Shown: piece after piece, positions 1 through 64,000 of the stretch
How positions within the stretch are numbered: the stretch's first letter is position 1
Layout of the letters: the number at the start of each line of letters is the position of its first letter
Origin: a virus
Strand: one strand, 5' to 3'
Length of the DNA stretch: 64,000 nucleotides
Virus record (IMG/VR): IMGVR_UViG_3300032050_010539
Notes under the pieces: model-generated
What the model was told of the DNA's origin: nothing
Databases searched by the model: none
The model's input: only the letters and a program-made list of their open reading frames with translations
Position numbers and translations under genes: made by a program

Positions 1-1416
1 GTGCAGGTAGTGCTATCGTGTCAAGATCGTATGAGGCTACTACACAACACACGTGTTCTATCTAACCCAGATACCTTATTCAGTGCCCCCACACCAGAAC
101 AGAAGGGCGATAGAGCCCTCATACTGCGTAAGATACTGAACTTTGCAGTAGGTTACTCCCCTATTGAAACAGAGAGCGGCCCGCAGGTAGCCAGCTGCTG
201 GAAGGAGTTCAAGGAGGGTATGACTGTACGCGGCTACGACATAGGAGCAGATGGTAAGATAGAATACTTATTCGCTAATAAACTAATAGCCGGAGATGCG
301 AGTAATTCTGAGGTTAAGATTATACAGGACATGAATAAGCTTACGCCAGGCGAAGAGCTAGTAGATGCGCCGCGTTGGACACGGGCTGCTATGTTCACGC
401 CTATGAGCCCAGGAGGTAACCCCCGTACTCATATATGGTTACAGCGCCCGCCTATCGAGCAGGGACAGAACCGCGGGGTATTCAACTTCATTAATGAGAG
501 CCCCGCTGATATAATACAAGCAGCGTTTCTACTCAAGGAGGAGCGCGTAGTAGACGCCTCATTCAGCCATATCAATGGTGATTTTATAATAGCGCCTAAT
601 AGCGGCGATACTAGTGGCTTCCAAGATCCCAATAGGCTGTATAGAACCTATTTCTTCCGCAGCCTACCGGCGGGTCTTAACATATGTCCTGATGAGAGAC
701 AGCGCATACTCTCCATGCGGGTAGTAAGTAGTAGTATAGCCACAACTAACCGCTTTATAGTAACTGATGATGGAGGTAATGGCGCATCTGATTCATTCAA
801 TGATGCCATCGAGGTTACATTACAGGCCACGCCCTATAAGTACGCTAATAGAAATCCTCCTATTGCATGTAGGGCCACTGTCGTTGAGGATAAGAACCTA
901 AGCGCCTATACTGACGCAGGCATCAGTAAAGAGACAGGGGCTTTATTAGTTGGTTTAGGTATGGCCCGCCGTACCAGTAGAGATATTAGCACGATACAAA
1001 TCACGATAGTAGGGGACCCCACCTGGTATCCGAATGAGATGTTTCAGGTGTATAATACATTAATACACGATAGGCAGATTATATCAGCATATGATTCTAT
1101 AGCAGAGGAGAGTGCTATGCACGCTACTAAGAAGGAGTTGAGTAATCTATCAGCGCGCATGCGAGAGCACGTAGCAAGTAGCCCCTCGGCGCGGGCCGTG
1201 CCCTTTCCTGATGGCAGTGATATACTAACACGGTACGTAGGTGCCCACGTCAATGCCACTGATGATAACTATGCTGATCCTAATAGTGGCCGCATAGTCA
1301 GCAATGTAGACGCTAATCTAGCTAACGCGGTACTACCGAAGTACAAGGTACGCTCGATTCGTCATAAGTTAACACACAGAGATTACACTACTACTATTCA
1401 AGGAAGCGCTGATTAA
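1..1416 (+). CDS. Baseplate hub / tail protein (gpD/gp27-like), 5'-partial
   Basis: C-terminal IQITIVGDPTWYPNEMFQV...KYKVRSIRHKLTHRDYTTTIQG resembles the hub family C-terminus. It lies directly upstream of a spike-like gene. The ORF is open at the window edge. Confidence 0.6.
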   Translation: MQVVLSCQDRMRLLHNTRVLSNPDTLFSAPTPEQKGDRALILRKILNFAVGYSPIETESGPQVASCWKEFKEGMTVRGYDIGADGKIEYLFANKLIAGDASNSEVKIIQDMNKLTPGEELVDAPRWTRAAMFTPMSPGGNPRTHIWLQRPPIEQGQNRGVFNFINESPADIIQAAFLLKEERVVDASFSHINGDFIIAPNSGDTSGFQDPNRLYRTYFFRSLPAGLNICPDERQRILSMRVVSSSIATTNRFIVTDDGGNGASDSFNDAIEVTLQATPYKYANRNPPIACRATVVEDKNLSAYTDAGISKETGALLVGLGMARRTSRDISTIQITIVGDPTWYPNEMFQVYNTLIHDRQIISAYDSIAEESAMHATKKELSNLSARMREHVASSPSARAVPFPDGSDILTRYVGAHVNATDDNYADPNSGRIVSNVDANLANAVLPKYKVRSIRHKLTHRDYTTTIQGSAD

Positions 1417-2981
1417 TGTTTGCTAATAATAATGGTGGCCTATACTCTGAGCCCTATTCCCATAAGTACAGTAAGAGCCAGTGGGGCATACAGCGCGGCA
1501 TAGTCCATAATATCACTAGGGAGGGCCGCCTAGGTAATTTCTGCTCGGTGCGCCTATTGAAGGGTATGATCCTGGATAACGTTAGGATGAGCGGCCCCTT
1601 TGGTCATAATGGGCTAGGCGTATACAACCCACTCGAGATAGGACAGCCAGTCCTAGTGGGCTTCAATGATGGGAAGATGGAGGATGCCTTCATCATAGGC
1701 GGATATACATCAGAGGGTAACTACGATAAGTTATACGTAGATGGTGATTTACAGAAGCCTAATCAGCGCGGCCCCGAGGGTCAGACATTCAACCAACCAC
1801 TAGGGCATCCTAATCGCATAACGCAGCCCAATGCCTTCTTCCACGTAACAGGCATCAATTCACTAGATACGGCGTATGATAGCCCTGATTACGGTTCACT
1901 AGCAGAGGCCTATGATAGACAACCCCGCCCCGGTGTTATAGAGATACGCAATGACGAAGGCACCCGCTCTCTCTATACAAGCGGAGAGAATATACTATTC
2001 AGTGATAGTAACATCTACCTGGTAGCTAACGGCGACCGCCGCAGCAGTGTCAATCACCTCCTGCAGCTATCAGCACGACACTGCGCCCGGGCGGATGGAC
2101 TAGAGAGAATGCAGGGTATCAAGCCTACATCGGCTACCACGAAGTCACTGCCTAGCGGCATAACACCTATGGTAACGGGGCAGGAGGAGGAGTCTGTATC
2201 TACGACTACTGCTATAACAGTTTCCTATCGTATACAAGAGGAGAGGCGGTTATGTCAGGCCTACCTAGAGGCTAGCCGCCAGAATTTACAACGACAGGCT
2301 GAGGGCATAGCGCGCGTTGAGGATAGTGCACAAGACATACCTACACAGAGGGAGCCTGAGGTATCTGATACATATAATGAAAGCCGTAAGAATGATAAGG
2401 ACTGGCAGAGTGCTACTAATAAGGAGCCTACTCGCTGGTTCATAACAGCCGGCCACCGCGACGGTGTATCAGGTACTAGTGGAGCTGCTGGCACACCTCT
2501 ACCCCAGGCCCCAGGTCAGTCGGCGGAGAGTTGGATGAATGAACAGGTTGTCAAGATAATGGAAAGACTAGCCCCCTCTTACGGTCTCCAACTATCTATA
2601 TTCTTACCACCAATAGGTACCTCCTGGCAATCAGTGTTAGATAGAGCCGTGCAGGAGAAGGCCAATGGCGCGGGTGTTCTAGAGATACACTTCGACGCAG
2701 GTGCGGCAGGAGAGTATAGGGGTTCCACTGGCGTCATACCTAGCCGTAAGGAAATACTACCATACGAGGATAGACTAGCTCAAACATTTGGCGCCTTCAC
2801 CAGAAATCACCGCAACGGCTTATACGGGCCCAATAGAGGAGTACCGCTAGTTGAGGTAGGAATATTAAATGCGCAGGTAGAGGCTCTAATGAGAGGAAAT
2901 GATACAGCAGCACAAAATGCCTATTTTGAAGAGAAGGCCCGTGCTGTTTTACAATCCCTGAAGGGGGGGGCACCAATATAA
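1416..2981 (+). CDS. Baseplate spike-like protein (gp5/gpV OB-fold) fused to N-acetylmuramoyl-L-alanine amidase
   Basis: N-terminal PLEIGQPVLVGFNDGKMEDAFIIGG is a gpV/gp5 OB motif. C-terminal Amidase_3 zinc motifs are present: ITAGH, E, LEIHFDA, LVEVG. Confidence 0.75.
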   Translation: MFANNNGGLYSEPYSHKYSKSQWGIQRGIVHNITREGRLGNFCSVRLLKGMILDNVRMSGPFGHNGLGVYNPLEIGQPVLVGFNDGKMEDAFIIGGYTSEGNYDKLYVDGDLQKPNQRGPEGQTFNQPLGHPNRITQPNAFFHVTGINSLDTAYDSPDYGSLAEAYDRQPRPGVIEIRNDEGTRSLYTSGENILFSDSNIYLVANGDRRSSVNHLLQLSARHCARADGLERMQGIKPTSATTKSLPSGITPMVTGQEEESVSTTTAITVSYRIQEERRLCQAYLEASRQNLQRQAEGIARVEDSAQDIPTQREPEVSDTYNESRKNDKDWQSATNKEPTRWFITAGHRDGVSGTSGAAGTPLPQAPGQSAESWMNEQVVKIMERLAPSYGLQLSIFLPPIGTSWQSVLDRAVQEKANGAGVLEIHFDAGAAGEYRGSTGVIPSRKEILPYEDRLAQTFGAFTRNHRNGLYGPNRGVPLVEVGILNAQVEALMRGNDTAAQNAYFEEKARAVLQSLKGGAPI

Positions 2982-4159
2982 TGTGGAATAGAGAGAATCT
3001 ACAACCTCTACTGAATAGGCCTGAGTTTAGGGCCCTCCTGGATGTAATCAGTGATGAACAATTTGAGGGGGCCGACTACAATACACTATATGGTGGATCT
3101 ACATTCAGTAGTTACGAGGACCACCCCCGCCAGAGATTTCCAATAGGAAATAATGGGAACTACACCACGGCCGCAGGTAGATACCAAATCTTAGATGTGA
3201 CGTGGGATGGTATTAATAGAGAGACTGGAGGAATGCTATCTGACTTCAGCCCTCTGAATCAGGATCTAGCCGTATTATATTTAATACTCGATGAGACTGG
3301 TACTACGGTAGAAGAGGTCATGAGTGGTGACATACTAAGCTACTATAATAAGCTACAGAAACAATGGACTAGTCTACCGGGGGCCTCTGAAGCACGAGGT
3401 GGAGAGAATACGCTAGATACTCTATATAAGCAATATCTAGCCTATAGGCGAGGACAGGGCCCGGCACCATCTACCTTGAGTGGTGGTGGGAGTAATGCCC
3501 CCACCATACCGGGCGATAGTGCTTATTCTAATGAACAGTTAGAGGGTATAGATGGATTTGTTAATGCTACATTCAATCGTACAGGAGAGTTCAAGTGGCC
3601 CTATAACCAACGCGATGCCATTATCCATACAGGTTCCGTACCTCAGGTTAATAGAGCTATGACTAATAATTCTCTATCCTATGGAGCAGGAGCCCCCGGG
3701 TTTCAGTTCAATGAGGTAAGCGCATCAGCAGGTCAGGTAATGCCTGGTAGTCCAGGCTCTGGGGGTGGCATAGTACCCTCTAAGGGACCTCTGACTAGTG
3801 GGTTTGGCTGGCGTTGGGGTAGGATGCACAACGGTATAGATATAGGGGCTCCAATAGGCACACCTATATTAGCCACTATGACAGGCAAGGTGATATCAGT
3901 CGGATTCGAGAATAATGGATTTGGTAATATAGTTAGACTAGAACACGTAGGGGGCAATCAGAGTTGGTACGCGCATATGAGCAAGTTTGCTGTTAAATTG
4001 GGAGACGTAGTACAACAAGGACAAGTAATAGGTGAAGTAGGTAATACTGGCCGTAGCACTGGTCCTCATCTTCACTTTGAGTGGAGAGTAAGATCTGGTA
4101 TAGGTGGGGGTCTGAATGCAGTAGACCCGCGCCTTACCGTATTAAAGGGATTAATATAG
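2981..4159 (+). CDS. Lambda-R-like muramidase fused to M23 metalloendopeptidase
   Basis: Muramidase motifs RALLDVI..E..YNTLYGG, AAGRYQIL, FSPLNQD, WTSLPG. M23 motifs HNGIDIG, YAHM, HLHFE. Confidence 0.88.
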   Translation: MWNRENLQPLLNRPEFRALLDVISDEQFEGADYNTLYGGSTFSSYEDHPRQRFPIGNNGNYTTAAGRYQILDVTWDGINRETGGMLSDFSPLNQDLAVLYLILDETGTTVEEVMSGDILSYYNKLQKQWTSLPGASEARGGENTLDTLYKQYLAYRRGQGPAPSTLSGGGSNAPTIPGDSAYSNEQLEGIDGFVNATFNRTGEFKWPYNQRDAIIHTGSVPQVNRAMTNNSLSYGAGAPGFQFNEVSASAGQVMPGSPGSGGGIVPSKGPLTSGFGWRWGRMHNGIDIGAPIGTPILATMTGKVISVGFENNGFGNIVRLEHVGGNQSWYAHMSKFAVKLGDVVQQGQVIGEVGNTGRSTGPHLHFEWRVRSGIGGGLNAVDPRLTVLKGLI

Positions 4160-4163
4160 ACTA

Positions 4164-4676
4164 ATGAGAACTACTAGTAGGGATGGGGATGAACTAGAGA
4201 GAGCTATAGCCCGCGCGGGCGGTATTAACACTCACGTAAATCAATTCAGGCTCCTAACACAATATACGTACGATGCGGATACCCGTGATGCGCGCGCGGG
4301 CTACGCACTAATAGTAATACTACCCAGGCCCTATTGGTTAGATGCTGTATGGCTACTGAGCGGTATAGAGTTAGTTAGTAGCCCCCGTCGTATGATGCCG
4401 GGCCAGGTACTAGCGCTGAATGCAGCTACTATAGGTGTAAGACTGCCGCAGGCCATACAGATGCGAGTTGATAGTAGAGAGAGGCCCAACGTAAACGCCG
4501 AGGGTCTCGAGGTGCTAATAAGAAAGCGAATGCCTGATACACCACTAATTAACAACTTTATGATGCTAGCTAACTCGGCTAATAAACCGCTAGTGGCAGC
4601 TCAACTAGCGCGCTGGTTCGGCTACTCGGAGGAGTCAGTGCAAAGTATAGTAGGAGCAGTATATCGTGCTAATTAA
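4164..4676 (+). CDS. Hypothetical phage protein
   Basis: 170-aa ORF packed in the operon with phage-type codon usage. Confidence 0.6.
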   Translation: MRTTSRDGDELERAIARAGGINTHVNQFRLLTQYTYDADTRDARAGYALIVILPRPYWLDAVWLLSGIELVSSPRRMMPGQVLALNAATIGVRLPQAIQMRVDSRERPNVNAEGLEVLIRKRMPDTPLINNFMMLANSANKPLVAAQLARWFGYSEESVQSIVGAVYRAN

Positions 4677-5760
4677 CCTAGAGGCCGTACCTCAATTACC
4701 CGGGGCTAATACAGATGCCGTAACACGCATAGATGAAGCGGCTATTAATAATCTATCTATTCTGATAGCCGGCTCTCACGAGAGACTAGCCAGTATCATG
4801 CGTAAGGTGCCGGCCCCTCGTACCCGTCCTACGTGGAGAGATATAACTCGCTCTCTAGAGGAGCAGCTCATACTGTTACTATCACTACCTACCTCGAGTA
4901 ATCTGGACTACACGGTCATTACGCAGCACGCAGATAGATACAGGCGTATAGCGGAGAGGCCTAATTGGCTACCACCCAATGACTATAGTGAAACACTACT
5001 ACTAACTGATAGGCGAGTATGGGGGACCTCTGCTAGTAGCATAGGCTATTACCTACTACTGGGGGGCTATAGAATGCACTATGCCAGCCCCTGTCGTCTA
5101 GTATATGAAGCCACTCGTACTCTATGGAGCATGCAGCCCAATTGGAAGGAGTATTACGCAACGCTAGGAGCAGAGGAACCACTAGATAGCCACCGTTTCT
5201 TCAAGGCATTTCTATGCCAACCCACTGGTATAACTCGCGTAGCCGGCTTCCTGAACGCCATACAGAATATGGAGGCTCCCTATCTAGAACGCTACTGGGT
5301 GGTGCCAGGCGGGCCGGATCTACTATGGGATCTATGGCACGGACAGATAGACCCAGCGTTATTTAATCTCTATGAGGACCTAAGCCAGGATCCACCAGAT
5401 GAGTTACGAGAGTGGTTGATACCTACAGAGCCCGGCCTACTACGGCAGGTAAGCAGCAGTATCATAACTTCATTACCGTATCCAGGTGGCCTCAATACGC
5501 ACCTAGTGACTATGGCAGCATACACGACCAACCTGGCTTACATACATGCTTATAACTCTCCTCGACCCGATGTAGAGGTATATGTTCTCGCTGATGATGC
5601 AGAAAGAACACGCCTAGGACGGGTACGTAATCTACTATATACCGCCTCGCAGTATTTGCGGCGGTCTACGCTAGATCACTGGATAATAATGGGCAATAAC
5701 CTAGCAGCCATATCTGAAATAGATAATCAACGAGGAGCCATACAGGATATAGACCTATGA
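4666..5760 (+). CDS. Hypothetical phage protein
   Basis: 364-aa ORF overlapping both neighbours. Confidence 0.65.
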   Translation: MLINLEAVPQLPGANTDAVTRIDEAAINNLSILIAGSHERLASIMRKVPAPRTRPTWRDITRSLEEQLILLLSLPTSSNLDYTVITQHADRYRRIAERPNWLPPNDYSETLLLTDRRVWGTSASSIGYYLLLGGYRMHYASPCRLVYEATRTLWSMQPNWKEYYATLGAEEPLDSHRFFKAFLCQPTGITRVAGFLNAIQNMEAPYLERYWVVPGGPDLLWDLWHGQIDPALFNLYEDLSQDPPDELREWLIPTEPGLLRQVSSSIITSLPYPGGLNTHLVTMAAYTTNLAYIHAYNSPRPDVEVYVLADDAERTRLGRVRNLLYTASQYLRRSTLDHWIIMGNNLAAISEIDNQRGAIQDIDL

Positions 5761-8700
5761 GTAAAATAGAAGATCAACTACTGAAAGGAGATCTAGAAGC
5801 GGGCCGCAACACTCCTACGCTGGGACCTGCGCTCAATGATCTCAATGAGGTATCTAAGAACACAGCATACCAACAAGCAACACAGACACTAGGGCAGGCA
5901 ACGGCATCTACCACTCCGTTCGAACCTCGCCGCATCAGCTCTCAGATTATAGTAGAGCCCGTGCGGGCAGTAGAGGGGCTATTAGAATTAAGAGACATGA
6001 ACCTACAGGCCAACCAGGTTCTGCGGGAGGGCATAGCGCCTAATACAGAACAAAATATTAATGCTGCAGGTACGGCAGTTAATGGTAATACTGAGCAATC
6101 ACTAGATGGAATCCGTAAGCTCAAGGAGAGCTCACTCCTTAGCGATAGAGCAGAGCTAACTGATATAAGTCAGGGCAATGTCAATATTGCCCCTGCCAAT
6201 AGACTCACGCAGGTAGCTAATAACATACAGCTTGTGAGTGATACTAATATCATGCAACGGGCCCCCTTCATGCAGTCCGTCACCGACAACTATGTAGTGC
6301 AGTCCGGGAACTCCATTAATCACATTAGCGACCACCACTACGCAATGGGTAAGGATAGTACTCGAATTATAGAGGGGGACGACTTACAGCGCTCAGGTAA
6401 TAGACTACGCGTATCAGATAGAAGTGAGACAGTAGCCCAAGTAGATAAGGCTACGGCCCTAGGCGAGATGGAGCGGGTCTCTACTGATTACAAGAGTTAT
6501 GCTACTACACACACTAGCACATCATTAAACGAAATGAAGCTCTATAGCTACGGCGAGATGGTAGCAAGAGCCACTAACGTAGATCTAATAGCAGCCGCAT
6601 CACCTATAGGATCAGAGGCTGCAGACGATAAAGAGGAGCCAGCTGAGATACCAGTGGGCCGCGTTAATATATACTCATCGGTACCAGGAGGCGGTCTATC
6701 AGGTATGACCTTCAGTCCTGAAGGTATGAACTCCTATGCACTGAAGAGTGCCTTCCAGGGCATAACTCACAATCATATAACTGCGGGGCCCAGCATATTC
6801 CAGGGCGCGGGTGCTGTATTCTCCCTAAGCGGAGTTATGACTCTCAATACACTACCGGTTATACCTGATGAGATAGAGTTAAACGTCGATCTCATTCCGC
6901 ACATACCAGAGTTCCCTAAACTACCTGATTTACCTAATGGATGCGGGGCCATACTTGAAAATACAAATACTCCTGATGAACCAACTCAGTCTGATATAGA
7001 GCAGTCTGATCCAGATGGTGACCAAGTACCCACCGAGCCTAATGACTCTACCACTACGCCAGACGCCACTACGCCAGACGCCACTACGCCAGACGCCACT
7101 ACGCCAGGAGGCGATGCTATAGGCTCACTAGGAGAGGATATACAGCGCTCTATATCAGCCTATAAGGCAGCTCCTAAGAACCCAGGTAAGGAGAACATAG
7201 CTAAGAGCGCTACTGATACAGCTAAGAATCCACCAGCGTTGGCAGCAGTAGAGCCGGCCGCAGTATCATCAGTAGCCAGTGATGTATATCTAGAGCGAGA
7301 GGGTGAAACGGTAGAAGAGTTGACTATATCTATCAATACACCCCTTATAGATATAGCGGGGGACGTGCAACTAGATGTACAGGAGGTAGGAGAGGGTCTA
7401 CAACAATTGGGGCTCAGTGTATCTGCCTCTCAGGTAACCACTCTAGTCAATCAGGTACTAACTACCAGTAGAAATAATAGTATAGATCCCATAGCCATGT
7501 TAGAGGGCGGGACCAGTCAGGATCTAGTGCCCGCAGAATTGAAGCAATTGTTTCTTGATTCTCCTTCACTCAAAACTTATATAATCAATGAGGTTAAGGA
7601 CGCCCTATCGCTATTATCTATTGGTCTCCTAGAACTAAGTGATCTAGACAGCACGGCCCGCGGGCTAAGAATAAGTGATAACTCAACAGATCTAGCGCGG
7701 GTATACTCCTTAGTATCACCTGCATTAGACCGGCTATACAAAAGCACAGGTCTTAGCCAATACGTAGACACCACTCAACTAGCGCAGCTGGGAACCTCAC
7801 TATTAAATGGCCAGAAGCTAAATGAGAAGACTATAGAGGCCCTAGTACTTAACTCCGTTAGTCGTAACCTGAGTAGAACACTGGGTGTGAATGGAGCAGC
7901 CTTATCCAATAATGTATATAATTTAGCTAAACGACTGGCCAATGGCGAAGTCGTAGACGTTAATAAGGAGATAACCTCTCTCATGAGTTCATTAGGCACT
8001 ACACTGAACTCTGATTTACTAAAAGATGCTGTGCACTATAAACAACTAGGAGAGAGTATATATAAAAGTGCCGCTACACTAGCCAACAGTATTTCCACCG
8101 GGGACATAGGTAGTATCATACGCGGTGATAGCATCAAACCCCTACTATCAGGAGGGCTAAACCAAATCATAGGTGAGAATAATACAGCTCTCATCAGGGC
8201 AGCAACTGATATAGGTCGCACCGGACTAGCCCTAGGTAAGTCACTGGCATTAATGCCCAGTGTCATAGGCGCGCTAAGCGGTAGCCCTATCCAAAAAATA
8301 GTGCAACTAATAGATATAATCTCTTGTCTAAATATCATAGATCAGGCCCGCGACCTAATCACCGCCGTAGGTAATATCAATACACAGCCTAATAGTAGTC
8401 GACCGGGCCGCTCTGGTACTACTGATACACTAGACACACTGGATACTATATCTCTATTACCGCGTCTAACTCAGTATAACAATACTGTAATTGATCTATA
8501 CGATAACGGAGATGAGGAGTTAAGGCAAGAGATCATCGAATTACTTGAGGGGCCTATTGATGGCGAGGATCCTGTAACTCCCCGAGAGCCATTACCTACT
8601 ACAGTAGAGCTCCTGGAGGGCAGCTGGAGACTAGAGCTAGATGAGAGCTTCCAACTGCCGCGTCTCACACTAGCTCTAGCAGATATACAAATATTATCAA

Positions 8701-9044
8701 TCAATACTAAATTAACGTGGGGCCTAACTAATCCATTATTGTTCTATACTCAGCCAGAGTTACTACCCGGTAGAGAGGACGACTTACAAATAATAGTAGA
8801 TAGCTGGACATACGATAATAGTACTCTATACCCACTGCAAATTGATAATAGCTATACATCCTCAGTGCTAACCTACAGGATAACTGACTATGATTGGGAG
8901 ACTAATGTAGGCCATGCTATATATGATGGTCAGTATAGTTATCTCCGTCTCATCGATGATAGAGGTACTATATACACTATACCCAGTACTGCTATCGGAG
9001 GCCGCCTCATTCCCTTCATCTCATCATCGTACCTAGTGAAATAA
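5757..9044 (+). CDS. Large virion protein with possible gp5-like beta-helix N-terminus and Pro/acidic linker
   Basis: 1095 aa. It has short beta-strand periodicity at about aa 135-360 and a TTPDA repeat linker, and sits in the baseplate module. Confidence 0.5.
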   Translation: MSKIEDQLLKGDLEAGRNTPTLGPALNDLNEVSKNTAYQQATQTLGQATASTTPFEPRRISSQIIVEPVRAVEGLLELRDMNLQANQVLREGIAPNTEQNINAAGTAVNGNTEQSLDGIRKLKESSLLSDRAELTDISQGNVNIAPANRLTQVANNIQLVSDTNIMQRAPFMQSVTDNYVVQSGNSINHISDHHYAMGKDSTRIIEGDDLQRSGNRLRVSDRSETVAQVDKATALGEMERVSTDYKSYATTHTSTSLNEMKLYSYGEMVARATNVDLIAAASPIGSEAADDKEEPAEIPVGRVNIYSSVPGGGLSGMTFSPEGMNSYALKSAFQGITHNHITAGPSIFQGAGAVFSLSGVMTLNTLPVIPDEIELNVDLIPHIPEFPKLPDLPNGCGAILENTNTPDEPTQSDIEQSDPDGDQVPTEPNDSTTTPDATTPDATTPDATTPGGDAIGSLGEDIQRSISAYKAAPKNPGKENIAKSATDTAKNPPALAAVEPAAVSSVASDVYLEREGETVEELTISINTPLIDIAGDVQLDVQEVGEGLQQLGLSVSASQVTTLVNQVLTTSRNNSIDPIAMLEGGTSQDLVPAELKQLFLDSPSLKTYIINEVKDALSLLSIGLLELSDLDSTARGLRISDNSTDLARVYSLVSPALDRLYKSTGLSQYVDTTQLAQLGTSLLNGQKLNEKTIEALVLNSVSRNLSRTLGVNGAALSNNVYNLAKRLANGEVVDVNKEITSLMSSLGTTLNSDLLKDAVHYKQLGESIYKSAATLANSISTGDIGSIIRGDSIKPLLSGGLNQIIGENNTALIRAATDIGRTGLALGKSLALMPSVIGALSGSPIQKIVQLIDIISCLNIIDQARDLITAVGNINTQPNSSRPGRSGTTDTLDTLDTISLLPRLTQYNNTVIDLYDNGDEELRQEIIELLEGPIDGEDPVTPREPLPTTVELLEGSWRLELDESFQLPRLTLALADIQILSINTKLTWGLTNPLLFYTQPELLPGREDDLQIIVDSWTYDNSTLYPLQIDNSYTSSVLTYRITDYDWETNVGHAIYDGQYSYLRLIDDRGTIYTIPSTAIGGRLIPFISSSYLVK
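7051..7106 (+). repeat. 15-bp tandem repeat (CCACTACGCCAGACG x3.7) encoding TTPDA
   Basis: Direct inspection of the sequence. Confidence 0.95.
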
Positions 9045-9394
9045 TGGTAACACCAATAGACGCCCCACAAGTCATACGCTACGGCATAGCGGTATACGCG
9101 CCCCCTCTACTTAACGTAGATAGCCTGACGCTCGAGATTCTCTATAGTGAAAGCCCCAACCCCCGCCTTATACCCCGCTCTACTAGTACGCGCCTATGGA
9201 AACGAGAGAGTGAGCAAGGGGAGAGGGGCACCCTATTCCTATGGAAGAAGGATAATCAATTAACTCGAGGCTACTATACACTTATATTAGAGGCAAATAA
9301 TAGACGAGGCTACTGTTCTATTGCGTTAACGGCGCCCACCGACTACTGGATAGTAGGGCTACCCTATAGTATTTATCCCCCTATAGCTTTATAA
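9044..9394 (+). CDS. Hypothetical phage protein
   Basis: Translationally coupled to the upstream gene (TAATG). Confidence 0.6.
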   Translation: MVTPIDAPQVIRYGIAVYAPPLLNVDSLTLEILYSESPNPRLIPRSTSTRLWKRESEQGERGTLFLWKKDNQLTRGYYTLILEANNRRGYCSIALTAPTDYWIVGLPYSIYPPIAL

Positions 9395-9396
9395 AT

Positions 9397-9774
9397 GTGG
9401 ATATAGCGACGAGAGACGGAGATATACTCCTCAGCACAACTGGCGATCTAATGCTAGTAGACGAAAGAGACTATCTAGTAAGGCGGGCTCTGGAGATTCC
9501 ATTGGGTCACGTAGCTATATGGGTACCTGGTACTAGCGACTTCCGATTAGTTGATGCTGACGTGGGGAATGCCCTTTATAATTATCTATCTGATCCCCTC
9601 AATCTTGACTGGGTAGGTAGGGCTGATATAGCTATAGCCAACGCTCTACGTGCCTTACCATCTGTGTATAGTGTACGCGATGTAGATATCCAGGTAACAG
9701 GCCCGCGCGAGGTACGCATTAACGTTGTGTATAATGATAACCGCTCTCTCACAACTACATTGACGCCTTCGTAA
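9397..9774 (+). CDS. gp25/gpW-like baseplate wedge protein
   Basis: Pattern GDL.LV, G..LY.YL..P, I..AL...P.V..V.DV.I. Small size and position before baseplate J fit this call. Confidence 0.65.
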   Translation: MDIATRDGDILLSTTGDLMLVDERDYLVRRALEIPLGHVAIWVPGTSDFRLVDADVGNALYNYLSDPLNLDWVGRADIAIANALRALPSVYSVRDVDIQVTGPREVRINVVYNDNRSLTTTLTPS

Positions 9775-9840
9775 GCGCTCTCTAGAGCGAGTTCCAATTA
9801 ATCTTAAGCCTTATTAGGGGCAGACATAACAGGTATTTTT

Positions 9841-10821
9841 ATGAATCTAAACACTATATTAAGTACCATCCAGCAAAAACTGCAGGGGACAATACTAAAT
9901 GGTACCATCAGTCCACTCAGTAATCTCTACTTCCTACTACGAGCTATAGCTGCCTGTATAGTAGATTTATACGAGGAGACACGGCCCGTTACTATAATGG
10001 ATGCCACCGATGTAGAGTTAGATGCGATGGCCCTATTATACGGGATAATTAGAAAGGAGGGCACACCAGCTAATGGCTACGCACTAGTGCTGGGCCCGGT
10101 ACCAAAGGGCACTGTTATGCTGACACCTGATAATGTAACTATTATTCTAAATGAGGCCATAAACAATAGTGGTGAGACACGCGTAGCTGTAACAGTAGGG
10201 AAGCCAGGTGAGGCTGTCATACCAGCTGGCACCCCACTGCGCGATCCCGTAACGGGTGCTACTGGCGTAGTGGGTCTATATAGAAACCCGTTCAATGAGG
10301 CCGTAGGTGATATCGTAAATGGCACTGATAGAGAGAGTGACGATGATTTACGCATACGCGTCCTTGAATACCTAGACTTATCAGATAGCAGTAGTCTATC
10401 AGCTCTACGCGCGACTATAATTAACGAGATAAATACACTCAGCCGAATAGTCATAGTTGATTCTGACCCCACGCCCGGTTATATAACTGTTTATACCGAC
10501 GCGAGCGATGAGCGCACATTATTTCAGATAAGTAAGGTTATAGAGAATAATAAGGCAGTAGGCATCGGGTTCAGGGTCAGGACACTACGACCATTCCCGT
10601 ATAATGTACGTGTGGCCGTAGCAGGTAATGTCAACGCGGGTCTAGTTATAAGACAATACTTCAGAAACCTAGCCCCTCTCACTAGCCCATCAGCGAGAGG
10701 TATAGGTCTTGCTCTAGTAAATTCAGGGGCCAGCTCAGCCCGAGTGCTGAGTACATTACCACTCGCACCAGTTGATACTATGCCAGTCCTAGAGAGTGTA
10801 GAGGTGGTTCCAATTGGTTAA
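9841..10821 (+). CDS. Baseplate J-like protein
   Basis: Motifs DAT..ELD..A..YGI.RK.GTPA.G, NGTDRESDDDLRIR and PGYITVY. Confidence 0.88.
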   Translation: MNLNTILSTIQQKLQGTILNGTISPLSNLYFLLRAIAACIVDLYEETRPVTIMDATDVELDAMALLYGIIRKEGTPANGYALVLGPVPKGTVMLTPDNVTIILNEAINNSGETRVAVTVGKPGEAVIPAGTPLRDPVTGATGVVGLYRNPFNEAVGDIVNGTDRESDDDLRIRVLEYLDLSDSSSLSALRATIINEINTLSRIVIVDSDPTPGYITVYTDASDERTLFQISKVIENNKAVGIGFRVRTLRPFPYNVRVAVAGNVNAGLVIRQYFRNLAPLTSPSARGIGLALVNSGASSARVLSTLPLAPVDTMPVLESVEVVPIG

Positions 10822-13027
10822 TTATCGTTATAGGTTATCACGACTACTAATCCCGGGGGGCATACCTGATCCTGAGATAGGAGAGGTAGAGCTATTCCTG
10901 GCTAGTGATAGAGAGGGCTATGTTAATAATATAGACCTACCCCCGGATCCCAATTGTCTAGAGATCAACTGTACCTCTACGCAATGCGTAGAGCGGATAG
11001 GTATATGGAGCAATCAGGCACTAGGCCCGCTGGGTACAGAAGGTTTCTTCCCAGCAGGTAAACCTTTCTTCATAGCAGGTGAACCTGATGATGAGAGTAG
11101 AATTACTGTAATCAACGTGGGTGTAGTGTGTCCCCTCACTGGCACACCGGGGCGCTCCAATTACGCTCTCTATCCACAGAAGCAAGGTACTCTTGAGCTA
11201 ACTACACCCCTCATACCAGGTCTGCCGTACGCTGAGGTAGTGCGCGTTAGTCCAACGGCAGGAGAGTTCCTATTACGCTACTACAAGACACAGGGCCTTC
11301 CTCACACGCAGCTAGGCATAGCGCGCTCTCTAGCGAATCAGACGATAGATACTGAGGAGTTAGCGTGGACTATCATAGGTATGGTAGGAGCATCTATACG
11401 GCCAGACGCTAATGTAATATACCGCAGTTCTGAAATAGACACGACAGTCAGCGAATACATTAGACGGGCATGCACGGGCCTACTAGAACTAATGGATCCC
11501 GGCAGTCTACCGGGCAGACGAGGGAGCATCCCTCGCTTTGTGTATAGCCTGAGCTCTGAGGCCGATATATACGGCCCCGAGGCAGAGAAACTACAGGCAT
11601 TAACTGAGATACACGTAGTAGAGAACTGCAGCGATTGTATAGAAGTGGGCCCCAATAATAAACGCGTATCTCGAGAGGTACGGGATAGATCGTGCGCTGC
11701 TGTATTGCTAGCGCTCTGCATCGCAGGCTACGAAGAGGAAGTCACTCCACTAGCAGAGTATCTAGTGAGTCGTATAGATAACCGCGGTAGAATGATTACT
11801 GGTTGGACGGACGCACGCCCTCTAAGCACGTCACTTAGCATAGATAGTCCTACAGCTAGTGGTACGATAACAGCGGCCCTAGCTATATTGGCCTATAGTC
11901 GTGTAGATAGATCATACCTACCCCATGCTCATAGATTAATAGAGAGTGCGCGCCTCTACTATTACACATCCTCCTGGGGCACCGATGCTATAGATATAAC
12001 ACTAGGGGCCCTTATAAGCCGCGTGCTAGTTGACTACGCTGATACACCTAGCCAGGCGCGGGCGAGCCTCAGTAATGTAATAGGACAGGCAAGTACAGTG
12101 AGTCCTACATTCCTAGCACTCCAACTAGAGTTAGTAGGAGATGTTAATTTAAATACTACATACCGCTCTATATTAGATAATGACCCTACACTAGAGTGTG
12201 GATTATCACTAGCTAGAGAGCTATCCAGCACCTCATTCCTAGGAGTACTAGATGAACTGGGCCCTGTGTATAGGAACTATCTCTATCGTATAGATAAGAC
12301 AATGTCGCGCGTAAGAGGGGCTCTACCTACAGACTTCGGCCTATTCAGTAAAACAGCCATTAGATCGGGTAATCTAGGACGCATACTAGAGGCCCTAGTA
12401 CCCTCAATTAGTGCGGCGTATAATAAGCCACTAGTAGTACCTCCGGCCCCGACTAGGGTCCCTGCGACTATATCGGGTATTCTCAACTGGTTAACAGGAT
12501 TAGGGTATCAAGAAGTATATGTTACAGAGGCGTGGAGAGAGGCACTGCACGTAGTTGGTAATCTACCTACTTACGGTGACACCACCCTAGGCACAGGACT
12601 ACTAGGTATGCCCCGCCCATCAGCGCGCGTAGGAGTACTAGGACGATGGGAAGAGAGAATTAATCCTGCTCCTGGCGGCGTGCTGGTTATACGAGAGGGT
12701 AATATACTGGGGACTGGCACTATAGATGATATACCAGCAGCAGGCGCGCTAGTCCCAGATGACGAGGAGTGTAATATCTGTTACTGGTTTGGTATTTGTG
12801 AGGCACCAGAGCCATATGGCTGTCTCGCAGGTCAATTTGACTTCTGTCCATTTGAACTCTTGTTTATATATTGCCCTGGGGTTTTACCCAATAGGCCAGT
12901 AAAAATCATTGAAGTCAATCAATCTGCTGTATATTGTCCTGGGGTTTTACCTGATAGACCAGCAAAAATTATTGAAGTCAATCAATCTGCTGTATATTGT
13001 CCTGGGGTTTTACCTGATAGGGCATAA
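10814..13027 (+). CDS. Putative baseplate/tail protein with Cys-rich repetitive C-terminus
   Basis: 737 aa, follows baseplate J, ends in 21-aa repeats. Confidence 0.55.
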   Translation: MVNYRYRLSRLLIPGGIPDPEIGEVELFLASDREGYVNNIDLPPDPNCLEINCTSTQCVERIGIWSNQALGPLGTEGFFPAGKPFFIAGEPDDESRITVINVGVVCPLTGTPGRSNYALYPQKQGTLELTTPLIPGLPYAEVVRVSPTAGEFLLRYYKTQGLPHTQLGIARSLANQTIDTEELAWTIIGMVGASIRPDANVIYRSSEIDTTVSEYIRRACTGLLELMDPGSLPGRRGSIPRFVYSLSSEADIYGPEAEKLQALTEIHVVENCSDCIEVGPNNKRVSREVRDRSCAAVLLALCIAGYEEEVTPLAEYLVSRIDNRGRMITGWTDARPLSTSLSIDSPTASGTITAALAILAYSRVDRSYLPHAHRLIESARLYYYTSSWGTDAIDITLGALISRVLVDYADTPSQARASLSNVIGQASTVSPTFLALQLELVGDVNLNTTYRSILDNDPTLECGLSLARELSSTSFLGVLDELGPVYRNYLYRIDKTMSRVRGALPTDFGLFSKTAIRSGNLGRILEALVPSISAAYNKPLVVPPAPTRVPATISGILNWLTGLGYQEVYVTEAWREALHVVGNLPTYGDTTLGTGLLGMPRPSARVGVLGRWEERINPAPGGVLVIREGNILGTGTIDDIPAAGALVPDDEECNICYWFGICEAPEPYGCLAGQFDFCPFELLFIYCPGVLPNRPVKIIEVNQSAVYCPGVLPDRPAKIIEVNQSAVYCPGVLPDRA
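12869..13024 (+). repeat. 63-bp coding tandem repeat x2.5 (YCPGVLPxRPxKIIEVNQSAV)
   Basis: Units start at 12869, 12932 and 12995. Confidence 0.95.
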
Positions 13028-13057
13028 AAGATTTGTATTCTGTTCTACGTACTTATA

Positions 13058-13873
13058 ATGATTACTCCAATAAACACAAAAGATGGTATTACATACTTTG
13101 GTTATAAATCAGGCCTCAGTCCTGGTATAGATATCACGCGTTCTCAGTTAGTAGAGTTTCTAGACACAGCGCTAGGTGCTGCTAATAATGAAGTATTACC
13201 TAATGTTATAGGGTTTCACGCGCGTATACCCTCCCGAGAGCTTATAACTGGAGTCGTTACAACTACTGCTAGTGATGGTAGGACTCGTGTGGTATTCGAC
13301 AATAATTTACGCATAACAGGGGTATATCCTCACAATGAGGCTACGCCGGGCCCATTTGTTCCTGTGCAGAACCCATATGTCATACCTAACCTGACAGATG
13401 AGCGAGTTGTATATATGTGTGCCTCTAATGCGGGTCTAGGTATACTACAGATACGTCTGAACTCAGGTGTACCAGACCAGAACGGCTATGTGTTTAATTA
13501 TATAGGTTATTCGACTGAGGCATACAATGTTAACTACCCACTGGATCTGCACTGTATAGTGTCGTATAAGATAGGGGACTCTACTGACAATGGTGTATTC
13601 GGTATAACTAATAATACCAGTACTACAGCCCGCACTATAACCCCCAGGCCTAATGTGAGTTGTAGGGAGAATCGAGCAAAGCCAACTAGTGACGTAGTCC
13701 TCAATGAATCTATTAAGGCGCAGCCATTTCTAGTATGGTTGGATAGGCCGCTGGCAATTGGAGGCGTAGCGAGCATAGTAGGTAATTCACATGGGTTATA
13801 TATAAGTTGTGGTCGTCTAGGCTCCGGCAGTATACTGATGAGAGTAATAGGGCAGAATATAGTATATTGCTAA
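13058..13873 (+). CDS. Hypothetical (possibly tail-associated) protein
   Basis: 271-aa beta-rich ORF within the tail module. Confidence 0.55.
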   Translation: MITPINTKDGITYFGYKSGLSPGIDITRSQLVEFLDTALGAANNEVLPNVIGFHARIPSRELITGVVTTTASDGRTRVVFDNNLRITGVYPHNEATPGPFVPVQNPYVIPNLTDERVVYMCASNAGLGILQIRLNSGVPDQNGYVFNYIGYSTEAYNVNYPLDLHCIVSYKIGDSTDNGVFGITNNTSTTARTITPRPNVSCRENRAKPTSDVVLNESIKAQPFLVWLDRPLAIGGVASIVGNSHGLYISCGRLGSGSILMRVIGQNIVYC

Positions 13874-14022
13874 CACCTGCGTATAGTTCTGACGCTGTAT
13901 CTATTAAAACTGTACAAATACCAAACTCAGGTCTCCCGTGATATCACTCAGGACAACAACTGAACAAATAACACCGGGCATACAGGATACAATGAGTTAT
14001 CCCGGCGATACTCTATTAGATG

Positions 14023-14066
14023 TAAATAGCTAGAGATAATTAATTACACATATTTAACCACCTCTT
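14023..14066 (+). repeat. Left copy of a 44-bp imperfect inverted repeat (REP/MITE-end-like)
   Basis: TAAATAGCTAGAGATAATTAATTACACATATTTAACCACCTCTT matches the reverse complement of 18290-18333 at 35/44 positions, with a perfect 16-bp core AATTAATTACACATAT. Confidence 0.8.
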
Positions 14067-14087
14067 GCTTATTCTAAGTTCTTCATT

Positions 14088-14172
14088 TGTTGCCATTGTT
14101 TTAAGTGTCTGTAACCCCTGTTGTTTTAATAAAGTTTAAAATAGTCTCCATTATCTTTGTCGTTTCTGGAAT
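14088..14172 (-). pseudogene. 3'-end remnant of a paralog of 15367..15780 (85-bp diverged direct repeat of 15354-15438)
   Basis: Translates as IPETTKIMETILNFIKTTGVTDT*, compared with IPEATKIMKTILGFIKTIEATYT* in the intact gene. Confidence 0.75.
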
Positions 14173-14195
14173 CATAATATTGAACTCTTCTGCTG

Positions 14196-14597
14196 TTATT
14201 GTTGTAGTGTCACCTCGGTTTGTATTTCATGTTCAATAAATGAAAGGATATTAATCATGATTCGTGTTCCTTTTTCACGCCATAAGCTTAGTTCTTTACA
14301 TTGACATATTCCATCTCCTTTGAACAAAATTTTATTATTTTTTTCTTGGTTTACCCATACTGTAAAAACTCCTTCCCACGCTAAACGATCTATAATGCAA
14401 TAACCTTTTATTAAGTCAACTTGCAAATTACTCGGATCGTGACTAATAATGTCTATGTATATTTCTATAAAAGCTTTACATCCATAAATACACGGTTCCC
14501 CATTTTGTCCAGTCCATTTATCATCATCCCATCTTAATTCGGGATAATTTTCTTGACAAAAATATAGTATTTTCGTGGTTACTTCTGCTATGTTCAT
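14196..14597 (-). CDS. Hypothetical protein, island paralog family (KIxxFCxxxYPxLxW)
   Basis: Shares N- and C-terminal motifs with 14594..15019 and 15794..16156. Confidence 0.75.
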   Translation of the reverse strand: MNIAEVTTKILYFCQENYPELRWDDDKWTGQNGEPCIYGCKAFIEIYIDIISHDPSNLQVDLIKGYCIIDRLAWEGVFTVWVNQEKNNKILFKGDGICQCKELSLWREKGTRIMINILSFIEHEIQTEVTLQQ

Positions 14598-15019
14598 AGT
14601 GTTACCTCGGTTTGTATTTCAGTTTCGATAAATGAAAGAATGTTAATCATAATTTGTGTTCCTTTTTCACGCCATAGATTTAGTTCTTCATGTTTAGCAG
14701 TCCCACTTTTCTTGAATGAGATTTTACTGTTTTTTCTATCATTTATCCATATAAGAAAACTTCCTTCCCAATCTAGATTAGAGATAGTAGTTCGACCATC
14801 TATATAATTTCTAAAATCACTAGGTGAACCGTCACTGCTATAAGAGTTGTTGCTATTGACCTTTATATCTATTTGTATTCCATTTATAGAATTAAGAATA
14901 GAGTGATACCCGTAAATCATGTCTTGAGTTTTAGTTAAAGACGTAAGTGACCACTTTAGCTCTGGGTAAGTTTTTTGGCAGAAATTAAATATTTTTTGGG
15001 ATGCTTCTTGTTTGTTCAT
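14594..15019 (-). CDS. Hypothetical protein, island paralog family
   Basis: C-terminus LWREKGTQIMINILSFIETEIQTEVTL is nearly identical to that of the neighbouring gene. Confidence 0.75.
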   Translation of the reverse strand: MNKQEASQKIFNFCQKTYPELKWSLTSLTKTQDMIYGYHSILNSINGIQIDIKVNSNNSYSSDGSPSDFRNYIDGRTTISNLDWEGSFLIWINDRKNSKISFKKSGTAKHEELNLWREKGTQIMINILSFIETEIQTEVTL

Positions 15020-15029
15020 TGTTATTACC

Positions 15030-15386
15030 TTAAATACAAATAACTAGATCACCGACACAAACATTGATAAATTTCTCGCAATTGTATCGAGAATTATTGC
15101 AAGCTTGAATAATAGAGGTATTTTCCTCAACAGAAATAACCATTCCTGACCCTTTATAAAGAATACGATGACCAATGAAGTCTCTAGTTATTGGGTCGTA
15201 TATTGGCTTGTTTGTAATTGAATAAACCAAGTGAGAGGCATCTATTCGGATACGATTTAATTCACCACGGTTTATTACTACTTTAAAATCATCGATAACT
15301 TCAATTACCTTAGCTGGATACGTTCCTTTAGGCGGAAGTCCTAGATCTTTATCTGTTGCCATTGTTTTAAGTGTATGTAGCCTCAA
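15030..15386 (-). CDS. Hypothetical protein with FlgT-C-terminal-like beta domain (likely start MATDK)
   Basis: Pattern AKVIEVID.FKVVINRG...VY....IYDPIT...IG.....KG...V..V.E. Confidence 0.5.
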   Translation of the reverse strand: MRLHTLKTMATDKDLGLPPKGTYPAKVIEVIDDFKVVINRGELNRIRIDASHLVYSITNKPIYDPITRDFIGHRILYKGSGMVISVEENTSIIQACNNSRYNCEKFINVCVGDLVICI

Positions 15387-15780
15387 TTGTTTTAATAAAG
15401 CCTAAAATAGTCTTCATTATCTTTGTTGCTTCTGGAATTAAGATATTTAAGTTTTCGTTAATCCCCTCACTTTTTGGCTCTTTTTTAATCGAATCTATCT
15501 CAACCCAATCATGCCCAGTGGCTGTCCCCTCTACCCTAACTACTAAAGTTTTAGATGATTTGGAACGATACTCAACCCAAACATCGTATCTTCCTTCTAG
15601 CTCGTTTGGATAGAGAATATTGATAGAGCCTTCTAATACTAAATCTGTGAAGACATCTATTTGCCTTAGCTTAAGAGTCCATTTTGAGTAATCAGCCATT
15701 TTATAAGTATTATCACAAAAAACTCCGATTTGTTTTAATGCTTCTATCATTTTGTAAGCATCTATTTCCCATGTGTCCAT
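15367..15780 (-). CDS. Hypothetical protein, distant member of the island paralog family
   Basis: KQIGVFCDNTY...W and C-terminal KIMKTILGFI. AGGAG RBS upstream. Confidence 0.65.
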   Translation of the reverse strand: MDTWEIDAYKMIEALKQIGVFCDNTYKMADYSKWTLKLRQIDVFTDLVLEGSINILYPNELEGRYDVWVEYRSKSSKTLVVRVEGTATGHDWVEIDSIKKEPKSEGINENLNILIPEATKIMKTILGFIKTIEATYT

Positions 15781-15793
15781 CTGTTACTCCTAT

Positions 15794-16156
15794 CTATTCT
15801 TGAATTTCATCAAGGATGAAGTTAAAAATATCTAGCACTATTTTTCGGGTTTCTCTGTATTTGTTGTTAAAATAATCACGTTTTGACTTTCTAATATAAT
15901 CAAAGAATATTTTATTTTCATAAGAACGGTTATTGTCTCTATCGTCAGGGTTTATCCATAATTCAAATCCGCCCACATCATACGCTCCGCATGAAACACG
16001 CTTAAGCAGTCCATCCAGAAAAACCTCTATTATTAATTCATCAGGAAAAAGTGGACACTGAATTGTATTATTTTCAGAGTCAAGATTCCATCTTAAATTT
16101 GGATAACTTCTGTGACAGAATTCAAATATTTTCTCTGTTACTTGTTTTATGTCCAT
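15794..16156 (-). CDS. Hypothetical protein, island paralog family
   Basis: KIFEFCHRSYPNLRW...IFNFILDEIQE. AGGAG RBS upstream. Confidence 0.75.
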   Translation of the reverse strand: MDIKQVTEKIFEFCHRSYPNLRWNLDSENNTIQCPLFPDELIIEVFLDGLLKRVSCGAYDVGGFELWINPDDRDNNRSYENKIFFDYIRKSKRDYFNNKYRETRKIVLDIFNFILDEIQE

Positions 16157-16181
16157 TTGTTACTCCTGTTGGGTGAAATTA

Positions 16182-16364
16182 TTAGGAAATACCTACTGTT
16201 TCCTCTACTACGATGCTATGGTGCCCGCTGCGACTTAGAGCTTCTAAGTAAGCCATTAGTCGGCTTTCGTGCATAGATGTTCTAATTCTGCAAGGCTTAT
16301 TTTTTTTATCTATTGTCCTGATTCTGTATCTCATTGTCTCCAATCCTTTAGGTGTTTTTTGCAA
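16182..16364 (-). CDS. Small hypothetical protein (likely start MRYRIRT)
   Basis: Short ORF co-oriented with the island cluster. Confidence 0.45.
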   Translation of the reverse strand: MQKTPKGLETMRYRIRTIDKKNKPCRIRTSMHESRLMAYLEALSRSGHHSIVVEETVGIS

Positions 16365-16907
16365 TAATCTAAATATGCTTTGAGTCTATTAGCAGACTCT
16401 TGTTCTTCCGTTCCTTTGACAAGTCCTTTGTTCTTATCAAATCAGTATGACATTGATAAGTTTTTCCACACTTTTTAGTTTCTTTTTCCATAATTACACT
16501 TTCATTTGTTGTCTAAACAGTACCGTATGATAGACCTTAAATTAGCCTTATAGTCTTTATGAGAATCTATAAATTCTAGCGATAAAGCCGTTGAAACTAC
16601 TATATAAACTAGAATAGTTATACGAAAGATTATACTCCATAGTCGCTTTTTTGAATTTGTCATCATTCTGTACCTACACCTCTATTTTTTCAAGTCCACG
16701 TTGTTCTAGAATTTTATTATACTCTTTAATTTTTGAGTATAAAGCGTTACGTTTTTGTGTACATTTTCCCCAGCTTCTTGTTTAGCATTTTTATATTGTC
16801 CTGCGTAAAAATTAACATAATATCTAATTGTAGTAGTGTCCATGTTTGCTGCAACAAGCTTCATAATTTTCTCCTTGATTTATTATTGTTTTTAACTGAT
16901 AACTAAA

Positions 16908-17162
16908 TCAATTAATTGTCCACCTTGCCTGAACGTCATATATATAAAGTGGGTCAGGATCATCTGGTGGTTCATACATTTTATTATAAGCGTCCTCAAT
17001 GTTGACATCATTAATATCTTCCGCTAAACGGTTAATCAAAATAGCAGCCATGTTTTCAGCTTCCTCTTTGCTTAATTGAACATCTGACTTACTCCAATAA
17101 TCAGTTTCATACTCAAGAATGCACTTAACTAATTCATTAACACTATCTTGCAATTTACTCAT
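16908..17162 (-). CDS. Small acidic hypothetical protein
   Basis: Strong AGGAGG RBS upstream. Confidence 0.65.
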   Translation of the reverse strand: MSKLQDSVNELVKCILEYETDYWSKSDVQLSKEEAENMAAILINRLAEDINDVNIEDAYNKMYEPPDDPDPLYIYDVQARWTIN

Positions 17163-17191
17163 AATTTCCTCCTTGATTCATTACTTAAATC

Positions 17192-18007
17192 TTACATTAT
17201 TTTACTAGAATTGTCAAAAACCGGATTTAGTATGACTCCATCACTATCAAAAACTGTTCCAATAGTAGCAAGAGACGAAGTGACTAATCGGAGTAACTTG
17301 TCTTTTGTCTCTGCCAAATTCTTATCTTCTGTATTGCGCTGTAAACTTTGAGTATTATAAATTTTTTTAATTAATTCTTCACCAGCAGAAAAAACATTAC
17401 TATCTGAATATTTGGTTGTACTGGCTTCTTCAAAAAATATATTAATTCCCTCTGACCATTCAGCTTTTAACTCTGAGTCATCTACTTGCTCTAATAGATT
17501 ATTACTAAGAGATTGAAGTTCTTGAAGCTGCGTTTTGACATGAGGTGCTTTCGCATAAATTCTTCCCCAAGTGGCCAAAAAATCAAAAGTTTGTTCGGCA
17601 ATTAAAGGGGTTCCGTCCGCAAGACTAACTTTAAAAAAAGCGTCGAGGGCAGGGGCAAGAAGCGCAAAAATTGGTAATTCCCAACTATTGACAGAAGCGG
17701 TAAGAACAAGTAGGCTGATTCTAGATGGACTATCAGGGGGAATACTATTGCGAGATAAAATTGACGCAATAAATAACCAAACAACCTCATTGTTAATCTC
17801 GCTGTCATTCTGTAGAAGCTTACGTCCCAATACCCCTAAGCCGATTTCTGAAGCTTTGATCGATCCCAGTGCCAACAGATCTGCAAACTCTCTAACATGA
17901 CTATCCACCCTTCTCAGATTGCCGAAAGCTCTATCGATTTCTTCTCTAGCGTTATCACTATCGCCAGAGTCTAAAAATTGTTGTACTCTTCTAAGCATCG
18001 TTGTCAT
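17192..18007 (-). CDS. Helical hypothetical protein (possible immunity protein)
   Basis: 271 aa, coupled (TAATG) to the upstream 80-aa ORF. Confidence 0.6.
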   Translation of the reverse strand: MTTMLRRVQQFLDSGDSDNAREEIDRAFGNLRRVDSHVREFADLLALGSIKASEIGLGVLGRKLLQNDSEINNEVVWLFIASILSRNSIPPDSPSRISLLVLTASVNSWELPIFALLAPALDAFFKVSLADGTPLIAEQTFDFLATWGRIYAKAPHVKTQLQELQSLSNNLLEQVDDSELKAEWSEGINIFFEEASTTKYSDSNVFSAGEELIKKIYNTQSLQRNTEDKNLAETKDKLLRLVTSSLATIGTVFDSDGVILNPVFDNSSKIM

Positions 18008-18249
18008 TATGTTTGGGGCGAAGGGATAAAGGTAAGACCACTGCGAATTTCAATATCTACACGGGCGTTTTTAGTTTTACGTTTAGAATCCTGAAATGAG
18101 TGCGGTTGTGCCTCTGGAGTGACACCACCTTGCTCACTAGCATTTGTAACAAAGCGTTCAGCTTTTCTAAACGCTTGTTTCCGTTCCTCTCGTTGACATT
18201 CGCTGCATTGCTCTTTTATATTAGCAAGAAATAATAAGTAGTCGTGCAA
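18007..18249 (-). CDS. Small basic protein or gene fragment (possible orphan toxin C-terminal domain)
   Basis: Weak TTG start next to the inverted repeat. Ends in RVDIEIRSGLTF. Confidence 0.4.
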   Translation of the reverse strand: MHDYLLFLANIKEQCSECQREERKQAFRKAERFVTNASEQGGVTPEAQPHSFQDSKRKTKNARVDIEIRSGLTFIPSPQT

Positions 18250-18289
18250 AATAAATTTCCCAGTGAAGAAAGGCAGGGGGCAAGAAGTA

Positions 18290-18333
18290 AAGAGGGGATT
18301 AGATATGTGTAATTAATTTTGCTTAGGTACTTA
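18290..18333 (-). repeat. Right copy of the 44-bp imperfect inverted repeat
   Basis: Reverse complement reads TAAGTACCTAAGCAAAATTAATTACACATATCTAATCCCCTCTT. Confidence 0.8.
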
Positions 18334-18401
18334 TTCTATAAGAACATTATGCACGATGGCTTAACTCAACATTTGCATCTACCGCCTCATACCAAAGGTC
18401 A

Positions 18402-18608
18402 TTAGTTATCATCTTCGATTCGAGACTTATCAATTATAACACAAGGTTTCCAAGTGGATTTTTCCTGAGATTTAATGTTTACTTCTTCGGAAAATAAGAT
18501 TTTCGGTTGATGAGAAACTACACTAGAACGTTTAATTTTAGTTAAATTCAAATATTCGATCATATCTTCTCCATCATCAAATTTGCGGTCAAAATCTTCA
18601 GCTTTCAT
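18402..18608 (-). CDS. brnA: BrnA-type antitoxin N-terminus with replaced C-terminus
   Basis: MKAEDFDRKFDDGEDMIEYLNL is the typical start of this antitoxin family. The expected RHH (RVNVDFP...) C-terminus is absent. Confidence 0.6.
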   Translation of the reverse strand: MKAEDFDRKFDDGEDMIEYLNLTKIKRSSVVSHQPKILFSEEVNIKSQEKSTWKPCVIIDKSRIEDDN

Positions 18609-18687
18609 AAATTTTTACCTCTTTAGGTCTAGAGCATCGGACTGAAATAATACGGATTTTGGTTTGACGATAGGTAACTACAGCTGA
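18598..18687 (-). pseudogene. brnT: BrnT toxin C-terminal remnant
   Basis: Manual translation gives *SAVVTYRQTKIRIISVRCSRPKEVKIYES*, overlapping the antitoxin start. There is no start codon. Confidence 0.7.
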
Positions 18688-18705
18688 CTATTACTTATTA
18701 CTTAA

Positions 18706-20130
18706 TTACTGTCTATTCTGTAATTTTATCACTAATTCGTGGAAAGGTTGCCAATCGTCTTTAGAGGTAATTGCTTCCCAAACCGATTCGATTAGCGGTC
18801 TAAGTAAAGCGGTTTTAGGATTATAATGCGTTAAGGTATCGCCAATTTGAGACAAGGAATCTGGGGGTAATTGATTTAAGACCAAACTATATAACTCTCG
18901 CCAACGTTGCCAATCAGCTTTTGGTAAATCCATATTTTCAAGAATTAGAGAACTATTTTCTCGCCAACCGTAATTAAATTGTTCACTTAATTGATAGAAA
19001 AATTCGTGATAACCGAGGCCAGTTTCTTGGAGAACTTCCACAGTTTTGCTGACCAGTAAAGCGGATTCGGGAGTAAAAATATCCTCAAAACCTAACTTTT
19101 TAAGCATCATTTTTTGATAATAAAAATTGTAGTGCTGGTCATAGTTAGCCAAGGCCATATCTAACTCTAACAAGGAGACAACCATGGCCAGGGGAGATTG
19201 CAGTAACTCTAGATTTAAACGACAGATAAAAGGCTGATTACCGTAACTATAGCGACCACCGTAGTCGAAATAGGCCGCCGTAAATTGGGGGTTATAGTAA
19301 GGAATAAAAGCGTAGGGACCATAATCAAAACTTTCCCCAGTAATTGACATATTATCGGTATTGAGAACCCCATGACAAAAACCTGCGGCCATCCATTGGG
19401 CTGCTAATTTAGCGGTTCTTTCGATTAAAGCGGCGTAAAATTTTAAATAGCGATCGCTATCTTGGGGATCGATTTCAGGATAATAATAAATAATCACATG
19501 ATCGAGGAGTCTTTTAATTAAATCGGCACGTTTAATATGAAATAAACGCTCAAAAGTCCCGAAACGAATATGAGAATTACTAACTCGAATCATCACCGAA
19601 GATCGCGTCGGGGAAGGTTCATCACCACGCCAGAGGGGTTCCCCCGTTTCCACCAAACTCAAACAGCGAGAGGTATTCACCCCTAAACCGCGTAAAGCTT
19701 CCCCGGCTAAGACTTCTCTAACTCCACCCTTGAGAGTTAACCTACCGTCCGCATGACGGGAATAGGGGGTCCGTCCCGATCCTTTCGTACCAAAATCGTA
19801 TAATTTGCCATCAATACCCCTAACTTGACCGTAGAGAAAACCGCGACCATCTCCCAAAAAAGGATTATACTCGCCAAATTGATAACCGTGGTAACGCAGG
19901 GCTAAAAAGGGGGTAAGGGCTTGAAATTTACCAAAAGCCTCGATAAAATGCTCATCTAAGGTTAATTCTGGCTGAATTCCCACCAAAGGTAATAAAGCAT
20001 CATTGCGAAAACGAAGGATATGACGGGGAAAATCCGCAGCCGCAACTTGATCATAGTATTGGCCCCCCAAATCCTGCATGGCGCTTTCGTAAGGGAGACT
20101 GAGAAAGAGATTGGTGAGATGGTCTGTCAT
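18706..20130 (-). CDS. selO: Protein adenylyltransferase SelO (YdiU), cyanobacterial type
   Basis: Motifs GYQFG...[22 protein letters not shown] and [21 protein letters not shown] are intact. HIP1 GCGATCGC at 19450-19457. Confidence 0.95.
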
Positions 20131-20360
20131 AGTGGTGGTGTCGATAGAGCTTTGAGACGATAAAGTGATAAAGAGGGTTAATACTAAATCCGTTGAGTAT
20201 GCGCTACATATCAGGCCGCTGCTCTCAGGGTTATGATTAAATATGGGGTACTCTAATATTAGAATATATAGTGTAGGAGAAAAAAGTCATCCTACAAGTT
20301 AGAGTCCAGAGGCGTCTAATATGACTCTTAACATTTAATCCTTACTACAACGCAAATTAT

Positions 20361-22097
20361 ATGACTATTCAAGAGACTGCACTAGCATTACCACTACTCC
20401 CCAGCATAATAACTGGAGACTCAATGGTAATGGTGCTAATTCGTAATGGAACAGTAACACCATACCGCATTAATCTGAGTACCCTATTACCTGGGCCCGC
20501 TACAGCCAGCGTACTAGGTACTATCAGGCTAACCGGCGACTTAGGTGGTACAGCAACAGCGCCTACCGTACCCGGCCTGGCAACACGAGCCCCTATCAAT
20601 AACGCAGCACTAACCGGGGCCCCCACTGCTCCCACACCTCCTAGTGGCGACAATAATACGCGGTTGGCCACTACTGCTTGGGTACGCACGCATATAAATA
20701 GCACTGGTATTAATACGCTGAGTGATGTGACTATAACTACTCCTGTTATAGGGCAAAACCTAACATGGAATGGCACTAACTGGGTTAATGCTACAGCATC
20801 TGGTGGGGGGGATTTACTAGCGCTCAATAATTTAAATGATGTAAATAACAGACAGACTGCGCTCAATAATCTAATAGATGGTGATAATAATATCCACACT
20901 ACAGGCACTATTAGGTGGAGCACCAATATAGCTAATATAGGTGGCCTACCACCAGCTAATACCTACCGAGGTATGTTTGCTGCAGTCAATGACGCGGGGG
21001 GTGCCTATTATTCTAATGGTACTGAGTGGCTACGGCTAGATAGAGCGCTGCTCAATGACCTCAATGATGTTAATACTGCAGGCGTAACTAATGGTCAGGT
21101 TCTAGCATATCAGAGTGGTAACTGGATACCTACTACTCTGGCGGCGGGTCCAGCCACTACTACTAATCTACCTGAGGGCGCTAACCTCTATCATACAAGC
21201 GCTCGAGTAGATGCGCGTATCGAGCTGGCGGAATTATCTGATCTACTGAATGTCAGCAATACAGCAGCTACTAATGGGCAGTACCTAGCGTGGAATAGCG
21301 CAACTAGTAACTGGGTTCCTACCACACCAACTGGTTCTACTTTCACTAGCCCTCTTACTACTAAGGGCGATCTACATACATATAGTACTACCAATGCTCG
21401 TCTGCCCATAGGGGCTAATGGCACCTTCTTAGTAGCTGACTCTACAACGACGACGGGGCTACGGTGGCAGGCCCCCGCTGATACTGATGATATAGCTGAG
21501 GGTACAACTAATCTCTACTACACTGATGCACGTGTAACTACTAGATTCAATACTCTAATTCCTGCAGTAGCTAAGGGGGATCTATTGGTACAGGGTGCCA
21601 CAGTACTAAGTCGGCTCCCTGTAGGCAGCAACGACCAGGTACTACTGGCCGATAGCACTACAGCCACTGGTTTGCGCTGGGGTACAGTTAATAGTGGAGG
21701 CGGCGCTCTGGCAGGTCTATCTGATGTAGCTATTACTAGCCCTGCGCAGGGACAGGTATTGACGTGGAATGCCACTACCAGTAGATGGAACGCAGCCAAC
21801 CTCAGTAATCAGGTATCACTGAATAGGCAGTCTCTCACTGAGGCGCTGACTCTCACACTATCCAGCGCTGGTACACAACACCTGGACCCTGGTGGTACGA
21901 ACAGAGATGTATTATTACCGCCTAACCCTACGGTGGGTACGCGTTTCCGTATACTGAATCTGGCGCCCGCGTTTAATATTCTAGTTAAGAATCCCAATAC
22001 TAGCGCTACCGTACTGACGCTGGGTAATACCAGCACGAGTATACAGGCAGAGTTCACATGGGATGGCGTAGATTGGTACTCTTGGGAACCTGCCTAA
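20361..22097 (+). CDS. Tail fibre protein
   Basis: Fibre repeat TGAPTAPTP..GDNNTRLATTAWV, repeated L.DL.DV....GQ.L.W modules and KGDL...RLP.G....L.ADS...GLRW repeats. Confidence 0.8.
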   Translation: MTIQETALALPLLPSIITGDSMVMVLIRNGTVTPYRINLSTLLPGPATASVLGTIRLTGDLGGTATAPTVPGLATRAPINNAALTGAPTAPTPPSGDNNTRLATTAWVRTHINSTGINTLSDVTITTPVIGQNLTWNGTNWVNATASGGGDLLALNNLNDVNNRQTALNNLIDGDNNIHTTGTIRWSTNIANIGGLPPANTYRGMFAAVNDAGGAYYSNGTEWLRLDRALLNDLNDVNTAGVTNGQVLAYQSGNWIPTTLAAGPATTTNLPEGANLYHTSARVDARIELAELSDLLNVSNTAATNGQYLAWNSATSNWVPTTPTGSTFTSPLTTKGDLHTYSTTNARLPIGANGTFLVADSTTTTGLRWQAPADTDDIAEGTTNLYYTDARVTTRFNTLIPAVAKGDLLVQGATVLSRLPVGSNDQVLLADSTTATGLRWGTVNSGGGALAGLSDVAITSPAQGQVLTWNATTSRWNAANLSNQVSLNRQSLTEALTLTLSSAGTQHLDPGGTNRDVLLPPNPTVGTRFRILNLAPAFNILVKNPNTSATVLTLGNTSTSIQAEFTWDGVDWYSWEPA

Positions 22098-22231
22098 CAT
22101 TCAGGTTAATAGCAGGCGCAGCGTATAGTATAGAGTAGGTAATACTAGCGATACTGCGCTGTCACTAGGTACAATAGATCAAACGGTACGGTTAAGCACC
22201 GGCGTATGGTATATAACGGGGACTATAATTT

Positions 22232-23245
22232 GTGATTGTAAATATAATGGGACTAGGCCCGCGCGGCCTATCAGTAGCGTTAGAAGCACTTAATCAAGGT
22301 CTATCTGTACGTGCATGGGACCCGAGGCCCCTGAGCAGCTGGAGTAAAGATGAAGTAGTACCCAATCTACAGATGAGGAGTCCTATCTCCTTTGACCTAT
22401 GTACTAATATAGAGGGCGCTGATTACAGCCTCTGTCACTACCTACAACGAGAGCCTATACTGGGGAGCCAGCGTGAGATAGAGGCAGTGCAGGAACGATG
22501 CAACAGGGATGTATTCGAGGGCTACTTACAGTGGGCCTTACAACGAGCACTGAGCATGGGTCTAGAGATAGGCCCCCTAGAGGAGGGCCCCCTGGTTATA
22601 GCTACAGGACAACGAGAGCAGCGCGTGCCTGATTGGACAGTGGGTTACGATACTCATACGCTCAGTCACTACCTGAAGCACCCGGCACTTAATAAACGCC
22701 TCCTAGTATTAGGTAGCGGTCAGGGCGCGGCAGAGGCAGTAGCGCACCTAGCGCAGAACAATGAAGTTACCTGGAGTCACGGGGGGTACCGTATAGATAA
22801 TTACCCCGCTCCATCCTACGCGCACTGGTATAATAAGACAGCGCTGGGCGGATACTATAGAACCCTCCCATTAAATAAACGTGCTGAGTACCTATCTCGT
22901 GTTAAGAGATGGGGGCCCAGCATCACGCCATATATAGCCAATGAGCTAGCCCAGTATAATTACAAGGAGATACCCCGCATAACTAATAGTAGAGAGATAC
23001 CGGATGTGGATTCTATTGTATTAGCGACTGGCTTCTACCCATCGTGGCCAATGAATTATCCTGCTGATCCAATATTAGTTAGATTTCCACTAGTTAAGCC
23101 CGGCTTTCGTCTAATAAAGAATGTATATATAACGGGAATAGGGGCTACAGCATACGATGGGCCTCGTCAGAACTCATTGATTAGCGCTGGTATAACCAGT
23201 CGTGAGATAGTCAATGCCATAATAGAAGACGCCATAGTGAGATAA
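22232..23245 (+). CDS. Lysine/ornithine N-monooxygenase-like flavoprotein
   Basis: FAD motif GLGPRG, LQMRS, NAD(P)H motif VLGSGQGAAE, and LATGF. Confidence 0.75.
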   Translation: MIVNIMGLGPRGLSVALEALNQGLSVRAWDPRPLSSWSKDEVVPNLQMRSPISFDLCTNIEGADYSLCHYLQREPILGSQREIEAVQERCNRDVFEGYLQWALQRALSMGLEIGPLEEGPLVIATGQREQRVPDWTVGYDTHTLSHYLKHPALNKRLLVLGSGQGAAEAVAHLAQNNEVTWSHGGYRIDNYPAPSYAHWYNKTALGGYYRTLPLNKRAEYLSRVKRWGPSITPYIANELAQYNYKEIPRITNSREIPDVDSIVLATGFYPSWPMNYPADPILVRFPLVKPGFRLIKNVYITGIGATAYDGPRQNSLISAGITSREIVNAIIEDAIVR

Positions 23246-23802
23246 TGAGTACTACCATCATAAGTAAGACTACACCAGAAGGGCGGGTATATCGTCTGAT
23301 ACAGATGAGAGACACACTGCCCTTACGTGTGGGAATAGGCCGCTATACGACATGGGCCCCCGATAACCCACTAGATATAGATGAGCCGCCGGATAGACCT
23401 ATACCGCAGGACCCTGCATTCCTGAGCACACAGGTTATACTACGCCCTCACCGAGTATCACTGGCCTATAGAGTAGAGAGCGGCGGTGATATTATACAGG
23501 GGGACCAGCGCTGGAACATAATACCTAACGATAGAGCTAACCTTATATCACTCCTAGGCTTATTACCCCAGGCGTTATACGTAGAAGCAATAGTATCAGG
23601 TGAGCAGGTACCCGGGGCCTTCCGTTCTGCATCACTGCTAACTGATGTAGTATTACAAACAGGCGCGAATACTAATGCTGACTTCTGGCTACCCGGCGAA
23701 TGGCTCGACACGGGCCCTGCGCAGATGGCACTCCTATTCACCCCCGTGACTCACGCAACCCCTACTGACCGCACACGCGTTAAATTCATATTACCTATTT
23801 AA
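23245..23802 (+). CDS. Putative baseplate wedge protein
   Basis: VGIGRYTTW...PP.P motif, upstream of DUF4815 genes as in other myoviruses. Confidence 0.5.
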   Translation: MSTTIISKTTPEGRVYRLIQMRDTLPLRVGIGRYTTWAPDNPLDIDEPPDRPIPQDPAFLSTQVILRPHRVSLAYRVESGGDIIQGDQRWNIIPNDRANLISLLGLLPQALYVEAIVSGEQVPGAFRSASLLTDVVLQTGANTNADFWLPGEWLDTGPAQMALLFTPVTHATPTDRTRVKFILPI

Positions 23803-23805
23803 TCG

Positions 23806-26800
23806 ATGTCTATATTACAAAGACCAGAATACCCCGAGAATTATACCCTCGATAGTAATTGGGTGAAAGTACTACCAGAGGACGGCCAACCCTTAGTGGC
23901 GCAGGACCTCCTAGAGATGCAATCAATAGTGCATGGCCAGTTCCAGACCGGTATGGATACGCTCTATAGAGATGGTACTATACTCTCGGGTGTAGAGTTA
24001 GTCGTCGTAGGTGATGACGGTACGACCATGGATATTCTTATAACTGAAGGCCGTGTATATGCTGCGGGTGTAGTAGTCAAGACTAAGCCCACGCGCTTTC
24101 AGGTATCACGAGAAGGAGAGACTACATTTTATCTCGAGGTCACCACTACCGTACTCGAGGATGAGAGTATGCGGGCCGGCAATCAATACGGGCCCCGGGG
24201 GGCATCTCGATTAGTAGTTAATAGTAGTATAGTCCTTACGGGGCGAGGGTATCCCCTCTACTCTATACGCAATGGATTACCTATTAATAGAGCGAGGGAC
24301 CTACCTGGTGGTATTGAGGAGACACTAGCAGAGAGAGTATTTGAGAGACACGGTAACTTCTGCGTGCGAGGGCTGGACCTAGCGCTACTGGACCGCCCCC
24401 GCACTCTAGCTGATACCAGTCTAGTGACGCTCAATGAAAATTACTCTACACTAGAGGCGCGGGCTACTGAATCACGTAGCCTATATCTAGAGAGTAAGAG
24501 TAGACTAGATGGATTACTACTGCGATTAGATGATGCACGGGATATAAGTAGTGTCAGCCCCACGCCCGCTAACCTGACTATACTCGCTGATCTTGAGACG
24601 CGTGTAGTGGAAGAAGAGGCCCTGGTAGCTACACTAGAGGCTACCTACAGAGAGAGACAGACGGCAGCACTGGGCGGGCTAGCAGAATTAGAGGAGGCCC
24701 GACGTAGGTCAGAGTCTTCACTTGGTATGTCACTGGCACCTGGAGTAGCCTACGTCGTGGGGCGTAGAGTAGTTATTGATACACCAATAAATCTAGCACT
24801 ACAGCGTACCACAGATAGTCAGGTAGTAACGGCGGCTACATTTACTTATGCAGGTATAACTGCTATAGCCAACCGCACCATATCGCTGCAGGGTACCTCC
24901 ACGTGGGCTAATGTACTAGCACAGGGTACCCAAGTAAGCATAAGCTTTGCTCCTATCAATAACTTGACTATAACTGTGACGGCTAATACTTCAGCAGCCA
25001 CCTCAGTAGAAACCTTCATAGACTACGTAATAGCTCGCATAGCTACTGGTACTGATAGTAATAGTACTATTACTGGTACCAACATTACTACGGATGCGGC
25101 CCGTAATCTACTCCGAGATGCCATAGCCTTCCGCCGTAATGGACTGACACTCGTCATGGAGTCCATAGGTATAGGTACCACGTCTAACCTAGTGAACATT
25201 ACCATAGGTATCACTATCACAGGAGGGGCCCCCAGTAATTTACTAGGCGTCGACGTGCCCATCGGACCCATTGGAGGTGCAGCCAGTACTAATGAGTTTA
25301 TGTTAACTCGCCGACCCGTCAAGGAGGTAACGCGACTAGTAGCTACGCTCCAGGAGAATACGGCTGCCATAGTGCGCGGGCCTACACCCGGCACTAGTGA
25401 CTACCTAGGGCGAGATACTGTATCTAGTGTGAAATCTGTATTCCAGGGCTCTATTAATTACATAGAGGGCCGGGACTTCCAGGTTCTCGATGGTGGTAGA
25501 CTGGAGTGGGCTCCTAATGGCACAGGGGCTATAGAGCCGGCACCTGGTACTACCTATTTTGTGACGTATACGTACTCTAGTCAATTAACACTAGGAGTAG
25601 ATTTCAATCTCCTGACGGCTACTGACACTATAGTATTTACTGGTACACGGAGCCCCGCACCTAATACTACATTCCAGGTAGACTATAGTTATTTCCTCAG
25701 CCGCATAGCTATAGTGACGCTAGATAAGGAGGGGCAGCCCGCTGTCATATATGGTGAGGTAGGAGTTAATCCACAGCCTCCTGCTGTTAGTGGTTCAGTA
25801 CTACCATTAGCACGTGTGCTTATAAGTAATAATAGCGCCATCATTGAGCCTATCGACTGTCGTCCTGTCAATTACGATAGTATACGGCAGCTAGCCAGCG
25901 CTGTATCGTCATTATCAGATGATATAGATAGACTACGACTCACAACTAGAGCAGAGGGGCTGGCTTTCACTAATACAGGAGCCGTACCTAACTTTACATC
26001 TATAGATGCCCTAGTGGATAGTAACGGCATTAACCTAACGGAGAGTACAGGTATGCTCTCACCTCTAACTAATAGTCTGACATCCAATAGAGTATATAGC
26101 GATGTCAGAGCAACGGCTCCCTCGGCTAGACCTAATAACGCAGGAGACCCCTACATTGTAGTACCTACATATACAGAGAGTATCTTCCTCGAGCAAACTA
26201 AGCTGACGAAAGAGAGAAGTATACAGCAAACTACAGCCCCGCGGTTATTCTGCCGCAGAGTCATCATGGCTAATAGCGATCTAGGGCGGATTAACCCCTG
26301 CGACGAGCTGGCCGTCCGAGGAGCTGCTCTATTCAGCTCCACTAGTAATCCCCTCTATCGATTTATCAATGAGGGCAATAGAGCGGAGTTCACGCGGCTA
26401 TCTCGTCGTGTACGAGAGGCTATATCAGCAGGTGAGGCTATACCAGCTATAGGTGCTAATCTAATGGGGAGCGAGGAGATAGATAAGGCGCGGGCCCAGA
26501 ATATACGATACACTATACGAGGAGAGGGGCTCCCTCAGGCCAGCTATCAACTACTGATAGCTGACACTATCATGACTACTGCAGTACCAATTAATAACAC
26601 ACCAATATCGGGCACCCTACCATTCGCGTTCCGGCCCCGATCTAATGGCATACTCGAGATCGAGTTATTCCTGCCCGCGCTACCCCCCGGTGTCCATGCC
26701 GTAGTGCTACAGTCTGATACACTGAGTGTAAGTAATACGATATCGATATTTAATAATAACCTGACCCACGTGGCGCTAGGCGGGGCGGCCTCCTGGGGGT

Positions 26801-27885
26801 TACCATCATCCTCAATAGATACCCAGCCCCTACCCCTGATGCCGAGGGTAGGCTTCGACCCACTGATGCAGACATTTCAGGCACCCTCTGATATGTACCT
26901 GAGCAGTCTTGAGATAAGAATAGCATCGGCGCCGGCATCAGGAGCCTTAGTTATATCATTGCGGGATGGCACAGCTACTACACCGGGGCAGATACTACTA
27001 GGAGAGGCTCTTGTCAGTGGAGCGGTATTACCTGATATACAGGGGCGGCTCTGGACTAAATACGTATTCCCTACTCCCATCTATCTCAAGGAGGATCAGT
27101 ATTATACACTAGGCTTCCGCAGTACAGAGGGAGACTGGAGCGTATTCACTAGTGAGATAGGAGAGGCCGATATACTAGATGCGGGGCTTCTAATAGGACA
27201 GCAGCTAGGCATAAATGGTAACATCTGGTCCAGTGACGGTACTATCATCTCTAATCACGAGAGAGAAGATATTAGTATGCGGCTCTACCGCGCTGTATTC
27301 CCGACGACTCCGATTAGTATAGATCTAGGTAGCTACTCTTACAGTATGACGGCCTTCGCCCTCAATGTACGAGACATAGTACCAGCAGGCTGCACAATAG
27401 ATTATCAGTACAAGGCGGGCGAAAATCCTAACTGGATATCTATAGCGCCTAATACACCTATATGTCTAGATAGAGTAGAGTCTACACTCCTCCTACGTGC
27501 AGTATCCACAGGTACAGCAGCCCTAACTCCCATCATAGAAATAGGGACAGTATCCCTCTATCGTAACCTGTCACCCACGCAGCATATATCTAACTGGCAG
27601 CCTATTCTCCAGACGAGTACGAAATTTACAATAGCCATAACAGCACTAATGCCGCCATCGAGTACGCTACAAGTAAGGATACAGTTCAGCACAGGGGGCT
27701 GGTACGTTCTAAACAACCCAACCACAGTCATACTAGATGCAGGACTAGGACTATCTCGCCTAACTTATGAATATGTATCTCCTGGCCCGCGTAGTGGAGA
27801 GCTGAAGTGGTCTATAGACGCATTTGGAATTTCGACAACAGACGTGCCATCTATAATGGAGGTAGTAGTATATGGAACGAACTAA
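23806..27885 (+). CDS. DUF4815-type virion structural protein
   Basis: N-terminal VLPEDGQPLVAQDLLEMQSI, ERHGNFCVRG and PGVAYVVG motifs. Confidence 0.7.
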   Translation: MSILQRPEYPENYTLDSNWVKVLPEDGQPLVAQDLLEMQSIVHGQFQTGMDTLYRDGTILSGVELVVVGDDGTTMDILITEGRVYAAGVVVKTKPTRFQVSREGETTFYLEVTTTVLEDESMRAGNQYGPRGASRLVVNSSIVLTGRGYPLYSIRNGLPINRARDLPGGIEETLAERVFERHGNFCVRGLDLALLDRPRTLADTSLVTLNENYSTLEARATESRSLYLESKSRLDGLLLRLDDARDISSVSPTPANLTILADLETRVVEEEALVATLEATYRERQTAALGGLAELEEARRRSESSLGMSLAPGVAYVVGRRVVIDTPINLALQRTTDSQVVTAATFTYAGITAIANRTISLQGTSTWANVLAQGTQVSISFAPINNLTITVTANTSAATSVETFIDYVIARIATGTDSNSTITGTNITTDAARNLLRDAIAFRRNGLTLVMESIGIGTTSNLVNITIGITITGGAPSNLLGVDVPIGPIGGAASTNEFMLTRRPVKEVTRLVATLQENTAAIVRGPTPGTSDYLGRDTVSSVKSVFQGSINYIEGRDFQVLDGGRLEWAPNGTGAIEPAPGTTYFVTYTYSSQLTLGVDFNLLTATDTIVFTGTRSPAPNTTFQVDYSYFLSRIAIVTLDKEGQPAVIYGEVGVNPQPPAVSGSVLPLARVLISNNSAIIEPIDCRPVNYDSIRQLASAVSSLSDDIDRLRLTTRAEGLAFTNTGAVPNFTSIDALVDSNGINLTESTGMLSPLTNSLTSNRVYSDVRATAPSARPNNAGDPYIVVPTYTESIFLEQTKLTKERSIQQTTAPRLFCRRVIMANSDLGRINPCDELAVRGAALFSSTSNPLYRFINEGNRAEFTRLSRRVREAISAGEAIPAIGANLMGSEEIDKARAQNIRYTIRGEGLPQASYQLLIADTIMTTAVPINNTPISGTLPFAFRPRSNGILEIELFLPALPPGVHAVVLQSDTLSVSNTISIFNNNLTHVALGGAASWGLPSSSIDTQPLPLMPRVGFDPLMQTFQAPSDMYLSSLEIRIASAPASGALVISLRDGTATTPGQILLGEALVSGAVLPDIQGRLWTKYVFPTPIYLKEDQYYTLGFRSTEGDWSVFTSEIGEADILDAGLLIGQQLGINGNIWSSDGTIISNHEREDISMRLYRAVFPTTPISIDLGSYSYSMTAFALNVRDIVPAGCTIDYQYKAGENPNWISIAPNTPICLDRVESTLLLRAVSTGTAALTPIIEIGTVSLYRNLSPTQHISNWQPILQTSTKFTIAITALMPPSSTLQVRIQFSTGGWYVLNNPTTVILDAGLGLSRLTYEYVSPGPRSGELKWSIDAFGISTTDVPSIMEVVVYGTN

Positions 27886-30394
27886 GCTACTATTCACGGA
27901 TGGCCGGCCCCTACAAGCGCGAGAGCTCATAGAGATGCAGGATCTCTTACACTTGCATGTAGAGGAAATGAGCCGCAGTCTATACGATGTCTATTACCTA
28001 GCGGAGGTAGATATAATATGGGCGCCCCCCAGTCTAACAATACAAGGTGGTCTGATATATATAGAGGAGGAGGGCTGGTATCGCATTAGCCCAGCCCAGC
28101 TAACTATAACCAGTGACGCCAACGTTACACTCCGCATATACCGGATAGATTATGATGGGCGCAGTATCCTATTTCCTGAACCAGTAGTAGGGCAGGACGG
28201 TTACCCATTCCTGCAGATATCGGAGGGCCAGATACTCATATACGATGGTAAGCGATTCAGTCGGGCCCCGCGCAGTAAAGTAGCATCACTCGAGGAGGCC
28301 ATAGAGTTAGTAGACAAAGAGGTATACGGCAACTACATACAGCGAGGCCTAGAGGTACTAGGCCTGCGTTTCGATAATGCGCTAGAGATAGACCTAACAC
28401 AGAATCAACCTATTCAACGTCTGGCCGTCCAGCCCGGCCGGGCCTTCATAGATGGTAAGATAGTGGATCTATACGAGCCTGTCTATCTGCCCATGGTGGT
28501 TAGTGGTGAGATCGTCATAGATAAGAAAGGTGAGGTGAGAATAGGTACGGGGCCCCTCACGCTAGCACGTATAAGCAATAGTGAACTAATAGCCAGCGAT
28601 AATAGATGGGTAGAGCCCGGCCTACTGCGAGATCTACAGGTTAAGTTGAACACACTACGAGAGGAGGCTATAGATATAGCTCTAGAACGACTTAACTTCT
28701 ACTCGGGAGCCCCGCGTATTCTAGAGAGCGGCTTTGTAGAATCCTTCCAGAATACACTGGGAACTGACATCACAGCTCCTGGTTTTGACTGTGCTATGAC
28801 AGGTTACATGACATTACCTAGCTCGTACAACACAATCAGGCCCGATAACCTAACTATAGGCGGTAGTAGTAATGTAACCATAACGGAGTCTGGAGGGAGT
28901 CTACAGACGGCATATCTACGGCCTGCCCCTGATCTCATAATTGATCAACGACGTGCTACAGGCAGTCTGGGATTAGCAGCCCAGACACGAGACGTACGTA
29001 TGACGCTCAACCCACCAGTAGTAGCACCCGATGCAAGGCGCATCGAGTACCAGCTAGGCCATCTCACTATAGCCACCGAGGCAGTGCAAGTCACAATCAC
29101 TATAGAGGGTCTGTTATCTCTAGAGAGTGGTATAGTATTACAAATAGATGGACGGACTCCCCAGGCTACAGTAACCCGTGGCTCTATAGAAGACGGGCGC
29201 TATAGGGCTGATGTCAGTGGCATACTAGTAGCAAATATAGCAGTCCCCTCTAGTAGCGCAGTACCATCTATAACAGCAACAGGAAATGGATGGACAATAG
29301 GACAGTGTCTGGAGTTTGGTTCCACTGGAGCCCCCGCACCAGCTGTAGTACAGGTCAGGGAGGGCATGGCACAACTGTTTACTCTATCAACAGCCAATAC
29401 TATAACGGGTATACGCGTATATCCTGCGGGGGCCATAAGCGCTTGGGTGAGTCTAGTAGCAGCACCCAATAATATACCAGAGGAGAGGGAGCTAGGACGG
29501 GTCCGCCTGCAGGTAACGAGCGGTAGCCCTGATACACCAGTAGAGTTGACCTTCGACCCGCCCATCAATCTAGTGGCAGGTAGTTACTGTGTGGTCATTA
29601 GTGCCACTAGCCCGGGCTCTATGCACATCAATACAAACGCACAGCCTGCTATATCACGATACCAAGAGGGGCCAGACATACCCGGCTACCTCCTGACACG
29701 CAGTGGTAGTAACTGGCAGTCACAGACCAATAGTGATCTAACATACCAACTAATAGGAGGGAGTCTAGGTTCGACAGGTTATATAGACTTCACCTATAGC
29801 CCGGCGCCTGAGGCGGATACTCAGGTAGACCTAACACAGCTCAATAGCCTCTGGAGTTATAACCTAGGTCAGGGGGGCTCATTCTCTACCTTCTATAAGG
29901 AAGGGCAGGAGCTAGTGTCCTTACCAGAGCGAACTACGGAGCTGCCGGATAATCTAGAGATGAGACTAGTGCTCTTCACTACAGGCACGACACCCATAGT
30001 TTACCTCAACAGGAGTATGCTGATTATAGGGCGGGCCCGTTCTAGAGCTACCTGGATCAGCATAGATTATCCTACGCGTGACTACACTAATGTCAAGGTT
30101 ATATACCGCGCCTTCCTACCGCAGGGTAGTAGTGTAGTAGCCAGTGCCAGCTCCAATGGGGGCCAGACCTGGACTGAAATGCCTACTCCTACCTCTACGC
30201 TGGTAGATGGTAATATACCCCTCATTGAGAATGAGACTACATTGTCTGGGCTCACTCCCACTGTATTAGTGCGTCAGGGTGATAATGATGTACCATTGGT
30301 TAGAAATCGCATACGCATTAGATTACAAATAATCGTAAGCGGCACCATAACTATATTACCCTATGTCTCGAGCCTACAGTGTCTGACATATTAG
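27872..30394 (+). CDS. DUF4815-type virion structural protein (paralog of the upstream gene)
   Basis: LLFTDGRPLQARELIEMQ, EVYGNYIQRG and PGRAFIDG motifs. Confidence 0.7.
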   Translation: MERTKLLFTDGRPLQARELIEMQDLLHLHVEEMSRSLYDVYYLAEVDIIWAPPSLTIQGGLIYIEEEGWYRISPAQLTITSDANVTLRIYRIDYDGRSILFPEPVVGQDGYPFLQISEGQILIYDGKRFSRAPRSKVASLEEAIELVDKEVYGNYIQRGLEVLGLRFDNALEIDLTQNQPIQRLAVQPGRAFIDGKIVDLYEPVYLPMVVSGEIVIDKKGEVRIGTGPLTLARISNSELIASDNRWVEPGLLRDLQVKLNTLREEAIDIALERLNFYSGAPRILESGFVESFQNTLGTDITAPGFDCAMTGYMTLPSSYNTIRPDNLTIGGSSNVTITESGGSLQTAYLRPAPDLIIDQRRATGSLGLAAQTRDVRMTLNPPVVAPDARRIEYQLGHLTIATEAVQVTITIEGLLSLESGIVLQIDGRTPQATVTRGSIEDGRYRADVSGILVANIAVPSSSAVPSITATGNGWTIGQCLEFGSTGAPAPAVVQVREGMAQLFTLSTANTITGIRVYPAGAISAWVSLVAAPNNIPEERELGRVRLQVTSGSPDTPVELTFDPPINLVAGSYCVVISATSPGSMHINTNAQPAISRYQEGPDIPGYLLTRSGSNWQSQTNSDLTYQLIGGSLGSTGYIDFTYSPAPEADTQVDLTQLNSLWSYNLGQGGSFSTFYKEGQELVSLPERTTELPDNLEMRLVLFTTGTTPIVYLNRSMLIIGRARSRATWISIDYPTRDYTNVKVIYRAFLPQGSSVVASASSNGGQTWTEMPTPTSTLVDGNIPLIENETTLSGLTPTVLVRQGDNDVPLVRNRIRIRLQIIVSGTITILPYVSSLQCLTY

Positions 30395-30714
30395 AAAGTA
30401 TAGTAGCGCGTATACCAATTAATCACGCTGTGCCCCTCATCGCAGGGGCACTATATCGTCGTACCGTACCGCAGCTGGCAGCGCGGGGCTACGATAATAG
30501 ACTGGCCCTATTATTACAGGGCCTCCCTATAGCTGACTTCACAGATGAGGAGCTCGATTACCTAACAACGCTACCACTAGGCCTCCTAACGGCAGGTACG
30601 ACTAATACGTATAGAGAGCTGTATTACCGCGGGCAGTATATTCATATACCCTCTTATCTATCTGACCACACCATAGCCCAATTCCTAGTAATAGTGGAGA
30701 GCCTGCGTGAGTAA
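30379..30714 (+). CDS. Hypothetical protein
   Basis: Overlaps both neighbours in the operon. Confidence 0.55.
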   Translation: MSDILESIVARIPINHAVPLIAGALYRRTVPQLAARGYDNRLALLLQGLPIADFTDEELDYLTTLPLGLLTAGTTNTYRELYYRGQYIHIPSYLSDHTIAQFLVIVESLRE

Positions 30715-32014
30715 TACCAATACTACCCCACGAGTACCGGCCGCCGCACCTAACACAACAGTTGGCACTAAGCTGGGGTTGAATGATATAGTAACAGGTA
30801 AGGAGTATCCCGTTAACTTCTATCTTAGTCCTCCTACCTACGATAGCGATATAGATCTTATTGTAGAACTACTAGATAGTGACCAATTAAATAATGAAGC
30901 CAGAACAGAAGCTATAAAGTACCTCAGAGAAGTTTCTACATTGCCTCTTACTGAAGACTTCACCGAGGCAGGAAGAGATAAGGCCAGTGAGTATGTAGCA
31001 GAACTTGCCACTCCGGGTAGTATAGGTATACCTACAGGTAATGAAGTAGATCCTTCTAAGGGAGATTCCAGCAAATTAACAACTAAGCAGGAGCCGACTA
31101 TAACGTATCCACCTGCGGCAGACTGGGGTATGAGAGTTACACAAGTAGACACTAATAAGAGTTATTTCTTCAGTCTATTGCCGGCTATGGACTCAGTCAT
31201 ACCTATGACAGCGAGTAAGGATGTACCCAACGCACTGCCGGGATTACACATACGAGTTAAGGCTAATATTGCTAAGTTGCGGGTACCAGGCAGCACACCT
31301 ATCTACCAGCACATGGGGATAGATAGTGTAATGATAACTGTAGTAGGGATGTTCACTGGAGTAGATGGCGATAAACCGAGCCCGGCTACCTATCTATCTC
31401 ATGCTACTGGTAAGGATAAGGTCGGGACTCTTATGGCTAAGCTAGATACTTATGGCGCTATGCAAAGCTTCTACGAGCACGCATACCTGAGTGGGGCTGA
31501 TCTAGACGTAGAGATTAACATGGCACGCTACCAGGCCTTCGATGTAGAGGAGGGAGTGATACGCTCAGCTAAAACAGGTAATCCCCGCTTCCGCGGACAC
31601 CTATCACTACTCGAGGTAGCACATGCGCGTAGCGATAGAACATACTATACGCTACAATTCGAGACACGCTCTCTAACGGAGGATAAGTGTGAGATAACTA
31701 AGATAGAACATATACCTGCCAGTCTCAAAGAGGCTATAAGCCGGACTACAGTAGAAGAGCAGGCCAATGCGGTGGATAGCGCCCTGGCTATAATTGAGGA
31801 TATTGAGATGGCTAAGCGGGGAATCGATGGCAAAACGCTCTCTCAATGGGAGAGCAGGGATCCTGACCCCATCACCGGCCAGCGCCTTAGCGTGCATGAG
31901 GTATGTGATAGGGGTGGGGCGTGCAGATATTACGTCGTCTCTATAGGACAAGTATTTGAAGTAACTGGTGAAGATGCAATAAATAAACTTAAGGATGAAA
32001 AATATACATACTGA
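30707..32014 (+). CDS. Putative tail-tube-initiator/gpU-like protein
   Basis: IAKLRVPGSTPIYQHMG....ITVVGMF resembles the gpU-like tube-fold signature. Confidence 0.45.
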   Translation: MSNTNTTPRVPAAAPNTTVGTKLGLNDIVTGKEYPVNFYLSPPTYDSDIDLIVELLDSDQLNNEARTEAIKYLREVSTLPLTEDFTEAGRDKASEYVAELATPGSIGIPTGNEVDPSKGDSSKLTTKQEPTITYPPAADWGMRVTQVDTNKSYFFSLLPAMDSVIPMTASKDVPNALPGLHIRVKANIAKLRVPGSTPIYQHMGIDSVMITVVGMFTGVDGDKPSPATYLSHATGKDKVGTLMAKLDTYGAMQSFYEHAYLSGADLDVEINMARYQAFDVEEGVIRSAKTGNPRFRGHLSLLEVAHARSDRTYYTLQFETRSLTEDKCEITKIEHIPASLKEAISRTTVEEQANAVDSALAIIEDIEMAKRGIDGKTLSQWESRDPDPITGQRLSVHEVCDRGGACRYYVVSIGQVFEVTGEDAINKLKDEKYTY

Positions 32015-33935
32015 AGCAAGTATTGAGGCTACGGTGCAGGCCGTTACTGTAGCCACAGGCTCTGTACCTACGACTATTAGTATTGTAGGGGGAGTAGTAA
32101 CAGCATCCACCGCAGGGGCTGCTGCGGGCGATGTAATTAATACAGTTGCTAATGGAGATAGCAGGCAATACACACCTATTGAGGCAGCCAGGGACGCAGT
32201 AACTATACTGGCTCCTACTAAAATAGAAACTGCAGCGCTTGGCAAGGTAGTTGGTGTTGGTACTAAGGTTGCATCTGTACCAGCAAGACTCGCGGGTAAG
32301 GTTATATCAAAGACTGGTATATTAAATACTGGGCCAGGTGCTAAGATAACTGGTAGTCTGGCTCAGTCTACTCAAGGCGTTCGTAGTGCCATTCTCTCTA
32401 CTGCTAATAAGGCTAAGAGTAGCGCAGTGAACTTCACACAGCGCGCCACTCCCGGCATACTACAACCTCCCTCGAATTATCTCAGTAGTAGTAACGTCGC
32501 GGCTAGGTTCACTAGGTTTATAACTCCTGGGGCCAGTAATGTAGCTAGCGCTTCTCCTAATAATGTTGTTAATAATGCAAACGCCCTAACAAGAAGGGAT
32601 ATTCCTAATATAAATAAGGTAAGTCAAGAAAGTGGCGACATAGCCATCCAAATGCGTAATGAGAATGTATCTATAGATAATGCGTCTAGATGGATAGCTG
32701 ATAACTATCCAAGTGCTGATGTTGAAGAAGTACTACGTGCTAGACAAATTATACGTAATAATGTTGATTTTCCAGTAGAAGATGATCCTGCTTCGTTAAC
32801 CACTATTCTGTACAGAGAAGGTTATAGACCACAGGACATGAACCCGGCCGAATTAGTTAATTATATTAAGAATGTTAGGCCCGGCGTATCTGACAGCGTT
32901 GCGACTAGTTTAAGGTATCAGGTACTCAGTGAATATAATGAGAAGTATCCCAGAGCTATAACTGATGAGGGTGTATATAATAACATTATAAAAATTGCTA
33001 ACACTCTACGCCCAGGCGCCACTGAGACCCAGAAGCTCAAGGCTCTTGAAGATATCTCTGATAAAAAGAGAGCTCTCAGAATACTTAACGAGATACTAGA
33101 TAAACGATTAATTAGTAATATAAGAGTTACTTTAGTAAAACCTCCAGAAGGGGAAGTACCTCTTCCACTTAATCCTGACGGTACCCCAATTATCTCAACC
33201 CCTACTGTAGACTCTATTGATGATGAACCTATTATTATTATAGACTATACATTCGATACTATTGATTCTATAGTACCTATACCTACGAATACATTAACCG
33301 CGCCAGCTGTACCAGTAGGATCACCCCACAATACATTACAAACTAATACAGGTACGCTACCAGCATCTGTATCTGCGCCGGCCTCTCCAGCTAATAAGGT
33401 TATTTCTATTATGGGAGGGGGCGCCATATCAGAAGAAGCAGTTGCTAACCAGCTTACTGCAGAGATAGGAGGCCCCCCAATAACGGATTCAGTACTTAGA
33501 GAGACAGTAAGGGTCAATCTAGAGAATAAACAGGCAATAGTTGAAGATAGTCAGATAGAAAGTATATTAAATCTAGTCAAGCAAAAGATTAATCCCGGGT
33601 CTCTAGTAGTACCTAGAGTAGCTAATACAGGTGATATACAGGATATAGTAGAGCAATTACCTGATGAGCTGGGTACGCCTACTAATCAAGTAGTAGGACA
33701 GGCCCCAGATGCTACAACTGGCCGAGCTATTATTAACCATTCTACTTCGTCTATACAAGTAGAACAAATAGCAAAGAATCAGGCACAAGCAATATTAAAT
33801 ACTAATCCCGACATAAATCCTGATACGCTATCTAATAATCAGATACTTGCTCTTGTTGACGTAGCCTTTGCGGTAGATTTTAACAGAGATCCATTTACTA
33901 CTTCTATACGTAATTATATAAAAGTTCTGAAATAA
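31995..33935 (+). CDS. Hypothetical protein (Ala/Thr/Val-rich N-terminus)
   Basis: 646-aa ORF, somewhat more AT-rich than its neighbours. Confidence 0.6.
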   Translation: MKNIHTEASIEATVQAVTVATGSVPTTISIVGGVVTASTAGAAAGDVINTVANGDSRQYTPIEAARDAVTILAPTKIETAALGKVVGVGTKVASVPARLAGKVISKTGILNTGPGAKITGSLAQSTQGVRSAILSTANKAKSSAVNFTQRATPGILQPPSNYLSSSNVAARFTRFITPGASNVASASPNNVVNNANALTRRDIPNINKVSQESGDIAIQMRNENVSIDNASRWIADNYPSADVEEVLRARQIIRNNVDFPVEDDPASLTTILYREGYRPQDMNPAELVNYIKNVRPGVSDSVATSLRYQVLSEYNEKYPRAITDEGVYNNIIKIANTLRPGATETQKLKALEDISDKKRALRILNEILDKRLISNIRVTLVKPPEGEVPLPLNPDGTPIISTPTVDSIDDEPIIIIDYTFDTIDSIVPIPTNTLTAPAVPVGSPHNTLQTNTGTLPASVSAPASPANKVISIMGGGAISEEAVANQLTAEIGGPPITDSVLRETVRVNLENKQAIVEDSQIESILNLVKQKINPGSLVVPRVANTGDIQDIVEQLPDELGTPTNQVVGQAPDATTGRAIINHSTSSIQVEQIAKNQAQAILNTNPDINPDTLSNNQILALVDVAFAVDFNRDPFTTSIRNYIKVLK

Positions 33936-33946
33936 GGGAGAGTCTA

Positions 33947-35095
33947 ATGAGATTACTGATATACATAGGTCAGTCTGTAACTATGAGATATCTAGTAGGT
34001 AAGATAGAGTCTGAGGTGACGGGTACTCTATCTATCACTGATAAGATAGTGACAGTGGGGCCCGCCCGTTCTAATCTACGAGATGTACTGACTATAATAC
34101 AAGACAATAATACTATCTACACTAGGCCAGATGGCACGCCGACCTATAATGCCCCAGTGGCGCAGACGCTAACACGTCCGTTTAGTTGGGCCGCTGACGC
34201 AGAGGCGGCTGTGGTAGAGTACCTAGAGCAGGGTATAGCGCCAGAGGTACAGCTTATACGTCGCACTGCGCTAGTCACATACATAGATAGCCTCATAGTA
34301 GAGGCAGTCAGATTAATTGATAATGACCTCATATTAGAAACAGCAGCAGGAGACGTAAGAACGCCAGTCAACGAAGTACTCCAGATTACTACTGGGGTTC
34401 CATCTCGATGGAGTGATAGTATAATAGACCTGGAGGTATGGTTAGAATCTCTGGGCTCAGGTCGTTTCTACATAGATAGAATAGGAGACGCTACAACGAT
34501 AGAGGCAGATATAGTCTATACTAGTCGGGGCCGTCAGATAGTAGGTAGACTAGGGGATATAACTGTAACGATGCCAATAGAGACAGTAGAGAGCGTAAGA
34601 CAAGGCGATAAGACGTGGTTTAATACCCGGCCGCCGCGGGGGCCCATAATTCCTAACCTAGGTCTACTCCGCGCTGCTACTAGATTTATACGAAATTACA
34701 CAATAAATGAGACTATAGGCGCAGAGTTATACGAGACGTATCTAATAGATGGTACTCGTATAAACAGCCGGGCCATGTATTTACAGGATGGCTGCATAGT
34801 ATTGGCAAATGGGCCAGAGAGCTGGTGGGTCAGTGTAAGAGATGTAAGGTTACTGACGGCTACTATGTTCTCTGGTCTATCAGTTAATACGCTTATACCG
34901 TTAGGCAGGTCTATCCCGCAGGCTCGCACTGTGCCTATACAATCATCTATAGGCGTAATATATAGAGAAGGTGACTATAAGCCCATATTCTTCTTATCTA
35001 TAAGAGAATGGAGTAATATATTCATTCTTGCTACATACGAGAATGATAATTACCTAGTAGCTAAAGAGGAGATTGGCCGAATTGAGTACTATTAA
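33947..35095 (+). CDS. Hypothetical phage protein
   Basis: 382-aa ORF with a GGAG RBS. Confidence 0.65.
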   Translation: MRLLIYIGQSVTMRYLVGKIESEVTGTLSITDKIVTVGPARSNLRDVLTIIQDNNTIYTRPDGTPTYNAPVAQTLTRPFSWAADAEAAVVEYLEQGIAPEVQLIRRTALVTYIDSLIVEAVRLIDNDLILETAAGDVRTPVNEVLQITTGVPSRWSDSIIDLEVWLESLGSGRFYIDRIGDATTIEADIVYTSRGRQIVGRLGDITVTMPIETVESVRQGDKTWFNTRPPRGPIIPNLGLLRAATRFIRNYTINETIGAELYETYLIDGTRINSRAMYLQDGCIVLANGPESWWVSVRDVRLLTATMFSGLSVNTLIPLGRSIPQARTVPIQSSIGVIYREGDYKPIFFLSIREWSNIFILATYENDNYLVAKEEIGRIEYY

Positions 35096-35918
35096 ACCAT
35101 GGCAAGAACTAGTAGCAGAACAACGGCGGCTCAACCCCGCGCGGCCTTATCAGCCGCAGGCAGGTCTATTTGAATATAAGGGCCTAGATGCACTAGTCAT
35201 AGAGGCAGAGAGTTATACATGGGTAGGAATCCAGTGGCTGGGCGGCGATTTATGGGGCCGTCGCGGCTGGCAGGAGATAGCCGTATTTGTAAGAATAGAT
35301 GGCCAGAGCTGGGCCAATAGGCGATATATCTACTTACCAGTAGATTTAGTAGAGCATCTCCTGCCATATATACCAATGGTAGATAATGGTTATACACTAC
35401 GTTATCCCTCAGCGGATGATCTAGTACCTATATTCAGTGGTAGGCTGGTGTTGTTAAGTAGTCAGGGTATACACCCCCTATTACCCGGCTGGTTATGGAC
35501 TGGACGAGTGATATGGCCTTACTATGAATATCAACACGTATCAGGTAATATAGCGCCGCCTAATACTCTCCAGTGGAGTAAGTTAAGACCTACTAATCTA
35601 CTAGATCCCCTTGGTCCACCAAGCGTAGAGCAGATGACGCGTACACTACCTAATCTAGTAGGTGAGTTACCCACTAGGTTAGAGGAACCCTGGATAGGAA
35701 CGTATACGGGCTGGTCTACTATTAATTATGGTGAGGAGACTACGCTATATCAATATAGAGCCCAGACTCAGGAATTATTCCTACTAGATAGCCCTCCATT
35801 ATTAGATAGTATTTTATACAAACAGCAGTGGTTAATTGATAAGGTGCGCCTCAGTCATAGTATTGTACAGGGCGTAGTTATACAGCAGACAGTAACAGCA
35901 ACATTGAGATTATGGTAA
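35073..35918 (+). CDS. Hypothetical phage protein
   Basis: 281-aa ORF in the operon. Confidence 0.6.
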   Translation: MAELSTIKPWQELVAEQRRLNPARPYQPQAGLFEYKGLDALVIEAESYTWVGIQWLGGDLWGRRGWQEIAVFVRIDGQSWANRRYIYLPVDLVEHLLPYIPMVDNGYTLRYPSADDLVPIFSGRLVLLSSQGIHPLLPGWLWTGRVIWPYYEYQHVSGNIAPPNTLQWSKLRPTNLLDPLGPPSVEQMTRTLPNLVGELPTRLEEPWIGTYTGWSTINYGEETTLYQYRAQTQELFLLDSPPLLDSILYKQQWLIDKVRLSHSIVQGVVIQQTVTATLRLW

Positions 35919-36280
35919 CTAAGCTAGATCTAGTTAAGGATAGAGCTATTATACGAGGGGCCCTCTGGGATCTACTGACTATACTACGTCAGGGAGACCT
36001 AACAGCACTGCAGTGCCGGGGCCAGATACGAGATGGAGAGGATGGTGAGTTATTTGCTAACTTTGAGTTTGAGCCTCTAACTACAGTAGATAGAGATGGA
36101 GTGATCTACACACGTATTAAACCCTATCTAGGTGCCACACGTACTAAGCAGATACCTACTACAGCACCGCGTCAGACATGGTTCTATGATATAGAGTTAT
36201 ATGATCCCCTCGATGATGATATAGTGTATAGAATCATCGACGGCGCTGTAGAGAGCCGTCTAAACATAACATTACCTTAA
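35912..36280 (+). CDS. Small virion adaptor-like Ig-fold protein
   Basis: Pattern IIRGA.W...DLT....RGQIRD...WFYDIEL.D......RIIDG.VE is common in phage structural proteins. Confidence 0.5.
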   Translation: MVTKLDLVKDRAIIRGALWDLLTILRQGDLTALQCRGQIRDGEDGELFANFEFEPLTTVDRDGVIYTRIKPYLGATRTKQIPTTAPRQTWFYDIELYDPLDDDIVYRIIDGAVESRLNITLP

Positions 36281-36281
36281 C

Positions 36282-36752
36282 ATGTACACAAGAGCACTAT
36301 ACTCCTTCCTACTATCTCAGATTAATACTAATCTAGTAGTCATTCTAATCAATCGGCCCGAGCTAGGTATAGGTACTGTATTAACCCCCACTGAGATAGA
36401 TGCCCGCCTGAATATCACCATGGCTGAAGCAGCCCTCTGGGAGATTAGTGGTTATAGTAGATTCATCGTCACTACCCCAATCATCACTATCCCAACACGT
36501 ACAGCACCCACTGCTAGTTTGGTTGCTACTGCTACATTCACGCCATCAGGGGGGCCGATAGGGCCCTTCACTCATGCACTGGTAGTACGGGGGGCTAACC
36601 TAACTGGTGCCAGTCCAGCTAATGGTAATAACCGCGGTAGTAACGTGGGTACTGTAGTGCACATAGAAACCGTAGTTAGCGCACCACTCTCGGTAGCACC
36701 ACCTGCAGTATACAATTGCACTATCAATTTACTGCTCAACGAGCAGACATGA
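36282..36752 (+). CDS. Putative virion structural protein
   Basis: Beta-rich, with EISGYSR...ATFTPSGG.IGPFTHA pattern. Confidence 0.5.
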   Translation: MYTRALYSFLLSQINTNLVVILINRPELGIGTVLTPTEIDARLNITMAEAALWEISGYSRFIVTTPIITIPTRTAPTASLVATATFTPSGGPIGPFTHALVVRGANLTGASPANGNNRGSNVGTVVHIETVVSAPLSVAPPAVYNCTINLLLNEQT

Positions 36753-36926
36753 CTCCTATAGCTGCGACTTAGTAGAGAGGCCAGCAGGGTATAGTTCTGT
36801 GGCCTCCTCGACTGTTAGTTTTATTCATTCGCATATAATAAAATTCCACCACCTCAATACTAAGCATAGTGCCAATTACTACACGAGCCGTGCTATAAAC
36901 TTCCAAATCTAGAGTCAAGTACATGC

Positions 36927-37718
36927 GTGGTGCCTGCTATTAACCACATAGTGAGGGGCATACTACTAAAGCGTCGCTGTCTAAACTCATTATTCATTGT
37001 GATTAACCTCGAGTCATTAATTAGAACACGGGCCCCTGCGCTATTAGGCGCTCTGCCACTATTAGATTGGTGGATAATACAATTACTCAGTAGTACTGAT
37101 TACCCTGTCGTAGTTCTCAATAGGGATATACATTCTGTTAGAGTGCCCGGCCCCTACGACATGATAGATAGTAGGGGTAATTTTATCATGCGCTCAGAAT
37201 TAGATAGCTGGGGTCTAGAACCACTGCAGAGAGCCATCCTCTCTACTAAGGCGGAGGGCAGTATAAGCGCATACGTACTGCGGTCAGGCAGCTCTAGTAC
37301 TATTATAATCTACACTGCATTCTCTCGAGACAATAGTCTAGATCAAGAGGTACAATTAGAGGTCCCGCAGAATACAACGGTAGTAACTATCCGCTTCAAT
37401 TCAACTGTGCCCTGGACACTACGCTATATAGAATCGCCCCCCCGCTTAGATGTACCAATACCAGATGAGTACATAGAGCTAGAGATAGACGCGGGCACTC
37501 ATATTATGAGTACCATATCGTCTATATATCTGAATCCATCACTACCAGTAAACACAATATCGGGCCCTGCAGCAATACACATGATACCCCAAGGTGACGT
37601 ATTCTATGTCGCTATAAATGAGGATCCTAATTTAGTCAAGGCTATACAACCTGACATAGACATAATAGAATACACAGAGACTAAGAATATGTGTATGGAG
37701 GTGACACTTGGCGCGTAA
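36927..37718 (+). CDS. Hypothetical protein (start uncertain)
   Basis: ORF immediately upstream of the terminase. Confidence 0.55.
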   Translation: MVPAINHIVRGILLKRRCLNSLFIVINLESLIRTRAPALLGALPLLDWWIIQLLSSTDYPVVVLNRDIHSVRVPGPYDMIDSRGNFIMRSELDSWGLEPLQRAILSTKAEGSISAYVLRSGSSSTIIIYTAFSRDNSLDQEVQLEVPQNTTVVTIRFNSTVPWTLRYIESPPRLDVPIPDEYIELEIDAGTHIMSTISSIYLNPSLPVNTISGPAAIHMIPQGDVFYVAINEDPNLVKAIQPDIDIIEYTETKNMCMEVTLGA

Positions 37719-39486
37719 ACGTAAGCTGGATCCAATAGAACTATTCGATGAGTTAGCGTATGAAGGCCTAGCTCAGGTTAAGACTGGGCACGTTATAGGT
37801 ATAGTTGAATTTGCAGAGCAGTATCTACTGGCCCCCGGTGATACATTATTCCCGCCTCAGAGAGCTATACTGCGCGCTCTCTATAATGAGCCTCTACTAG
37901 AGGATGAGCTAGCTATACTACAACGATGGGCTGAGCAAGACGTAACCACCTGGGTACCAGACCGCTCCTACGTCAACATGGTACTAGAGTGTGGGCGACG
38001 AGGAGGTAAGAGCGTGCTAGCAAGTATATGCGTGCTCTACGAGTTCTATTGCCTTATTAACCTAGATAACCCAGCTAAGCACTATGGTCTCCTGAGTGGA
38101 TCCCCTATAGCTATATTTGTTATAGCGCGAAGCGGGGCCCAGGTCAATGAGACGCTATTCGGCGCAATCAGGGGCTACGCTAGCCAGAGCGGGTACTTCA
38201 AGGGGCTAGTGAACAGTGGTCAGATAGAGATACTCACGCAGGAGATACGTTGCCCGGCTAAAAATATAGCCATCTACGCTAAACACACTAACTCGCAGTC
38301 CCTAGTAGGTTACTCCCTTAAGATGTTGGTTCTAGATGAGGCGGCCCGCTTCGAGTATAACGAGCTAGGGGAATCGAAGGCAGATGATATATGGAGTAAC
38401 GTAGCTAAGGGGCTGAGTACCTTCGGGGATAAAGGTAAGAAGATAGCCATCAGTTCTGCTTGGGGTGAGGGGGACTACATACAGAATCTCTATAAGGTAG
38501 CGACACGCGATGCGCGCATGGTGGCATTCCGCCTACGCACCTGGGATATCAATCTACGACCAGAGGTCAGTGAGTATAGCCTCAAGAATAGTGAGGACTA
38601 CATACGCGATCCCGTGACAGCAGCTCTGGAGTATGAGGGCATACGCTCTAGTAAGCACGGCTCCTTCTTCCAGAAGGAGTATATAGAGGAGGCAGTTAAG
38701 GGTCTCTCTTGTCTGGATGCACGTTCTATACCACTGGATATAGCCAATGGGGATGATACACGCTATTACGTATCACTGCAGATAACTAGGCTAGAGAGAC
38801 TCAGTGAGGGCCGCTCCTATCTACACGTAGACTACGGACTCAAGAAGGATAGTGCCGCTATTGCCTTCGTAAGGAGCACTAAGCTAGAGGATGGTAGATG
38901 GGGCGTCATAGTAGATGGTCTACTAGTGTGGAAGCCCTATAGTGATAGAGATGGTAGAGGGAGGGGCATACAGCGTATAGTCTCCTACCTAGATATAGAG
39001 GAGAAGTTAGTGCAGATATGTCAGGCCCGCCATATTAGTCTCTGCTCATTTGACTCGTATCAATCTCAGTCCACTATACAACGACTACACGCCCACGGCA
39101 TACGCTCTACTGAGATGAGTACCACTAATACAGCGCAGCTGAGTTACTATAACCTAACGCGACAACTACTCAATGAGGGGCGACTGATACTACCTCGCGA
39201 TAGTACCTGGACGCATAGTCTGATGGCCGAGATGGGCGGTATATTACAACTGGCTAGTGGTAAGATAACTCACAACGAGCGGGCCAGCGGTAAGGACATA
39301 ATAGATGCTGTAGTCAACGCTGTATTTAACTGCGTTAAGGAGGGCAGTACTCTCATGGGATTCAGTATGAGTTCTAGTGGCATCAAGAGTATCAGTAGCA
39401 AGACACTCAAGAAGAATAGAGAACTAACTACAGCTCGCGGTAAGGGGTTACTATTAGCAGCGCGTAAGCGGCGGCCCTCAATCTAA
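37708..39486 (+). CDS. terL: Terminase large subunit
   Basis: Walker A CGRRGGKS, Walker B LVLDEAA, coupling motif ISS, and nuclease motifs LHVDYG..KD, SFDSYQS, KDIIDA. Confidence 0.92.
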   Translation: MARKRKLDPIELFDELAYEGLAQVKTGHVIGIVEFAEQYLLAPGDTLFPPQRAILRALYNEPLLEDELAILQRWAEQDVTTWVPDRSYVNMVLECGRRGGKSVLASICVLYEFYCLINLDNPAKHYGLLSGSPIAIFVIARSGAQVNETLFGAIRGYASQSGYFKGLVNSGQIEILTQEIRCPAKNIAIYAKHTNSQSLVGYSLKMLVLDEAARFEYNELGESKADDIWSNVAKGLSTFGDKGKKIAISSAWGEGDYIQNLYKVATRDARMVAFRLRTWDINLRPEVSEYSLKNSEDYIRDPVTAALEYEGIRSSKHGSFFQKEYIEEAVKGLSCLDARSIPLDIANGDDTRYYVSLQITRLERLSEGRSYLHVDYGLKKDSAAIAFVRSTKLEDGRWGVIVDGLLVWKPYSDRDGRGRGIQRIVSYLDIEEKLVQICQARHISLCSFDSYQSQSTIQRLHAHGIRSTEMSTTNTAQLSYYNLTRQLLNEGRLILPRDSTWTHSLMAEMGGILQLASGKITHNERASGKDIIDAVVNAVFNCVKEGSTLMGFSMSSSGIKSISSKTLKKNRELTTARGKGLLLAARKRRPSI

Positions 39487-39559
39487 TCATGTCCACAATA
39501 GATAAGCTCATCTCATCCATGATGTATTAAAAACTGTCCCCAGGCGCGCCATAACCATA

Positions 39560-40189
39560 ATGAAATTATCTCCAGTTATATTTGAGTTCCAGGAATTATT
39601 CAGCTCGTGGCGATACTACCTGTATATCACACCGCCGCGTTCTCTTCGTGGGGTCACGCCTGGCACCAGTCAAAGAATACATCTCCAGTCGACTATACCC
39701 CTACGTTTATTGCTGGCCCCCTGCGAGCCAGAGTATATACCACTGGCCTATCCCCAGTACAGCACACCGCGAGCCAGTGAGGCATTCAGGCTAGAGAATG
39801 CCTATAAGATAGAGATCTGGAGATGGAGGCAACAATCTAAGGTACCAGGGCGCGTAGTCCAGGATTATCAGGAGTCATTAGTAGACACACGATACTGGTG
39901 GATAGGTATGTCTACCAGTCGCGAGCGTATAGAGATAACACCAGTAAACAATATAATTAGTTTATTCGATTACCCCGATATACTAGCAGGCATCGTTGTT
40001 AAAGATGCACTGGGTGCTATTGTAGATTACACCGTCAAGGACCAGAGCACTAGCCGAGCAGAGCGCTTCAAGGCGGAGATAGAATTACCTAATAATGATC
40101 CCGTAGTAGTAGAATACGATACACCGGTAGTGCCGATAGAGGTCTCCTATACAGATAAGGTCAGTGAACAGTGGAATCGGATCTACTAA
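39560..40189 (+). CDS. Hypothetical phage protein
   Basis: 209-aa ORF. Confidence 0.6.
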   Translation: MKLSPVIFEFQELFSSWRYYLYITPPRSLRGVTPGTSQRIHLQSTIPLRLLLAPCEPEYIPLAYPQYSTPRASEAFRLENAYKIEIWRWRQQSKVPGRVVQDYQESLVDTRYWWIGMSTSRERIEITPVNNIISLFDYPDILAGIVVKDALGAIVDYTVKDQSTSRAERFKAEIELPNNDPVVVEYDTPVVPIEVSYTDKVSEQWNRIY

Positions 40190-43100
40190 AACAAATAGAG
40201 GCGGCTAGTAAATACCCATCGGCTGGTGTTGGTTCACTAGAGGGCTCCTCTAGCCGATTCGGCGTGTCATCTCTTAGTGAGACTCAGCGTTTTCTAAGAG
40301 ATGCGCGCCCGAATAGTCTAGAGGCGGCCTTGTTCTCACACAATAGGTTCCACTCGGATTTTACCCTAGAGTTATTACACGATACTTTTAATAAAGAGAG
40401 CTTCAGAGCAATAGGCCAAGAAAGACAGGATAAATTCTATCAGAGTATGAAGCCATATATAAAAATGGCAGAGGGTATATTTACTAATGAGATAGATCTA
40501 TACGATGAGGTAGGTGGTACTGTCGTAGTCGACATGACTATATCTAAGAGAGAGTCACAGGCATTAAAGGCAGCATCTAATAATCTAAATGTCATACCCT
40601 ATACCGCTAATAAGGGCCAGGGGACTACGCTGATGCACTCTAAGCTCGAGTTGATAACCAGAGAGGACGGTACTGATGTAGGTAGAGTACACACGGCCCC
40701 TTATATAACCGAGTACGGAACTAATGCCCTCGAGGTAGGAGCGGTAGTATCAGGTATCGCAGGAGCCGGCGCTATAATATCAGGCAGGGCCCCGCGACTA
40801 GGTATAGTAGGAGCTATAGCCGCCCCTCTACTCATGGGCGCTGGCGTAATGCTCAGGAATACTAATAGTAGTCTTCTTGATATAGGCCTTAAGTCTAATA
40901 AAAAGGATGTATTCTACGAAACCAGTAACCCTAAGTTTGTTACTGAACTCCGCACTTATATGCGTTCCCTAGCAGAGGGCAGGGAGCTAGATACTTCTCG
41001 CAATAGATTCATCTTAGGTGAGTCAGAGGCTATATTAGCCATGACCCGCGACGCGCAGAAGGCTAATGGCATAGTACTGAGCCCAGCAAGCTGGAGCCTA
41101 GCTCAAGCAAGAGATGATGATGGAAATATCATCAGCCGAGATAATAATTTAGATAGGAATCACTACGCCAGACTAGAGAACTTTGAGAACACTATAGTAG
41201 AGCGGGCCTCTGACATACCAATACTAATGGCTACTAGTGGCCAGGTAGATTCCAATGTACACCATCGTCTACATCAGGCCGGCGTTATAGCGGGCTCTAA
41301 CGTAGGTACTCATTATAATAAACACCTATTTGAGAATATAGACGAGAAGGGCACCGATGCGCTTTATATGGGCACTCGACGTTTCAGTGCTCAACACAAT
41401 AGGGAGATCATGATACGATTGACTAGCGAGGATGACCCCGCTGCCTTCGCGTATTATAAGGGCATGTTATTGTCTGATAATAAGTTCAACGTCTCCGATA
41501 TAGAGATGACGCAGATGGGTTATACCAATAAGTCATTTATACGTGCTACTACTGGTACTACTATATCTCAGCTACCCAGCTTCCTGGGAGCCTCTCATTT
41601 CTATGAGGTGGCTATCAATAACGCAGCGCGCGCTCGAGTAAGCGGACACCTAGACTGGAGAGAATCATTAGAGTCTTATACCAATAGGCCGGGCATAGCC
41701 ACACAGAACTACCTAGCGCGCGCTGCGCTAAATGGGGCCCCCAGTGTTGTGCCAGACCAGGTCCGCGATTACGATAGAGCTCTATTATCGCCAGGCCTAG
41801 GCTCTCTCATTAATGAATACACTATCATGGCCGGTTTTGGCAGGCTATATAAAGATGAGGTGGGGGCCCTACCTAGTATAGCGGGGGCCTTCGGTGCAGT
41901 ACTAGATAGAACACTGACATACTACGGCACGTTCTTCGACTATGATGAGACGCGCGATAGTATGGTACCAGTGGCTGGTGTATACGAGAATGCGCTTACA
42001 TTTGCTAGTAGCTTTGTAATGACTACAGCGGCCAGTATGGGGCTATACTTCAGTATAGGTATACCCCTAGGTTACATAACTGCAGAACTAAATAAGTCGA
42101 TGGTCCAGGGTACTATCGACAGCGCTGTACAGAAGACAGCAGGAAAAAGATATCCTCAGCACTTACCTATACTAGACATTGCCCCCGTCGATAATTTCGA
42201 GTTAGCTAAATACATGCAAGAAGTTCAGGGGCTTAGCGGAGGCACCCTCGACAACTATTACACTAATCGTATAAATACACTGCCCGCTCTCAATAACCTA
42301 TTTTATAGAGAGAGGGGGGCCACCTTCTTCGAGTATATAACTAAGCCCTTCATACTAGATGTCATGAATCCCTATGAGAGAGGGAGTGCAGAGGACATTA
42401 AGCTAAGGCGCTCTGCGGATGCCTTCCATGATTCACTACGGCGCCCTATTGGTCTAGAGACCACCTTTGAAGAGAGGTATAACCCAGTCTCGCGTGAGAT
42501 GGAGCCATTCCTAGTGTCTCTCAGGGCTACTAACATAGGCTTTGAGAGACAACGAGAATTAGCAATACTAATTGACGAGGTAGGGGCTAGTCTACCTGCT
42601 GCACCCTGGCGCTGGGGATGGGGAGAGGGTAAGGAAGACAGCCGCTCCTTCGTGAGTATGGCAGAGGTATTCAGCTTTAGTGAGATGGCAGAATCCTTCC
42701 ATAGAATCTTAGGTACTGGAAGCCAGAGCCTCAACTACATAGTCAGTAGTAGCGAGAATAACACTAGCGGTATGAAGGGCCTCCTCATGCGAGGGGGCGC
42801 TATGCTAGGAGGAGTGATGCGTTCTACTAAGGCGCGCCTCCAGGGCAATAACTTATTTATGGGTATAGGGCCCATAGCAACTACTAATCTAGCTGCAGAG
42901 TATAAGGAACTCATGAAGTTAGAGAGACAGATGTTAGTAGAGAACCTACTGACATGGGAGGTAGGCATTAACGGACAAGGTAGCCGTCAGATAGGTAATG
43001 TACAAACTCTGGAGCAGCGCCAGTTAGTTGCTAAGTTTGTAGATCAGCTGATAGTCTACAATCAGGCCATACAGAGTAGTCCCTACTATCAGCAGGCAGT

Positions 43101-46100
43101 ACAACGGGCAGCGGGGGCCACGGCAGCTCAAGAGGATCTATTCAGATTAATATCAGGGCGTAATAGTCGCTTCCTAACCTCATCGTTCTTCCGCAATAAG
43201 GGTATTATAGGTGCCTCTGTATTGGCTCTTATGAATGTACAGACTGGCCTAGCTAATATACTAGATGCCAGTGGGCCTAGTTTCCTGCGTTCTATTAACC
43301 TACAGTTCGGTGATGTCGACGTAGAGGAGGTACGCTACAATAACCGCAATCTAATACTCGAAGGGCCCGTCATGGGGGCCGCTTATACAGCATTAGCAGT
43401 AGCCGGGGGTTATGTAGGTAGTGAGGTATTCGGCAGTATGGCTATTAACCGGTATAGTCTCAGCGATGAGTTGTATGCCAGTGGTAACAGTCGTCTAATA
43501 TCCGCAGAGGCAGAAGGAGTACTGAAGCGAGGCACTCTAGTCAAGAAGGGTAATAGATTTATGACGTGGGGTCTAACTACAGCAGCGCTACTATGGGCCC
43601 CCCGCGTCATCACTGGTGTAGGTAACTTTATAATGAATATCTTCAACCGTATAACAGGGCAAGAGGGGCAGGTACTAGACGAGAACTACGCAACAGTAGG
43701 TAGTCTCCAGGCATGGAAACAATCAGTACTCAATAGGGTCAATACAGGCGGGCTAGTTGGCAATAGAACTGAGAGGACTTTAGAGGCATGGTCTGCATTC
43801 GTAGCAGGACGTATTAGTGCACACACACCAGTAGCAGCTATAAGTCAACGGGCCAAAACTATAGAGGTCTACGCGAGTCAGGCCCCCACGTCCTACATAC
43901 AGTTCTTCATAGCGGAGTCACGGCGCCGTGGTTCTGAGATGGATAAGGGCGTATACAGTTATAGTATGGGGGTACAATCAGCACCTGTACTGGGTATCTC
44001 TATGAGCGTGTCAGCCCCGCTGGCCTTTGACGCTAATAAGCCCTTCGCTGAGGCCTTCATATATAACCAGGAGAAGGATAACGTTATCAATTACATACAG
44101 AGCGCTGGTAATGTATCATTAGCAGTATCGTTAACGGCTGGGCTAGTTAGTCTGTCTGCTCTGTTACCAGAGTACGCGCGCTCTAAGATACTACGCGATC
44201 CTACGATAGGTGCGGGTGCGAAGGATCTCAGCAATAAGATGACTAACTTAGCAGCACTAGTAGATGACTGGGGCGGCCGGGCTATGAATGTACCCATAGC
44301 AGGTGCACGAACTGCGGTTGGTTCCTTCTGGCATTACTCAGGTAAGGTAGTAGACACAATGGCGGGGTTCAGCTACGGGGCACTACAGGGATTCGACAAG
44401 CTAGATAGAAGACTAGCTAAGGTCATAGCTCTGAGTAACTTTATTGTACCCCCTGTGCTAGGCGCACTATTTGGACTAACGGGCACGAGTCCACTAACAA
44501 GTTCCCTACTTGTAGGTACCTCTCTGGCCTTCGCATATTCCTTCGCTATGAAGCACGATCCATGGCGTAAGAAGGTAGCGGCTCTACAATCTCGTGTAGC
44601 GAGAATAACAGGTATGGAGGATATTAGGATAAGCCGCGGTATGCATACGGGTCTACGCAGATGGCGGGCCTATCGTATGCCACTACTTCTTGGCACTATA
44701 GCGGCCCTATTCCAAACTAAGACTGGGTGGAACGTAAGTGAGGGCATGGACGACAATGTCATGACTCGACTAGCTACAGTAGGGCTCTATGCCGGCGTAA
44801 ACGCTATGGCAGTAGTGGAACTAGGAGACCTCGGGCTAGACCCAGGCGCTACTATAGAGCGGTATCGTAGAATGAGGGCCAAGGTAGGTAAGATGCACCC
44901 ACTGAACCCACTAGGTATGTGGCGTAAGCTACGTCTAGCTTCTCTTGAGAGAGACATACGGTCTGACTTTAATACTGTAGAGACCTACCTATCAGACTAC
45001 CGTAATAATCGACGGGGCTACCATAGCTTCGATTTACTAGATGAACACCTGAAGACAGTTCACGGCACAGCATACCATAATGCTATGAATGAACACGGCC
45101 GGCGCCCGTCTAACTTCCAGGTACGGGACATTATAGACGAGGCAGGTAACTATAGACTAACAGATTACAGTGAGAACCTACGCACCCTAGTAGATAGCCG
45201 AGACTACCTCAAGTATAGAAACGCCAGAATACTGGGGCCCGGCGGTAGTAGACTATTGCGTTCTGCAGCGGCACTAGGCGCCGTGAACATAGCCGCTACT
45301 GCTCTTCTATTAGGTGTGGGTGCTATATTATCTAGTTCAGGTAATCAGGAGGAAGCAACAGCGGGCTTCTATAACGCTATGGATGACACGCCACTGGAGT
45401 TCGTGTCTAATGCATTCCGTCTAGTCACACGACGGGATATAGCTGTGGCACAGGATCCCCTGGAGCCTCTGGTTGTAATGGCAGATGGCGCCTATAAGCG
45501 TAAGCGCGGCGTGCGCTTAATCAACCCCATAGAGAGCAGCGTAGGGCGTATGAGTACTGCAATAGATAACCTACGCAACAGCTTTGTATTAAATGCCAGT
45601 AACCCATTTATGAGTGTCCTAGTATTTGGTACTAGTGTACGAGAGGGAGAGCTAGGCTCGCGTCAGACCTTCTACATGCAGCTACAGTCTACTAACCAGG
45701 ACATCAGTACGGCAGTATATTCTACAGCGCCAGCCTATATGTTCAAGATGGTCAAGGCAGGGGCCATGGGCCAGCTATACGCGCGCGACTACCGTAAGGC
45801 TAATATAACTGATGCCTCGATGAATAACTTATCAGAGGATCAGCGCAAGTTTATGGCCATCAGCGTAGTCAGTCTAACAGCACGATTAGACCCATTGACT
45901 GATAAGAACCGCCGGCGCGTAACTAGCCCATTCAATAGAGCCAGCCTGGCCCTCTATAGAGCGGATCCGTTGATGAACATAGCGTTGAGTAGTCGCCTGC
46001 AGGTAATACGCAACTTCGCATATCAGCGGCCTGAGTCATTAGTATCTGAGATGACTAATCTAGGTAATCCTGATGGTATGAATCCCCGGGATAGTAAAAA

Positions 46101-48867
46101 ACCCAAGTCATATCTAGACACGCTAATTGCATCGCTGAGTAAGGGAGACATGCGACTGTTAGCAGAAACTGCATTCCCTAGTCTGGCATCCAGAGTGGCT
46201 AACCCCCTCAACTTCGTACAGTACGAGAACTTCATTAAGTACTCGTCGGAACGGCGTACAGGAGGTAGACGGGTAGATATATATGCTGCAGATGGAGACT
46301 GGCTGGAGATGGGCGCGCCTAGATCAATGAGGACAGAGGAGAGCAATATCCTGGGTATGATAGGGTCCTTCTTAGTTAACTTCTGGGGTAAGATACCACT
46401 AATCAACACACCCATTATGACGAGTCTAGCTGGGGGCGTTGCAGCCACTATGATTGCGGGCGCGATAGGCGCGATGATGAGTTTATTTGGCGTACTAGAG
46501 GGAGGGAGGCAGGCACGAGCCATAGATAACGTTATGACTGAGCTGCGTGTTCTATGGGCCGGTGAGAGGGCGGAATACTTTGTTATAACGGCACCTCAGG
46601 CTAAGAGTCCCCTAGGAGAGAACCGTATGAAGTATGAGGTGAAGCGCGGCCGCTTCACTTATACGCTACACGCTAGTCCACCTGATGGCATGGGCGGAGA
46701 GGTAGGGAAGAGAATAGGTTATTTCCTCAATAGTTTTATGAGTATGACTGCAAATGACGAGATGGATACTCTAATGGCACGCGTATACGATGCCCCTATT
46801 ATAAACGAGAGCACTGTGCGCAGTATAACTGATAGGGATGATCTAGTACGTAGATTAGTAGATAGTCTAGATGACACTATAAGCCGCGGGCCCGATAGCT
46901 TCCTAACTAAGATACTAAACCTACTAGATAGCGATATATCAATTAATAATGGGCCCGCCCCGTTCTCACAGAAGGCCTACTCACTACTAGGATTAAGCGA
47001 GGAGACATTCAAGATACAGTATGGAGATGCTGACTCATTCCTAAGACGTCGTATACGCGAGGTCATCAAGGAGACGATAGAGCGCGAGGTTATACGTAAG
47101 ATATCTCTTAACCCCGACCCTGGTGATGCCTTCATGATATCATCACGCTTCCGTGGTCTGACATCAGACGAACAGATACGCATCATAAGCGCTAACGTAC
47201 TAAATGAACTAGGCTTCCTATTTAAGGATATCAAGGAGAAGGCGCTGATAATGGCTGGGGCCACTACTGATATAGAAGTATTACGTAGTCGCAATCAGAG
47301 AGTAGAGGACTGGGCCAATAAGCAGGGTGGCATTATAGATATAGAGCGGAAGAAGGCACCTCAATGGAAGCGCATATTTCACTGGGATAGCGGTAAGGCC
47401 CCCATAGCTGACCCTTCAGAGATAAAGGTCTACCCATTTTTTAAGGCGCGGCTCAGCGCACGGGGATCGCTTCAGGCATTAGGCGGCGGCATTATGACAG
47501 CCTGGGGTGGCATAGAGAGTCTAGATGTAGGTAGCGCATTCATGAGACTCGGCCGATCTCAACGGGATGAGCTATACACTGAGGCAGAGAAACAGCTACT
47601 TGAGGAGCATGCCGGTATGACAGTGCGTAACTCCATAACTGGTATAGTCACAGGTCTAGTGGCCGCTAAAGCAATAGGAGCTATAGGCGCGGCAGTCATA
47701 GGCGCCCCTCTAATAGCAGCAATAGGAGTGGTAGCAATAGGTGTAGGTATAGCAACAGGACTATTTGCGTGGGGCTATAAACACCTAGAGGCAGTCACCA
47801 AGGGCGATGCCTGGCAGGACTTCAGTCAAGCTAGTGAGAGATTCTGGACCGGCGTAGATAGAGCTATAGGCGACATAATCGGAGATAAGATACCCGGCTT
47901 TCTATCACTAGGTAATGATCAGGTAAAGGGCGTCATTACATCAGCTATAGGTACGGCACTAGGTGTAATGTCACTAGTCGGGGCGGCTGCAAGCTGGTTC
48001 AAAGGCGCGGGCTGGGGTCTAATAGCTAAATCAGGCCTGGGGGGCCTCCTAGGAGGAACGGCCATATCTGCTGTCCCAGGCGTACACGAGACACTGGCTC
48101 GTGGTAGTAGTGCCGCAGTAGAGGGTATGGGTAAGATAACAGGGCTGAACATGTTTGTCACGCCAACAGATTATCTACTAGCGCGTTATAAAGAAGGGCC
48201 AGGCGGTATGACACTAGCTATGCCGGGGCGGGCCTTTCAATACAACGCGGATAGATGGGCCGAAGCTAGCAATGACTCTGCTGGTAATAGGACGGCAGCC
48301 ATGCTGCTACCGACGCCTGCTGGAGGAGATAGTAACATACAATTACTAGATCCATTCACAGAGAGAGAGATAGCACGACGGGCCCGTCTCTTCAACGTAG
48401 AGATATTCGGACAGACCAGCTGGGTCAAGTCAGCGCGGGCCAGTAGTGATTGGGGCTCCATAAAAATATACGCTAGGCAGCAGATGCTAGGCCAGTATAA
48501 GAACAACATAGCGGCTATTCGCGCTACTGTATCAGACACTATGAATAAGCTAGCCCAGTCAGCTACTCCTTATAGTGCAGAGGTGGCCCGTCTAGCCATA
48601 GCTGTCAGTAAGACAGTAGGCAGGCCTGCACCAGCTACTCAATCTCGAGCCATTATAAGCAATAATGGTAACTTCAATCCCGAGCTCAAGGAGATAGCAG
48701 AGGAGGCAACACGGCGGGGCCATATAGCACTAATATCTCAGGAGACCAGCGCCGAGCAGAATGGTAATACAGTAACAGTCACAACAAGACCCAGTGACGA
48801 TAATAGTCTCTGGGTCAATAGGTTAGATGGTAAACTTGATAGAGAGGCAATGCTACGCATGGGCTAG
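40171..48867 (+). CDS. Giant multi-transmembrane virion protein (tape-measure/ejection-like) with N-terminal PLD-like domains
   Basis: 2898 aa with many Gly/Ala-rich hydrophobic helices. HxK motifs LMHSKLELITRED and THYNKHLF...YMGTRRFS..HNRE. Confidence 0.6.
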   Translation: MESDLLKQIEAASKYPSAGVGSLEGSSSRFGVSSLSETQRFLRDARPNSLEAALFSHNRFHSDFTLELLHDTFNKESFRAIGQERQDKFYQSMKPYIKMAEGIFTNEIDLYDEVGGTVVVDMTISKRESQALKAASNNLNVIPYTANKGQGTTLMHSKLELITREDGTDVGRVHTAPYITEYGTNALEVGAVVSGIAGAGAIISGRAPRLGIVGAIAAPLLMGAGVMLRNTNSSLLDIGLKSNKKDVFYETSNPKFVTELRTYMRSLAEGRELDTSRNRFILGESEAILAMTRDAQKANGIVLSPASWSLAQARDDDGNIISRDNNLDRNHYARLENFENTIVERASDIPILMATSGQVDSNVHHRLHQAGVIAGSNVGTHYNKHLFENIDEKGTDALYMGTRRFSAQHNREIMIRLTSEDDPAAFAYYKGMLLSDNKFNVSDIEMTQMGYTNKSFIRATTGTTISQLPSFLGASHFYEVAINNAARARVSGHLDWRESLESYTNRPGIATQNYLARAALNGAPSVVPDQVRDYDRALLSPGLGSLINEYTIMAGFGRLYKDEVGALPSIAGAFGAVLDRTLTYYGTFFDYDETRDSMVPVAGVYENALTFASSFVMTTAASMGLYFSIGIPLGYITAELNKSMVQGTIDSAVQKTAGKRYPQHLPILDIAPVDNFELAKYMQEVQGLSGGTLDNYYTNRINTLPALNNLFYRERGATFFEYITKPFILDVMNPYERGSAEDIKLRRSADAFHDSLRRPIGLETTFEERYNPVSREMEPFLVSLRATNIGFERQRELAILIDEVGASLPAAPWRWGWGEGKEDSRSFVSMAEVFSFSEMAESFHRILGTGSQSLNYIVSSSENNTSGMKGLLMRGGAMLGGVMRSTKARLQGNNLFMGIGPIATTNLAAEYKELMKLERQMLVENLLTWEVGINGQGSRQIGNVQTLEQRQLVAKFVDQLIVYNQAIQSSPYYQQAVQRAAGATAAQEDLFRLISGRNSRFLTSSFFRNKGIIGASVLALMNVQTGLANILDASGPSFLRSINLQFGDVDVEEVRYNNRNLILEGPVMGAAYTALAVAGGYVGSEVFGSMAINRYSLSDELYASGNSRLISAEAEGVLKRGTLVKKGNRFMTWGLTTAALLWAPRVITGVGNFIMNIFNRITGQEGQVLDENYATVGSLQAWKQSVLNRVNTGGLVGNRTERTLEAWSAFVAGRISAHTPVAAISQRAKTIEVYASQAPTSYIQFFIAESRRRGSEMDKGVYSYSMGVQSAPVLGISMSVSAPLAFDANKPFAEAFIYNQEKDNVINYIQSAGNVSLAVSLTAGLVSLSALLPEYARSKILRDPTIGAGAKDLSNKMTNLAALVDDWGGRAMNVPIAGARTAVGSFWHYSGKVVDTMAGFSYGALQGFDKLDRRLAKVIALSNFIVPPVLGALFGLTGTSPLTSSLLVGTSLAFAYSFAMKHDPWRKKVAALQSRVARITGMEDIRISRGMHTGLRRWRAYRMPLLLGTIAALFQTKTGWNVSEGMDDNVMTRLATVGLYAGVNAMAVVELGDLGLDPGATIERYRRMRAKVGKMHPLNPLGMWRKLRLASLERDIRSDFNTVETYLSDYRNNRRGYHSFDLLDEHLKTVHGTAYHNAMNEHGRRPSNFQVRDIIDEAGNYRLTDYSENLRTLVDSRDYLKYRNARILGPGGSRLLRSAAALGAVNIAATALLLGVGAILSSSGNQEEATAGFYNAMDDTPLEFVSNAFRLVTRRDIAVAQDPLEPLVVMADGAYKRKRGVRLINPIESSVGRMSTAIDNLRNSFVLNASNPFMSVLVFGTSVREGELGSRQTFYMQLQSTNQDISTAVYSTAPAYMFKMVKAGAMGQLYARDYRKANITDASMNNLSEDQRKFMAISVVSLTARLDPLTDKNRRRVTSPFNRASLALYRADPLMNIALSSRLQVIRNFAYQRPESLVSEMTNLGNPDGMNPRDSKKPKSYLDTLIASLSKGDMRLLAETAFPSLASRVANPLNFVQYENFIKYSSERRTGGRRVDIYAADGDWLEMGAPRSMRTEESNILGMIGSFLVNFWGKIPLINTPIMTSLAGGVAATMIAGAIGAMMSLFGVLEGGRQARAIDNVMTELRVLWAGERAEYFVITAPQAKSPLGENRMKYEVKRGRFTYTLHASPPDGMGGEVGKRIGYFLNSFMSMTANDEMDTLMARVYDAPIINESTVRSITDRDDLVRRLVDSLDDTISRGPDSFLTKILNLLDSDISINNGPAPFSQKAYSLLGLSEETFKIQYGDADSFLRRRIREVIKETIEREVIRKISLNPDPGDAFMISSRFRGLTSDEQIRIISANVLNELGFLFKDIKEKALIMAGATTDIEVLRSRNQRVEDWANKQGGIIDIERKKAPQWKRIFHWDSGKAPIADPSEIKVYPFFKARLSARGSLQALGGGIMTAWGGIESLDVGSAFMRLGRSQRDELYTEAEKQLLEEHAGMTVRNSITGIVTGLVAAKAIGAIGAAVIGAPLIAAIGVVAIGVGIATGLFAWGYKHLEAVTKGDAWQDFSQASERFWTGVDRAIGDIIGDKIPGFLSLGNDQVKGVITSAIGTALGVMSLVGAAASWFKGAGWGLIAKSGLGGLLGGTAISAVPGVHETLARGSSAAVEGMGKITGLNMFVTPTDYLLARYKEGPGGMTLAMPGRAFQYNADRWAEASNDSAGNRTAAMLLPTPAGGDSNIQLLDPFTEREIARRARLFNVEIFGQTSWVKSARASSDWGSIKIYARQQMLGQYKNNIAAIRATVSDTMNKLAQSATPYSAEVARLAIAVSKTVGRPAPATQSRAIISNNGNFNPELKEIAEEATRRGHIALISQETSAEQNGNTVTVTTRPSDDNSLWVNRLDGKLDREAMLRMG

Positions 48868-48948
48868 GCCCTCGTGTCAGGAATCCCCAGCATTATTAGC
48901 TTGACTCAATCTACCCTAATAAGCTAAGATGGAGGGATGGACAAGCAT

Positions 48949-48983
48949 AGAGCCAGTACCCTTGCGGGTGCTGGCTCTTTTCT
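48949..48983 (+). terminator. Rho-independent terminator ending the structural operon
   Basis: Stem AGAGCCAGTACCC, loop TTGC, stem GGGTGCTGGCTCT, followed by TTTCT. Confidence 0.75.
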
Positions 48984-49165
48984 AGCTTTGCATTATCGAG
49001 ATTAGCCCTTTGCTTACGGCGTAGCTGTCGGGAAGATTCATCCCTATGACTACGTTTTTATCTACACCATCAACGAACTAGCAAAACGTCAGGGGGGAGA
49101 TAATCAAGACGGGAAGCGATAGGTAGAACGTTTAATGTCAAGCTGGGCAGTGTGACAACACTCAA

Positions 49166-49360
49166 CTAGCTTTTTGTAAACGTTATTTGAGATTCAGACA
49201 CTTCTAACGTATTTAGAGGAATTAACCCCTCTAAACTATAACCATCTTCTCCTTCAGGATTGGAATAATGTTCAACAATAGTACCCAAATCACTCTGACT
49301 TAAACCATACTCAGGTAAATCTTCAATTAAACGAACTTGGGTAAATAAACTAAATTTCAT
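49166..49360 (-). CDS. DUF4926-like small protein (host-like)
   Basis: MKFSLFTQVRLIEDLPEYGL...DLGTIVEHY....GYSLE pattern, AGGAGG RBS, non-phage codon usage. Confidence 0.7.
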   Translation of the reverse strand: MKFSLFTQVRLIEDLPEYGLSQSDLGTIVEHYSNPEGEDGYSLEGLIPLNTLEVSESQITFTKS

Positions 49361-49704
49361 GCTCTAACCTCCTTAGCAGTAGCGAATAAACTATGTTTAT
49401 AGTGCTTCCGCACACCATCGCCATCGTCTACCTCAAGCATTCTATTGTTCCATCTGAGATACCTCCCGCCGTGATAGTTCGTTTTCAATGAGCTTACCTC
49501 TAATTTTCAGATGAAATGGGCGATGACTAGACCAGATAATAGCGCAATAGATAAAGCCTATTCGAATGTCCTGATAGAAGGTATAACCGCATCTATCATA
49601 ATTAATGGAACCACCTAGGCCAAATATAAATGTACTGATGAATACATTGAGGCTATTATAAAGAAAGTATTCATCTAATATATGCGTGCTATATTGTGAT
49701 GCCA

Positions 49705-50415
49705 CTATGCGAGGGGCTCCAACGTATTGAGGAGTGTCTTGGCCATCTGTATACGCCGGTAGATACGACTCGCTATAGCTGGATTCTCCTTGTTCACCTC
49801 CTCTATTACAATTTGCTTGAATCGGTCTATGGCCTCGAATTGCTTGACAGTCTCCATCAGTGCGCGCGCATCCTTCAGTAGTTGGCGCTGTTCCTGCAAC
49901 ATAGTTACCCATATTTCCTCCTTGACTTTCCTAGCCTTAATAAATGGCTCATCATCAGCCGACTCGAGAGCTATAATACCTGCTTTAAGATCATTGAATA
50001 TAGTCTGTAGCTGCGTCTGAGTATCAAATACAGAGCCATATGGATAGTTCACCCTTTCCATTATAGGCGCGCTTCTATAAGCGGTTATCCATTCACCTAC
50101 CTCGCGCGCTGTAAGATCAACCCCGTGCATAGATAAGGCGCGGGATATATCGCTCTCACTGGAGCCCTTCTCTATTAACTGCACGACAAATTCTGTCATC
50201 CCACAAGCATCAATAGGATGGCGGAGAGCCACCTTATAGTTATCCAGTGGTTCAGATATTACAGGGTCATTGAATAATCTCTCTAGAGCTACTAACCGCT
50301 CCCAGAGGGGCTGCCATTCAATAGTCCCTATAAGCTGCTTACTATCAAGTAGACTACCAAAGTCATCCTTCCAGTCCCGCAGTTCCTGCAGTATATTAGT
50401 GTAGTCTGCCATCAT
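49705..50415 (-). CDS. Hypothetical protein (HTH-like segment plus coiled coil)
   Basis: SESDISRALSMHGVDLTAREVGEW followed by a helical C-terminus. Confidence 0.6.
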   Translation of the reverse strand: MMADYTNILQELRDWKDDFGSLLDSKQLIGTIEWQPLWERLVALERLFNDPVISEPLDNYKVALRHPIDACGMTEFVVQLIEKGSSESDISRALSMHGVDLTAREVGEWITAYRSAPIMERVNYPYGSVFDTQTQLQTIFNDLKAGIIALESADDEPFIKARKVKEEIWVTMLQEQRQLLKDARALMETVKQFEAIDRFKQIVIEEVNKENPAIASRIYRRIQMAKTLLNTLEPLA

Positions 50416-50842
50416 CTACCACGCTATTCAAGTAATCAGCGGCTGTATAGACATTACCCTCGACGATCTCAGGGATCTCGATGCGCTTATCCTCTTCCTC
50501 CATCTGCATACGAATATCAATGGGGCCTAATACAGGCATGATATCAGGATTAATCAGATAATTAAGTAATTGGATAGCAAAAGCATCAAACTTACGCTTA
50601 ATGGTACTACTATCTACATTAAGACCGCCCGCAATGTCATTGCGACTGCGCTGCGTAGCCCAGAGCCAGGCAGCATGCCTGTATATGTCCGGGCTAGTTC
50701 TCATAATTAAATACATGCACTTACGCACTGTCTCATATGAGAATGTTCGATTGTAACAAGCAGACTCGAAATCAATCTGCTGATAGAACTTCTTACGCAG
50801 ATAATTCTTTACTTCATCAAGCCAGGGGTTAGGTTTGGGCAT
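50396..50842 (-). CDS. HTH DNA-binding protein (sigma region-4-like)
   Basis: SRNDIAGGLNVDSSTIKRK. Confidence 0.6.
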   Translation of the reverse strand: MPKPNPWLDEVKNYLRKKFYQQIDFESACYNRTFSYETVRKCMYLIMRTSPDIYRHAAWLWATQRSRNDIAGGLNVDSSTIKRKFDAFAIQLLNYLINPDIMPVLGPIDIRMQMEEEDKRIEIPEIVEGNVYTAADYLNSVVDDGRLH

Positions 50843-50891
50843 ACATATCCTCTATATACCCATTAATCTTATCGTACTAAATACCAGTATG

Positions 50892-52034
50892 TCAATTTAA
50901 TAATCTATAGAGATCAAGTAGACTCTGATCCTCTGCGAGCTCAGGGTAACAATCATGGAGATAGGGACAAGGCTTACCAAAGGAATCGAGACAGGGACTA
51001 TAATTATCCTCAGGGTAATGGTGAGGGTAGAAACCTGCTGTGATTAATTTGTGCGTGCCAAAGAATGAGGTTAATACGCGATCCATGATGCTGCGGTCAA
51101 TAGGCGTTAGTACCAGACTACCCTCCCTGACGTTATAGATACCCATAGCATCAACGCGAGTGCCTGTCAATTTCTCATAGGCATAGGCATAGGCACAGAG
51201 CTGAGGGTTATACGCCAGCTTATCTGTAGTATAGGCAGACTTACTGGTCTTATAATCAACTATAGTTAGGCCATGAGAGGTGATTCCCACCCAGTCAATG
51301 AAGCCCAGGAGGTTGATACCGGCATCACCGCCGCAATCAGTCGGCATGGGCACCTCATTTATAATAGTGCCGTCATTATATCCACTGATAGGTAACTCAA
51401 CATAGATAGTGCGCTTAAACTCCTTAGGAGGAATAAAGGCCCGGCACAGGTTAAACGCGTCAGTCAGTGCACCAATAACATCAAGCTCAACATCCAATTC
51501 AGGATTAAGCATAAGCATATATTCATTAGCTGCATGCCGTAGAGCGAGGAGGGGCTCCTCTGCCTGTTTCCATGCAGTAGTAGACTGATAAGCGCTACTC
51601 ACCTTACCGGCAGCGGTGCGTATGGCATCGGGACCCTTATAGTCAGCGCGGGCTCTGTTATGCAACACTGCATAACCATCTACTAGGCCCATTAAGTAAC
51701 TAGAGATAGTGGTCTGGTCCGACGCAGGCGTATTAGATACAATGACACCAGCGGCCATAAGCGCGCTTATGTAGGTCTCCTCGAGGCACTGCTCTAGATT
51801 ATAATCATGTTCTACTTCAGGATCATAGTATAACTCGAGGGCCCCATGCACTAGGTTACCCAATAGAGTAGAGCGCGTAGCCCCACTCTTCCTATTGAGG
51901 TCAACGTATTTATGATAGAACTCCATCCCACAGCGGCGATATACGCGCAGTGCACTAACAGAGTAGTAGGGCGGGCGTTCTGCTACAGATCGACTAGTAA
52001 TAATATTAGAGGTCATCGCTAACCTCTGCGCCAT
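50892..52034 (-). CDS. PD-(D/E)XK exonuclease, RecB/Cas4-like
   Basis: YSVSAL....RC, GNLVH.ALE, GFID, IVDYKTS, QL.AYA and C-terminal C...CPY...C. Confidence 0.85.
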   Translation of the reverse strand: MAQRLAMTSNIITSRSVAERPPYYSVSALRVYRRCGMEFYHKYVDLNRKSGATRSTLLGNLVHGALELYYDPEVEHDYNLEQCLEETYISALMAAGVIVSNTPASDQTTISSYLMGLVDGYAVLHNRARADYKGPDAIRTAAGKVSSAYQSTTAWKQAEEPLLALRHAANEYMLMLNPELDVELDVIGALTDAFNLCRAFIPPKEFKRTIYVELPISGYNDGTIINEVPMPTDCGGDAGINLLGFIDWVGITSHGLTIVDYKTSKSAYTTDKLAYNPQLCAYAYAYEKLTGTRVDAMGIYNVREGSLVLTPIDRSIMDRVLTSFFGTHKLITAGFYPHHYPEDNYSPCLDSFGKPCPYLHDCYPELAEDQSLLDLYRLLN

Positions 52035-52557
52035 AATGAGCTAATAATACTGCCTCAGCCATACCATCATGGGGCTTGTGACAGAGAGAAGTCCTGAATA
52101 AATTAACAGCAGGATAGAGATTCACAGCAATAGATACACTGCGTGTCTTAGTAGGTTTATTATAGGTCCATTTGATAGGCGGGGTCATATCGGCATAGTG
52201 CGATTGCCACTCACGGGAATCTACTATTACATAATTCAGACCTATACCCTCCAATAGGCCAACTAGTCTCCCATAGTTAAACATAGTCTTAGCAGCAGAA
52301 CCCAGACCCTGGCGCTGCTCCTTTCCCTCAACCATCTTGGGCCGGACTACTATCTGACGCTCAATAATAGTAAGATGAGGTTTATAATGAGACAGGTAAT
52401 TCTTAATTACCCCCATGTTTATATCCTTATCAGACGTAGAGATTGGCATGATTCTAACATCAACTACATTATGGGTATCACCCTTTTGTAGTATACAAAG
52501 CCCCCCAGCTAAACCTGGGTCTATCCCACATATAAATTTAATCAAGATAATCACCAA
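52006..52557 (-). CDS. RuvC-like Holliday junction resolvase
   Basis: GIDPGLAGG, IIE, FNYG and HDGMAEAVLLA. Confidence 0.85.
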   Translation of the reverse strand: MVIILIKFICGIDPGLAGGLCILQKGDTHNVVDVRIMPISTSDKDINMGVIKNYLSHYKPHLTIIERQIVVRPKMVEGKEQRQGLGSAAKTMFNYGRLVGLLEGIGLNYVIVDSREWQSHYADMTPPIKWTYNKPTKTRSVSIAVNLYPAVNLFRTSLCHKPHDGMAEAVLLAHYGAEVSDDL

Positions 52558-52605
52558 CTAATATATTATCATTATAGCACATAACGCCTGCTACACTGAG
52601 AATAA

Positions 52606-52803
52606 TTAATTGAATTGAAACAACCAGGGATTCCAAGTTAGTTCAGTATTATCATCTAACGTGACAACCACTTTGTTCTTATGATTAACGTAGGGGTTAC
52701 CCTTCGTGTTATAACTATAACCCGCTGACTTAGGATACGTTGATTGATATGCTATATTAGTAACTACTTTATTATTAATCTCATCACCTAGCTTGATGTG
52801 CAT
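52606..52803 (-). CDS. Small hypothetical protein
   Basis: 65 aa, overlaps the end of the radical SAM gene. Confidence 0.5.
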   Translation of the reverse strand: MHIKLGDEINNKVVTNIAYQSTYPKSAGYSYNTKGNPYVNHKNKVVVTLDDNTELTWNPWLFQFN

Positions 52804-53705
52804 GAGAAGCCTGCCTGGAAGTAATCGATTAGTGAAGTAGAGTCGAATGACGTGCGGTTATAACTACGACTAGTAGGAGCATACTGCTGCTTAACCGCAT
52901 CAATATACATAGTGAACTGGAAGTCATCGCCCATATAGAAGCGGGCCCACCCCTCATCAGTGAATAAACGTCTGAGCTCTAACTGTTCGATAGCCAGGTT
53001 ATCAAAGGAGAGATTACACCTGCCTATAAGAAAGGGTAGAGAACGCCGCCACTGCGCTATGCCTGCATCTACCTCAGGGCTATGATAATCTATACCGAAG
53101 CCGAAGTTCTTATAGCCTAGTACGAGTACCTTACTGGTTGCAGCACTGAGATTAACCAACTCATCGATTATACTAACGGGATGGATACCAGCGATTATGT
53201 GATACACGATGTTATCTGAGAGACGCAGTACTGATATCAGACTGCTATAGTTACTACTAGTAATTGAGATGCCGAGGCCCCGCACTAACTCCCGGCTTAC
53301 GATATCCTCTATTAGAGTATCGTAGCGATGTAGATGACCTTGGTTAACAGTAATGTTAGCTATAAGCCCGCGGGCCTTAAGTTCTACTAGGTAATCCACT
53401 ATATTAGGATGAGATAGTGGGTTACCACCTCCGTTTGCTAACTCGACCCCAGCAGGTATATCACTAAGGACATCGAGTAACCGTGTTAGGTCAGCGTGTT
53501 TACCATTACGAGTAGAACTCTCATGACAATATTTACATCCCATATCACAGTAGTCAGTGATCTTAATATCTATAGAGCAGGGATAGGCGGGGCGGGCCCC
53601 AACCACACTTGTAGTACGAACCAGGGTACCATCAGCATATAGAGTACACTCATAGTCACCATTGGTATAATGCGCTAAAGTTGTCGTTTCATTAAACTTA
53701 TTCAT
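52788..53705 (-). CDS. Radical SAM protein
   Basis: CDMGCKYCH (CxxxCxxC) and GGGNPL. No Cys-rich SPASM tail. Confidence 0.9.
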   Translation of the reverse strand: MNKFNETTTLAHYTNGDYECTLYADGTLVRTTSVVGARPAYPCSIDIKITDYCDMGCKYCHESSTRNGKHADLTRLLDVLSDIPAGVELANGGGNPLSHPNIVDYLVELKARGLIANITVNQGHLHRYDTLIEDIVSRELVRGLGISITSSNYSSLISVLRLSDNIVYHIIAGIHPVSIIDELVNLSAATSKVLVLGYKNFGFGIDYHSPEVDAGIAQWRRSLPFLIGRCNLSFDNLAIEQLELRRLFTDEGWARFYMGDDFQFTMYIDAVKQQYAPTSRSYNRTSFDSTSLIDYFQAGFSCTSS

Positions 53706-53709
53706 AGAA

Positions 53710-54045
53710 TTACGGATAATCAGTATTAATCCCCATGATCTCGCAGGCTTCGATTAATTTATCTATCCCCCCGAACCATCCGGCGGTAACATTAGAATGG
53801 CTCAACGTGCATCGGAGCTCTTCGATGAGGCATTCACCTCTACGCTCTTCTGTGTAGGCTTCTGGAGAAGGATATAATTCGCATTCCCAATCTCCTACTT
53901 GACGGTGAGTATCAATATCAAACTTTTTGTTATCAACCACTATATACTTTCGCCCGACTGATTTAATAGTTCCCCATGTACCATCCTCGTGGGGAATTAC
54001 TGCCCATACCCTGGCCCCCTTTTTAATAAAGTCTTTTGGCAACAT
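53710..54045 (-). CDS. Hypothetical protein (SH3-like beta barrel N-terminus)
   Basis: GTIKSVGRKYIVV pattern and GAGG RBS. Confidence 0.55.
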   Translation of the reverse strand: MLPKDFIKKGARVWAVIPHEDGTWGTIKSVGRKYIVVDNKKFDIDTHRQVGDWECELYPSPEAYTEERRGECLIEELRCTLSHSNVTAGWFGGIDKLIEACEIMGINTDYP

Positions 54046-54094
54046 TTGATTTTCCTCTGGTAAATTAGTTTAGACGAGCTTTAGCTAGTGATAT

Positions 54095-54589
54095 CTAATT
54101 GCCCTTGTAAAAGAAGTCGCTAGCATACTCCATAACTGCTTTATTATCAATCACATAACTGTAGTCATTATCACTACCGGTTAGGATAAAGCTATAGGGC
54201 GAGAATAGATAACGCATCATCATATTTTTATTAGCTACAATAGCATCGAGGAAGCCGTTCAACTCATTGGCATGATCCATGTAGCCGTCATTAAGACTTT
54301 CGTATTCGTCATATACTACATCCTCGGCAGTTACAGCAATACCCTCTGATAGCAGGTAGAGTATCATGTCATAGGCGTCTTTCATCCTATCGTTAGCGGC
54401 GAAGCCCGTGTATAAATAACTGGCCTTGGCTGCTATAGAACTCAGGATAATAGTATCAGAACCAAATTCGCCAATCTCGAAATGTATTAATTCAGGGATA
54501 GTAAGGCTAGTCTGACAGGGAATAGATATACTATGGGTGCTCGAACTATTAGTTTCAAATACACCCTGACGGACTTGAATGCTAAGCAT
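54095..54589 (-). CDS. Conserved phage protein of the RxGVFETNSSSTHS type
   Basis: N-terminal motif VRQGVFETNSSSTHSISI and later GYMDH. Confidence 0.7.
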   Translation of the reverse strand: MLSIQVRQGVFETNSSSTHSISIPCQTSLTIPELIHFEIGEFGSDTIILSSIAAKASYLYTGFAANDRMKDAYDMILYLLSEGIAVTAEDVVYDEYESLNDGYMDHANELNGFLDAIVANKNMMMRYLFSPYSFILTGSDNDYSYVIDNKAVMEYASDFFYKGN

Positions 54590-54670
54590 AGAAACCTCTT
54601 AAGAAATTGTAGATCTACTTACGACGGGTTGACACTAGTCTCGACAACAGAGGCACGACAGTGAGGGCTA

Positions 54671-54751
54671 TCAGGTTAAGTCATTAAACAATAAGCCAAT
54701 TATTGTAATAAGAGCGAGAGCCAGCCCTATAACTAACGGTGCATTATCCAT
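54671..54751 (-). CDS. 26-aa single-pass membrane peptide MDNAPLVIGLALALITIIGLLFNDLT
   Basis: Manual translation. A GGAGG RBS lies just upstream and the ORF fills an intergenic gap. Confidence 0.55.
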   Translation of the reverse strand: MDNAPLVIGLALALITIIGLLFNDLT

Positions 54752-54810
54752 CTTAACCTCCCAGGATTATTAATAGTGATTTGACATTAACTCTAGTGGA
54801 ATGGGGAGCG

Positions 54811-55612
54811 CTATCGTTTATCTGCGGCGAAGGCGCGTTGTGTTAGCTTAGCCATATCCCTAATAGCATCCCATCCTGCCTCACCATATTGAGATACAGC
54901 ATATTGCTCAACAGCGAGTAGTATATCAGCTAACTCGCACTGCCTCAATAACGAATTAGTGGCCTCGCGACACTCGAGCAACTCCTCGTATATCTTATCC
55001 AGCGTATTAACAAAATATTTAGGGATAGGACTAGAGTGATAGCCCGGCTGGAAGGAGTCATTAACTGCTATACTAAAGCGGGGCTCAGCTATACCAGTGC
55101 CATAGTACCACCAGTGGTCCTCATAAGAGCGCTTACCATAAGAACCCAGCTCTAGATTCAATGGGGTATAAATTATATCTGTCTCATTGTCACAACGCAC
55201 AAACTTGAGATTATGTGGATTAATGTAATGTAGCATCCACTGGTATGCATCACGACAGATAGTATCTTCAGTCATACCAGGCATACCCTTATACACGAAT
55301 AACTCTAGTTTCATGAAGTAAGGGCGGCTATAATCATCATTATCCAGTGGACGAAAGCACGGCGTAATAGCTTGCAGTGCGTCACCTGCCTGATAATGTC
55401 CATTTATCGCATTATAGATGAAGGTCTGTTCTGCGCTACCTACCAGCACAAAAGAGTCGTAACAGCTATAGGAGGCCTGACTGTTAGGCTCTGGTGAGGT
55501 TATAGAGCCGATATCGCGAGGGCACGACCCATTTTAGATCGACTATTCTATAGCCCTTCTGTTTATAGTACTCCTGCGCTTCTACTAAATAGCGGTAATT
55601 AATAGTAAACAT
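54811..55612 (-). CDS. Class II aaRS-like catalytic mini-domain fused to MazG-like domain; frameshifted at about 55521
   Basis: aaRS-like motifs LVGSAEQ, TPCFR, YFMKLEL, ELGSYG, GTGIAEPR. C-terminal KIYEELLE...ELADILLA. The upstream frame MFTINYRYLVEAQEYYKQKGY...WVVP joins if one base is removed. Confidence 0.65.
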
Positions 55613-55616
55613 TTGA

Positions 55617-55958
55617 TTAGTCCTTAATTAATAGAACGTTTCTTTCTTGATAATACGCTAGGCGGCCCTCGCAAAATTGAATTACAGAGCTAGGTTGAGC
55701 CTTAAGCACCTTTTCTACCTTGGCATTGTCAAAGAAGCGCACATCCTTATTTATAAAGTTAGGAGATAATAGGTCGTTGATCTCTATGAAGATACGCGGA
55801 AGTAATTCAAGTAAAGAGGCGGGCGGCTCCTCCTCGATTACTCTCTCACATAGAGCTGCATCCATCTGACAGAGATACACATGGAATGGCTTATTAGGGT
55901 ACTCTTTCATCAGATACTCTAGATTAAGACTAATAAGCATAGATAGGTTAGCAGACAT
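55617..55958 (-). CDS. Hypothetical protein
   Basis: 113-aa ORF in the operon. Confidence 0.6.
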   Translation of the reverse strand: MSANLSMLISLNLEYLMKEYPNKPFHVYLCQMDAALCERVIEEEPPASLLELLPRIFIEINDLLSPNFINKDVRFFDNAKVEKVLKAQPSSVIQFCEGRLAYYQERNVLLIKD

Positions 55959-56448
55959 TAAATAATCTCCTGTTAATATCAGATGATAGGAAGGCCTCTA
56001 ACCAGACAGGGCGGGGCTCTATAAGATAACAGGCCCGCGCTGCGATAAGAGGATGATAGAAGTAAGGTAAAAACTCTAGCTGAGCTAGTGCCTCTATATG
56101 ATGAGGCGTAGCTATACCTCTATGATCTAGTATACCCAGGGTAGGGTAGCGCTCGTGATATATATTTAGGTTATAGTTGTGCAGATACTCAGTAGTATCT
56201 AGACAGTACCAGGCAGCGCCAGAGCGGGGCCGCTCCATATCAGATAGGTAGCCTGTTATAATCGGCGGGCCCTCACTATCCTCACATAGATACTCTATGG
56301 CACGTCTATACATACGCCACTCCTGGGCCCAACTCGACTGTAGTGTTATAGTAACAGCACTATAGCGGCCATCAGCGTAACGCCCTACATAATAGGGGTA
56401 TATCATACAATCGCGAGCTGGTATACTCACGTGATAATTAGTCATCAC
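55948..56448 (-). CDS. Hypothetical protein
   Basis: 166-aa ORF coupled to the primase gene. Confidence 0.6.
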   Translation of the reverse strand: MMTNYHVSIPARDCMIYPYYVGRYADGRYSAVTITLQSSWAQEWRMYRRAIEYLCEDSEGPPIITGYLSDMERPRSGAAWYCLDTTEYLHNYNLNIYHERYPTLGILDHRGIATPHHIEALAQLEFLPYFYHPLIAARACYLIEPRPVWLEAFLSSDINRRLFNVC

Positions 56449-57638
56449 GATCCAAATAGTAGAGAGGCATATTCAAGGGGCCCTAATTGATTATCTACAT
56501 AAGGAGCCAGTAGCCCTAAGGGGGAATGAGTGGCAGTTAATACCCGCAATATATCTACGTGATGACTAATGTCGGGCCCCCATTGAGCTAGTAAATCATC
56601 TACGAATAGTATGCGGTTAGCATTAATAGTATCAGCAGCATTAACGCGAGGCTCTGCTACCAACCACTCATTAATATCCTTATAATCAGCAACCATATAC
56701 GTCATAAGCTCAGCTAATGGTAAGTTAATCTGCAGCTGAACTAGTTGAGGTATGATACGCACCCAGCTCTTATATACGCCAGCATGAGTAGGATGATCAT
56801 CGCTATACTTATCTGAGTCGAATATAAATGTGATATGACGGAAGGGCTTGAATTTACTGGTGTGACATAATAGATACTCCAGACCCAATAACCCCACTAC
56901 AGGTAAACCACGACCTACTAGTGATGTGGCATCAGGCGGGCCCTCAACTATATATAGCTCGCGAGCTGGGTGCTTACTATACTCCTTAAGACAATGTTCT
57001 AGATAGAGATAGCGCTTACTATTAATAGCGGCCCGCGTATCCTTATAACGGGGGGCCCTCTCACTACTACCTATATAGCGACCAACCATATGGACTAGAT
57101 GACCTCGTGTATCTCGTATAGGGAATATAATGCGTTCCCTATAGTAATCCTCGCCGTCCTCCTTAATCAGACCCTCGCGGGCTAATGCCTCATGATCTAT
57201 ATCGAATTGACGTAGACCACCAGGAGGAGCATACCCTATACCAATACTACGAGCTAGATCGAGAGACCAGCCCCGCCGTAGTATATAATCCTGAGCAGCA
57301 GGCGTAGTATCAAGATAATAGTGATAGGCCTCTAGCGCGCTCTCTAGTACTATACTGCGAGCATCCATAACCTCGCGGGCCTGACGTATACCGGCGCGGG
57401 CCTCTAACTGTTGCATAGCCCCAGCATAATCAAGCTTAGTATGCCAACGCCAGGCATTAACCAGGCCCATACCTGCGTTCAACTCACAACTAGTCCTCCA
57501 GCACTTCATATAGTGCGGATATACACTCAGCTTACCGCGGCCCCCACAAGCAGGACAATCATTAGTACCATGCCGTAGATTTAGTAGCTCTGGTATAGTT
57601 AGCCGCTCCATTATCAGTTGTTCATTCTCTCTCGTCAC
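56445..57638 (-). CDS. DNA primase (DnaG-like)
   Basis: Zn finger CPACGG...C...C, RIIFPIRD..G, and TOPRIM motifs IVEGPPDA and FDSD. Confidence 0.9.
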   Translation of the reverse strand: MTRENEQLIMERLTIPELLNLRHGTNDCPACGGRGKLSVYPHYMKCWRTSCELNAGMGLVNAWRWHTKLDYAGAMQQLEARAGIRQAREVMDARSIVLESALEAYHYYLDTTPAAQDYILRRGWSLDLARSIGIGYAPPGGLRQFDIDHEALAREGLIKEDGEDYYRERIIFPIRDTRGHLVHMVGRYIGSSERAPRYKDTRAAINSKRYLYLEHCLKEYSKHPARELYIVEGPPDATSLVGRGLPVVGLLGLEYLLCHTSKFKPFRHITFIFDSDKYSDDHPTHAGVYKSWVRIIPQLVQLQINLPLAELMTYMVADYKDINEWLVAEPRVNAADTINANRILFVDDLLAQWGPDISHHVDILRVLTATHSPLGLLAPYVDNQLGPLEYASLLFGS

Positions 57639-57739
57639 CGCTCTCCGTATATTGTATGAATGCCCTATAATAACTAAGCTTGAACTTAAACATTAATACA
57701 TATTGCCTGTTAATGGCAAGATGCTCGAGATAAGTGATG

Positions 57740-57898
57740 TCACTTACCCGTAGCCCATTCCATAAGAATATCTCGGTCAACATACCTCACCCACGTCATC
57801 CATACTTCCGTTCTTAAGGGATACCTTCGACATGGTTCAGGCCATATATTTATATCTCGTCTATCGCGCCACATATCGCCCTCTAATATAAATTGCAT
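57740..57898 (-). CDS. Possible 52-aa Trp-rich ORF between the array and primase
   Basis: Manual translation MQFILEGDMWRDRRDINIW...EWATGK. Overlaps the end of the last array unit. Confidence 0.3.
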   Translation of the reverse strand: MQFILEGDMWRDRRDINIWPEPCRRYPLRTEVWMTWVRYVDRDILMEWATGK

Positions 57899-58053
57899 AC
57901 TTCCAGTCTGTAATAAAACAAAGCAAGTTCGAAAGAATTACAATCATAAAACTTACGCATTAAGTGATATACCTCAATGGGGGGTTCAGGCATAAACATA
58001 GAGGCCTTCAGCTTATTGTGCAGAGTCCAATCGTTATGATTAATAGTATTCAT
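57883..58053 (-). CDS. Terminal array peptide, 56 aa (not in the ORF track)
   Basis: MNTINHNDWTLHNKLKASMFMPEPP...LALFYYRLEVCNLY. Confidence 0.5.
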   Translation of the reverse strand: MNTINHNDWTLHNKLKASMFMPEPPIEVYHLMRKFYDCNSFELALFYYRLEVCNLY

Positions 58054-58875
58054 TCAAACAAACCTTTATGATTCAATCTAGAGTAAAACGAACCGACATG
58101 ATTCCTGCTCATTAAATAAGAGCGGGTTACTAAGTAATTTGCAGGCTCAATAAGTATAAAGGCCTTAAGCTTATTGTGTAGAGACCAATCATTAATCATA
58201 ATCATCTTCATTGAAATCATCTTCATTGAAATAACCGCCCTTATGTATAATGTCATCCTTACTCATTCTCATCTAAAATGTGTTAGACAATTCACTTACC
58301 AGTCTATAGTAAAACTGGTCGACAGAGGTAATAAGTATAGAGGCCTTCAGCTTATTGTGCAGAATCCAAATATTACAATTTAGTCTTCATCGAAATAATT
58401 GTATAGCAGTCTATAGTAAAATTGATCTATAAAAGTAATAAGTATAGAGGCCTTGAGCTTATTGTCGATAGTCCAGTCGTAAAGCGAACCCAATTTGAAA
58501 TAATCATTATTACACAGAACCCAATTATTATATAAAATCCAATAAGTAGAAATTCTCTTCATCAAAACAAACCCTTATGATTCAATCTAGAGTAAAACGA
58601 ACCGACCTTATTAAATAAGACCAGGTTACTAAGTAATTTGCCCCAACGAAAGACTCAATAAGCATAGAGGCTTTTTATTATTTGTCTCAGTGGAAGGTTC
58701 AGTAATAAGTATAGAAGCTTTAAGCTTATTGTGTAGAGTCCAATCACACAAACTCTTATGACCCAATCTAGAATAAAACAAACCGACATAGTACCTGCTC
58801 ATTAAATAAGACCAGATACCATAATTTGCCTTAACGGAAGGCTCAATAAGCATAAAGGCCTCAAAGGTCCAATCA

Positions 58876-59028
58876 TTAATCATAATCATCTTCATCGAAA
58901 TAACCGTCCTCATTTAGAATAATAAACCAATAAAACCGGGTTACTAAATAATTTGCCCCAACGGAAAACTCAAGCATAGGGGCCTTAATAAGCTTATTGT
59001 GCAGAGACCAATCATTAATCATCTTCAT
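58876..59028 (-). CDS. Array peptide, 50 aa (not in the ORF track)
   Basis: MKMINDWSLHNKLIKAPMLEFSVGANYLVTRFYWFIILNEDGYFDEDDYD. Confidence 0.5.
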   Translation of the reverse strand: MKMINDWSLHNKLIKAPMLEFSVGANYLVTRFYWFIILNEDGYFDEDDYD

Positions 59029-61031
59029 CGAAATAATCATCTTTATATAGAATGTCGTATATCGCAGCTCTTAGTCTATAGTAAAACCCGCCGGTAGAGA
59101 TAATAAGTGTACGGGCCTTTAACTTATTGTTGAGAGTCCAGTCGTAAAACAAAGCAAGTTTAAAAACTTTACAATTAACCATCTTCATAAAATGCAACTC
59201 TTATGATTCAATCTAGAGTAAAACGAACCGACATAATACCTGCCCATTAAATAAGACTCGGTTACTAAGTAATTTGCCCCAACGGAAAACTCAATAAGCA
59301 TAGAGGCCTCAAGCTTATTGTGCAGAGACCAATAATCATTAATCATCTTCATCGAAATAACCGTCCTCATATTCATCAAATTGGCCATCCTCAAGATAAT
59401 AACCGCCCTCATCTAGAATATCATCTTTATCTAGGATGTTTTCTAACATATTTATCAATCTACAGTAAAACCGGAAGATAGAGCCGCAACACTTGCTTAG
59501 TTTAGGAGTATAAATCTCGAAACCCATCTCTTCATAATAATGAAACAAGCGCAAGGCATTGAGATAATCATTATTCAAAATCCAAGGTAACAGACAATCG
59601 TTAGAAACATTCTTCATTGAAATAACCGTCCTTATATAAAATATCATTCTTATTCATCCTCATCTAGAATGTTATGTATAACACACTTACCAGTCTATAA
59701 TAAAACTGGTCGACAGAGATAATAAGTATAGAGGTCTTCAACTTATTGTGCAGAGTCCGAAAGTAATTTGCCCCAACGGAAGGCTCAATAAGCATAGAAG
59801 CTCTAAGCTTATTGTTTAGAGTCCACCCTTCACATATAATCATCTTCACTAGAATAACCGTCCTTATGTATAAAGTAATCCTTATTCATTCTCATCTAGA
59901 ATGTGTTAGACAGTCTATAGTAAAACAGGTCTACAGAGGTAATAAGTATAAAGGCCTTCAGCTTATTGTGCATAATAAAGGCAAATTTGAAAGATTTATA
60001 GCTTACTAAATCATTTATCTCAGCGAAAGACTCAGTAGTAAGTATAAGGTTATTATGTGTAATCCAATATTTAGAGATAGTGTTCATTAAAGTAATCATC
60101 CTCATTTAGAATATCACTCTCATCTAGAGCGTTATATATAAAAGCCACTAGTCTATAGTAAAGCCGGTTGATAGAGCACTTGCTTAATTCAGGAATATGA
60201 CTCTCGAGGCCCACATCCTCATAATAATAAAACAAGTAATTAAGCTTGTTACAACTAATTGCTCTCATTGAAGTAATCGCCCCCCATTCAGAAAGCCATA
60301 TATCCCAAATTCTCCCATTCTATAATAAAACCAGGCGAGTCCCCCAGGACTATAAGCAAAATACAATTTACCTAATAATACCTGTAGGTCAACAGACGGA
60401 TCAGTAATAGGTATAGGTATATTTAACCTATTACGTGGGGCCCATTTGCTACAATTAATTATCTTCATCGAAATAATCATCCTCATCTAGAATGTTATAT
60501 AACACATCTCCTAATCTATGATAAAATACGTTGATAGGAACATGTAACTTGTTCAATTCAGGGATATAGACCTCGATACCCATGTTTTCATAGTAGTAAC
60601 GATAAGACCATAGATGGTATTTTCTATTACGAGGAGCCCAATTATTACAACTAATCATCTTCATCGAAATAATCGTCCTTATCTAGAGCGCTATATAATC
60701 TAGAGTAGAACGAACGGACGTAGAACCTGCTTATTAAATAAAACCTAGGTACTAAGCCGGTTGTTCTAACGGAAGGCTCAATAAGCATAGAGGCTCTAAG
60801 CTTATTGTGTAGAGTCAACTCATCACATATAATAGTCTTCATAAAAACATACTCCTACCCAGTCTGAAGTAAAACAAAGATGTCGAAGCAGACACCCCCA
60901 CCCAAAAAATACTGTAATGCGTAGCGAGGTTGAAATAATTATGATTATAATACTTTCTTACATTTATATCAGTGGAAGGCTCTCTACTAGATATAGATAC
61001 CCTAAGTTTGTTATTAAGCATAGGCCAATAA

Positions 61032-61187
61032 CTAATCATCTTCATCGAAATAATTATCCTCATATAGAATGTCGTATATCGTAGCTTTTAGTCTATAGTA
61101 AAACCCGCCGGTAGATAATAACTTTAGCTTATTCTTGGGAGTCCAGTCGTAAAACAAAGCAAGTTTGAAAACGTTACAATTAATCAT
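61032..61187 (-). CDS. Array peptide, 51 aa (not in the ORF track)
   Basis: MINCNVFKLALFYDWTPKNKLKLLSTGGFYYRLKATIYDILYEDNYFDEDD. Confidence 0.5.
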   Translation of the reverse strand: MINCNVFKLALFYDWTPKNKLKLLSTGGFYYRLKATIYDILYEDNYFDEDD

Positions 61188-61732
61188 CTTTATAGAATAT
61201 ATACTTATTTACTATGTCACATACCAGTCTATAATAAAATCGGTCGACAGCATAAAACCTTAATTCAGGAGTATAGGTATCGATATCCATACGCTCACAA
61301 TAATAAAAGAAGTAATTAAGCTTGTTATAACTAATTGCCCTCATTGAGGTAACCGCCCCCCATAAAGGCCATATAACCCAAATCCTCCCAGCCTATAATA
61401 AAACCAGGCGAGTCTCCCAGGACTACAAGCAAAATACAATTTACCTAATAATCCTTGTAGGTCAACAGACGGATCAGTAATAGGTATAGGTATATTCAAG
61501 TTATTACGTGGGGCCCAATTGTTACAATTAATCATCTTCATTAAAGTAATTGTCCTCATATAGAATGCTATACAACACTACTCCCGCTAGTCTATGGTAA
61601 AACCTGGCAGGCCCCCCAGCGTTATAAGTATGAAAGTTATAGTTATAGAAACTGTAGTATAAACTATCACTGTCTACTAAAATCGACGGGTCAGTGATAT
61701 ATGTATTTAGTTTACTACGTGAAGGCCAACCA

Positions 61733-61927
61733 TTAATCATCTTCATCGAAATATAACAATCTATGGTAAAATCAAACAGTCCCTCCTCTAGAATCATCAA
61801 GATAGAAGTTATAGAATAACTTATTATCTGCTATCAGAGGGTTAGTAATGGGTACAGGTGCATTCCATGCATACGAAACCCATTCAATATCACGCGGAGC
61901 CCAACCGTTAGAATTAATTATCTTCAT
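61733..61927 (-). pseudogene. Array unit with internal TGA at 61772-61774
   Basis: Reads GGTV*FYHRLLYFDEDD, compared with GGPAWFYYRLLYFDEDY in the sister unit at 62604. Confidence 0.65.
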
Positions 61928-62092
61928 AGAAATAATGATAGGTTACGGTAAACGCAAGCGACTCCTCCGGCACTATAAGTGTGAAATTTATAGTATAAAT
62001 AATTACGGTTTGCTATCAACGGGTTGGTAATAGGTACAGGTATATCCCGTATATGCGCAGCCCTTCTATTACGAGAGGCCCAATTGTTACAA

Positions 62093-62251
62093 TTAATCAT
62101 CTTCATCGAAATAATCATCCTCATTCAAAGGTAACACTACTGCTCCTGCCAGTCTATAATAAAACATAGTGAGCCCCCAATAAACTCTAATAGGCATAGA
62201 TATATTCAACTTATGACGTGGGACCCATTTGTTACTACCAACTATCTTCAT
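62093..62251 (-). CDS. Array peptide, 52 aa (not in the ORF track)
   Basis: MKIVGSNKWVPRHKLNISMPIRVYWGLTMFYYRLAGAVVLPLNEDDYFDEDD. Confidence 0.55.
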   Translation of the reverse strand: MKIVGSNKWVPRHKLNISMPIRVYWGLTMFYYRLAGAVVLPLNEDDYFDEDD

Positions 62252-62409
62252 AGAAATCGTCCTTAGCGAACAGTGTCAGTCTATAATAAAATAACATGAT
62301 AGAAGTTTTGTAGTGGTAACGATAAAAGCTATAGTATAAACTATCACTGTTTGCTAAAACCGACGGGTCAGCAGCAAGTATATTCAACTCATTACGTAAA
62401 GGCCAATTG

Positions 62410-62604
62410 TTAATAATCTTCATCGAAATATAACAATCTATAGTAAAACCAAGCAGGCCCTCCACCATGATAAAGATAGAAGTTATAGAATAACTTATTA
62501 TTATCTGCTACTGGAGGAACAATAATAGGTACAGGTGCATTCCATTCATACGGAGCCCATTTAATAGTACGCGGAGCCCAATCATTACAATCAATCATCT
62601 TCAT
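62410..62604 (-). CDS. Array peptide
   Basis: Intact unit ending YFDEDY. Confidence 0.6.
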   Translation of the reverse strand: MKMIDCNDWAPRTIKWAPYEWNAPVPIIVPPVADNNKLFYNFYLYHGGGPAWFYYRLLYFDEDY

Positions 62605-62881
62605 AGAAATAATCCCCCTCCCCTAGAAAGTCATATAACAAACATGCTAGTTTATAATAAAACAAGTCGATAGGAACATGTAACTTGTCTAATTCAGGGA
62701 TATAGGCCCCGAGACCCATGCTTTCATAGTAGTAACGATAGAACCATAGATAGTATAGATTATCACCATTTGGTAAAATCGGTGGGTCAGTAATAGGTAT
62801 CGGTATACTCAACTTATTACGTGCAGTCCAACAATCGTTATTACTATGAGGCGCCCAATTGTTACAATTAATCATCTTCAT
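62591..62881 (-). CDS. Array peptide (long composite unit)
   Basis: Intact 96-aa unit ending YFYEDD. Confidence 0.6.
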   Translation of the reverse strand: MKMINCNNWAPHSNNDCWTARNKLSIPIPITDPPILPNGDNLYYLWFYRYYYESMGLGAYIPELDKLHVPIDLFYYKLACLLYDFLGEGDYFYEDD

Positions 62882-63094
62882 AGAAGTAATAATAGGTTGT
62901 AGTTATCTTCATCTAGAAAGCTATACAACACTACTCCTACTAGTCTATTGTAAAATTTGGCGGGCCCTCCATCATGATAAAAATAGAAGTTATAGAATAA
63001 CTTATTATCTGCTATTGGAGGGACAGCAGTAGGTACATATGCCCCCCATCCAGACGGAGCCCATTTAATATTACGCAGAGCCCAATTATTACAA

Positions 63095-63292
63095 TTAATC
63101 TTCTTCATAAAAATAATGATAGGTTATATTACGGTAAACGCAAGCGACTCCTCCGGCACTATAAGTGTGAAAGTTATAGTATAAATAATTATGGTTTACT
63201 ATTAACGGGTTAGTAATAGGTATGGGTGCGGCCTCTTCATACGGAACCGGCTTATTACGAGGAGCCCAATCGTTACAATTAATCTTCTTCAT
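63095..63292 (-). CDS. Array peptide
   Basis: Intact unit ending YFYEED. Confidence 0.6.
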   Translation of the reverse strand: MKKINCNDWAPRNKPVPYEEAAPIPITNPLIVNHNYLYYNFHTYSAGGVACVYRNITYHYFYEED

Positions 63293-63470
63293 AGAAGTAA
63301 TATTCTGCCCCTGTCAGTATATAATAAAACATATCAAGCCCCCCAGTATCATTATAAACATAAAAACTATCGTATAAATTATCAATGCTCATTAGAGGCG
63401 GATTAGTGGTAGGTATGTATGGAGTCCACGCATAACGAGGAGCCCAATTGTTAGAATTAATCTTCTTCAT
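63279..63470 (-). CDS. Array peptide (start corrected to MKKIN)
   Basis: Intact unit with 14-nt overlaps on both sides. Confidence 0.6.
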   Translation of the reverse strand: MKKINSNNWAPRYAWTPYIPTTNPPLMSIDNLYDSFYVYNDTGGLDMFYYILTGAEYYFYEED

Positions 63471-63696
63471 CGAAATAAGTGTCCTCATATAGAATGTTGT
63501 ATAGCACACTGAAATAACCACCCTCATTTAGAATGTTATATAACATATATGACAGTCTATGATAAAACCAGACGAGTCTCTCAGGATTATAAGCAAAAAA
63601 GCATAATCCCTGTAGGCCAACAGGCGGGTTAGTAATAGGTATAAGTATACTCGACTGATTACGTGGGGCCCAATTGTTAGAATTAATCTTCTTCAT
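63457..63696 (-). CDS. Array peptide (MKKIN...YFDEED)
   Basis: Intact unit. Confidence 0.6.
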   Translation of the reverse strand: MKKINSNNWAPRNQSSILIPITNPPVGLQGLCFFAYNPERLVWFYHRLSYMLYNILNEGGYFSVLYNILYEDTYFDEED

Positions 63697-63892
63697 CGAA
63701 ATAATTGTCCTTATATAGAATATATAATACTATTCCCGACAGTCTATAGTAAAATATAGCAAGTCCTCTAGAATTATAAAGATAGAAGCTATAGTATAAA
63801 TTATTGATATTTGCTACTGGCGGGGCAGTGATAGGTATAGGTGCAATCCATTCACTACACGGGGCCCAGCAATTTGGATTAATTGTTTTCAT
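63683..63892 (-). CDS. Array peptide (MKTIN...FYYRL...YFDEED)
   Basis: Intact unit with a 14-nt overlap to the next unit. Confidence 0.6.
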   Translation of the reverse strand: MKTINPNCWAPCSEWIAPIPITAPPVANINNLYYSFYLYNSRGLAIFYYRLSGIVLYILYKDNYFDEED

Positions 63893-64000
63893 AGAGATAG
63901 TTATCCTCAGCTAAAATATCAATATCCTGTCTGTAGTAAAACGCCTTGAAATAAAAGAAGTTGATAGAGACATATAACTTGTGTAATTCAAGGGTATAGG

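Follow-up and report, generated by a model that had tools for sequence, protein, structure and literature searches.

The 64,000-nt stretch of viral DNA analyzed here (IMG/VR record IMGVR_UViG_3300032050_010539), referred to as the window, carries on its minus strand, at positions 57883–64000, a lineage-restricted tandem multigene family, phrog_4393. The phage is related to Microcystis phage Ma-LMM01. The family follows birth-and-death evolution: units come and go, recombine in part and in some cases break, and repertoires therefore differ largely between phages whose replication genes are almost identical. The array looks like an arms-race gene family, in which a few anchor residues are conserved and the other positions evolve at about five times the pace of the neighboring genes. 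Very probably, these are real, translated genes under the selection regime described below. Taken as a whole, their explanation as a selected family forming a birth-and-death repertoire of small binders stands at about even chances.

The position and strand given for the array in a preliminary description of this DNA were confirmed, as every family HMM match in the 64-kb window falls within 57886–63998 and on the minus strand. The window part consists of 30 ORF-bearing units, which cover 5,841 of its 6,118 nt, together with fragments. The units are 160–290 bp long, with a median spacing of 196 nt across nine arrays, and encode proteins of 50–96 aa; the GC content of the array is 35%, against about 47%. 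The array is bounded by a RecD-like helicase block on one side and, on its downstream flank, by the DNA primase (56445..57638, PF08275), and is co-oriented with both. Two short overlapping ORFs of 53 and 52 aa, outside the family, lie on the minus strand between array and primase (57622..57898). As had been proposed, the array continues past the window for about 1 kb: assembly L006 matched the last 163 nt of the window exactly and then ran through ~975 nt of further array. Assemblies L017 and L018, which showed 0 mismatches to window positions 52591–64000 (11,410 nt), contain the complete array of 37 segments and 7.1 kb (L017, 7884–14996), so that the earlier count of at least 31 units holds for the complete array and approximately for the window. 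The possibility of an assembly artefact was discarded: unit 62594–62881 was present on 18 contigs, the five that were fetched (from five samples) matched the window at 99–100%, no two units in the window exceeded 86% identity over at least 150 nt, and the array was also found in five isolate genomes. With this same maximum, no near-identical pair of template and variable repeats was present, and a diversity-generating retroelement target was rejected.

The ten diverse units tested all matched phrog_4393 of PHROGs v4 (E 7.1e-27 to 1.8e-4). The previous statement that no named family corresponds to the array was therefore nearly right: the units do form phrog_4393, but this entry is annotated as of unknown function. 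It is a sequence cluster only, and the literature searched yielded no account of the tandem arrangement, of the selection regime or of the turnover of the array. The same family corresponds to the GenBank "hypothetical proteins" gp137–gp157 of Ma-LMM01 and to their counterparts in MaMV-DC, -DH01, -CH01/02 and -DL01/02. A profile search of 1.84 billion proteins recovered only 70 clusters, all of 46–97 aa, and the family motifs were present in each of the 12 clusters inspected, the weakest matches among them. Every occurrence found was in a Ma-LMM01-like (Fukuivirus) Microcystis myophage, with the array invariably flanked by the RecD-like helicase block and the primase; this was its position in all five isolate genomes studied and in five contigs of IMG/VR, the genomes coming from Japan, China and several metagenomes. 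Neither in the window nor in any relative scanned did family matches occur outside the array or on its non-coding strand. The junction 21-mer was absent from 185,579 prokaryote genomes. The unit proteins gave no Pfam match at E ≤1 beyond sub-threshold noise, no match to PDB sequences or the Atlas, and no match in PADLOC, whose models describe defence proteins and not inhibitors.

The scaffold as first described proved correct, and it can be followed in an intact exemplar of 69 aa (63683..63892; phrog_4393 E=7e-27; this and all features below on the minus strand), which contains an MK-x-IN..W N-terminus, PIPIT-x-P, a Tyr-rich variable part, FYYRL and an acidic YFDEED tail. The longest unit, of 96 aa (62591..62881), has an additional YIPEL-type middle module, and its exact protein occurs on 18 contigs. 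Two subtypes are represented by the intact unit at 60651..60842 (LHNKL-x-AS-x-LIEPSV), whose subtype prevails in the primase-proximal part of the array, and by the unit at 60071..60268 (MRAISCNKLNY), which has no W-A-P-R-N head and keeps the YIPEL module, YYRL and the acidic tail. Tyr, Phe and Trp together make up 18.6% of the unit proteins versus 7.5% of the large phage genes.

The junction start motif matched the window 24 times, 23 of them inside the array and on the minus strand. When units were delimited by nucleotide motifs alone, 128 of 173 (74%) were open from the ATG to the next junction, which bears out the earlier remark that most frames stay open; frame 0 was stop-free in the unit interiors, where stop codons made up 6–14% of the other five frames. 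The overlap with the upstream ORF was exactly 14 nt at 83 of the 173 junctions and 4 nt at eight more. In the 32-nt junction at 62093..62124, for example, one frame reads ..EDDYFDEDD-stop and the next reads M-R-M-I-I-S-M-K-M-I-N, the new ATG lying 14 nt inside the previous ORF. As in translationally coupled overlapping genes (ATGA or longer overlaps), the start codon is thus located within the end of the upstream ORF; here, by contrast, about 37 such overlaps follow one another through one conserved 21–32-nt junction, and the coupling is putative. The last four tail codons are the same nucleotides as the first codons of the next unit, and third-position entropy is near zero in the overlapped codons. 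Because these nucleotides are shared, that part of the two apparent motifs is a single constraint and not two. The acidic tail pointed out in the preliminary description is conserved at the protein level upstream of the overlap, where L59, D62 and Y64 vary synonymously, but its last four codons double as the next start.

The remaining 45 of the 173 units (26%) end early by truncation or frameshift. In the unit at 61772..61927, a frameshift cuts off FYYRL and the tail; a remnant of this part can still be read in a different frame, ahead of the unit that follows. The ORF at 58629..58895 is a degenerate or fused unit with two partial family domains, and adjoins a fragment lacking a start codon (58273–58386).

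Selection was compared between the array and its flanks, with the primase as the conserved positive control. The dS values were similar (0.087 in the array vs. 0.096), whereas dN was about five times higher in the array (0.063 vs. 0.013), giving a dN/dS of 0.72 (0.49–1.09, a confidence interval that includes 1) vs. 0.13 (0.08–0.22) in the flanks. The local mutation rate is normal, and the non-anchor positions evolve at the neutral rate or a little faster. When changes were permuted with composition matched, the flank genes showed an excess of synonymous change (z=+9.9) and the variable array columns a mild excess of replacements (z=-3.3); mosaic recombination between paralogues, and not positive selection, could be the source of the latter. 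AT-biased drift explains part of the richness in Tyr, Asn and Ile. Purifying selection acts on about ten residues (W9, L32, F36, Y37, F47, Y48, L51, L59, Y64 and F65) and keeps the frame open. Y48 is Tyr in 99% of cases with TAT and TAC used 130 and 121 times, L51 is Leu in 98% with codons spread over CTG, CTA, TTA and TTG, and L32, L59 and Y64 follow the same pattern. Likewise, in close cross-genome pairs, synonymous changes exceeded non-synonymous ones at the anchor columns. Judged from the sequence, the units are real genes: their anchors hold while the codons vary synonymously, and 74% of them are open from one junction to the next.

The selection on the peptides that had been proposed is thus real at about ten residues and for the open frame, but does not extend to the whole unit, with about a quarter of the units broken and half of the indels out of frame. 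A dN/dS near 1 with a random indel phase had been named as grounds for refuting the earlier reading; the interval reaches beyond 1, and 73 of 144 indels (51%) were multiples of three, above the expected one third. Moreover, a 49-nt frameshifting duplication segregates as a natural variant in one sample. Individual units are weakly constrained, and since the dN/dS interval includes 1, a quarter of the units are broken and this duplication segregates, single units are nearly dispensable.

Turnover of the repertoire was extensive. At 80% amino acid identity, 249 units fell into 127 clusters, of which 74 were confined to a single genome and only seven occurred in five or more. Copy number (22–38 segments matching the family per genome) and content differed strongly among phages whose primases are 98–99% identical. 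Only four array blocks were shared at ≥88% identity with the closest relative, whose primase is 99% identical at the amino acid level. The units of the window were usually closer to a unit of another genome than to any neighbor, which indicates that the lineages are old and retained. Within the window, the two-unit block at 61223..61602 has a duplicate at 60147–60526 (83% identity), among the most similar repeat pairs there (maximum identity 86%). The ends of homology blocks lay within 45 nt of junctions in 47% of cases vs. 35%, a mild enrichment. With anchors held at the protein level, strong variation in content and a slight replacement excess, the earlier view of an expanded and rapidly diversifying repertoire of real small genes was upheld.

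Tandem families of large DNA viruses with birth-and-death or "accordion" expansion include the MGF families of ASFV and the amplification of poxvirus K3L. Like them, the present array consists of tandem paralogues, occupies a variable part of the genome, varies between close strains in copy number as well as in content, and shows pseudogenised copies and a raised dN/dS at normal dS; it differs in being made of 50–96-aa micro-genes, in 22–40 copies, chained by a fixed 14-nt overlap, and in belonging to a bacteriophage. Large phages also contain clusters of small ORFs or host-takeover modules, such as the T4-type hyperplastic regions and SPO1 gp37-60, which are likewise clustered, small, non-essential-looking genes that vary between related phages. 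Those clusters, however, comprise mostly unrelated genes, many of them early, whereas here a single paralogous family with middle-class expression is found.

These observations also bear on a near-neutral, largely dispensable expansion, in which copies are made, nothing specific is done and the array is hyperplastic filler, a unit with its own start and an overlap with its neighbor being easily amplified by unequal recombination. The dN/dS with an upper bound of 1.09, the 26% of truncated or frameshifted units, the bare half of indels in frame, the 49-nt frameshifting variant and the low GC, which fits relaxed constraint, all favor it, as does the tolerance of the region to insertions: the stretch separating primase from array holds IS-type transposases in Ma-LMM01 and three additional genes in the MaMV-DH01 group. 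We nevertheless consider it unlikely, as 22–38 matching segments are kept at the same place in every genome examined, the anchors are held by synonymous substitution across otherwise unalignable paralogues, only frame 0 is free of stops, and the unit lineages are old and retained.

Expression data were available for the homologous array of Ma-LMM01, and the class given here was measured on that phage and not on the present one: gp137–157 belong to class B5, middle (PMC5780444 Table S3). At 1 h, their log2 FPKM was 0–2.8, compared with 5.4–7.9 for the early genes gp054–063, and it reached 7.3–9.8 at 3–6 h, with transcripts roughly 2–10 times below the primase (PMC5780444 Table S3). Host takeover, one of the functions previously suggested, implies early expression and is not supported by these middle-class homologues. 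The other suggestions made there, counter-defence activity and a tail that would mimic nucleic acid or dock, are speculative.

For the reading as a repertoire of small binders, each product would be a small, largely unfolded adaptor. The AF2 model of unit 63683..63892 (pLDDT 64) predicted disorder at residues 1–28 and a helix at 29–61; together with a second model (pLDDT 50), it suggests disorder in the N-terminal part, with the anchors covered by one or two helices. Both models are of low confidence and the picture of a helical handle is accordingly weak. An aromatic/leucine stripe on the predicted C-terminal helix, together with the acidic Y-F tail, may serve as a constant handle for docking on a common partner or for self-association, and the fast-changing N-terminal and inter-anchor segments would set the binding target of each copy. 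The array would then supply, during the replication phase, a standing and quickly renewable set of variants directed at host factors that vary. Foremost among the plausible targets would be the defence and toxin-antitoxin proteins, which are unusually numerous in Microcystis: 492 defence genes have been reported, 396 of them toxin-antitoxin genes (PMC5780444, citing Makarova 2011). That the repertoire is directed at variable host factors has somewhat less than an even chance. A rapidly renewable specificity-peptide library, with the constant helical handle and acidic tail docking on a single shared partner or mechanism and each variable segment neutralising a different member of the very large host defence and toxin-antitoxin set, which varies between strains, is a tentative and rather doubtful extension; if true, cassette turnover by recombination within the array would be the phage counterpart to the turnover of host defence islands.

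Alternatively, the products may be replication-linked modulators. Single-strand-binding proteins possess acidic C-terminal tails, which the unit tails may resemble; the acidic aromatic tail would mimic them and compete for, or recruit, host or phage replication-repair proteins, copy number counting more than sequence. The location of the array inside the replication module (helicase-primase), its co-expression in the middle class and the protein-level conservation of the L-x-E-D-x-Y-F part of the tail agree with such a role. It is improbable, however, since the tail columns are present in only 186 of 293 units and about 40% of the units lack them, the unit tail ends in acidic residues, whereas SSB tips typically close with an aromatic or hydrophobic one, and a single function has no need for 127 or more sequence clusters. 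Virion-associated proteins (internal, ejected or decoration) that vary to escape host recognition would also be small, numerous and variable, with transcripts still present at 6 h, but are very improbable: the array lies far from the structural module, and its middle-class expression groups it with replication genes, whereas the head genes belong to the late class B4.

A DNA-level element with incidental ORFs, whether an origin or a hot spot of recombination, as also raised in the preliminary description, or else an AT-rich spacer by the primase, fared poorly and is highly improbable: the low GC, the adjoining primase and helicase and a junction conserved at the nucleotide level suit it, but the synonymous variation at invariant Tyr/Leu columns indicates selection on the protein, one frame of six is open, and block ends are merely mildly enriched near junctions. 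No Rfam match was obtained for the array at E ≤0.1. A replication origin with iterons was rejected, as the 160–290-bp units, unlike short iterons, each have one open frame and protein-level constraint.

Equally slight is the chance that the units are RiPP precursors, with constant ends for recognition, a variable middle as core and a nearby radical SAM protein as processing enzyme, the other alternative offered at the outset. The radical SAM gene (52788..53705) lies 4 kb downstream on the same strand and is the only conceivable maturase nearby, but primase and five other genes separate it from the array, and its product matches PF04055 alone (E=1e-7), scoring 15–28 bits with NCBIfam maturase models whose cut-offs are 350–650. 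No SPASM or recognition-element domain was detected in this protein, no protease, cyclase or exporter/transporter among the ten neighbors scanned, and no RiPP leader family (Nif11, NHLP and the like) in the units by Pfam at E ≤1; lacking both a credible maturase with a recognition domain and a known leader, this candidate was rejected. The many constant-ended precursors with a hypervariable middle do recall the prochlorosin libraries of marine cyanobacteria, in which many ProcA genes combine a conserved leader with a hypervariable core, and in both systems one genome holds many short genes that are part constant, part hypervariable. In the phage array, however, there is no adjacent lanthipeptide synthetase or other credible maturase, the genes are tandem and overlapping instead of dispersed, and the variable residues are interleaved with the anchors and do not form one core.

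Microcystis phage Ma-LMM01 (NC_008562, 127016-134625) matched window 50000-57600 at 94.6% identity and the MaMV isolates matched it at about 94%, and this similarity points to a Fukuivirus-type myophage of Microcystis as the source of the DNA. Window 57600-64000 was covered to only 45%, at about 85% identity, and the array of micro-genes lies in this most divergent region of the window. In transcriptional order the array comes shortly before a DNA primase (56445-57638, minus strand), which forms its downstream flank. At 57883-64000, short ORFs tiled the minus strand and carried the motifs listed in the preliminary description. Its coordinates were also recovered with a family profile (12 units, iterated on six-frame translations), which matched 29-34 segments in the window, all on the minus strand at 57886-63998. 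Thirty ORF-bearing units covered 5,841 of the 6,118 nt, and their frame contained no internal stop, whereas the remaining five frames, over the unit interiors, had 6-14% stops.

The array had been described as running past the window, and this was seen in three metagenome contigs. Contig L006 matched the last 163 nt of the window exactly and continued for about 975 nt, still made up of units; L017, from an NCBI metagenome assembly, and L018, from a JGI metagenome, showed 0 mismatches over 11,410 nt against window 52591-64000. The whole array, seen in both of the latter, comprised 37 segments and 7.1 kb (L017 7884-14996). Its start overlaps the end of a 138-aa ORF below a RecD-like helicase block, its end is separated from the primase by two small ORFs, and this single gene family takes up about 4% of the phage genome. 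Unit 62594-62881 was carried by 18 contigs, five of which, from five samples, were fetched and found 99-100% identical to the window; no pair of units in the window exceeded 86% identity over at least 150 nt. The array is therefore not an assembly artefact. The gap between primase and array takes insertions: it holds no more than two short ORFs in the window, two transposase-type genes in Ma-LMM01 (gp135-136; 1713-3471 of L001, the Ma-LMM01 sequence) and three extra ORFs in the MaMV-DH01/CH01/DL01 group (1613-2914 of L003, MaMV-DH01).

All 10 of the diverse units tested matched phrog_4393, a family of no known function, and nothing usable was obtained for the units in Pfam, PADLOC, Rfam (E <= 0.1), a PDB sequence-profile search or an ESM Atlas feature search. 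When a profile of 30 window units was compared with 1.84 billion representative proteins, only 70 clusters were recovered, all of 46-97 aa, and the family motifs were present in the 12 of these that were inspected, weakest matches included. The exact 21-mer of the conserved junction between units was not found among 185,579 prokaryote species (one genome each), and in IMG/VR it occurred in Fukuivirus-like contigs only. The search of Ma-LMM01/MaMV-DC-like genomes proposed earlier located the array in the five isolate genomes (Ma-LMM01, MaMV-DC, MaMV-DH01, MaMV-CH01 and MaMV-DL01) and the five IMG/VR contigs examined; its position was the same in each, its content differed, and 22-38 segments matched. 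No description of the array was found in the literature searched, which excluded the Ma-LMM01 genome paper (Yoshida, 2008); its selection regime, turnover and restricted distribution are added here.

The tail of one unit and the head of the next partly use the same nucleotides, since the 32-nt junction codes for ..EDDYFDEDD-stop and, in the next frame, for M-R-M-I-I-S-M-K-M-I-N. An exact 14-nt overlap was observed at 83 of 173 junctions in nine arrays, and the last four codons of the tail are thus under double constraint. The L-x-E-D-x-Y-F part of the tail, upstream of the overlap, was conserved independently. As the upstream Met is often absent, the proximal MK-x-I is the likely start of the unit.

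Conservation at the protein level was examined by aligning 293 distinct units to the profile. Tyr occupied 99% of position 48, coded by TAT and TAC in similar numbers (130/121), and Leu occupied 98% of position 51 over four codons that vary in their first and third bases, and the same pattern was seen at L32, L59 and Y64. In 98 independent cross-genome pairs the amino acid was rarely altered at W9, L32, F36, Y37, F47, Y48, L51, L59, Y64 and F65, and synonymous changes exceeded replacements at L32, Y48, L51, L59, Y64 and F65. In most of the remaining columns, replacements were found in 15-35% of codons versus 0-8% for synonymous changes. The reading frames had been said to stay mostly open, and when units were delimited from nucleotide motifs alone, 128 of 173 were indeed open from the ATG to the next junction, a quarter of the units being truncated or frameshifted. 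Judged by their codons and frames, the units are genes. Coding in frame +1 was also considered and rejected, since its lower dN/dS vanished under composition control and this frame was full of stops.

To quantify constraint, the window units were each set against their best DNA match in eight further genomes, with 33 nt trimmed at both ends and no ORF required in the subject. The array gave a dS of 0.087, a dN of 0.063 and a dN/dS of 0.72 (0.49-1.09), and eight flanking genes gave 0.096, 0.013 and 0.13 (0.08-0.22), respectively. As dS is similar in both, the mutation rate is ordinary, and what sets the array apart from its flanks is a replacement rate five times as high. In a permutation test holding base composition and substitution type fixed, the flanking genes showed a large synonymous excess (z=+9.9), the whole array no such excess (z=-0.7), the non-anchor array columns a synonymous deficit (0.221 vs 0.263, z=-3.3) and the junction columns a mild excess (z=+3.4). 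Indels fell in multiples of three in 73 of 144 cases, and in 13 of 25 in the unbiased set, the expectation being one third. Stop-codon depletion is biased if both compared sequences are chosen as ORFs; the unbiased test gave 4 stops versus 8.2 +/- 2.6 expected, which was not significant. The array units are thus weakly constrained: the selection on the peptides proposed before was upheld by the anchors and the mostly open frame, but not by the overall rates, with a dN/dS interval that reaches 1.09. Part of the replacement excess may come from mosaic exchange between paralogues, and for this reason the regime is best graded as neutral to mildly diversifying, positive selection not being proven. 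The environmental variant L020 (1130-1640, equivalent to window 62200-62650) had one mismatch to the window apart from a 49-nt tandem duplication within unit 62410-62604, which shifts the frame and swaps the tail of this unit.

The content of the array was highly variable. A total of 249 units (at least 40 aa, ten sources) formed 127 clusters at 80% identity, 74 of them in one genome only, 7 in at least five genomes and none in all nine. For most window units the nearest relative was a unit in another genome (53-100%) and not any neighbour (0-81%), which indicates old lineages, and arrays that differ by gain, loss and rearrangement, not by recent local duplication. A contig with a 99%-identical primase had only four array blocks in common at 88% identity or more, as expected from the expanded, diversifying repertoire initially postulated, and block order was non-collinear between phages. 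The array turns over faster than its surroundings, although no genome examined lacks it. The placing of recombination breakpoints at junctions was found to be weak: homology-block ends were only mildly enriched near them (47% vs 35% within 45 nt), and exchange thus also occurs inside units. Classing of modules by regular expressions was too noisy for quantifying combinatorial shuffling.

The units were rich in aromatic residues (Y 10.4%, F 5.4%, W 2.8%) compared with large phage genes (3.8%, 2.8% and 0.9%); the Tyr, Asn and Ile excess is explained in part by AT bias (array GC 35%), the Trp excess is not. Two AlphaFold2 models were obtained from family alignments, both of low confidence (pLDDT 64 and 50). 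A 69-aa unit was predicted to be unstructured at 1-28, with one helix at 29-61 (pLDDT about 76-86 at 41-60), and a 96-aa unit to be unstructured at 1-38, followed by two helices. The conserved anchors were mostly within the predicted helices, which would fit a hydrophobic stripe acting as core or interface. The complex prediction for two copies of unit 63686-63892, made without controls, scored 0.00 and carries no weight in either direction.

In Ma-LMM01, the homologues gp137-157 belong to subclass B5, the middle class, in published RNA-seq. At 1 h their log2 FPKM is 0-2.8, compared with 5.4-7.9 for the early genes gp054-063; at 3-6 h it is 7.3-9.8, below the 10.9 reached by the primase (PMC5780444, Table S3). 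In this phage, transcription of the homologous array thus accompanies that of the replication genes, is modest in level and is not early, which counts against the host-takeover role, in its usual sense, suggested in the preliminary description.

Several explanations were weighed. A purely neutral expansion fits in part, as the high dN/dS and the broken copies would be expected from it, but retention in every genome and the conserved anchors would not. The view of the units as RiPP precursors is weak, because the only radical SAM gene (52788-53705, minus strand, 305 aa) lies 4 kb away, has no partner genes among the ten neighbours scanned, matches PF04055 alone and falls well short of every maturase model. 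A replication origin or other DNA element, with incidental ORFs, conflicts with the protein-level constraint and the single open frame. Given how these three fare, the preferred reading is that of small adaptor proteins in a birth-and-death repertoire, in which a constant handle would be combined with variable segments aimed at variable host factors. Host defence and toxin-antitoxin proteins would be the candidate targets, chosen solely because Microcystis is rich in these systems (Makarova, 2011, as cited in PMC5780444). Should the units be binders that act in counter-defence or target the host, the array would be these phages' principal locus of strain specificity and a natural example, in a bacterial virus, of a library with a constant scaffold and variable segments; should they have no function, the array would be a clean case of micro-gene birth-and-death evolution in a phage. 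Ma-LMM01-type phages are the reference viruses of bloom-forming, toxin-producing Microcystis, a genus known for its very large defence arsenal. The array offers a concrete, testable locus for studies of the phage-host arms race in lakes, since cassette repertoires can be tracked in metagenomes.

Other loci were also observed in the window. A second tandem paralogue family, made up of four ORFs of 120-141 aa with no match in Pfam, PHROG or PADLOC, occupies a low-GC island (33-35%) at 14196-16156 on the minus strand. Motifs common to the four include F-C-x-x-x-Y-P-x-L-[RK]-W and, at the C terminus, I-L-x-F-I-x-x-E-I-Q, and the three ORFs between primase and array in the MaMV-DH01 group are of similar size. 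A full-length SelO-type protein adenylyltransferase of 474 aa is encoded at 18706-20130 on the minus strand (PF02696, E=2e-212). The radical SAM protein showed far-sub-threshold similarity only, to viperin-like proteins, peptide maturases and NrdG-type activases. Next to it, in the replication module, a phage ProQ C-terminal-like domain protein was detected at 53710-54045 on the minus strand (PF24203, E=3e-16).

Follow-up and report, generated by a model that had tools for sequence, protein, structure and literature searches.

The window analysed here, the whole 64,000-nucleotide stretch of viral DNA, is affiliated with the Microcystis phages Ma-LMM01 and MaMV-DC and their relatives, with about 77% identity within the array described below. 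Among the lytic phages of Microcystis aeruginosa, which forms toxic blooms, those of the Ma-LMM01 type have been studied best. ORF lists, PHROG matches and G+C content delimit a tandem array of small paralogous genes, which extends off the end of the window and sits directly 5', in the direction of transcription, of a DNA primase gene.

57883..64000, minus strand: tandem array of at least 30 small paralogous genes (45–100 aa, phrog_4393)
56445..57638, minus strand: DNA primase (DnaG-type; Pfam DNAG_N, 2e-11), the first conserved gene downstream of the array

The G+C content is 0.34–0.36 in the array, compared with about 0.47 elsewhere in the window. The primase gene, whose protein is 94–99% identical in six IMG/VR contigs, was used as an anchor for retrieving related arrays. 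Orthologues of the array are Ma-LMM01 gp137–gp157 and the array of MaMV-DC. Every known member of the genus keeps the array at this locus, with 20–37 units, and it takes up about 4% of a Ma-LMM01-type phage genome. In Ma-LMM01, gp137–gp157 are all annotated as 'hypothetical protein', and many of the annotated overlaps are 14 nt long, some 32 nt. A search of the literature found no description of the array; Yoshida et al. 2008 may mention it.

All ten window members tested matched phrog_4393, a family of unknown function, with E values of 7e-27 to 4e-3 over profile positions 23–91 of 96. Family ORFs were then collected with a protein HMM on stop-to-stop translations, with no selection for codon choice, giving 221 ORFs in eight arrays. 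At the composition of the array a stop is expected every ~14 codons, and a run of 65 open codons has a probability of 0.008; about 30 ORFs of that length tile one strand, in all eight arrays examined. In each protein the N-terminus (MK[MKI]IN-C-N-x-W) and the acidic-aromatic tail (L-x-E-D-x-Y-F-D-E-D-D) are conserved, and the middle, which includes an aromatic FYYRL helix, is variable. Large protein collections contain 270 family clusters at 90% identity and 74 at 50%, all of small proteins and the named ones all from Microcystis phages, and the family carriers among 50,697 phage records are only seven Ma-LMM01-type isolates. A profile search of 1.84 billion representatives returned 74 matches, which, apart from a spurious 543-aa repeat protein, are all small members of the family. 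A Pfam search of the array proteins gave no match, and an ESM Atlas search gave scores of 0.80 only, which is chance level. AlphaFold2 with a 121-sequence alignment produced a low-confidence two-helix model (pLDDT 60).

Amino acids are conserved in the family alongside free synonymous choice. The conserved Leu60 is encoded by CTG (79), CTA (55), TTA (31) and TTG (28), the conserved Tyr57 by TAT (106) and TAC (95), and Pro20 by all four of its codons. Both ends of the protein are conserved beyond the overlap described below, with the tail Tyr encoded by TAT (79) or TAC (42) and Trp9 nearly invariant. Between close orthologues pN/pS is 0.57 in frame, compared with 0.63–0.73 in out-of-frame controls; the ratio is thus uninformative as proof of coding, and constraint on the gene bodies is weak or mixed at short range. 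In many units the tail is frameshifted or truncated. An array of RiPP precursors, with conserved leader and variable core, was considered and rejected, as no dedicated maturase was found adjacent to the array or co-occurring with it. The sole maturase candidate is a radical SAM protein (52788–53705), 4 kb from the array, which matches only the generic radical-SAM core, far short of all family cut-offs, and shows no evidence of a SPASM domain in its domain matches.

Successive genes of the array meet at a conserved junction. An earlier note on this DNA had described it as a motif read in two frames, Y-F-D/Y-E-D/E-D-stop in one and M-K-M/K-I-N in the other, and had listed ten exact 14-nt overlaps. 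The two-frame reading is correct and all ten overlaps are present, on the minus strand, together with three more, marked as additional in the list.

63683..63696, minus strand: 14-nt overlap, YFDEED-stop / MKKIN
63457..63470, minus strand: 14-nt overlap, YFDEED-stop / MKKIN
63279..63292, minus strand: 14-nt overlap, YFYEED-stop / MKKIN
63095..63108, minus strand: 14-nt overlap, YFYEED-stop / MKKIN
62591..62604, minus strand: 14-nt overlap with a TGA stop, YFYEDD-stop / MKMID
62410..62423, minus strand: 14-nt overlap, YFDEDY-stop / MKIIN
62093..62106, minus strand: 14-nt overlap, YFDEDD-stop / MKMIN; 32 nt if the upstream in-frame ATG at 62124 is used
61528..61541, minus strand: 14-nt overlap, YFNEDD-stop / MKMIN; upstream in-frame ATG at 61559
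61032..61045, minus strand: additional 14-nt overlap with a TAG stop, YFDEDD-stop / MKMIS
60651..60664, minus strand: 14-nt overlap with a TAG stop, YFDEDD-stop / MKMIS
60455..60468, minus strand: additional 14-nt overlap, YFDEDN-stop / MKIIN
59339..59352, minus strand: 14-nt overlap, YFDEDD-stop / MKMIN
59015..59028, minus strand: additional 14-nt overlap, YFDEDD-stop / MKMIN
58876..58895, minus strand: 20-nt overlap variant, YFDEDDYD-stop / MKMIMIN, with a 6-nt insertion inside the junction
62878..62881, minus strand: degenerate junction with the DNA kept and the upstream gene frameshifted (DEDNYNLLLLL-stop), 4-nt ATGA overlap
61924–61927, 61341–61344, 60839–60842 and 60265–60268, minus strand: degenerate junctions of the same type as 62878–62881 (4-nt ATGA)

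The junction consensus on the minus strand is CTAGATGAGGATGATTATTTCGATGAAGATGATTAATTGTAAC, which reads L-D-E-D-D-Y-F-D-E-D-D-stop in the upstream frame and M-R-M-I-I-S-M-K-M-I-N-C-N in the +1 frame. The tail holds an internal 18-nt repeat (DEDDYF/DEDD), as a result of which ~30% of units carry an extra in-frame ATG 18 nt upstream (ATGAGGAC, M-R-x-I-I-S-M-K-M-I-N), and in these units the overlap may be 32 nt. A degenerate 21-mer of the junction has 16 matches in the window at no more than one mismatch and a looser motif has 20, compared with none expected for either (100 shuffles for the 21-mer). The exact 21-mer had no match in 185,579 bacterial and archaeal genomes, and within IMG/VR it occurs in Ma-LMM01-like contigs only. 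The window contains 13 overlaps of 14 nt, five of 4 nt (ATGA) and one of 20 nt, the remainder being gaps or decayed ends. Across the eight arrays the exact 14-nt overlap is found in 114 of 213 adjacent pairs, followed by the 4-nt and 20-nt classes with 7 pairs each, and about one junction in two is either non-canonical or decayed. As a gene boundary, the junction is real, dual-coded and far from random.

Junction conservation was compared with both reading frames, a check that the earlier note had proposed, and both frames proved to be constrained, with signs of selection on the start and stop codons. Ile4 of the downstream protein is ATT in 152 of 157 cases (97%), compared with 42% in gene bodies, and the T of this codon is the first base of the upstream stop. 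All 115 upstream codons that contribute the AT of the ATG are NAT, with a free first base (G 49, A 44, T 22), and so are all 59 final codons of the tail. The stop is held at the same place in three forms (TAA 87, TGA 19, TAG 8). The variation is not of the kind expected of a frame-independent DNA-binding site; conservation of such a site was what the note had named as counting against its claim. The P values for codon usage are overstated, since the copies share ancestry, and the free variation beside frozen positions, together with free synonymous sites elsewhere, argues against simple inertia or homogenisation. The junction is thus shown to be genuinely dual-coding, its 14 nt held by two coding constraints and by start and stop signals.

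Several features of the core extend beyond this description. Junctions that lack a tail-frame ORF keep the ATGAAGATGATT core with a match of 0.87, compared with 0.90 in canonical junctions, so constraint from the N-terminus and initiation, or recent ancestry, may explain most of the core conservation. The tail Phe is TTC in 91% of cases, compared with 23% in bodies, and C stands at −2 in 79%; neither the 14-nt overlap nor the optional upstream ATG accounts for either of these. In or near the core, third-codon positions are conserved to the same degree as the first two, a measure confounded by motif ascertainment and A+T bias.

The earlier note had ascribed triple duty to the junction, as acidic tail, ribosome-binding site and start codon in one motif. 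The GAGGA-like element that it placed about 11 nt before the ATG is present as GAGG or AGGA in 119 of 175 junctions (68%, eight arrays), almost always at 11–12 nt, and GAG is preferred over GAA at the Shine-Dalgarno-like codon (80% versus 44%). Only 13 of the 36 other long genes in the window have a Shine-Dalgarno-like motif, with spacers mostly of 3–10 nt, and the junction element does not stand at the spacing used by these genes. Its duty as a ribosome-binding site is therefore doubtful, and the GAGGA at −12 would help initiation only weakly, if at all. The acidic tail and the start codon, two of the three duties, are borne out.

Folding of 12 junctions revealed no RNA structure that hides the start codon. 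The junction RNA was less structured than shuffles in 11 of the 12 (z +0.29 to +1.75; the remaining one −0.14), indicating that the start is open and that no structure enforces coupling, so independent initiation is equally possible. Terminator-like sites were found at none of the junctions, and no promoter-like site on the sense strand coincides with a junction. Weak antisense promoter-like matches lie on several junctions.

During Ma-LMM01 infection gp137–157 all belong to the 'middle' class B5, with log2 FPKM of ~7.3–9.8 at 3–6 h (PMC5780444 Table S3); the primase is also 'middle', and BPROM 'middle' promoters were predicted for several of the array genes (PMC5780444). The Ma-LMM01 orthologues thus fall into one shared expression class. 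An aquatic metatranscriptome library contains the whole array at ≥99% identity, a match in which DNA carry-over is possible and which carries no strand, level or transcript-end information. The genes have the structure of coupled overlapping pairs: they are co-directional, the downstream start lies within or next to the upstream stop, and no terminators lie between them. Translational coupling at the −14 overlap is plausible. In published surveys the commonest overlaps are −4, −1 and −8, long ones are rarer with the −8/−11/−14 phase favoured among them, and reinitiation drops steeply with distance, −14 overlaps not being among those tested (PMC10666635).

The arrays differ in the order and content of their units. 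The eight arrays share only scattered, partly non-collinear patches of >90% identity; the flanking primase is 94–99% identical. Clustering of unit bodies yielded 47 shared cassette types and 62 singletons, and cassette order is partly shuffled, with conserved runs broken by unit-sized gains, losses and reorderings. No two paralogues within the window exceed 86% identity, indicating that the array is old and not a recent amplification.

Borders of similarity cluster around the junction. Blocks start at −15..0 of the junction ATG in 17.5% of cases, compared with 5.9% under the null, and end at +15..+60 in 37.5%, compared with 16.6% expected. Between Ma-LMM01 and MaMV-DC the block borders lie at +41/+44, −41/−41, −30/−30 and +46..+49, at the limits of the conserved N-terminus and tail. 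Variant arrays were found in freshwater metagenome contigs from 2025, where one joint, 62642 to 63726, skips five units (−38/−30 from the junction ATGs), others lie at −8/−41 and −18 from junction ATGs, and one is inside bodies (+71/+39). In all four runs the De Bruijn contigs break at junctions. Exact repeats of ≥20 nt in the window have both copies on the junction core in 34 of 59 cases, and this core makes up 12% of the array. Breakpoints are thus enriched 2–3-fold in a zone of ~40 nt either side of the junction ATG, their endpoints not being independent, and a sizeable minority lie in bodies.

Breakpoint mapping between related phages, also proposed in the earlier note, therefore gave enrichment around junctions together with some borders inside gene bodies. 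The note's picture of a plug-and-play cassette agrees with cassettes that occur in differing contexts and orders with borders enriched at junctions; body breakpoints and decayed units do not fit it. Its stronger statement, that recombination would always produce a complete gene, does not hold, as breakpoints inside bodies give chimeric units and many tails are frameshifted or truncated. Plug-and-play thus describes a tendency and not a rule. The junction is the main shared homology for whole-cassette exchange, and not the only one.

We consider it probable that the motif is a gene-cassette boundary in a tandemly duplicated, fast-evolving micro-protein family confined to Microcystis phages of the Ma-LMM01 type (Fukuivirus). 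In the ancestral unit the next start would have lain 11 nt before the previous stop, in the +1 frame, and duplication would have copied this arrangement more than 100 times. Transcription of the array would yield a middle-class polycistron in which no terminators separate the units. Downstream genes may be translated by ribosomes that terminate 11 nt past the ATG and reinitiate, or by direct initiation on the unstructured, A/U-rich junction. The zone of ~40 nt on each side of the junction would be, as the repeat and border data show in part, the longest sequence common to diverged units and hence the one most often used in unequal or ectopic homologous recombination. Such recombination would add, delete and reorder whole cassettes, while recombination at other shared motifs would yield chimeric units, and many copies would decay.

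A less probable account is that the ends are conserved for protein needs only, for instance as a docking or addressing peptide common to the family, and that the overlap is a frozen accident copied by duplication, with no role in translation or recombination. The protein ends are indeed conserved past the overlap with free synonymous sites (tail Tyr TAT 79/TAC 42; Trp9 nearly invariant), the core is kept in junctions without a tail-frame ORF, and the breakpoint enrichment is modest. A frozen accident is harder to reconcile with a stop held at its exact position through three stop codons, with the 14-nt spacing in 114 of 213 pairs, with long exact repeats concentrated at the junction, or with joints and block borders that cluster around it. 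However the overlap arose, homologous recombination must moreover act preferentially on the longest tracts in common. We therefore regard this purely passive origin as unlikely.

We attach very little probability to a junction that is first of all a nucleic-acid signal, such as a promoter, a site of RNase processing or one bound by a phage or host factor, with coding secondary. The variation follows codon logic, in that the base before the ATG is free and the ATG invariant and the stop changes form but not place; the junction bears no sense-strand promoter-like site, terminator or stable RNA structure; and the motif is absent outside these arrays (none in 185,579 genomes; Ma-LMM01-like contigs only in IMG/VR). 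Such a signal would explain the conservation of third-codon positions in or near the core to the level of first and second positions, and the C at −2 and the TTC for which coding does not account; the weak antisense promoter-like matches on several junctions and the BPROM 'middle' promoters of several Ma-LMM01 array genes would also agree with it. Slighter still is the chance that the array is mostly decaying, non-functional repeat DNA with the junction as its least-diverged remnant. The many frameshifted or truncated tails, a pN/pS between close orthologues that is no different from that of out-of-frame controls, the low G+C and the low-confidence AlphaFold model (pLDDT 60) point that way, and are outweighed by ORFs far longer than chance that tile one strand in all eight phages, by amino-acid conservation alongside synonymous variation, by the retention of 20–37 units at the same locus in every known genus member, and by transcription during infection.

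The kinds of phenomenon to which such a cassette boundary would belong, overlap coupling and recombination-mediated modular shuffling, are already known. As in the termination-reinitiation pairs (Huber et al. 2019, 2023, PMC6728339, PMC10666635; review PMC12548453), genes that point the same way share a transcript, and the downstream ORF begins within the final codons of the upstream one; the −14 spacing of the array belongs to the favoured phase of long overlaps (−8, −11, −14; PMC10666635). The usual reinitiation pairs overlap by 4, 1 or 8 nt, whereas the 14 nt (sometimes 32) of the array encode conserved peptide ends in both frames. Those pairs encode subunits of one complex, whereas the array junction is repeated more than 100 times between paralogues, and coupling here is a prediction.

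The array also resembles the PeSL cassettes of T4-type hyperplastic regions, in which short conserved sequences flank small, fast-changing ORFs (Arbiol et al. 2010, PMC2839356; PMC4122927). PeSLs are recombination substrates for whole-gene insertion, deletion and replacement between close relatives, and their ORFs are non-essential (PMC2839356; PMC4122927). They are non-coding promoter and terminator stem-loops that make each ORF its own transcription unit, whereas the shared element of the array is coding and its cassettes are paralogues. The sigma-70-like early promoter and terminator stem-loop that mark a PeSL between ORFs were not found at the junction, which has neither promoter, terminator nor stem-loop. 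A further likeness is to the T-even internal proteins Ip1-3 and their relatives, polymorphic small accessory proteins that share a short conserved terminal peptide (PMC12373910); the host defence enzymes that Ip1-3 reportedly inhibit in an arms race differ from one protein to the next (PMC12373910). Unlike these, the array proteins are middle-class, are paralogous throughout and also share a C-terminal tail. No sequence similarity between the array proteins and T-even internal proteins was found, and membership of the array in the internal-protein or PeSL families is not supported.

Adaptive tandem gene amplification, for which host defence is the presumed driving force, is known from the 'gene accordions' of poxviruses. 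In the comparable amplification of T4 tifA, with the same presumed driver, recombination between short flanking homologies alters copy number (PMC9391042), as is proposed for the array. The amplification arrays of T4 tifA and poxviruses are recent, near-identical and unstable, whereas the Microcystis-phage array is an old, highly diverged (≤86%) and genus-fixed feature.

The conserved ends of the array proteins probably also have a role at the protein level, and we speculate that this could be a common docking or addressing signal. A bolder extension, which we think rather improbable as a whole, is that the array is a combinatorial library of more than 100 variable micro-proteins with shared address peptides (MKMINxNxW, DxYFDEDD), deployed in an arms race with the unusually large defence repertoire of Microcystis. 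The junction would then be a universal adaptor, a coding counterpart of the PeSL, kept partly since crossovers within it regenerate two intact, co-translated genes.

If the cassette boundary is both a coding element and a recombination adaptor, cassette shuffling in phages would need no non-coding flanking signals. With more than 100 natural replicates of one overlap, the system would be suited to experiments on the mutual constraint of overlapping genes. The combination of conserved ends and hypervariable middles makes the family a candidate for host-interaction or anti-defence functions.

The array of tandem small paralogous genes lies upstream of the primase gene, and in Ma-LMM01 a transposase/resolvase pair (gp135/gp136) has been inserted between the two (L001, the Ma-LMM01 stretch, 12088-13846 in its own coordinates). 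The window and the related phage MaMV-DC are without this pair between primase and array. Downstream of the primase, the window encodes the following:

50892-52034, minus strand, PD-(D/E)XK nuclease
52788-53705, minus strand, generic radical SAM protein
53710-54045, minus strand, phage ProQ C-terminal-like protein

Elsewhere in the window, one ORF of 2898 codons (40171-48867, plus strand) is the orthologue of the cut gp120 of Ma-LMM01. Another low-G+C island (0.33-0.35) with small minus-strand ORFs occupies 14000-18000, and the junction motif is absent from it.

Within the array, weak antisense sigma-70-like matches (ATTACA and AATAAT separated by 18 nt, plus strand) recur on the junctions, the 14-nt overlaps of adjoining units:

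60644-60673, plus strand, weak match on junction
62086-62115, plus strand, weak match on junction
62584-62613, plus strand, weak match on junction
63088-63117, plus strand, weak match on junction

These matches may be a simple consequence of the repeated junction sequence. For the Ma-LMM01 array genes, '-10 boxes' have been predicted (PMC5780444 Table S3). Several of these, GTTTATTATAGATTAGA among them, resemble DNA encoding FYYRL, a conserved motif present in many array units; the region upstream of gp153 is an example. The internal promoter calls in the Ma-LMM01 array may thus simply reflect what the DNA encodes, or the DNA may here serve two purposes once more.

A two-gene block occurs in two copies of ~86% identity (window 60071-60486 and 61180-61559, minus strand). 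Its first gene has the pattern MKxINC...IPIPITDP and closes with GGRL(P/L)Q; an ATGA overlap joins it to the second, which has the pattern MRAIS...YYxE...PEL. At 62591-62881, a single unit of 96 aa resembles the two halves in unsplit form.

Some unit tails and starts contain extra internal repeats (window 59339-59647, 63457-63696 and 58050-58256). For instance, one long tail reads ILDKDDILDEGGYYLEDGQFDEYEDGYFDEDD, and an LYNIL...YF segment is present in duplicate; MKMISMKMIMIN is a further example. Such repeats suggest that out-of-register slippage or recombination within the junction zone is frequent.
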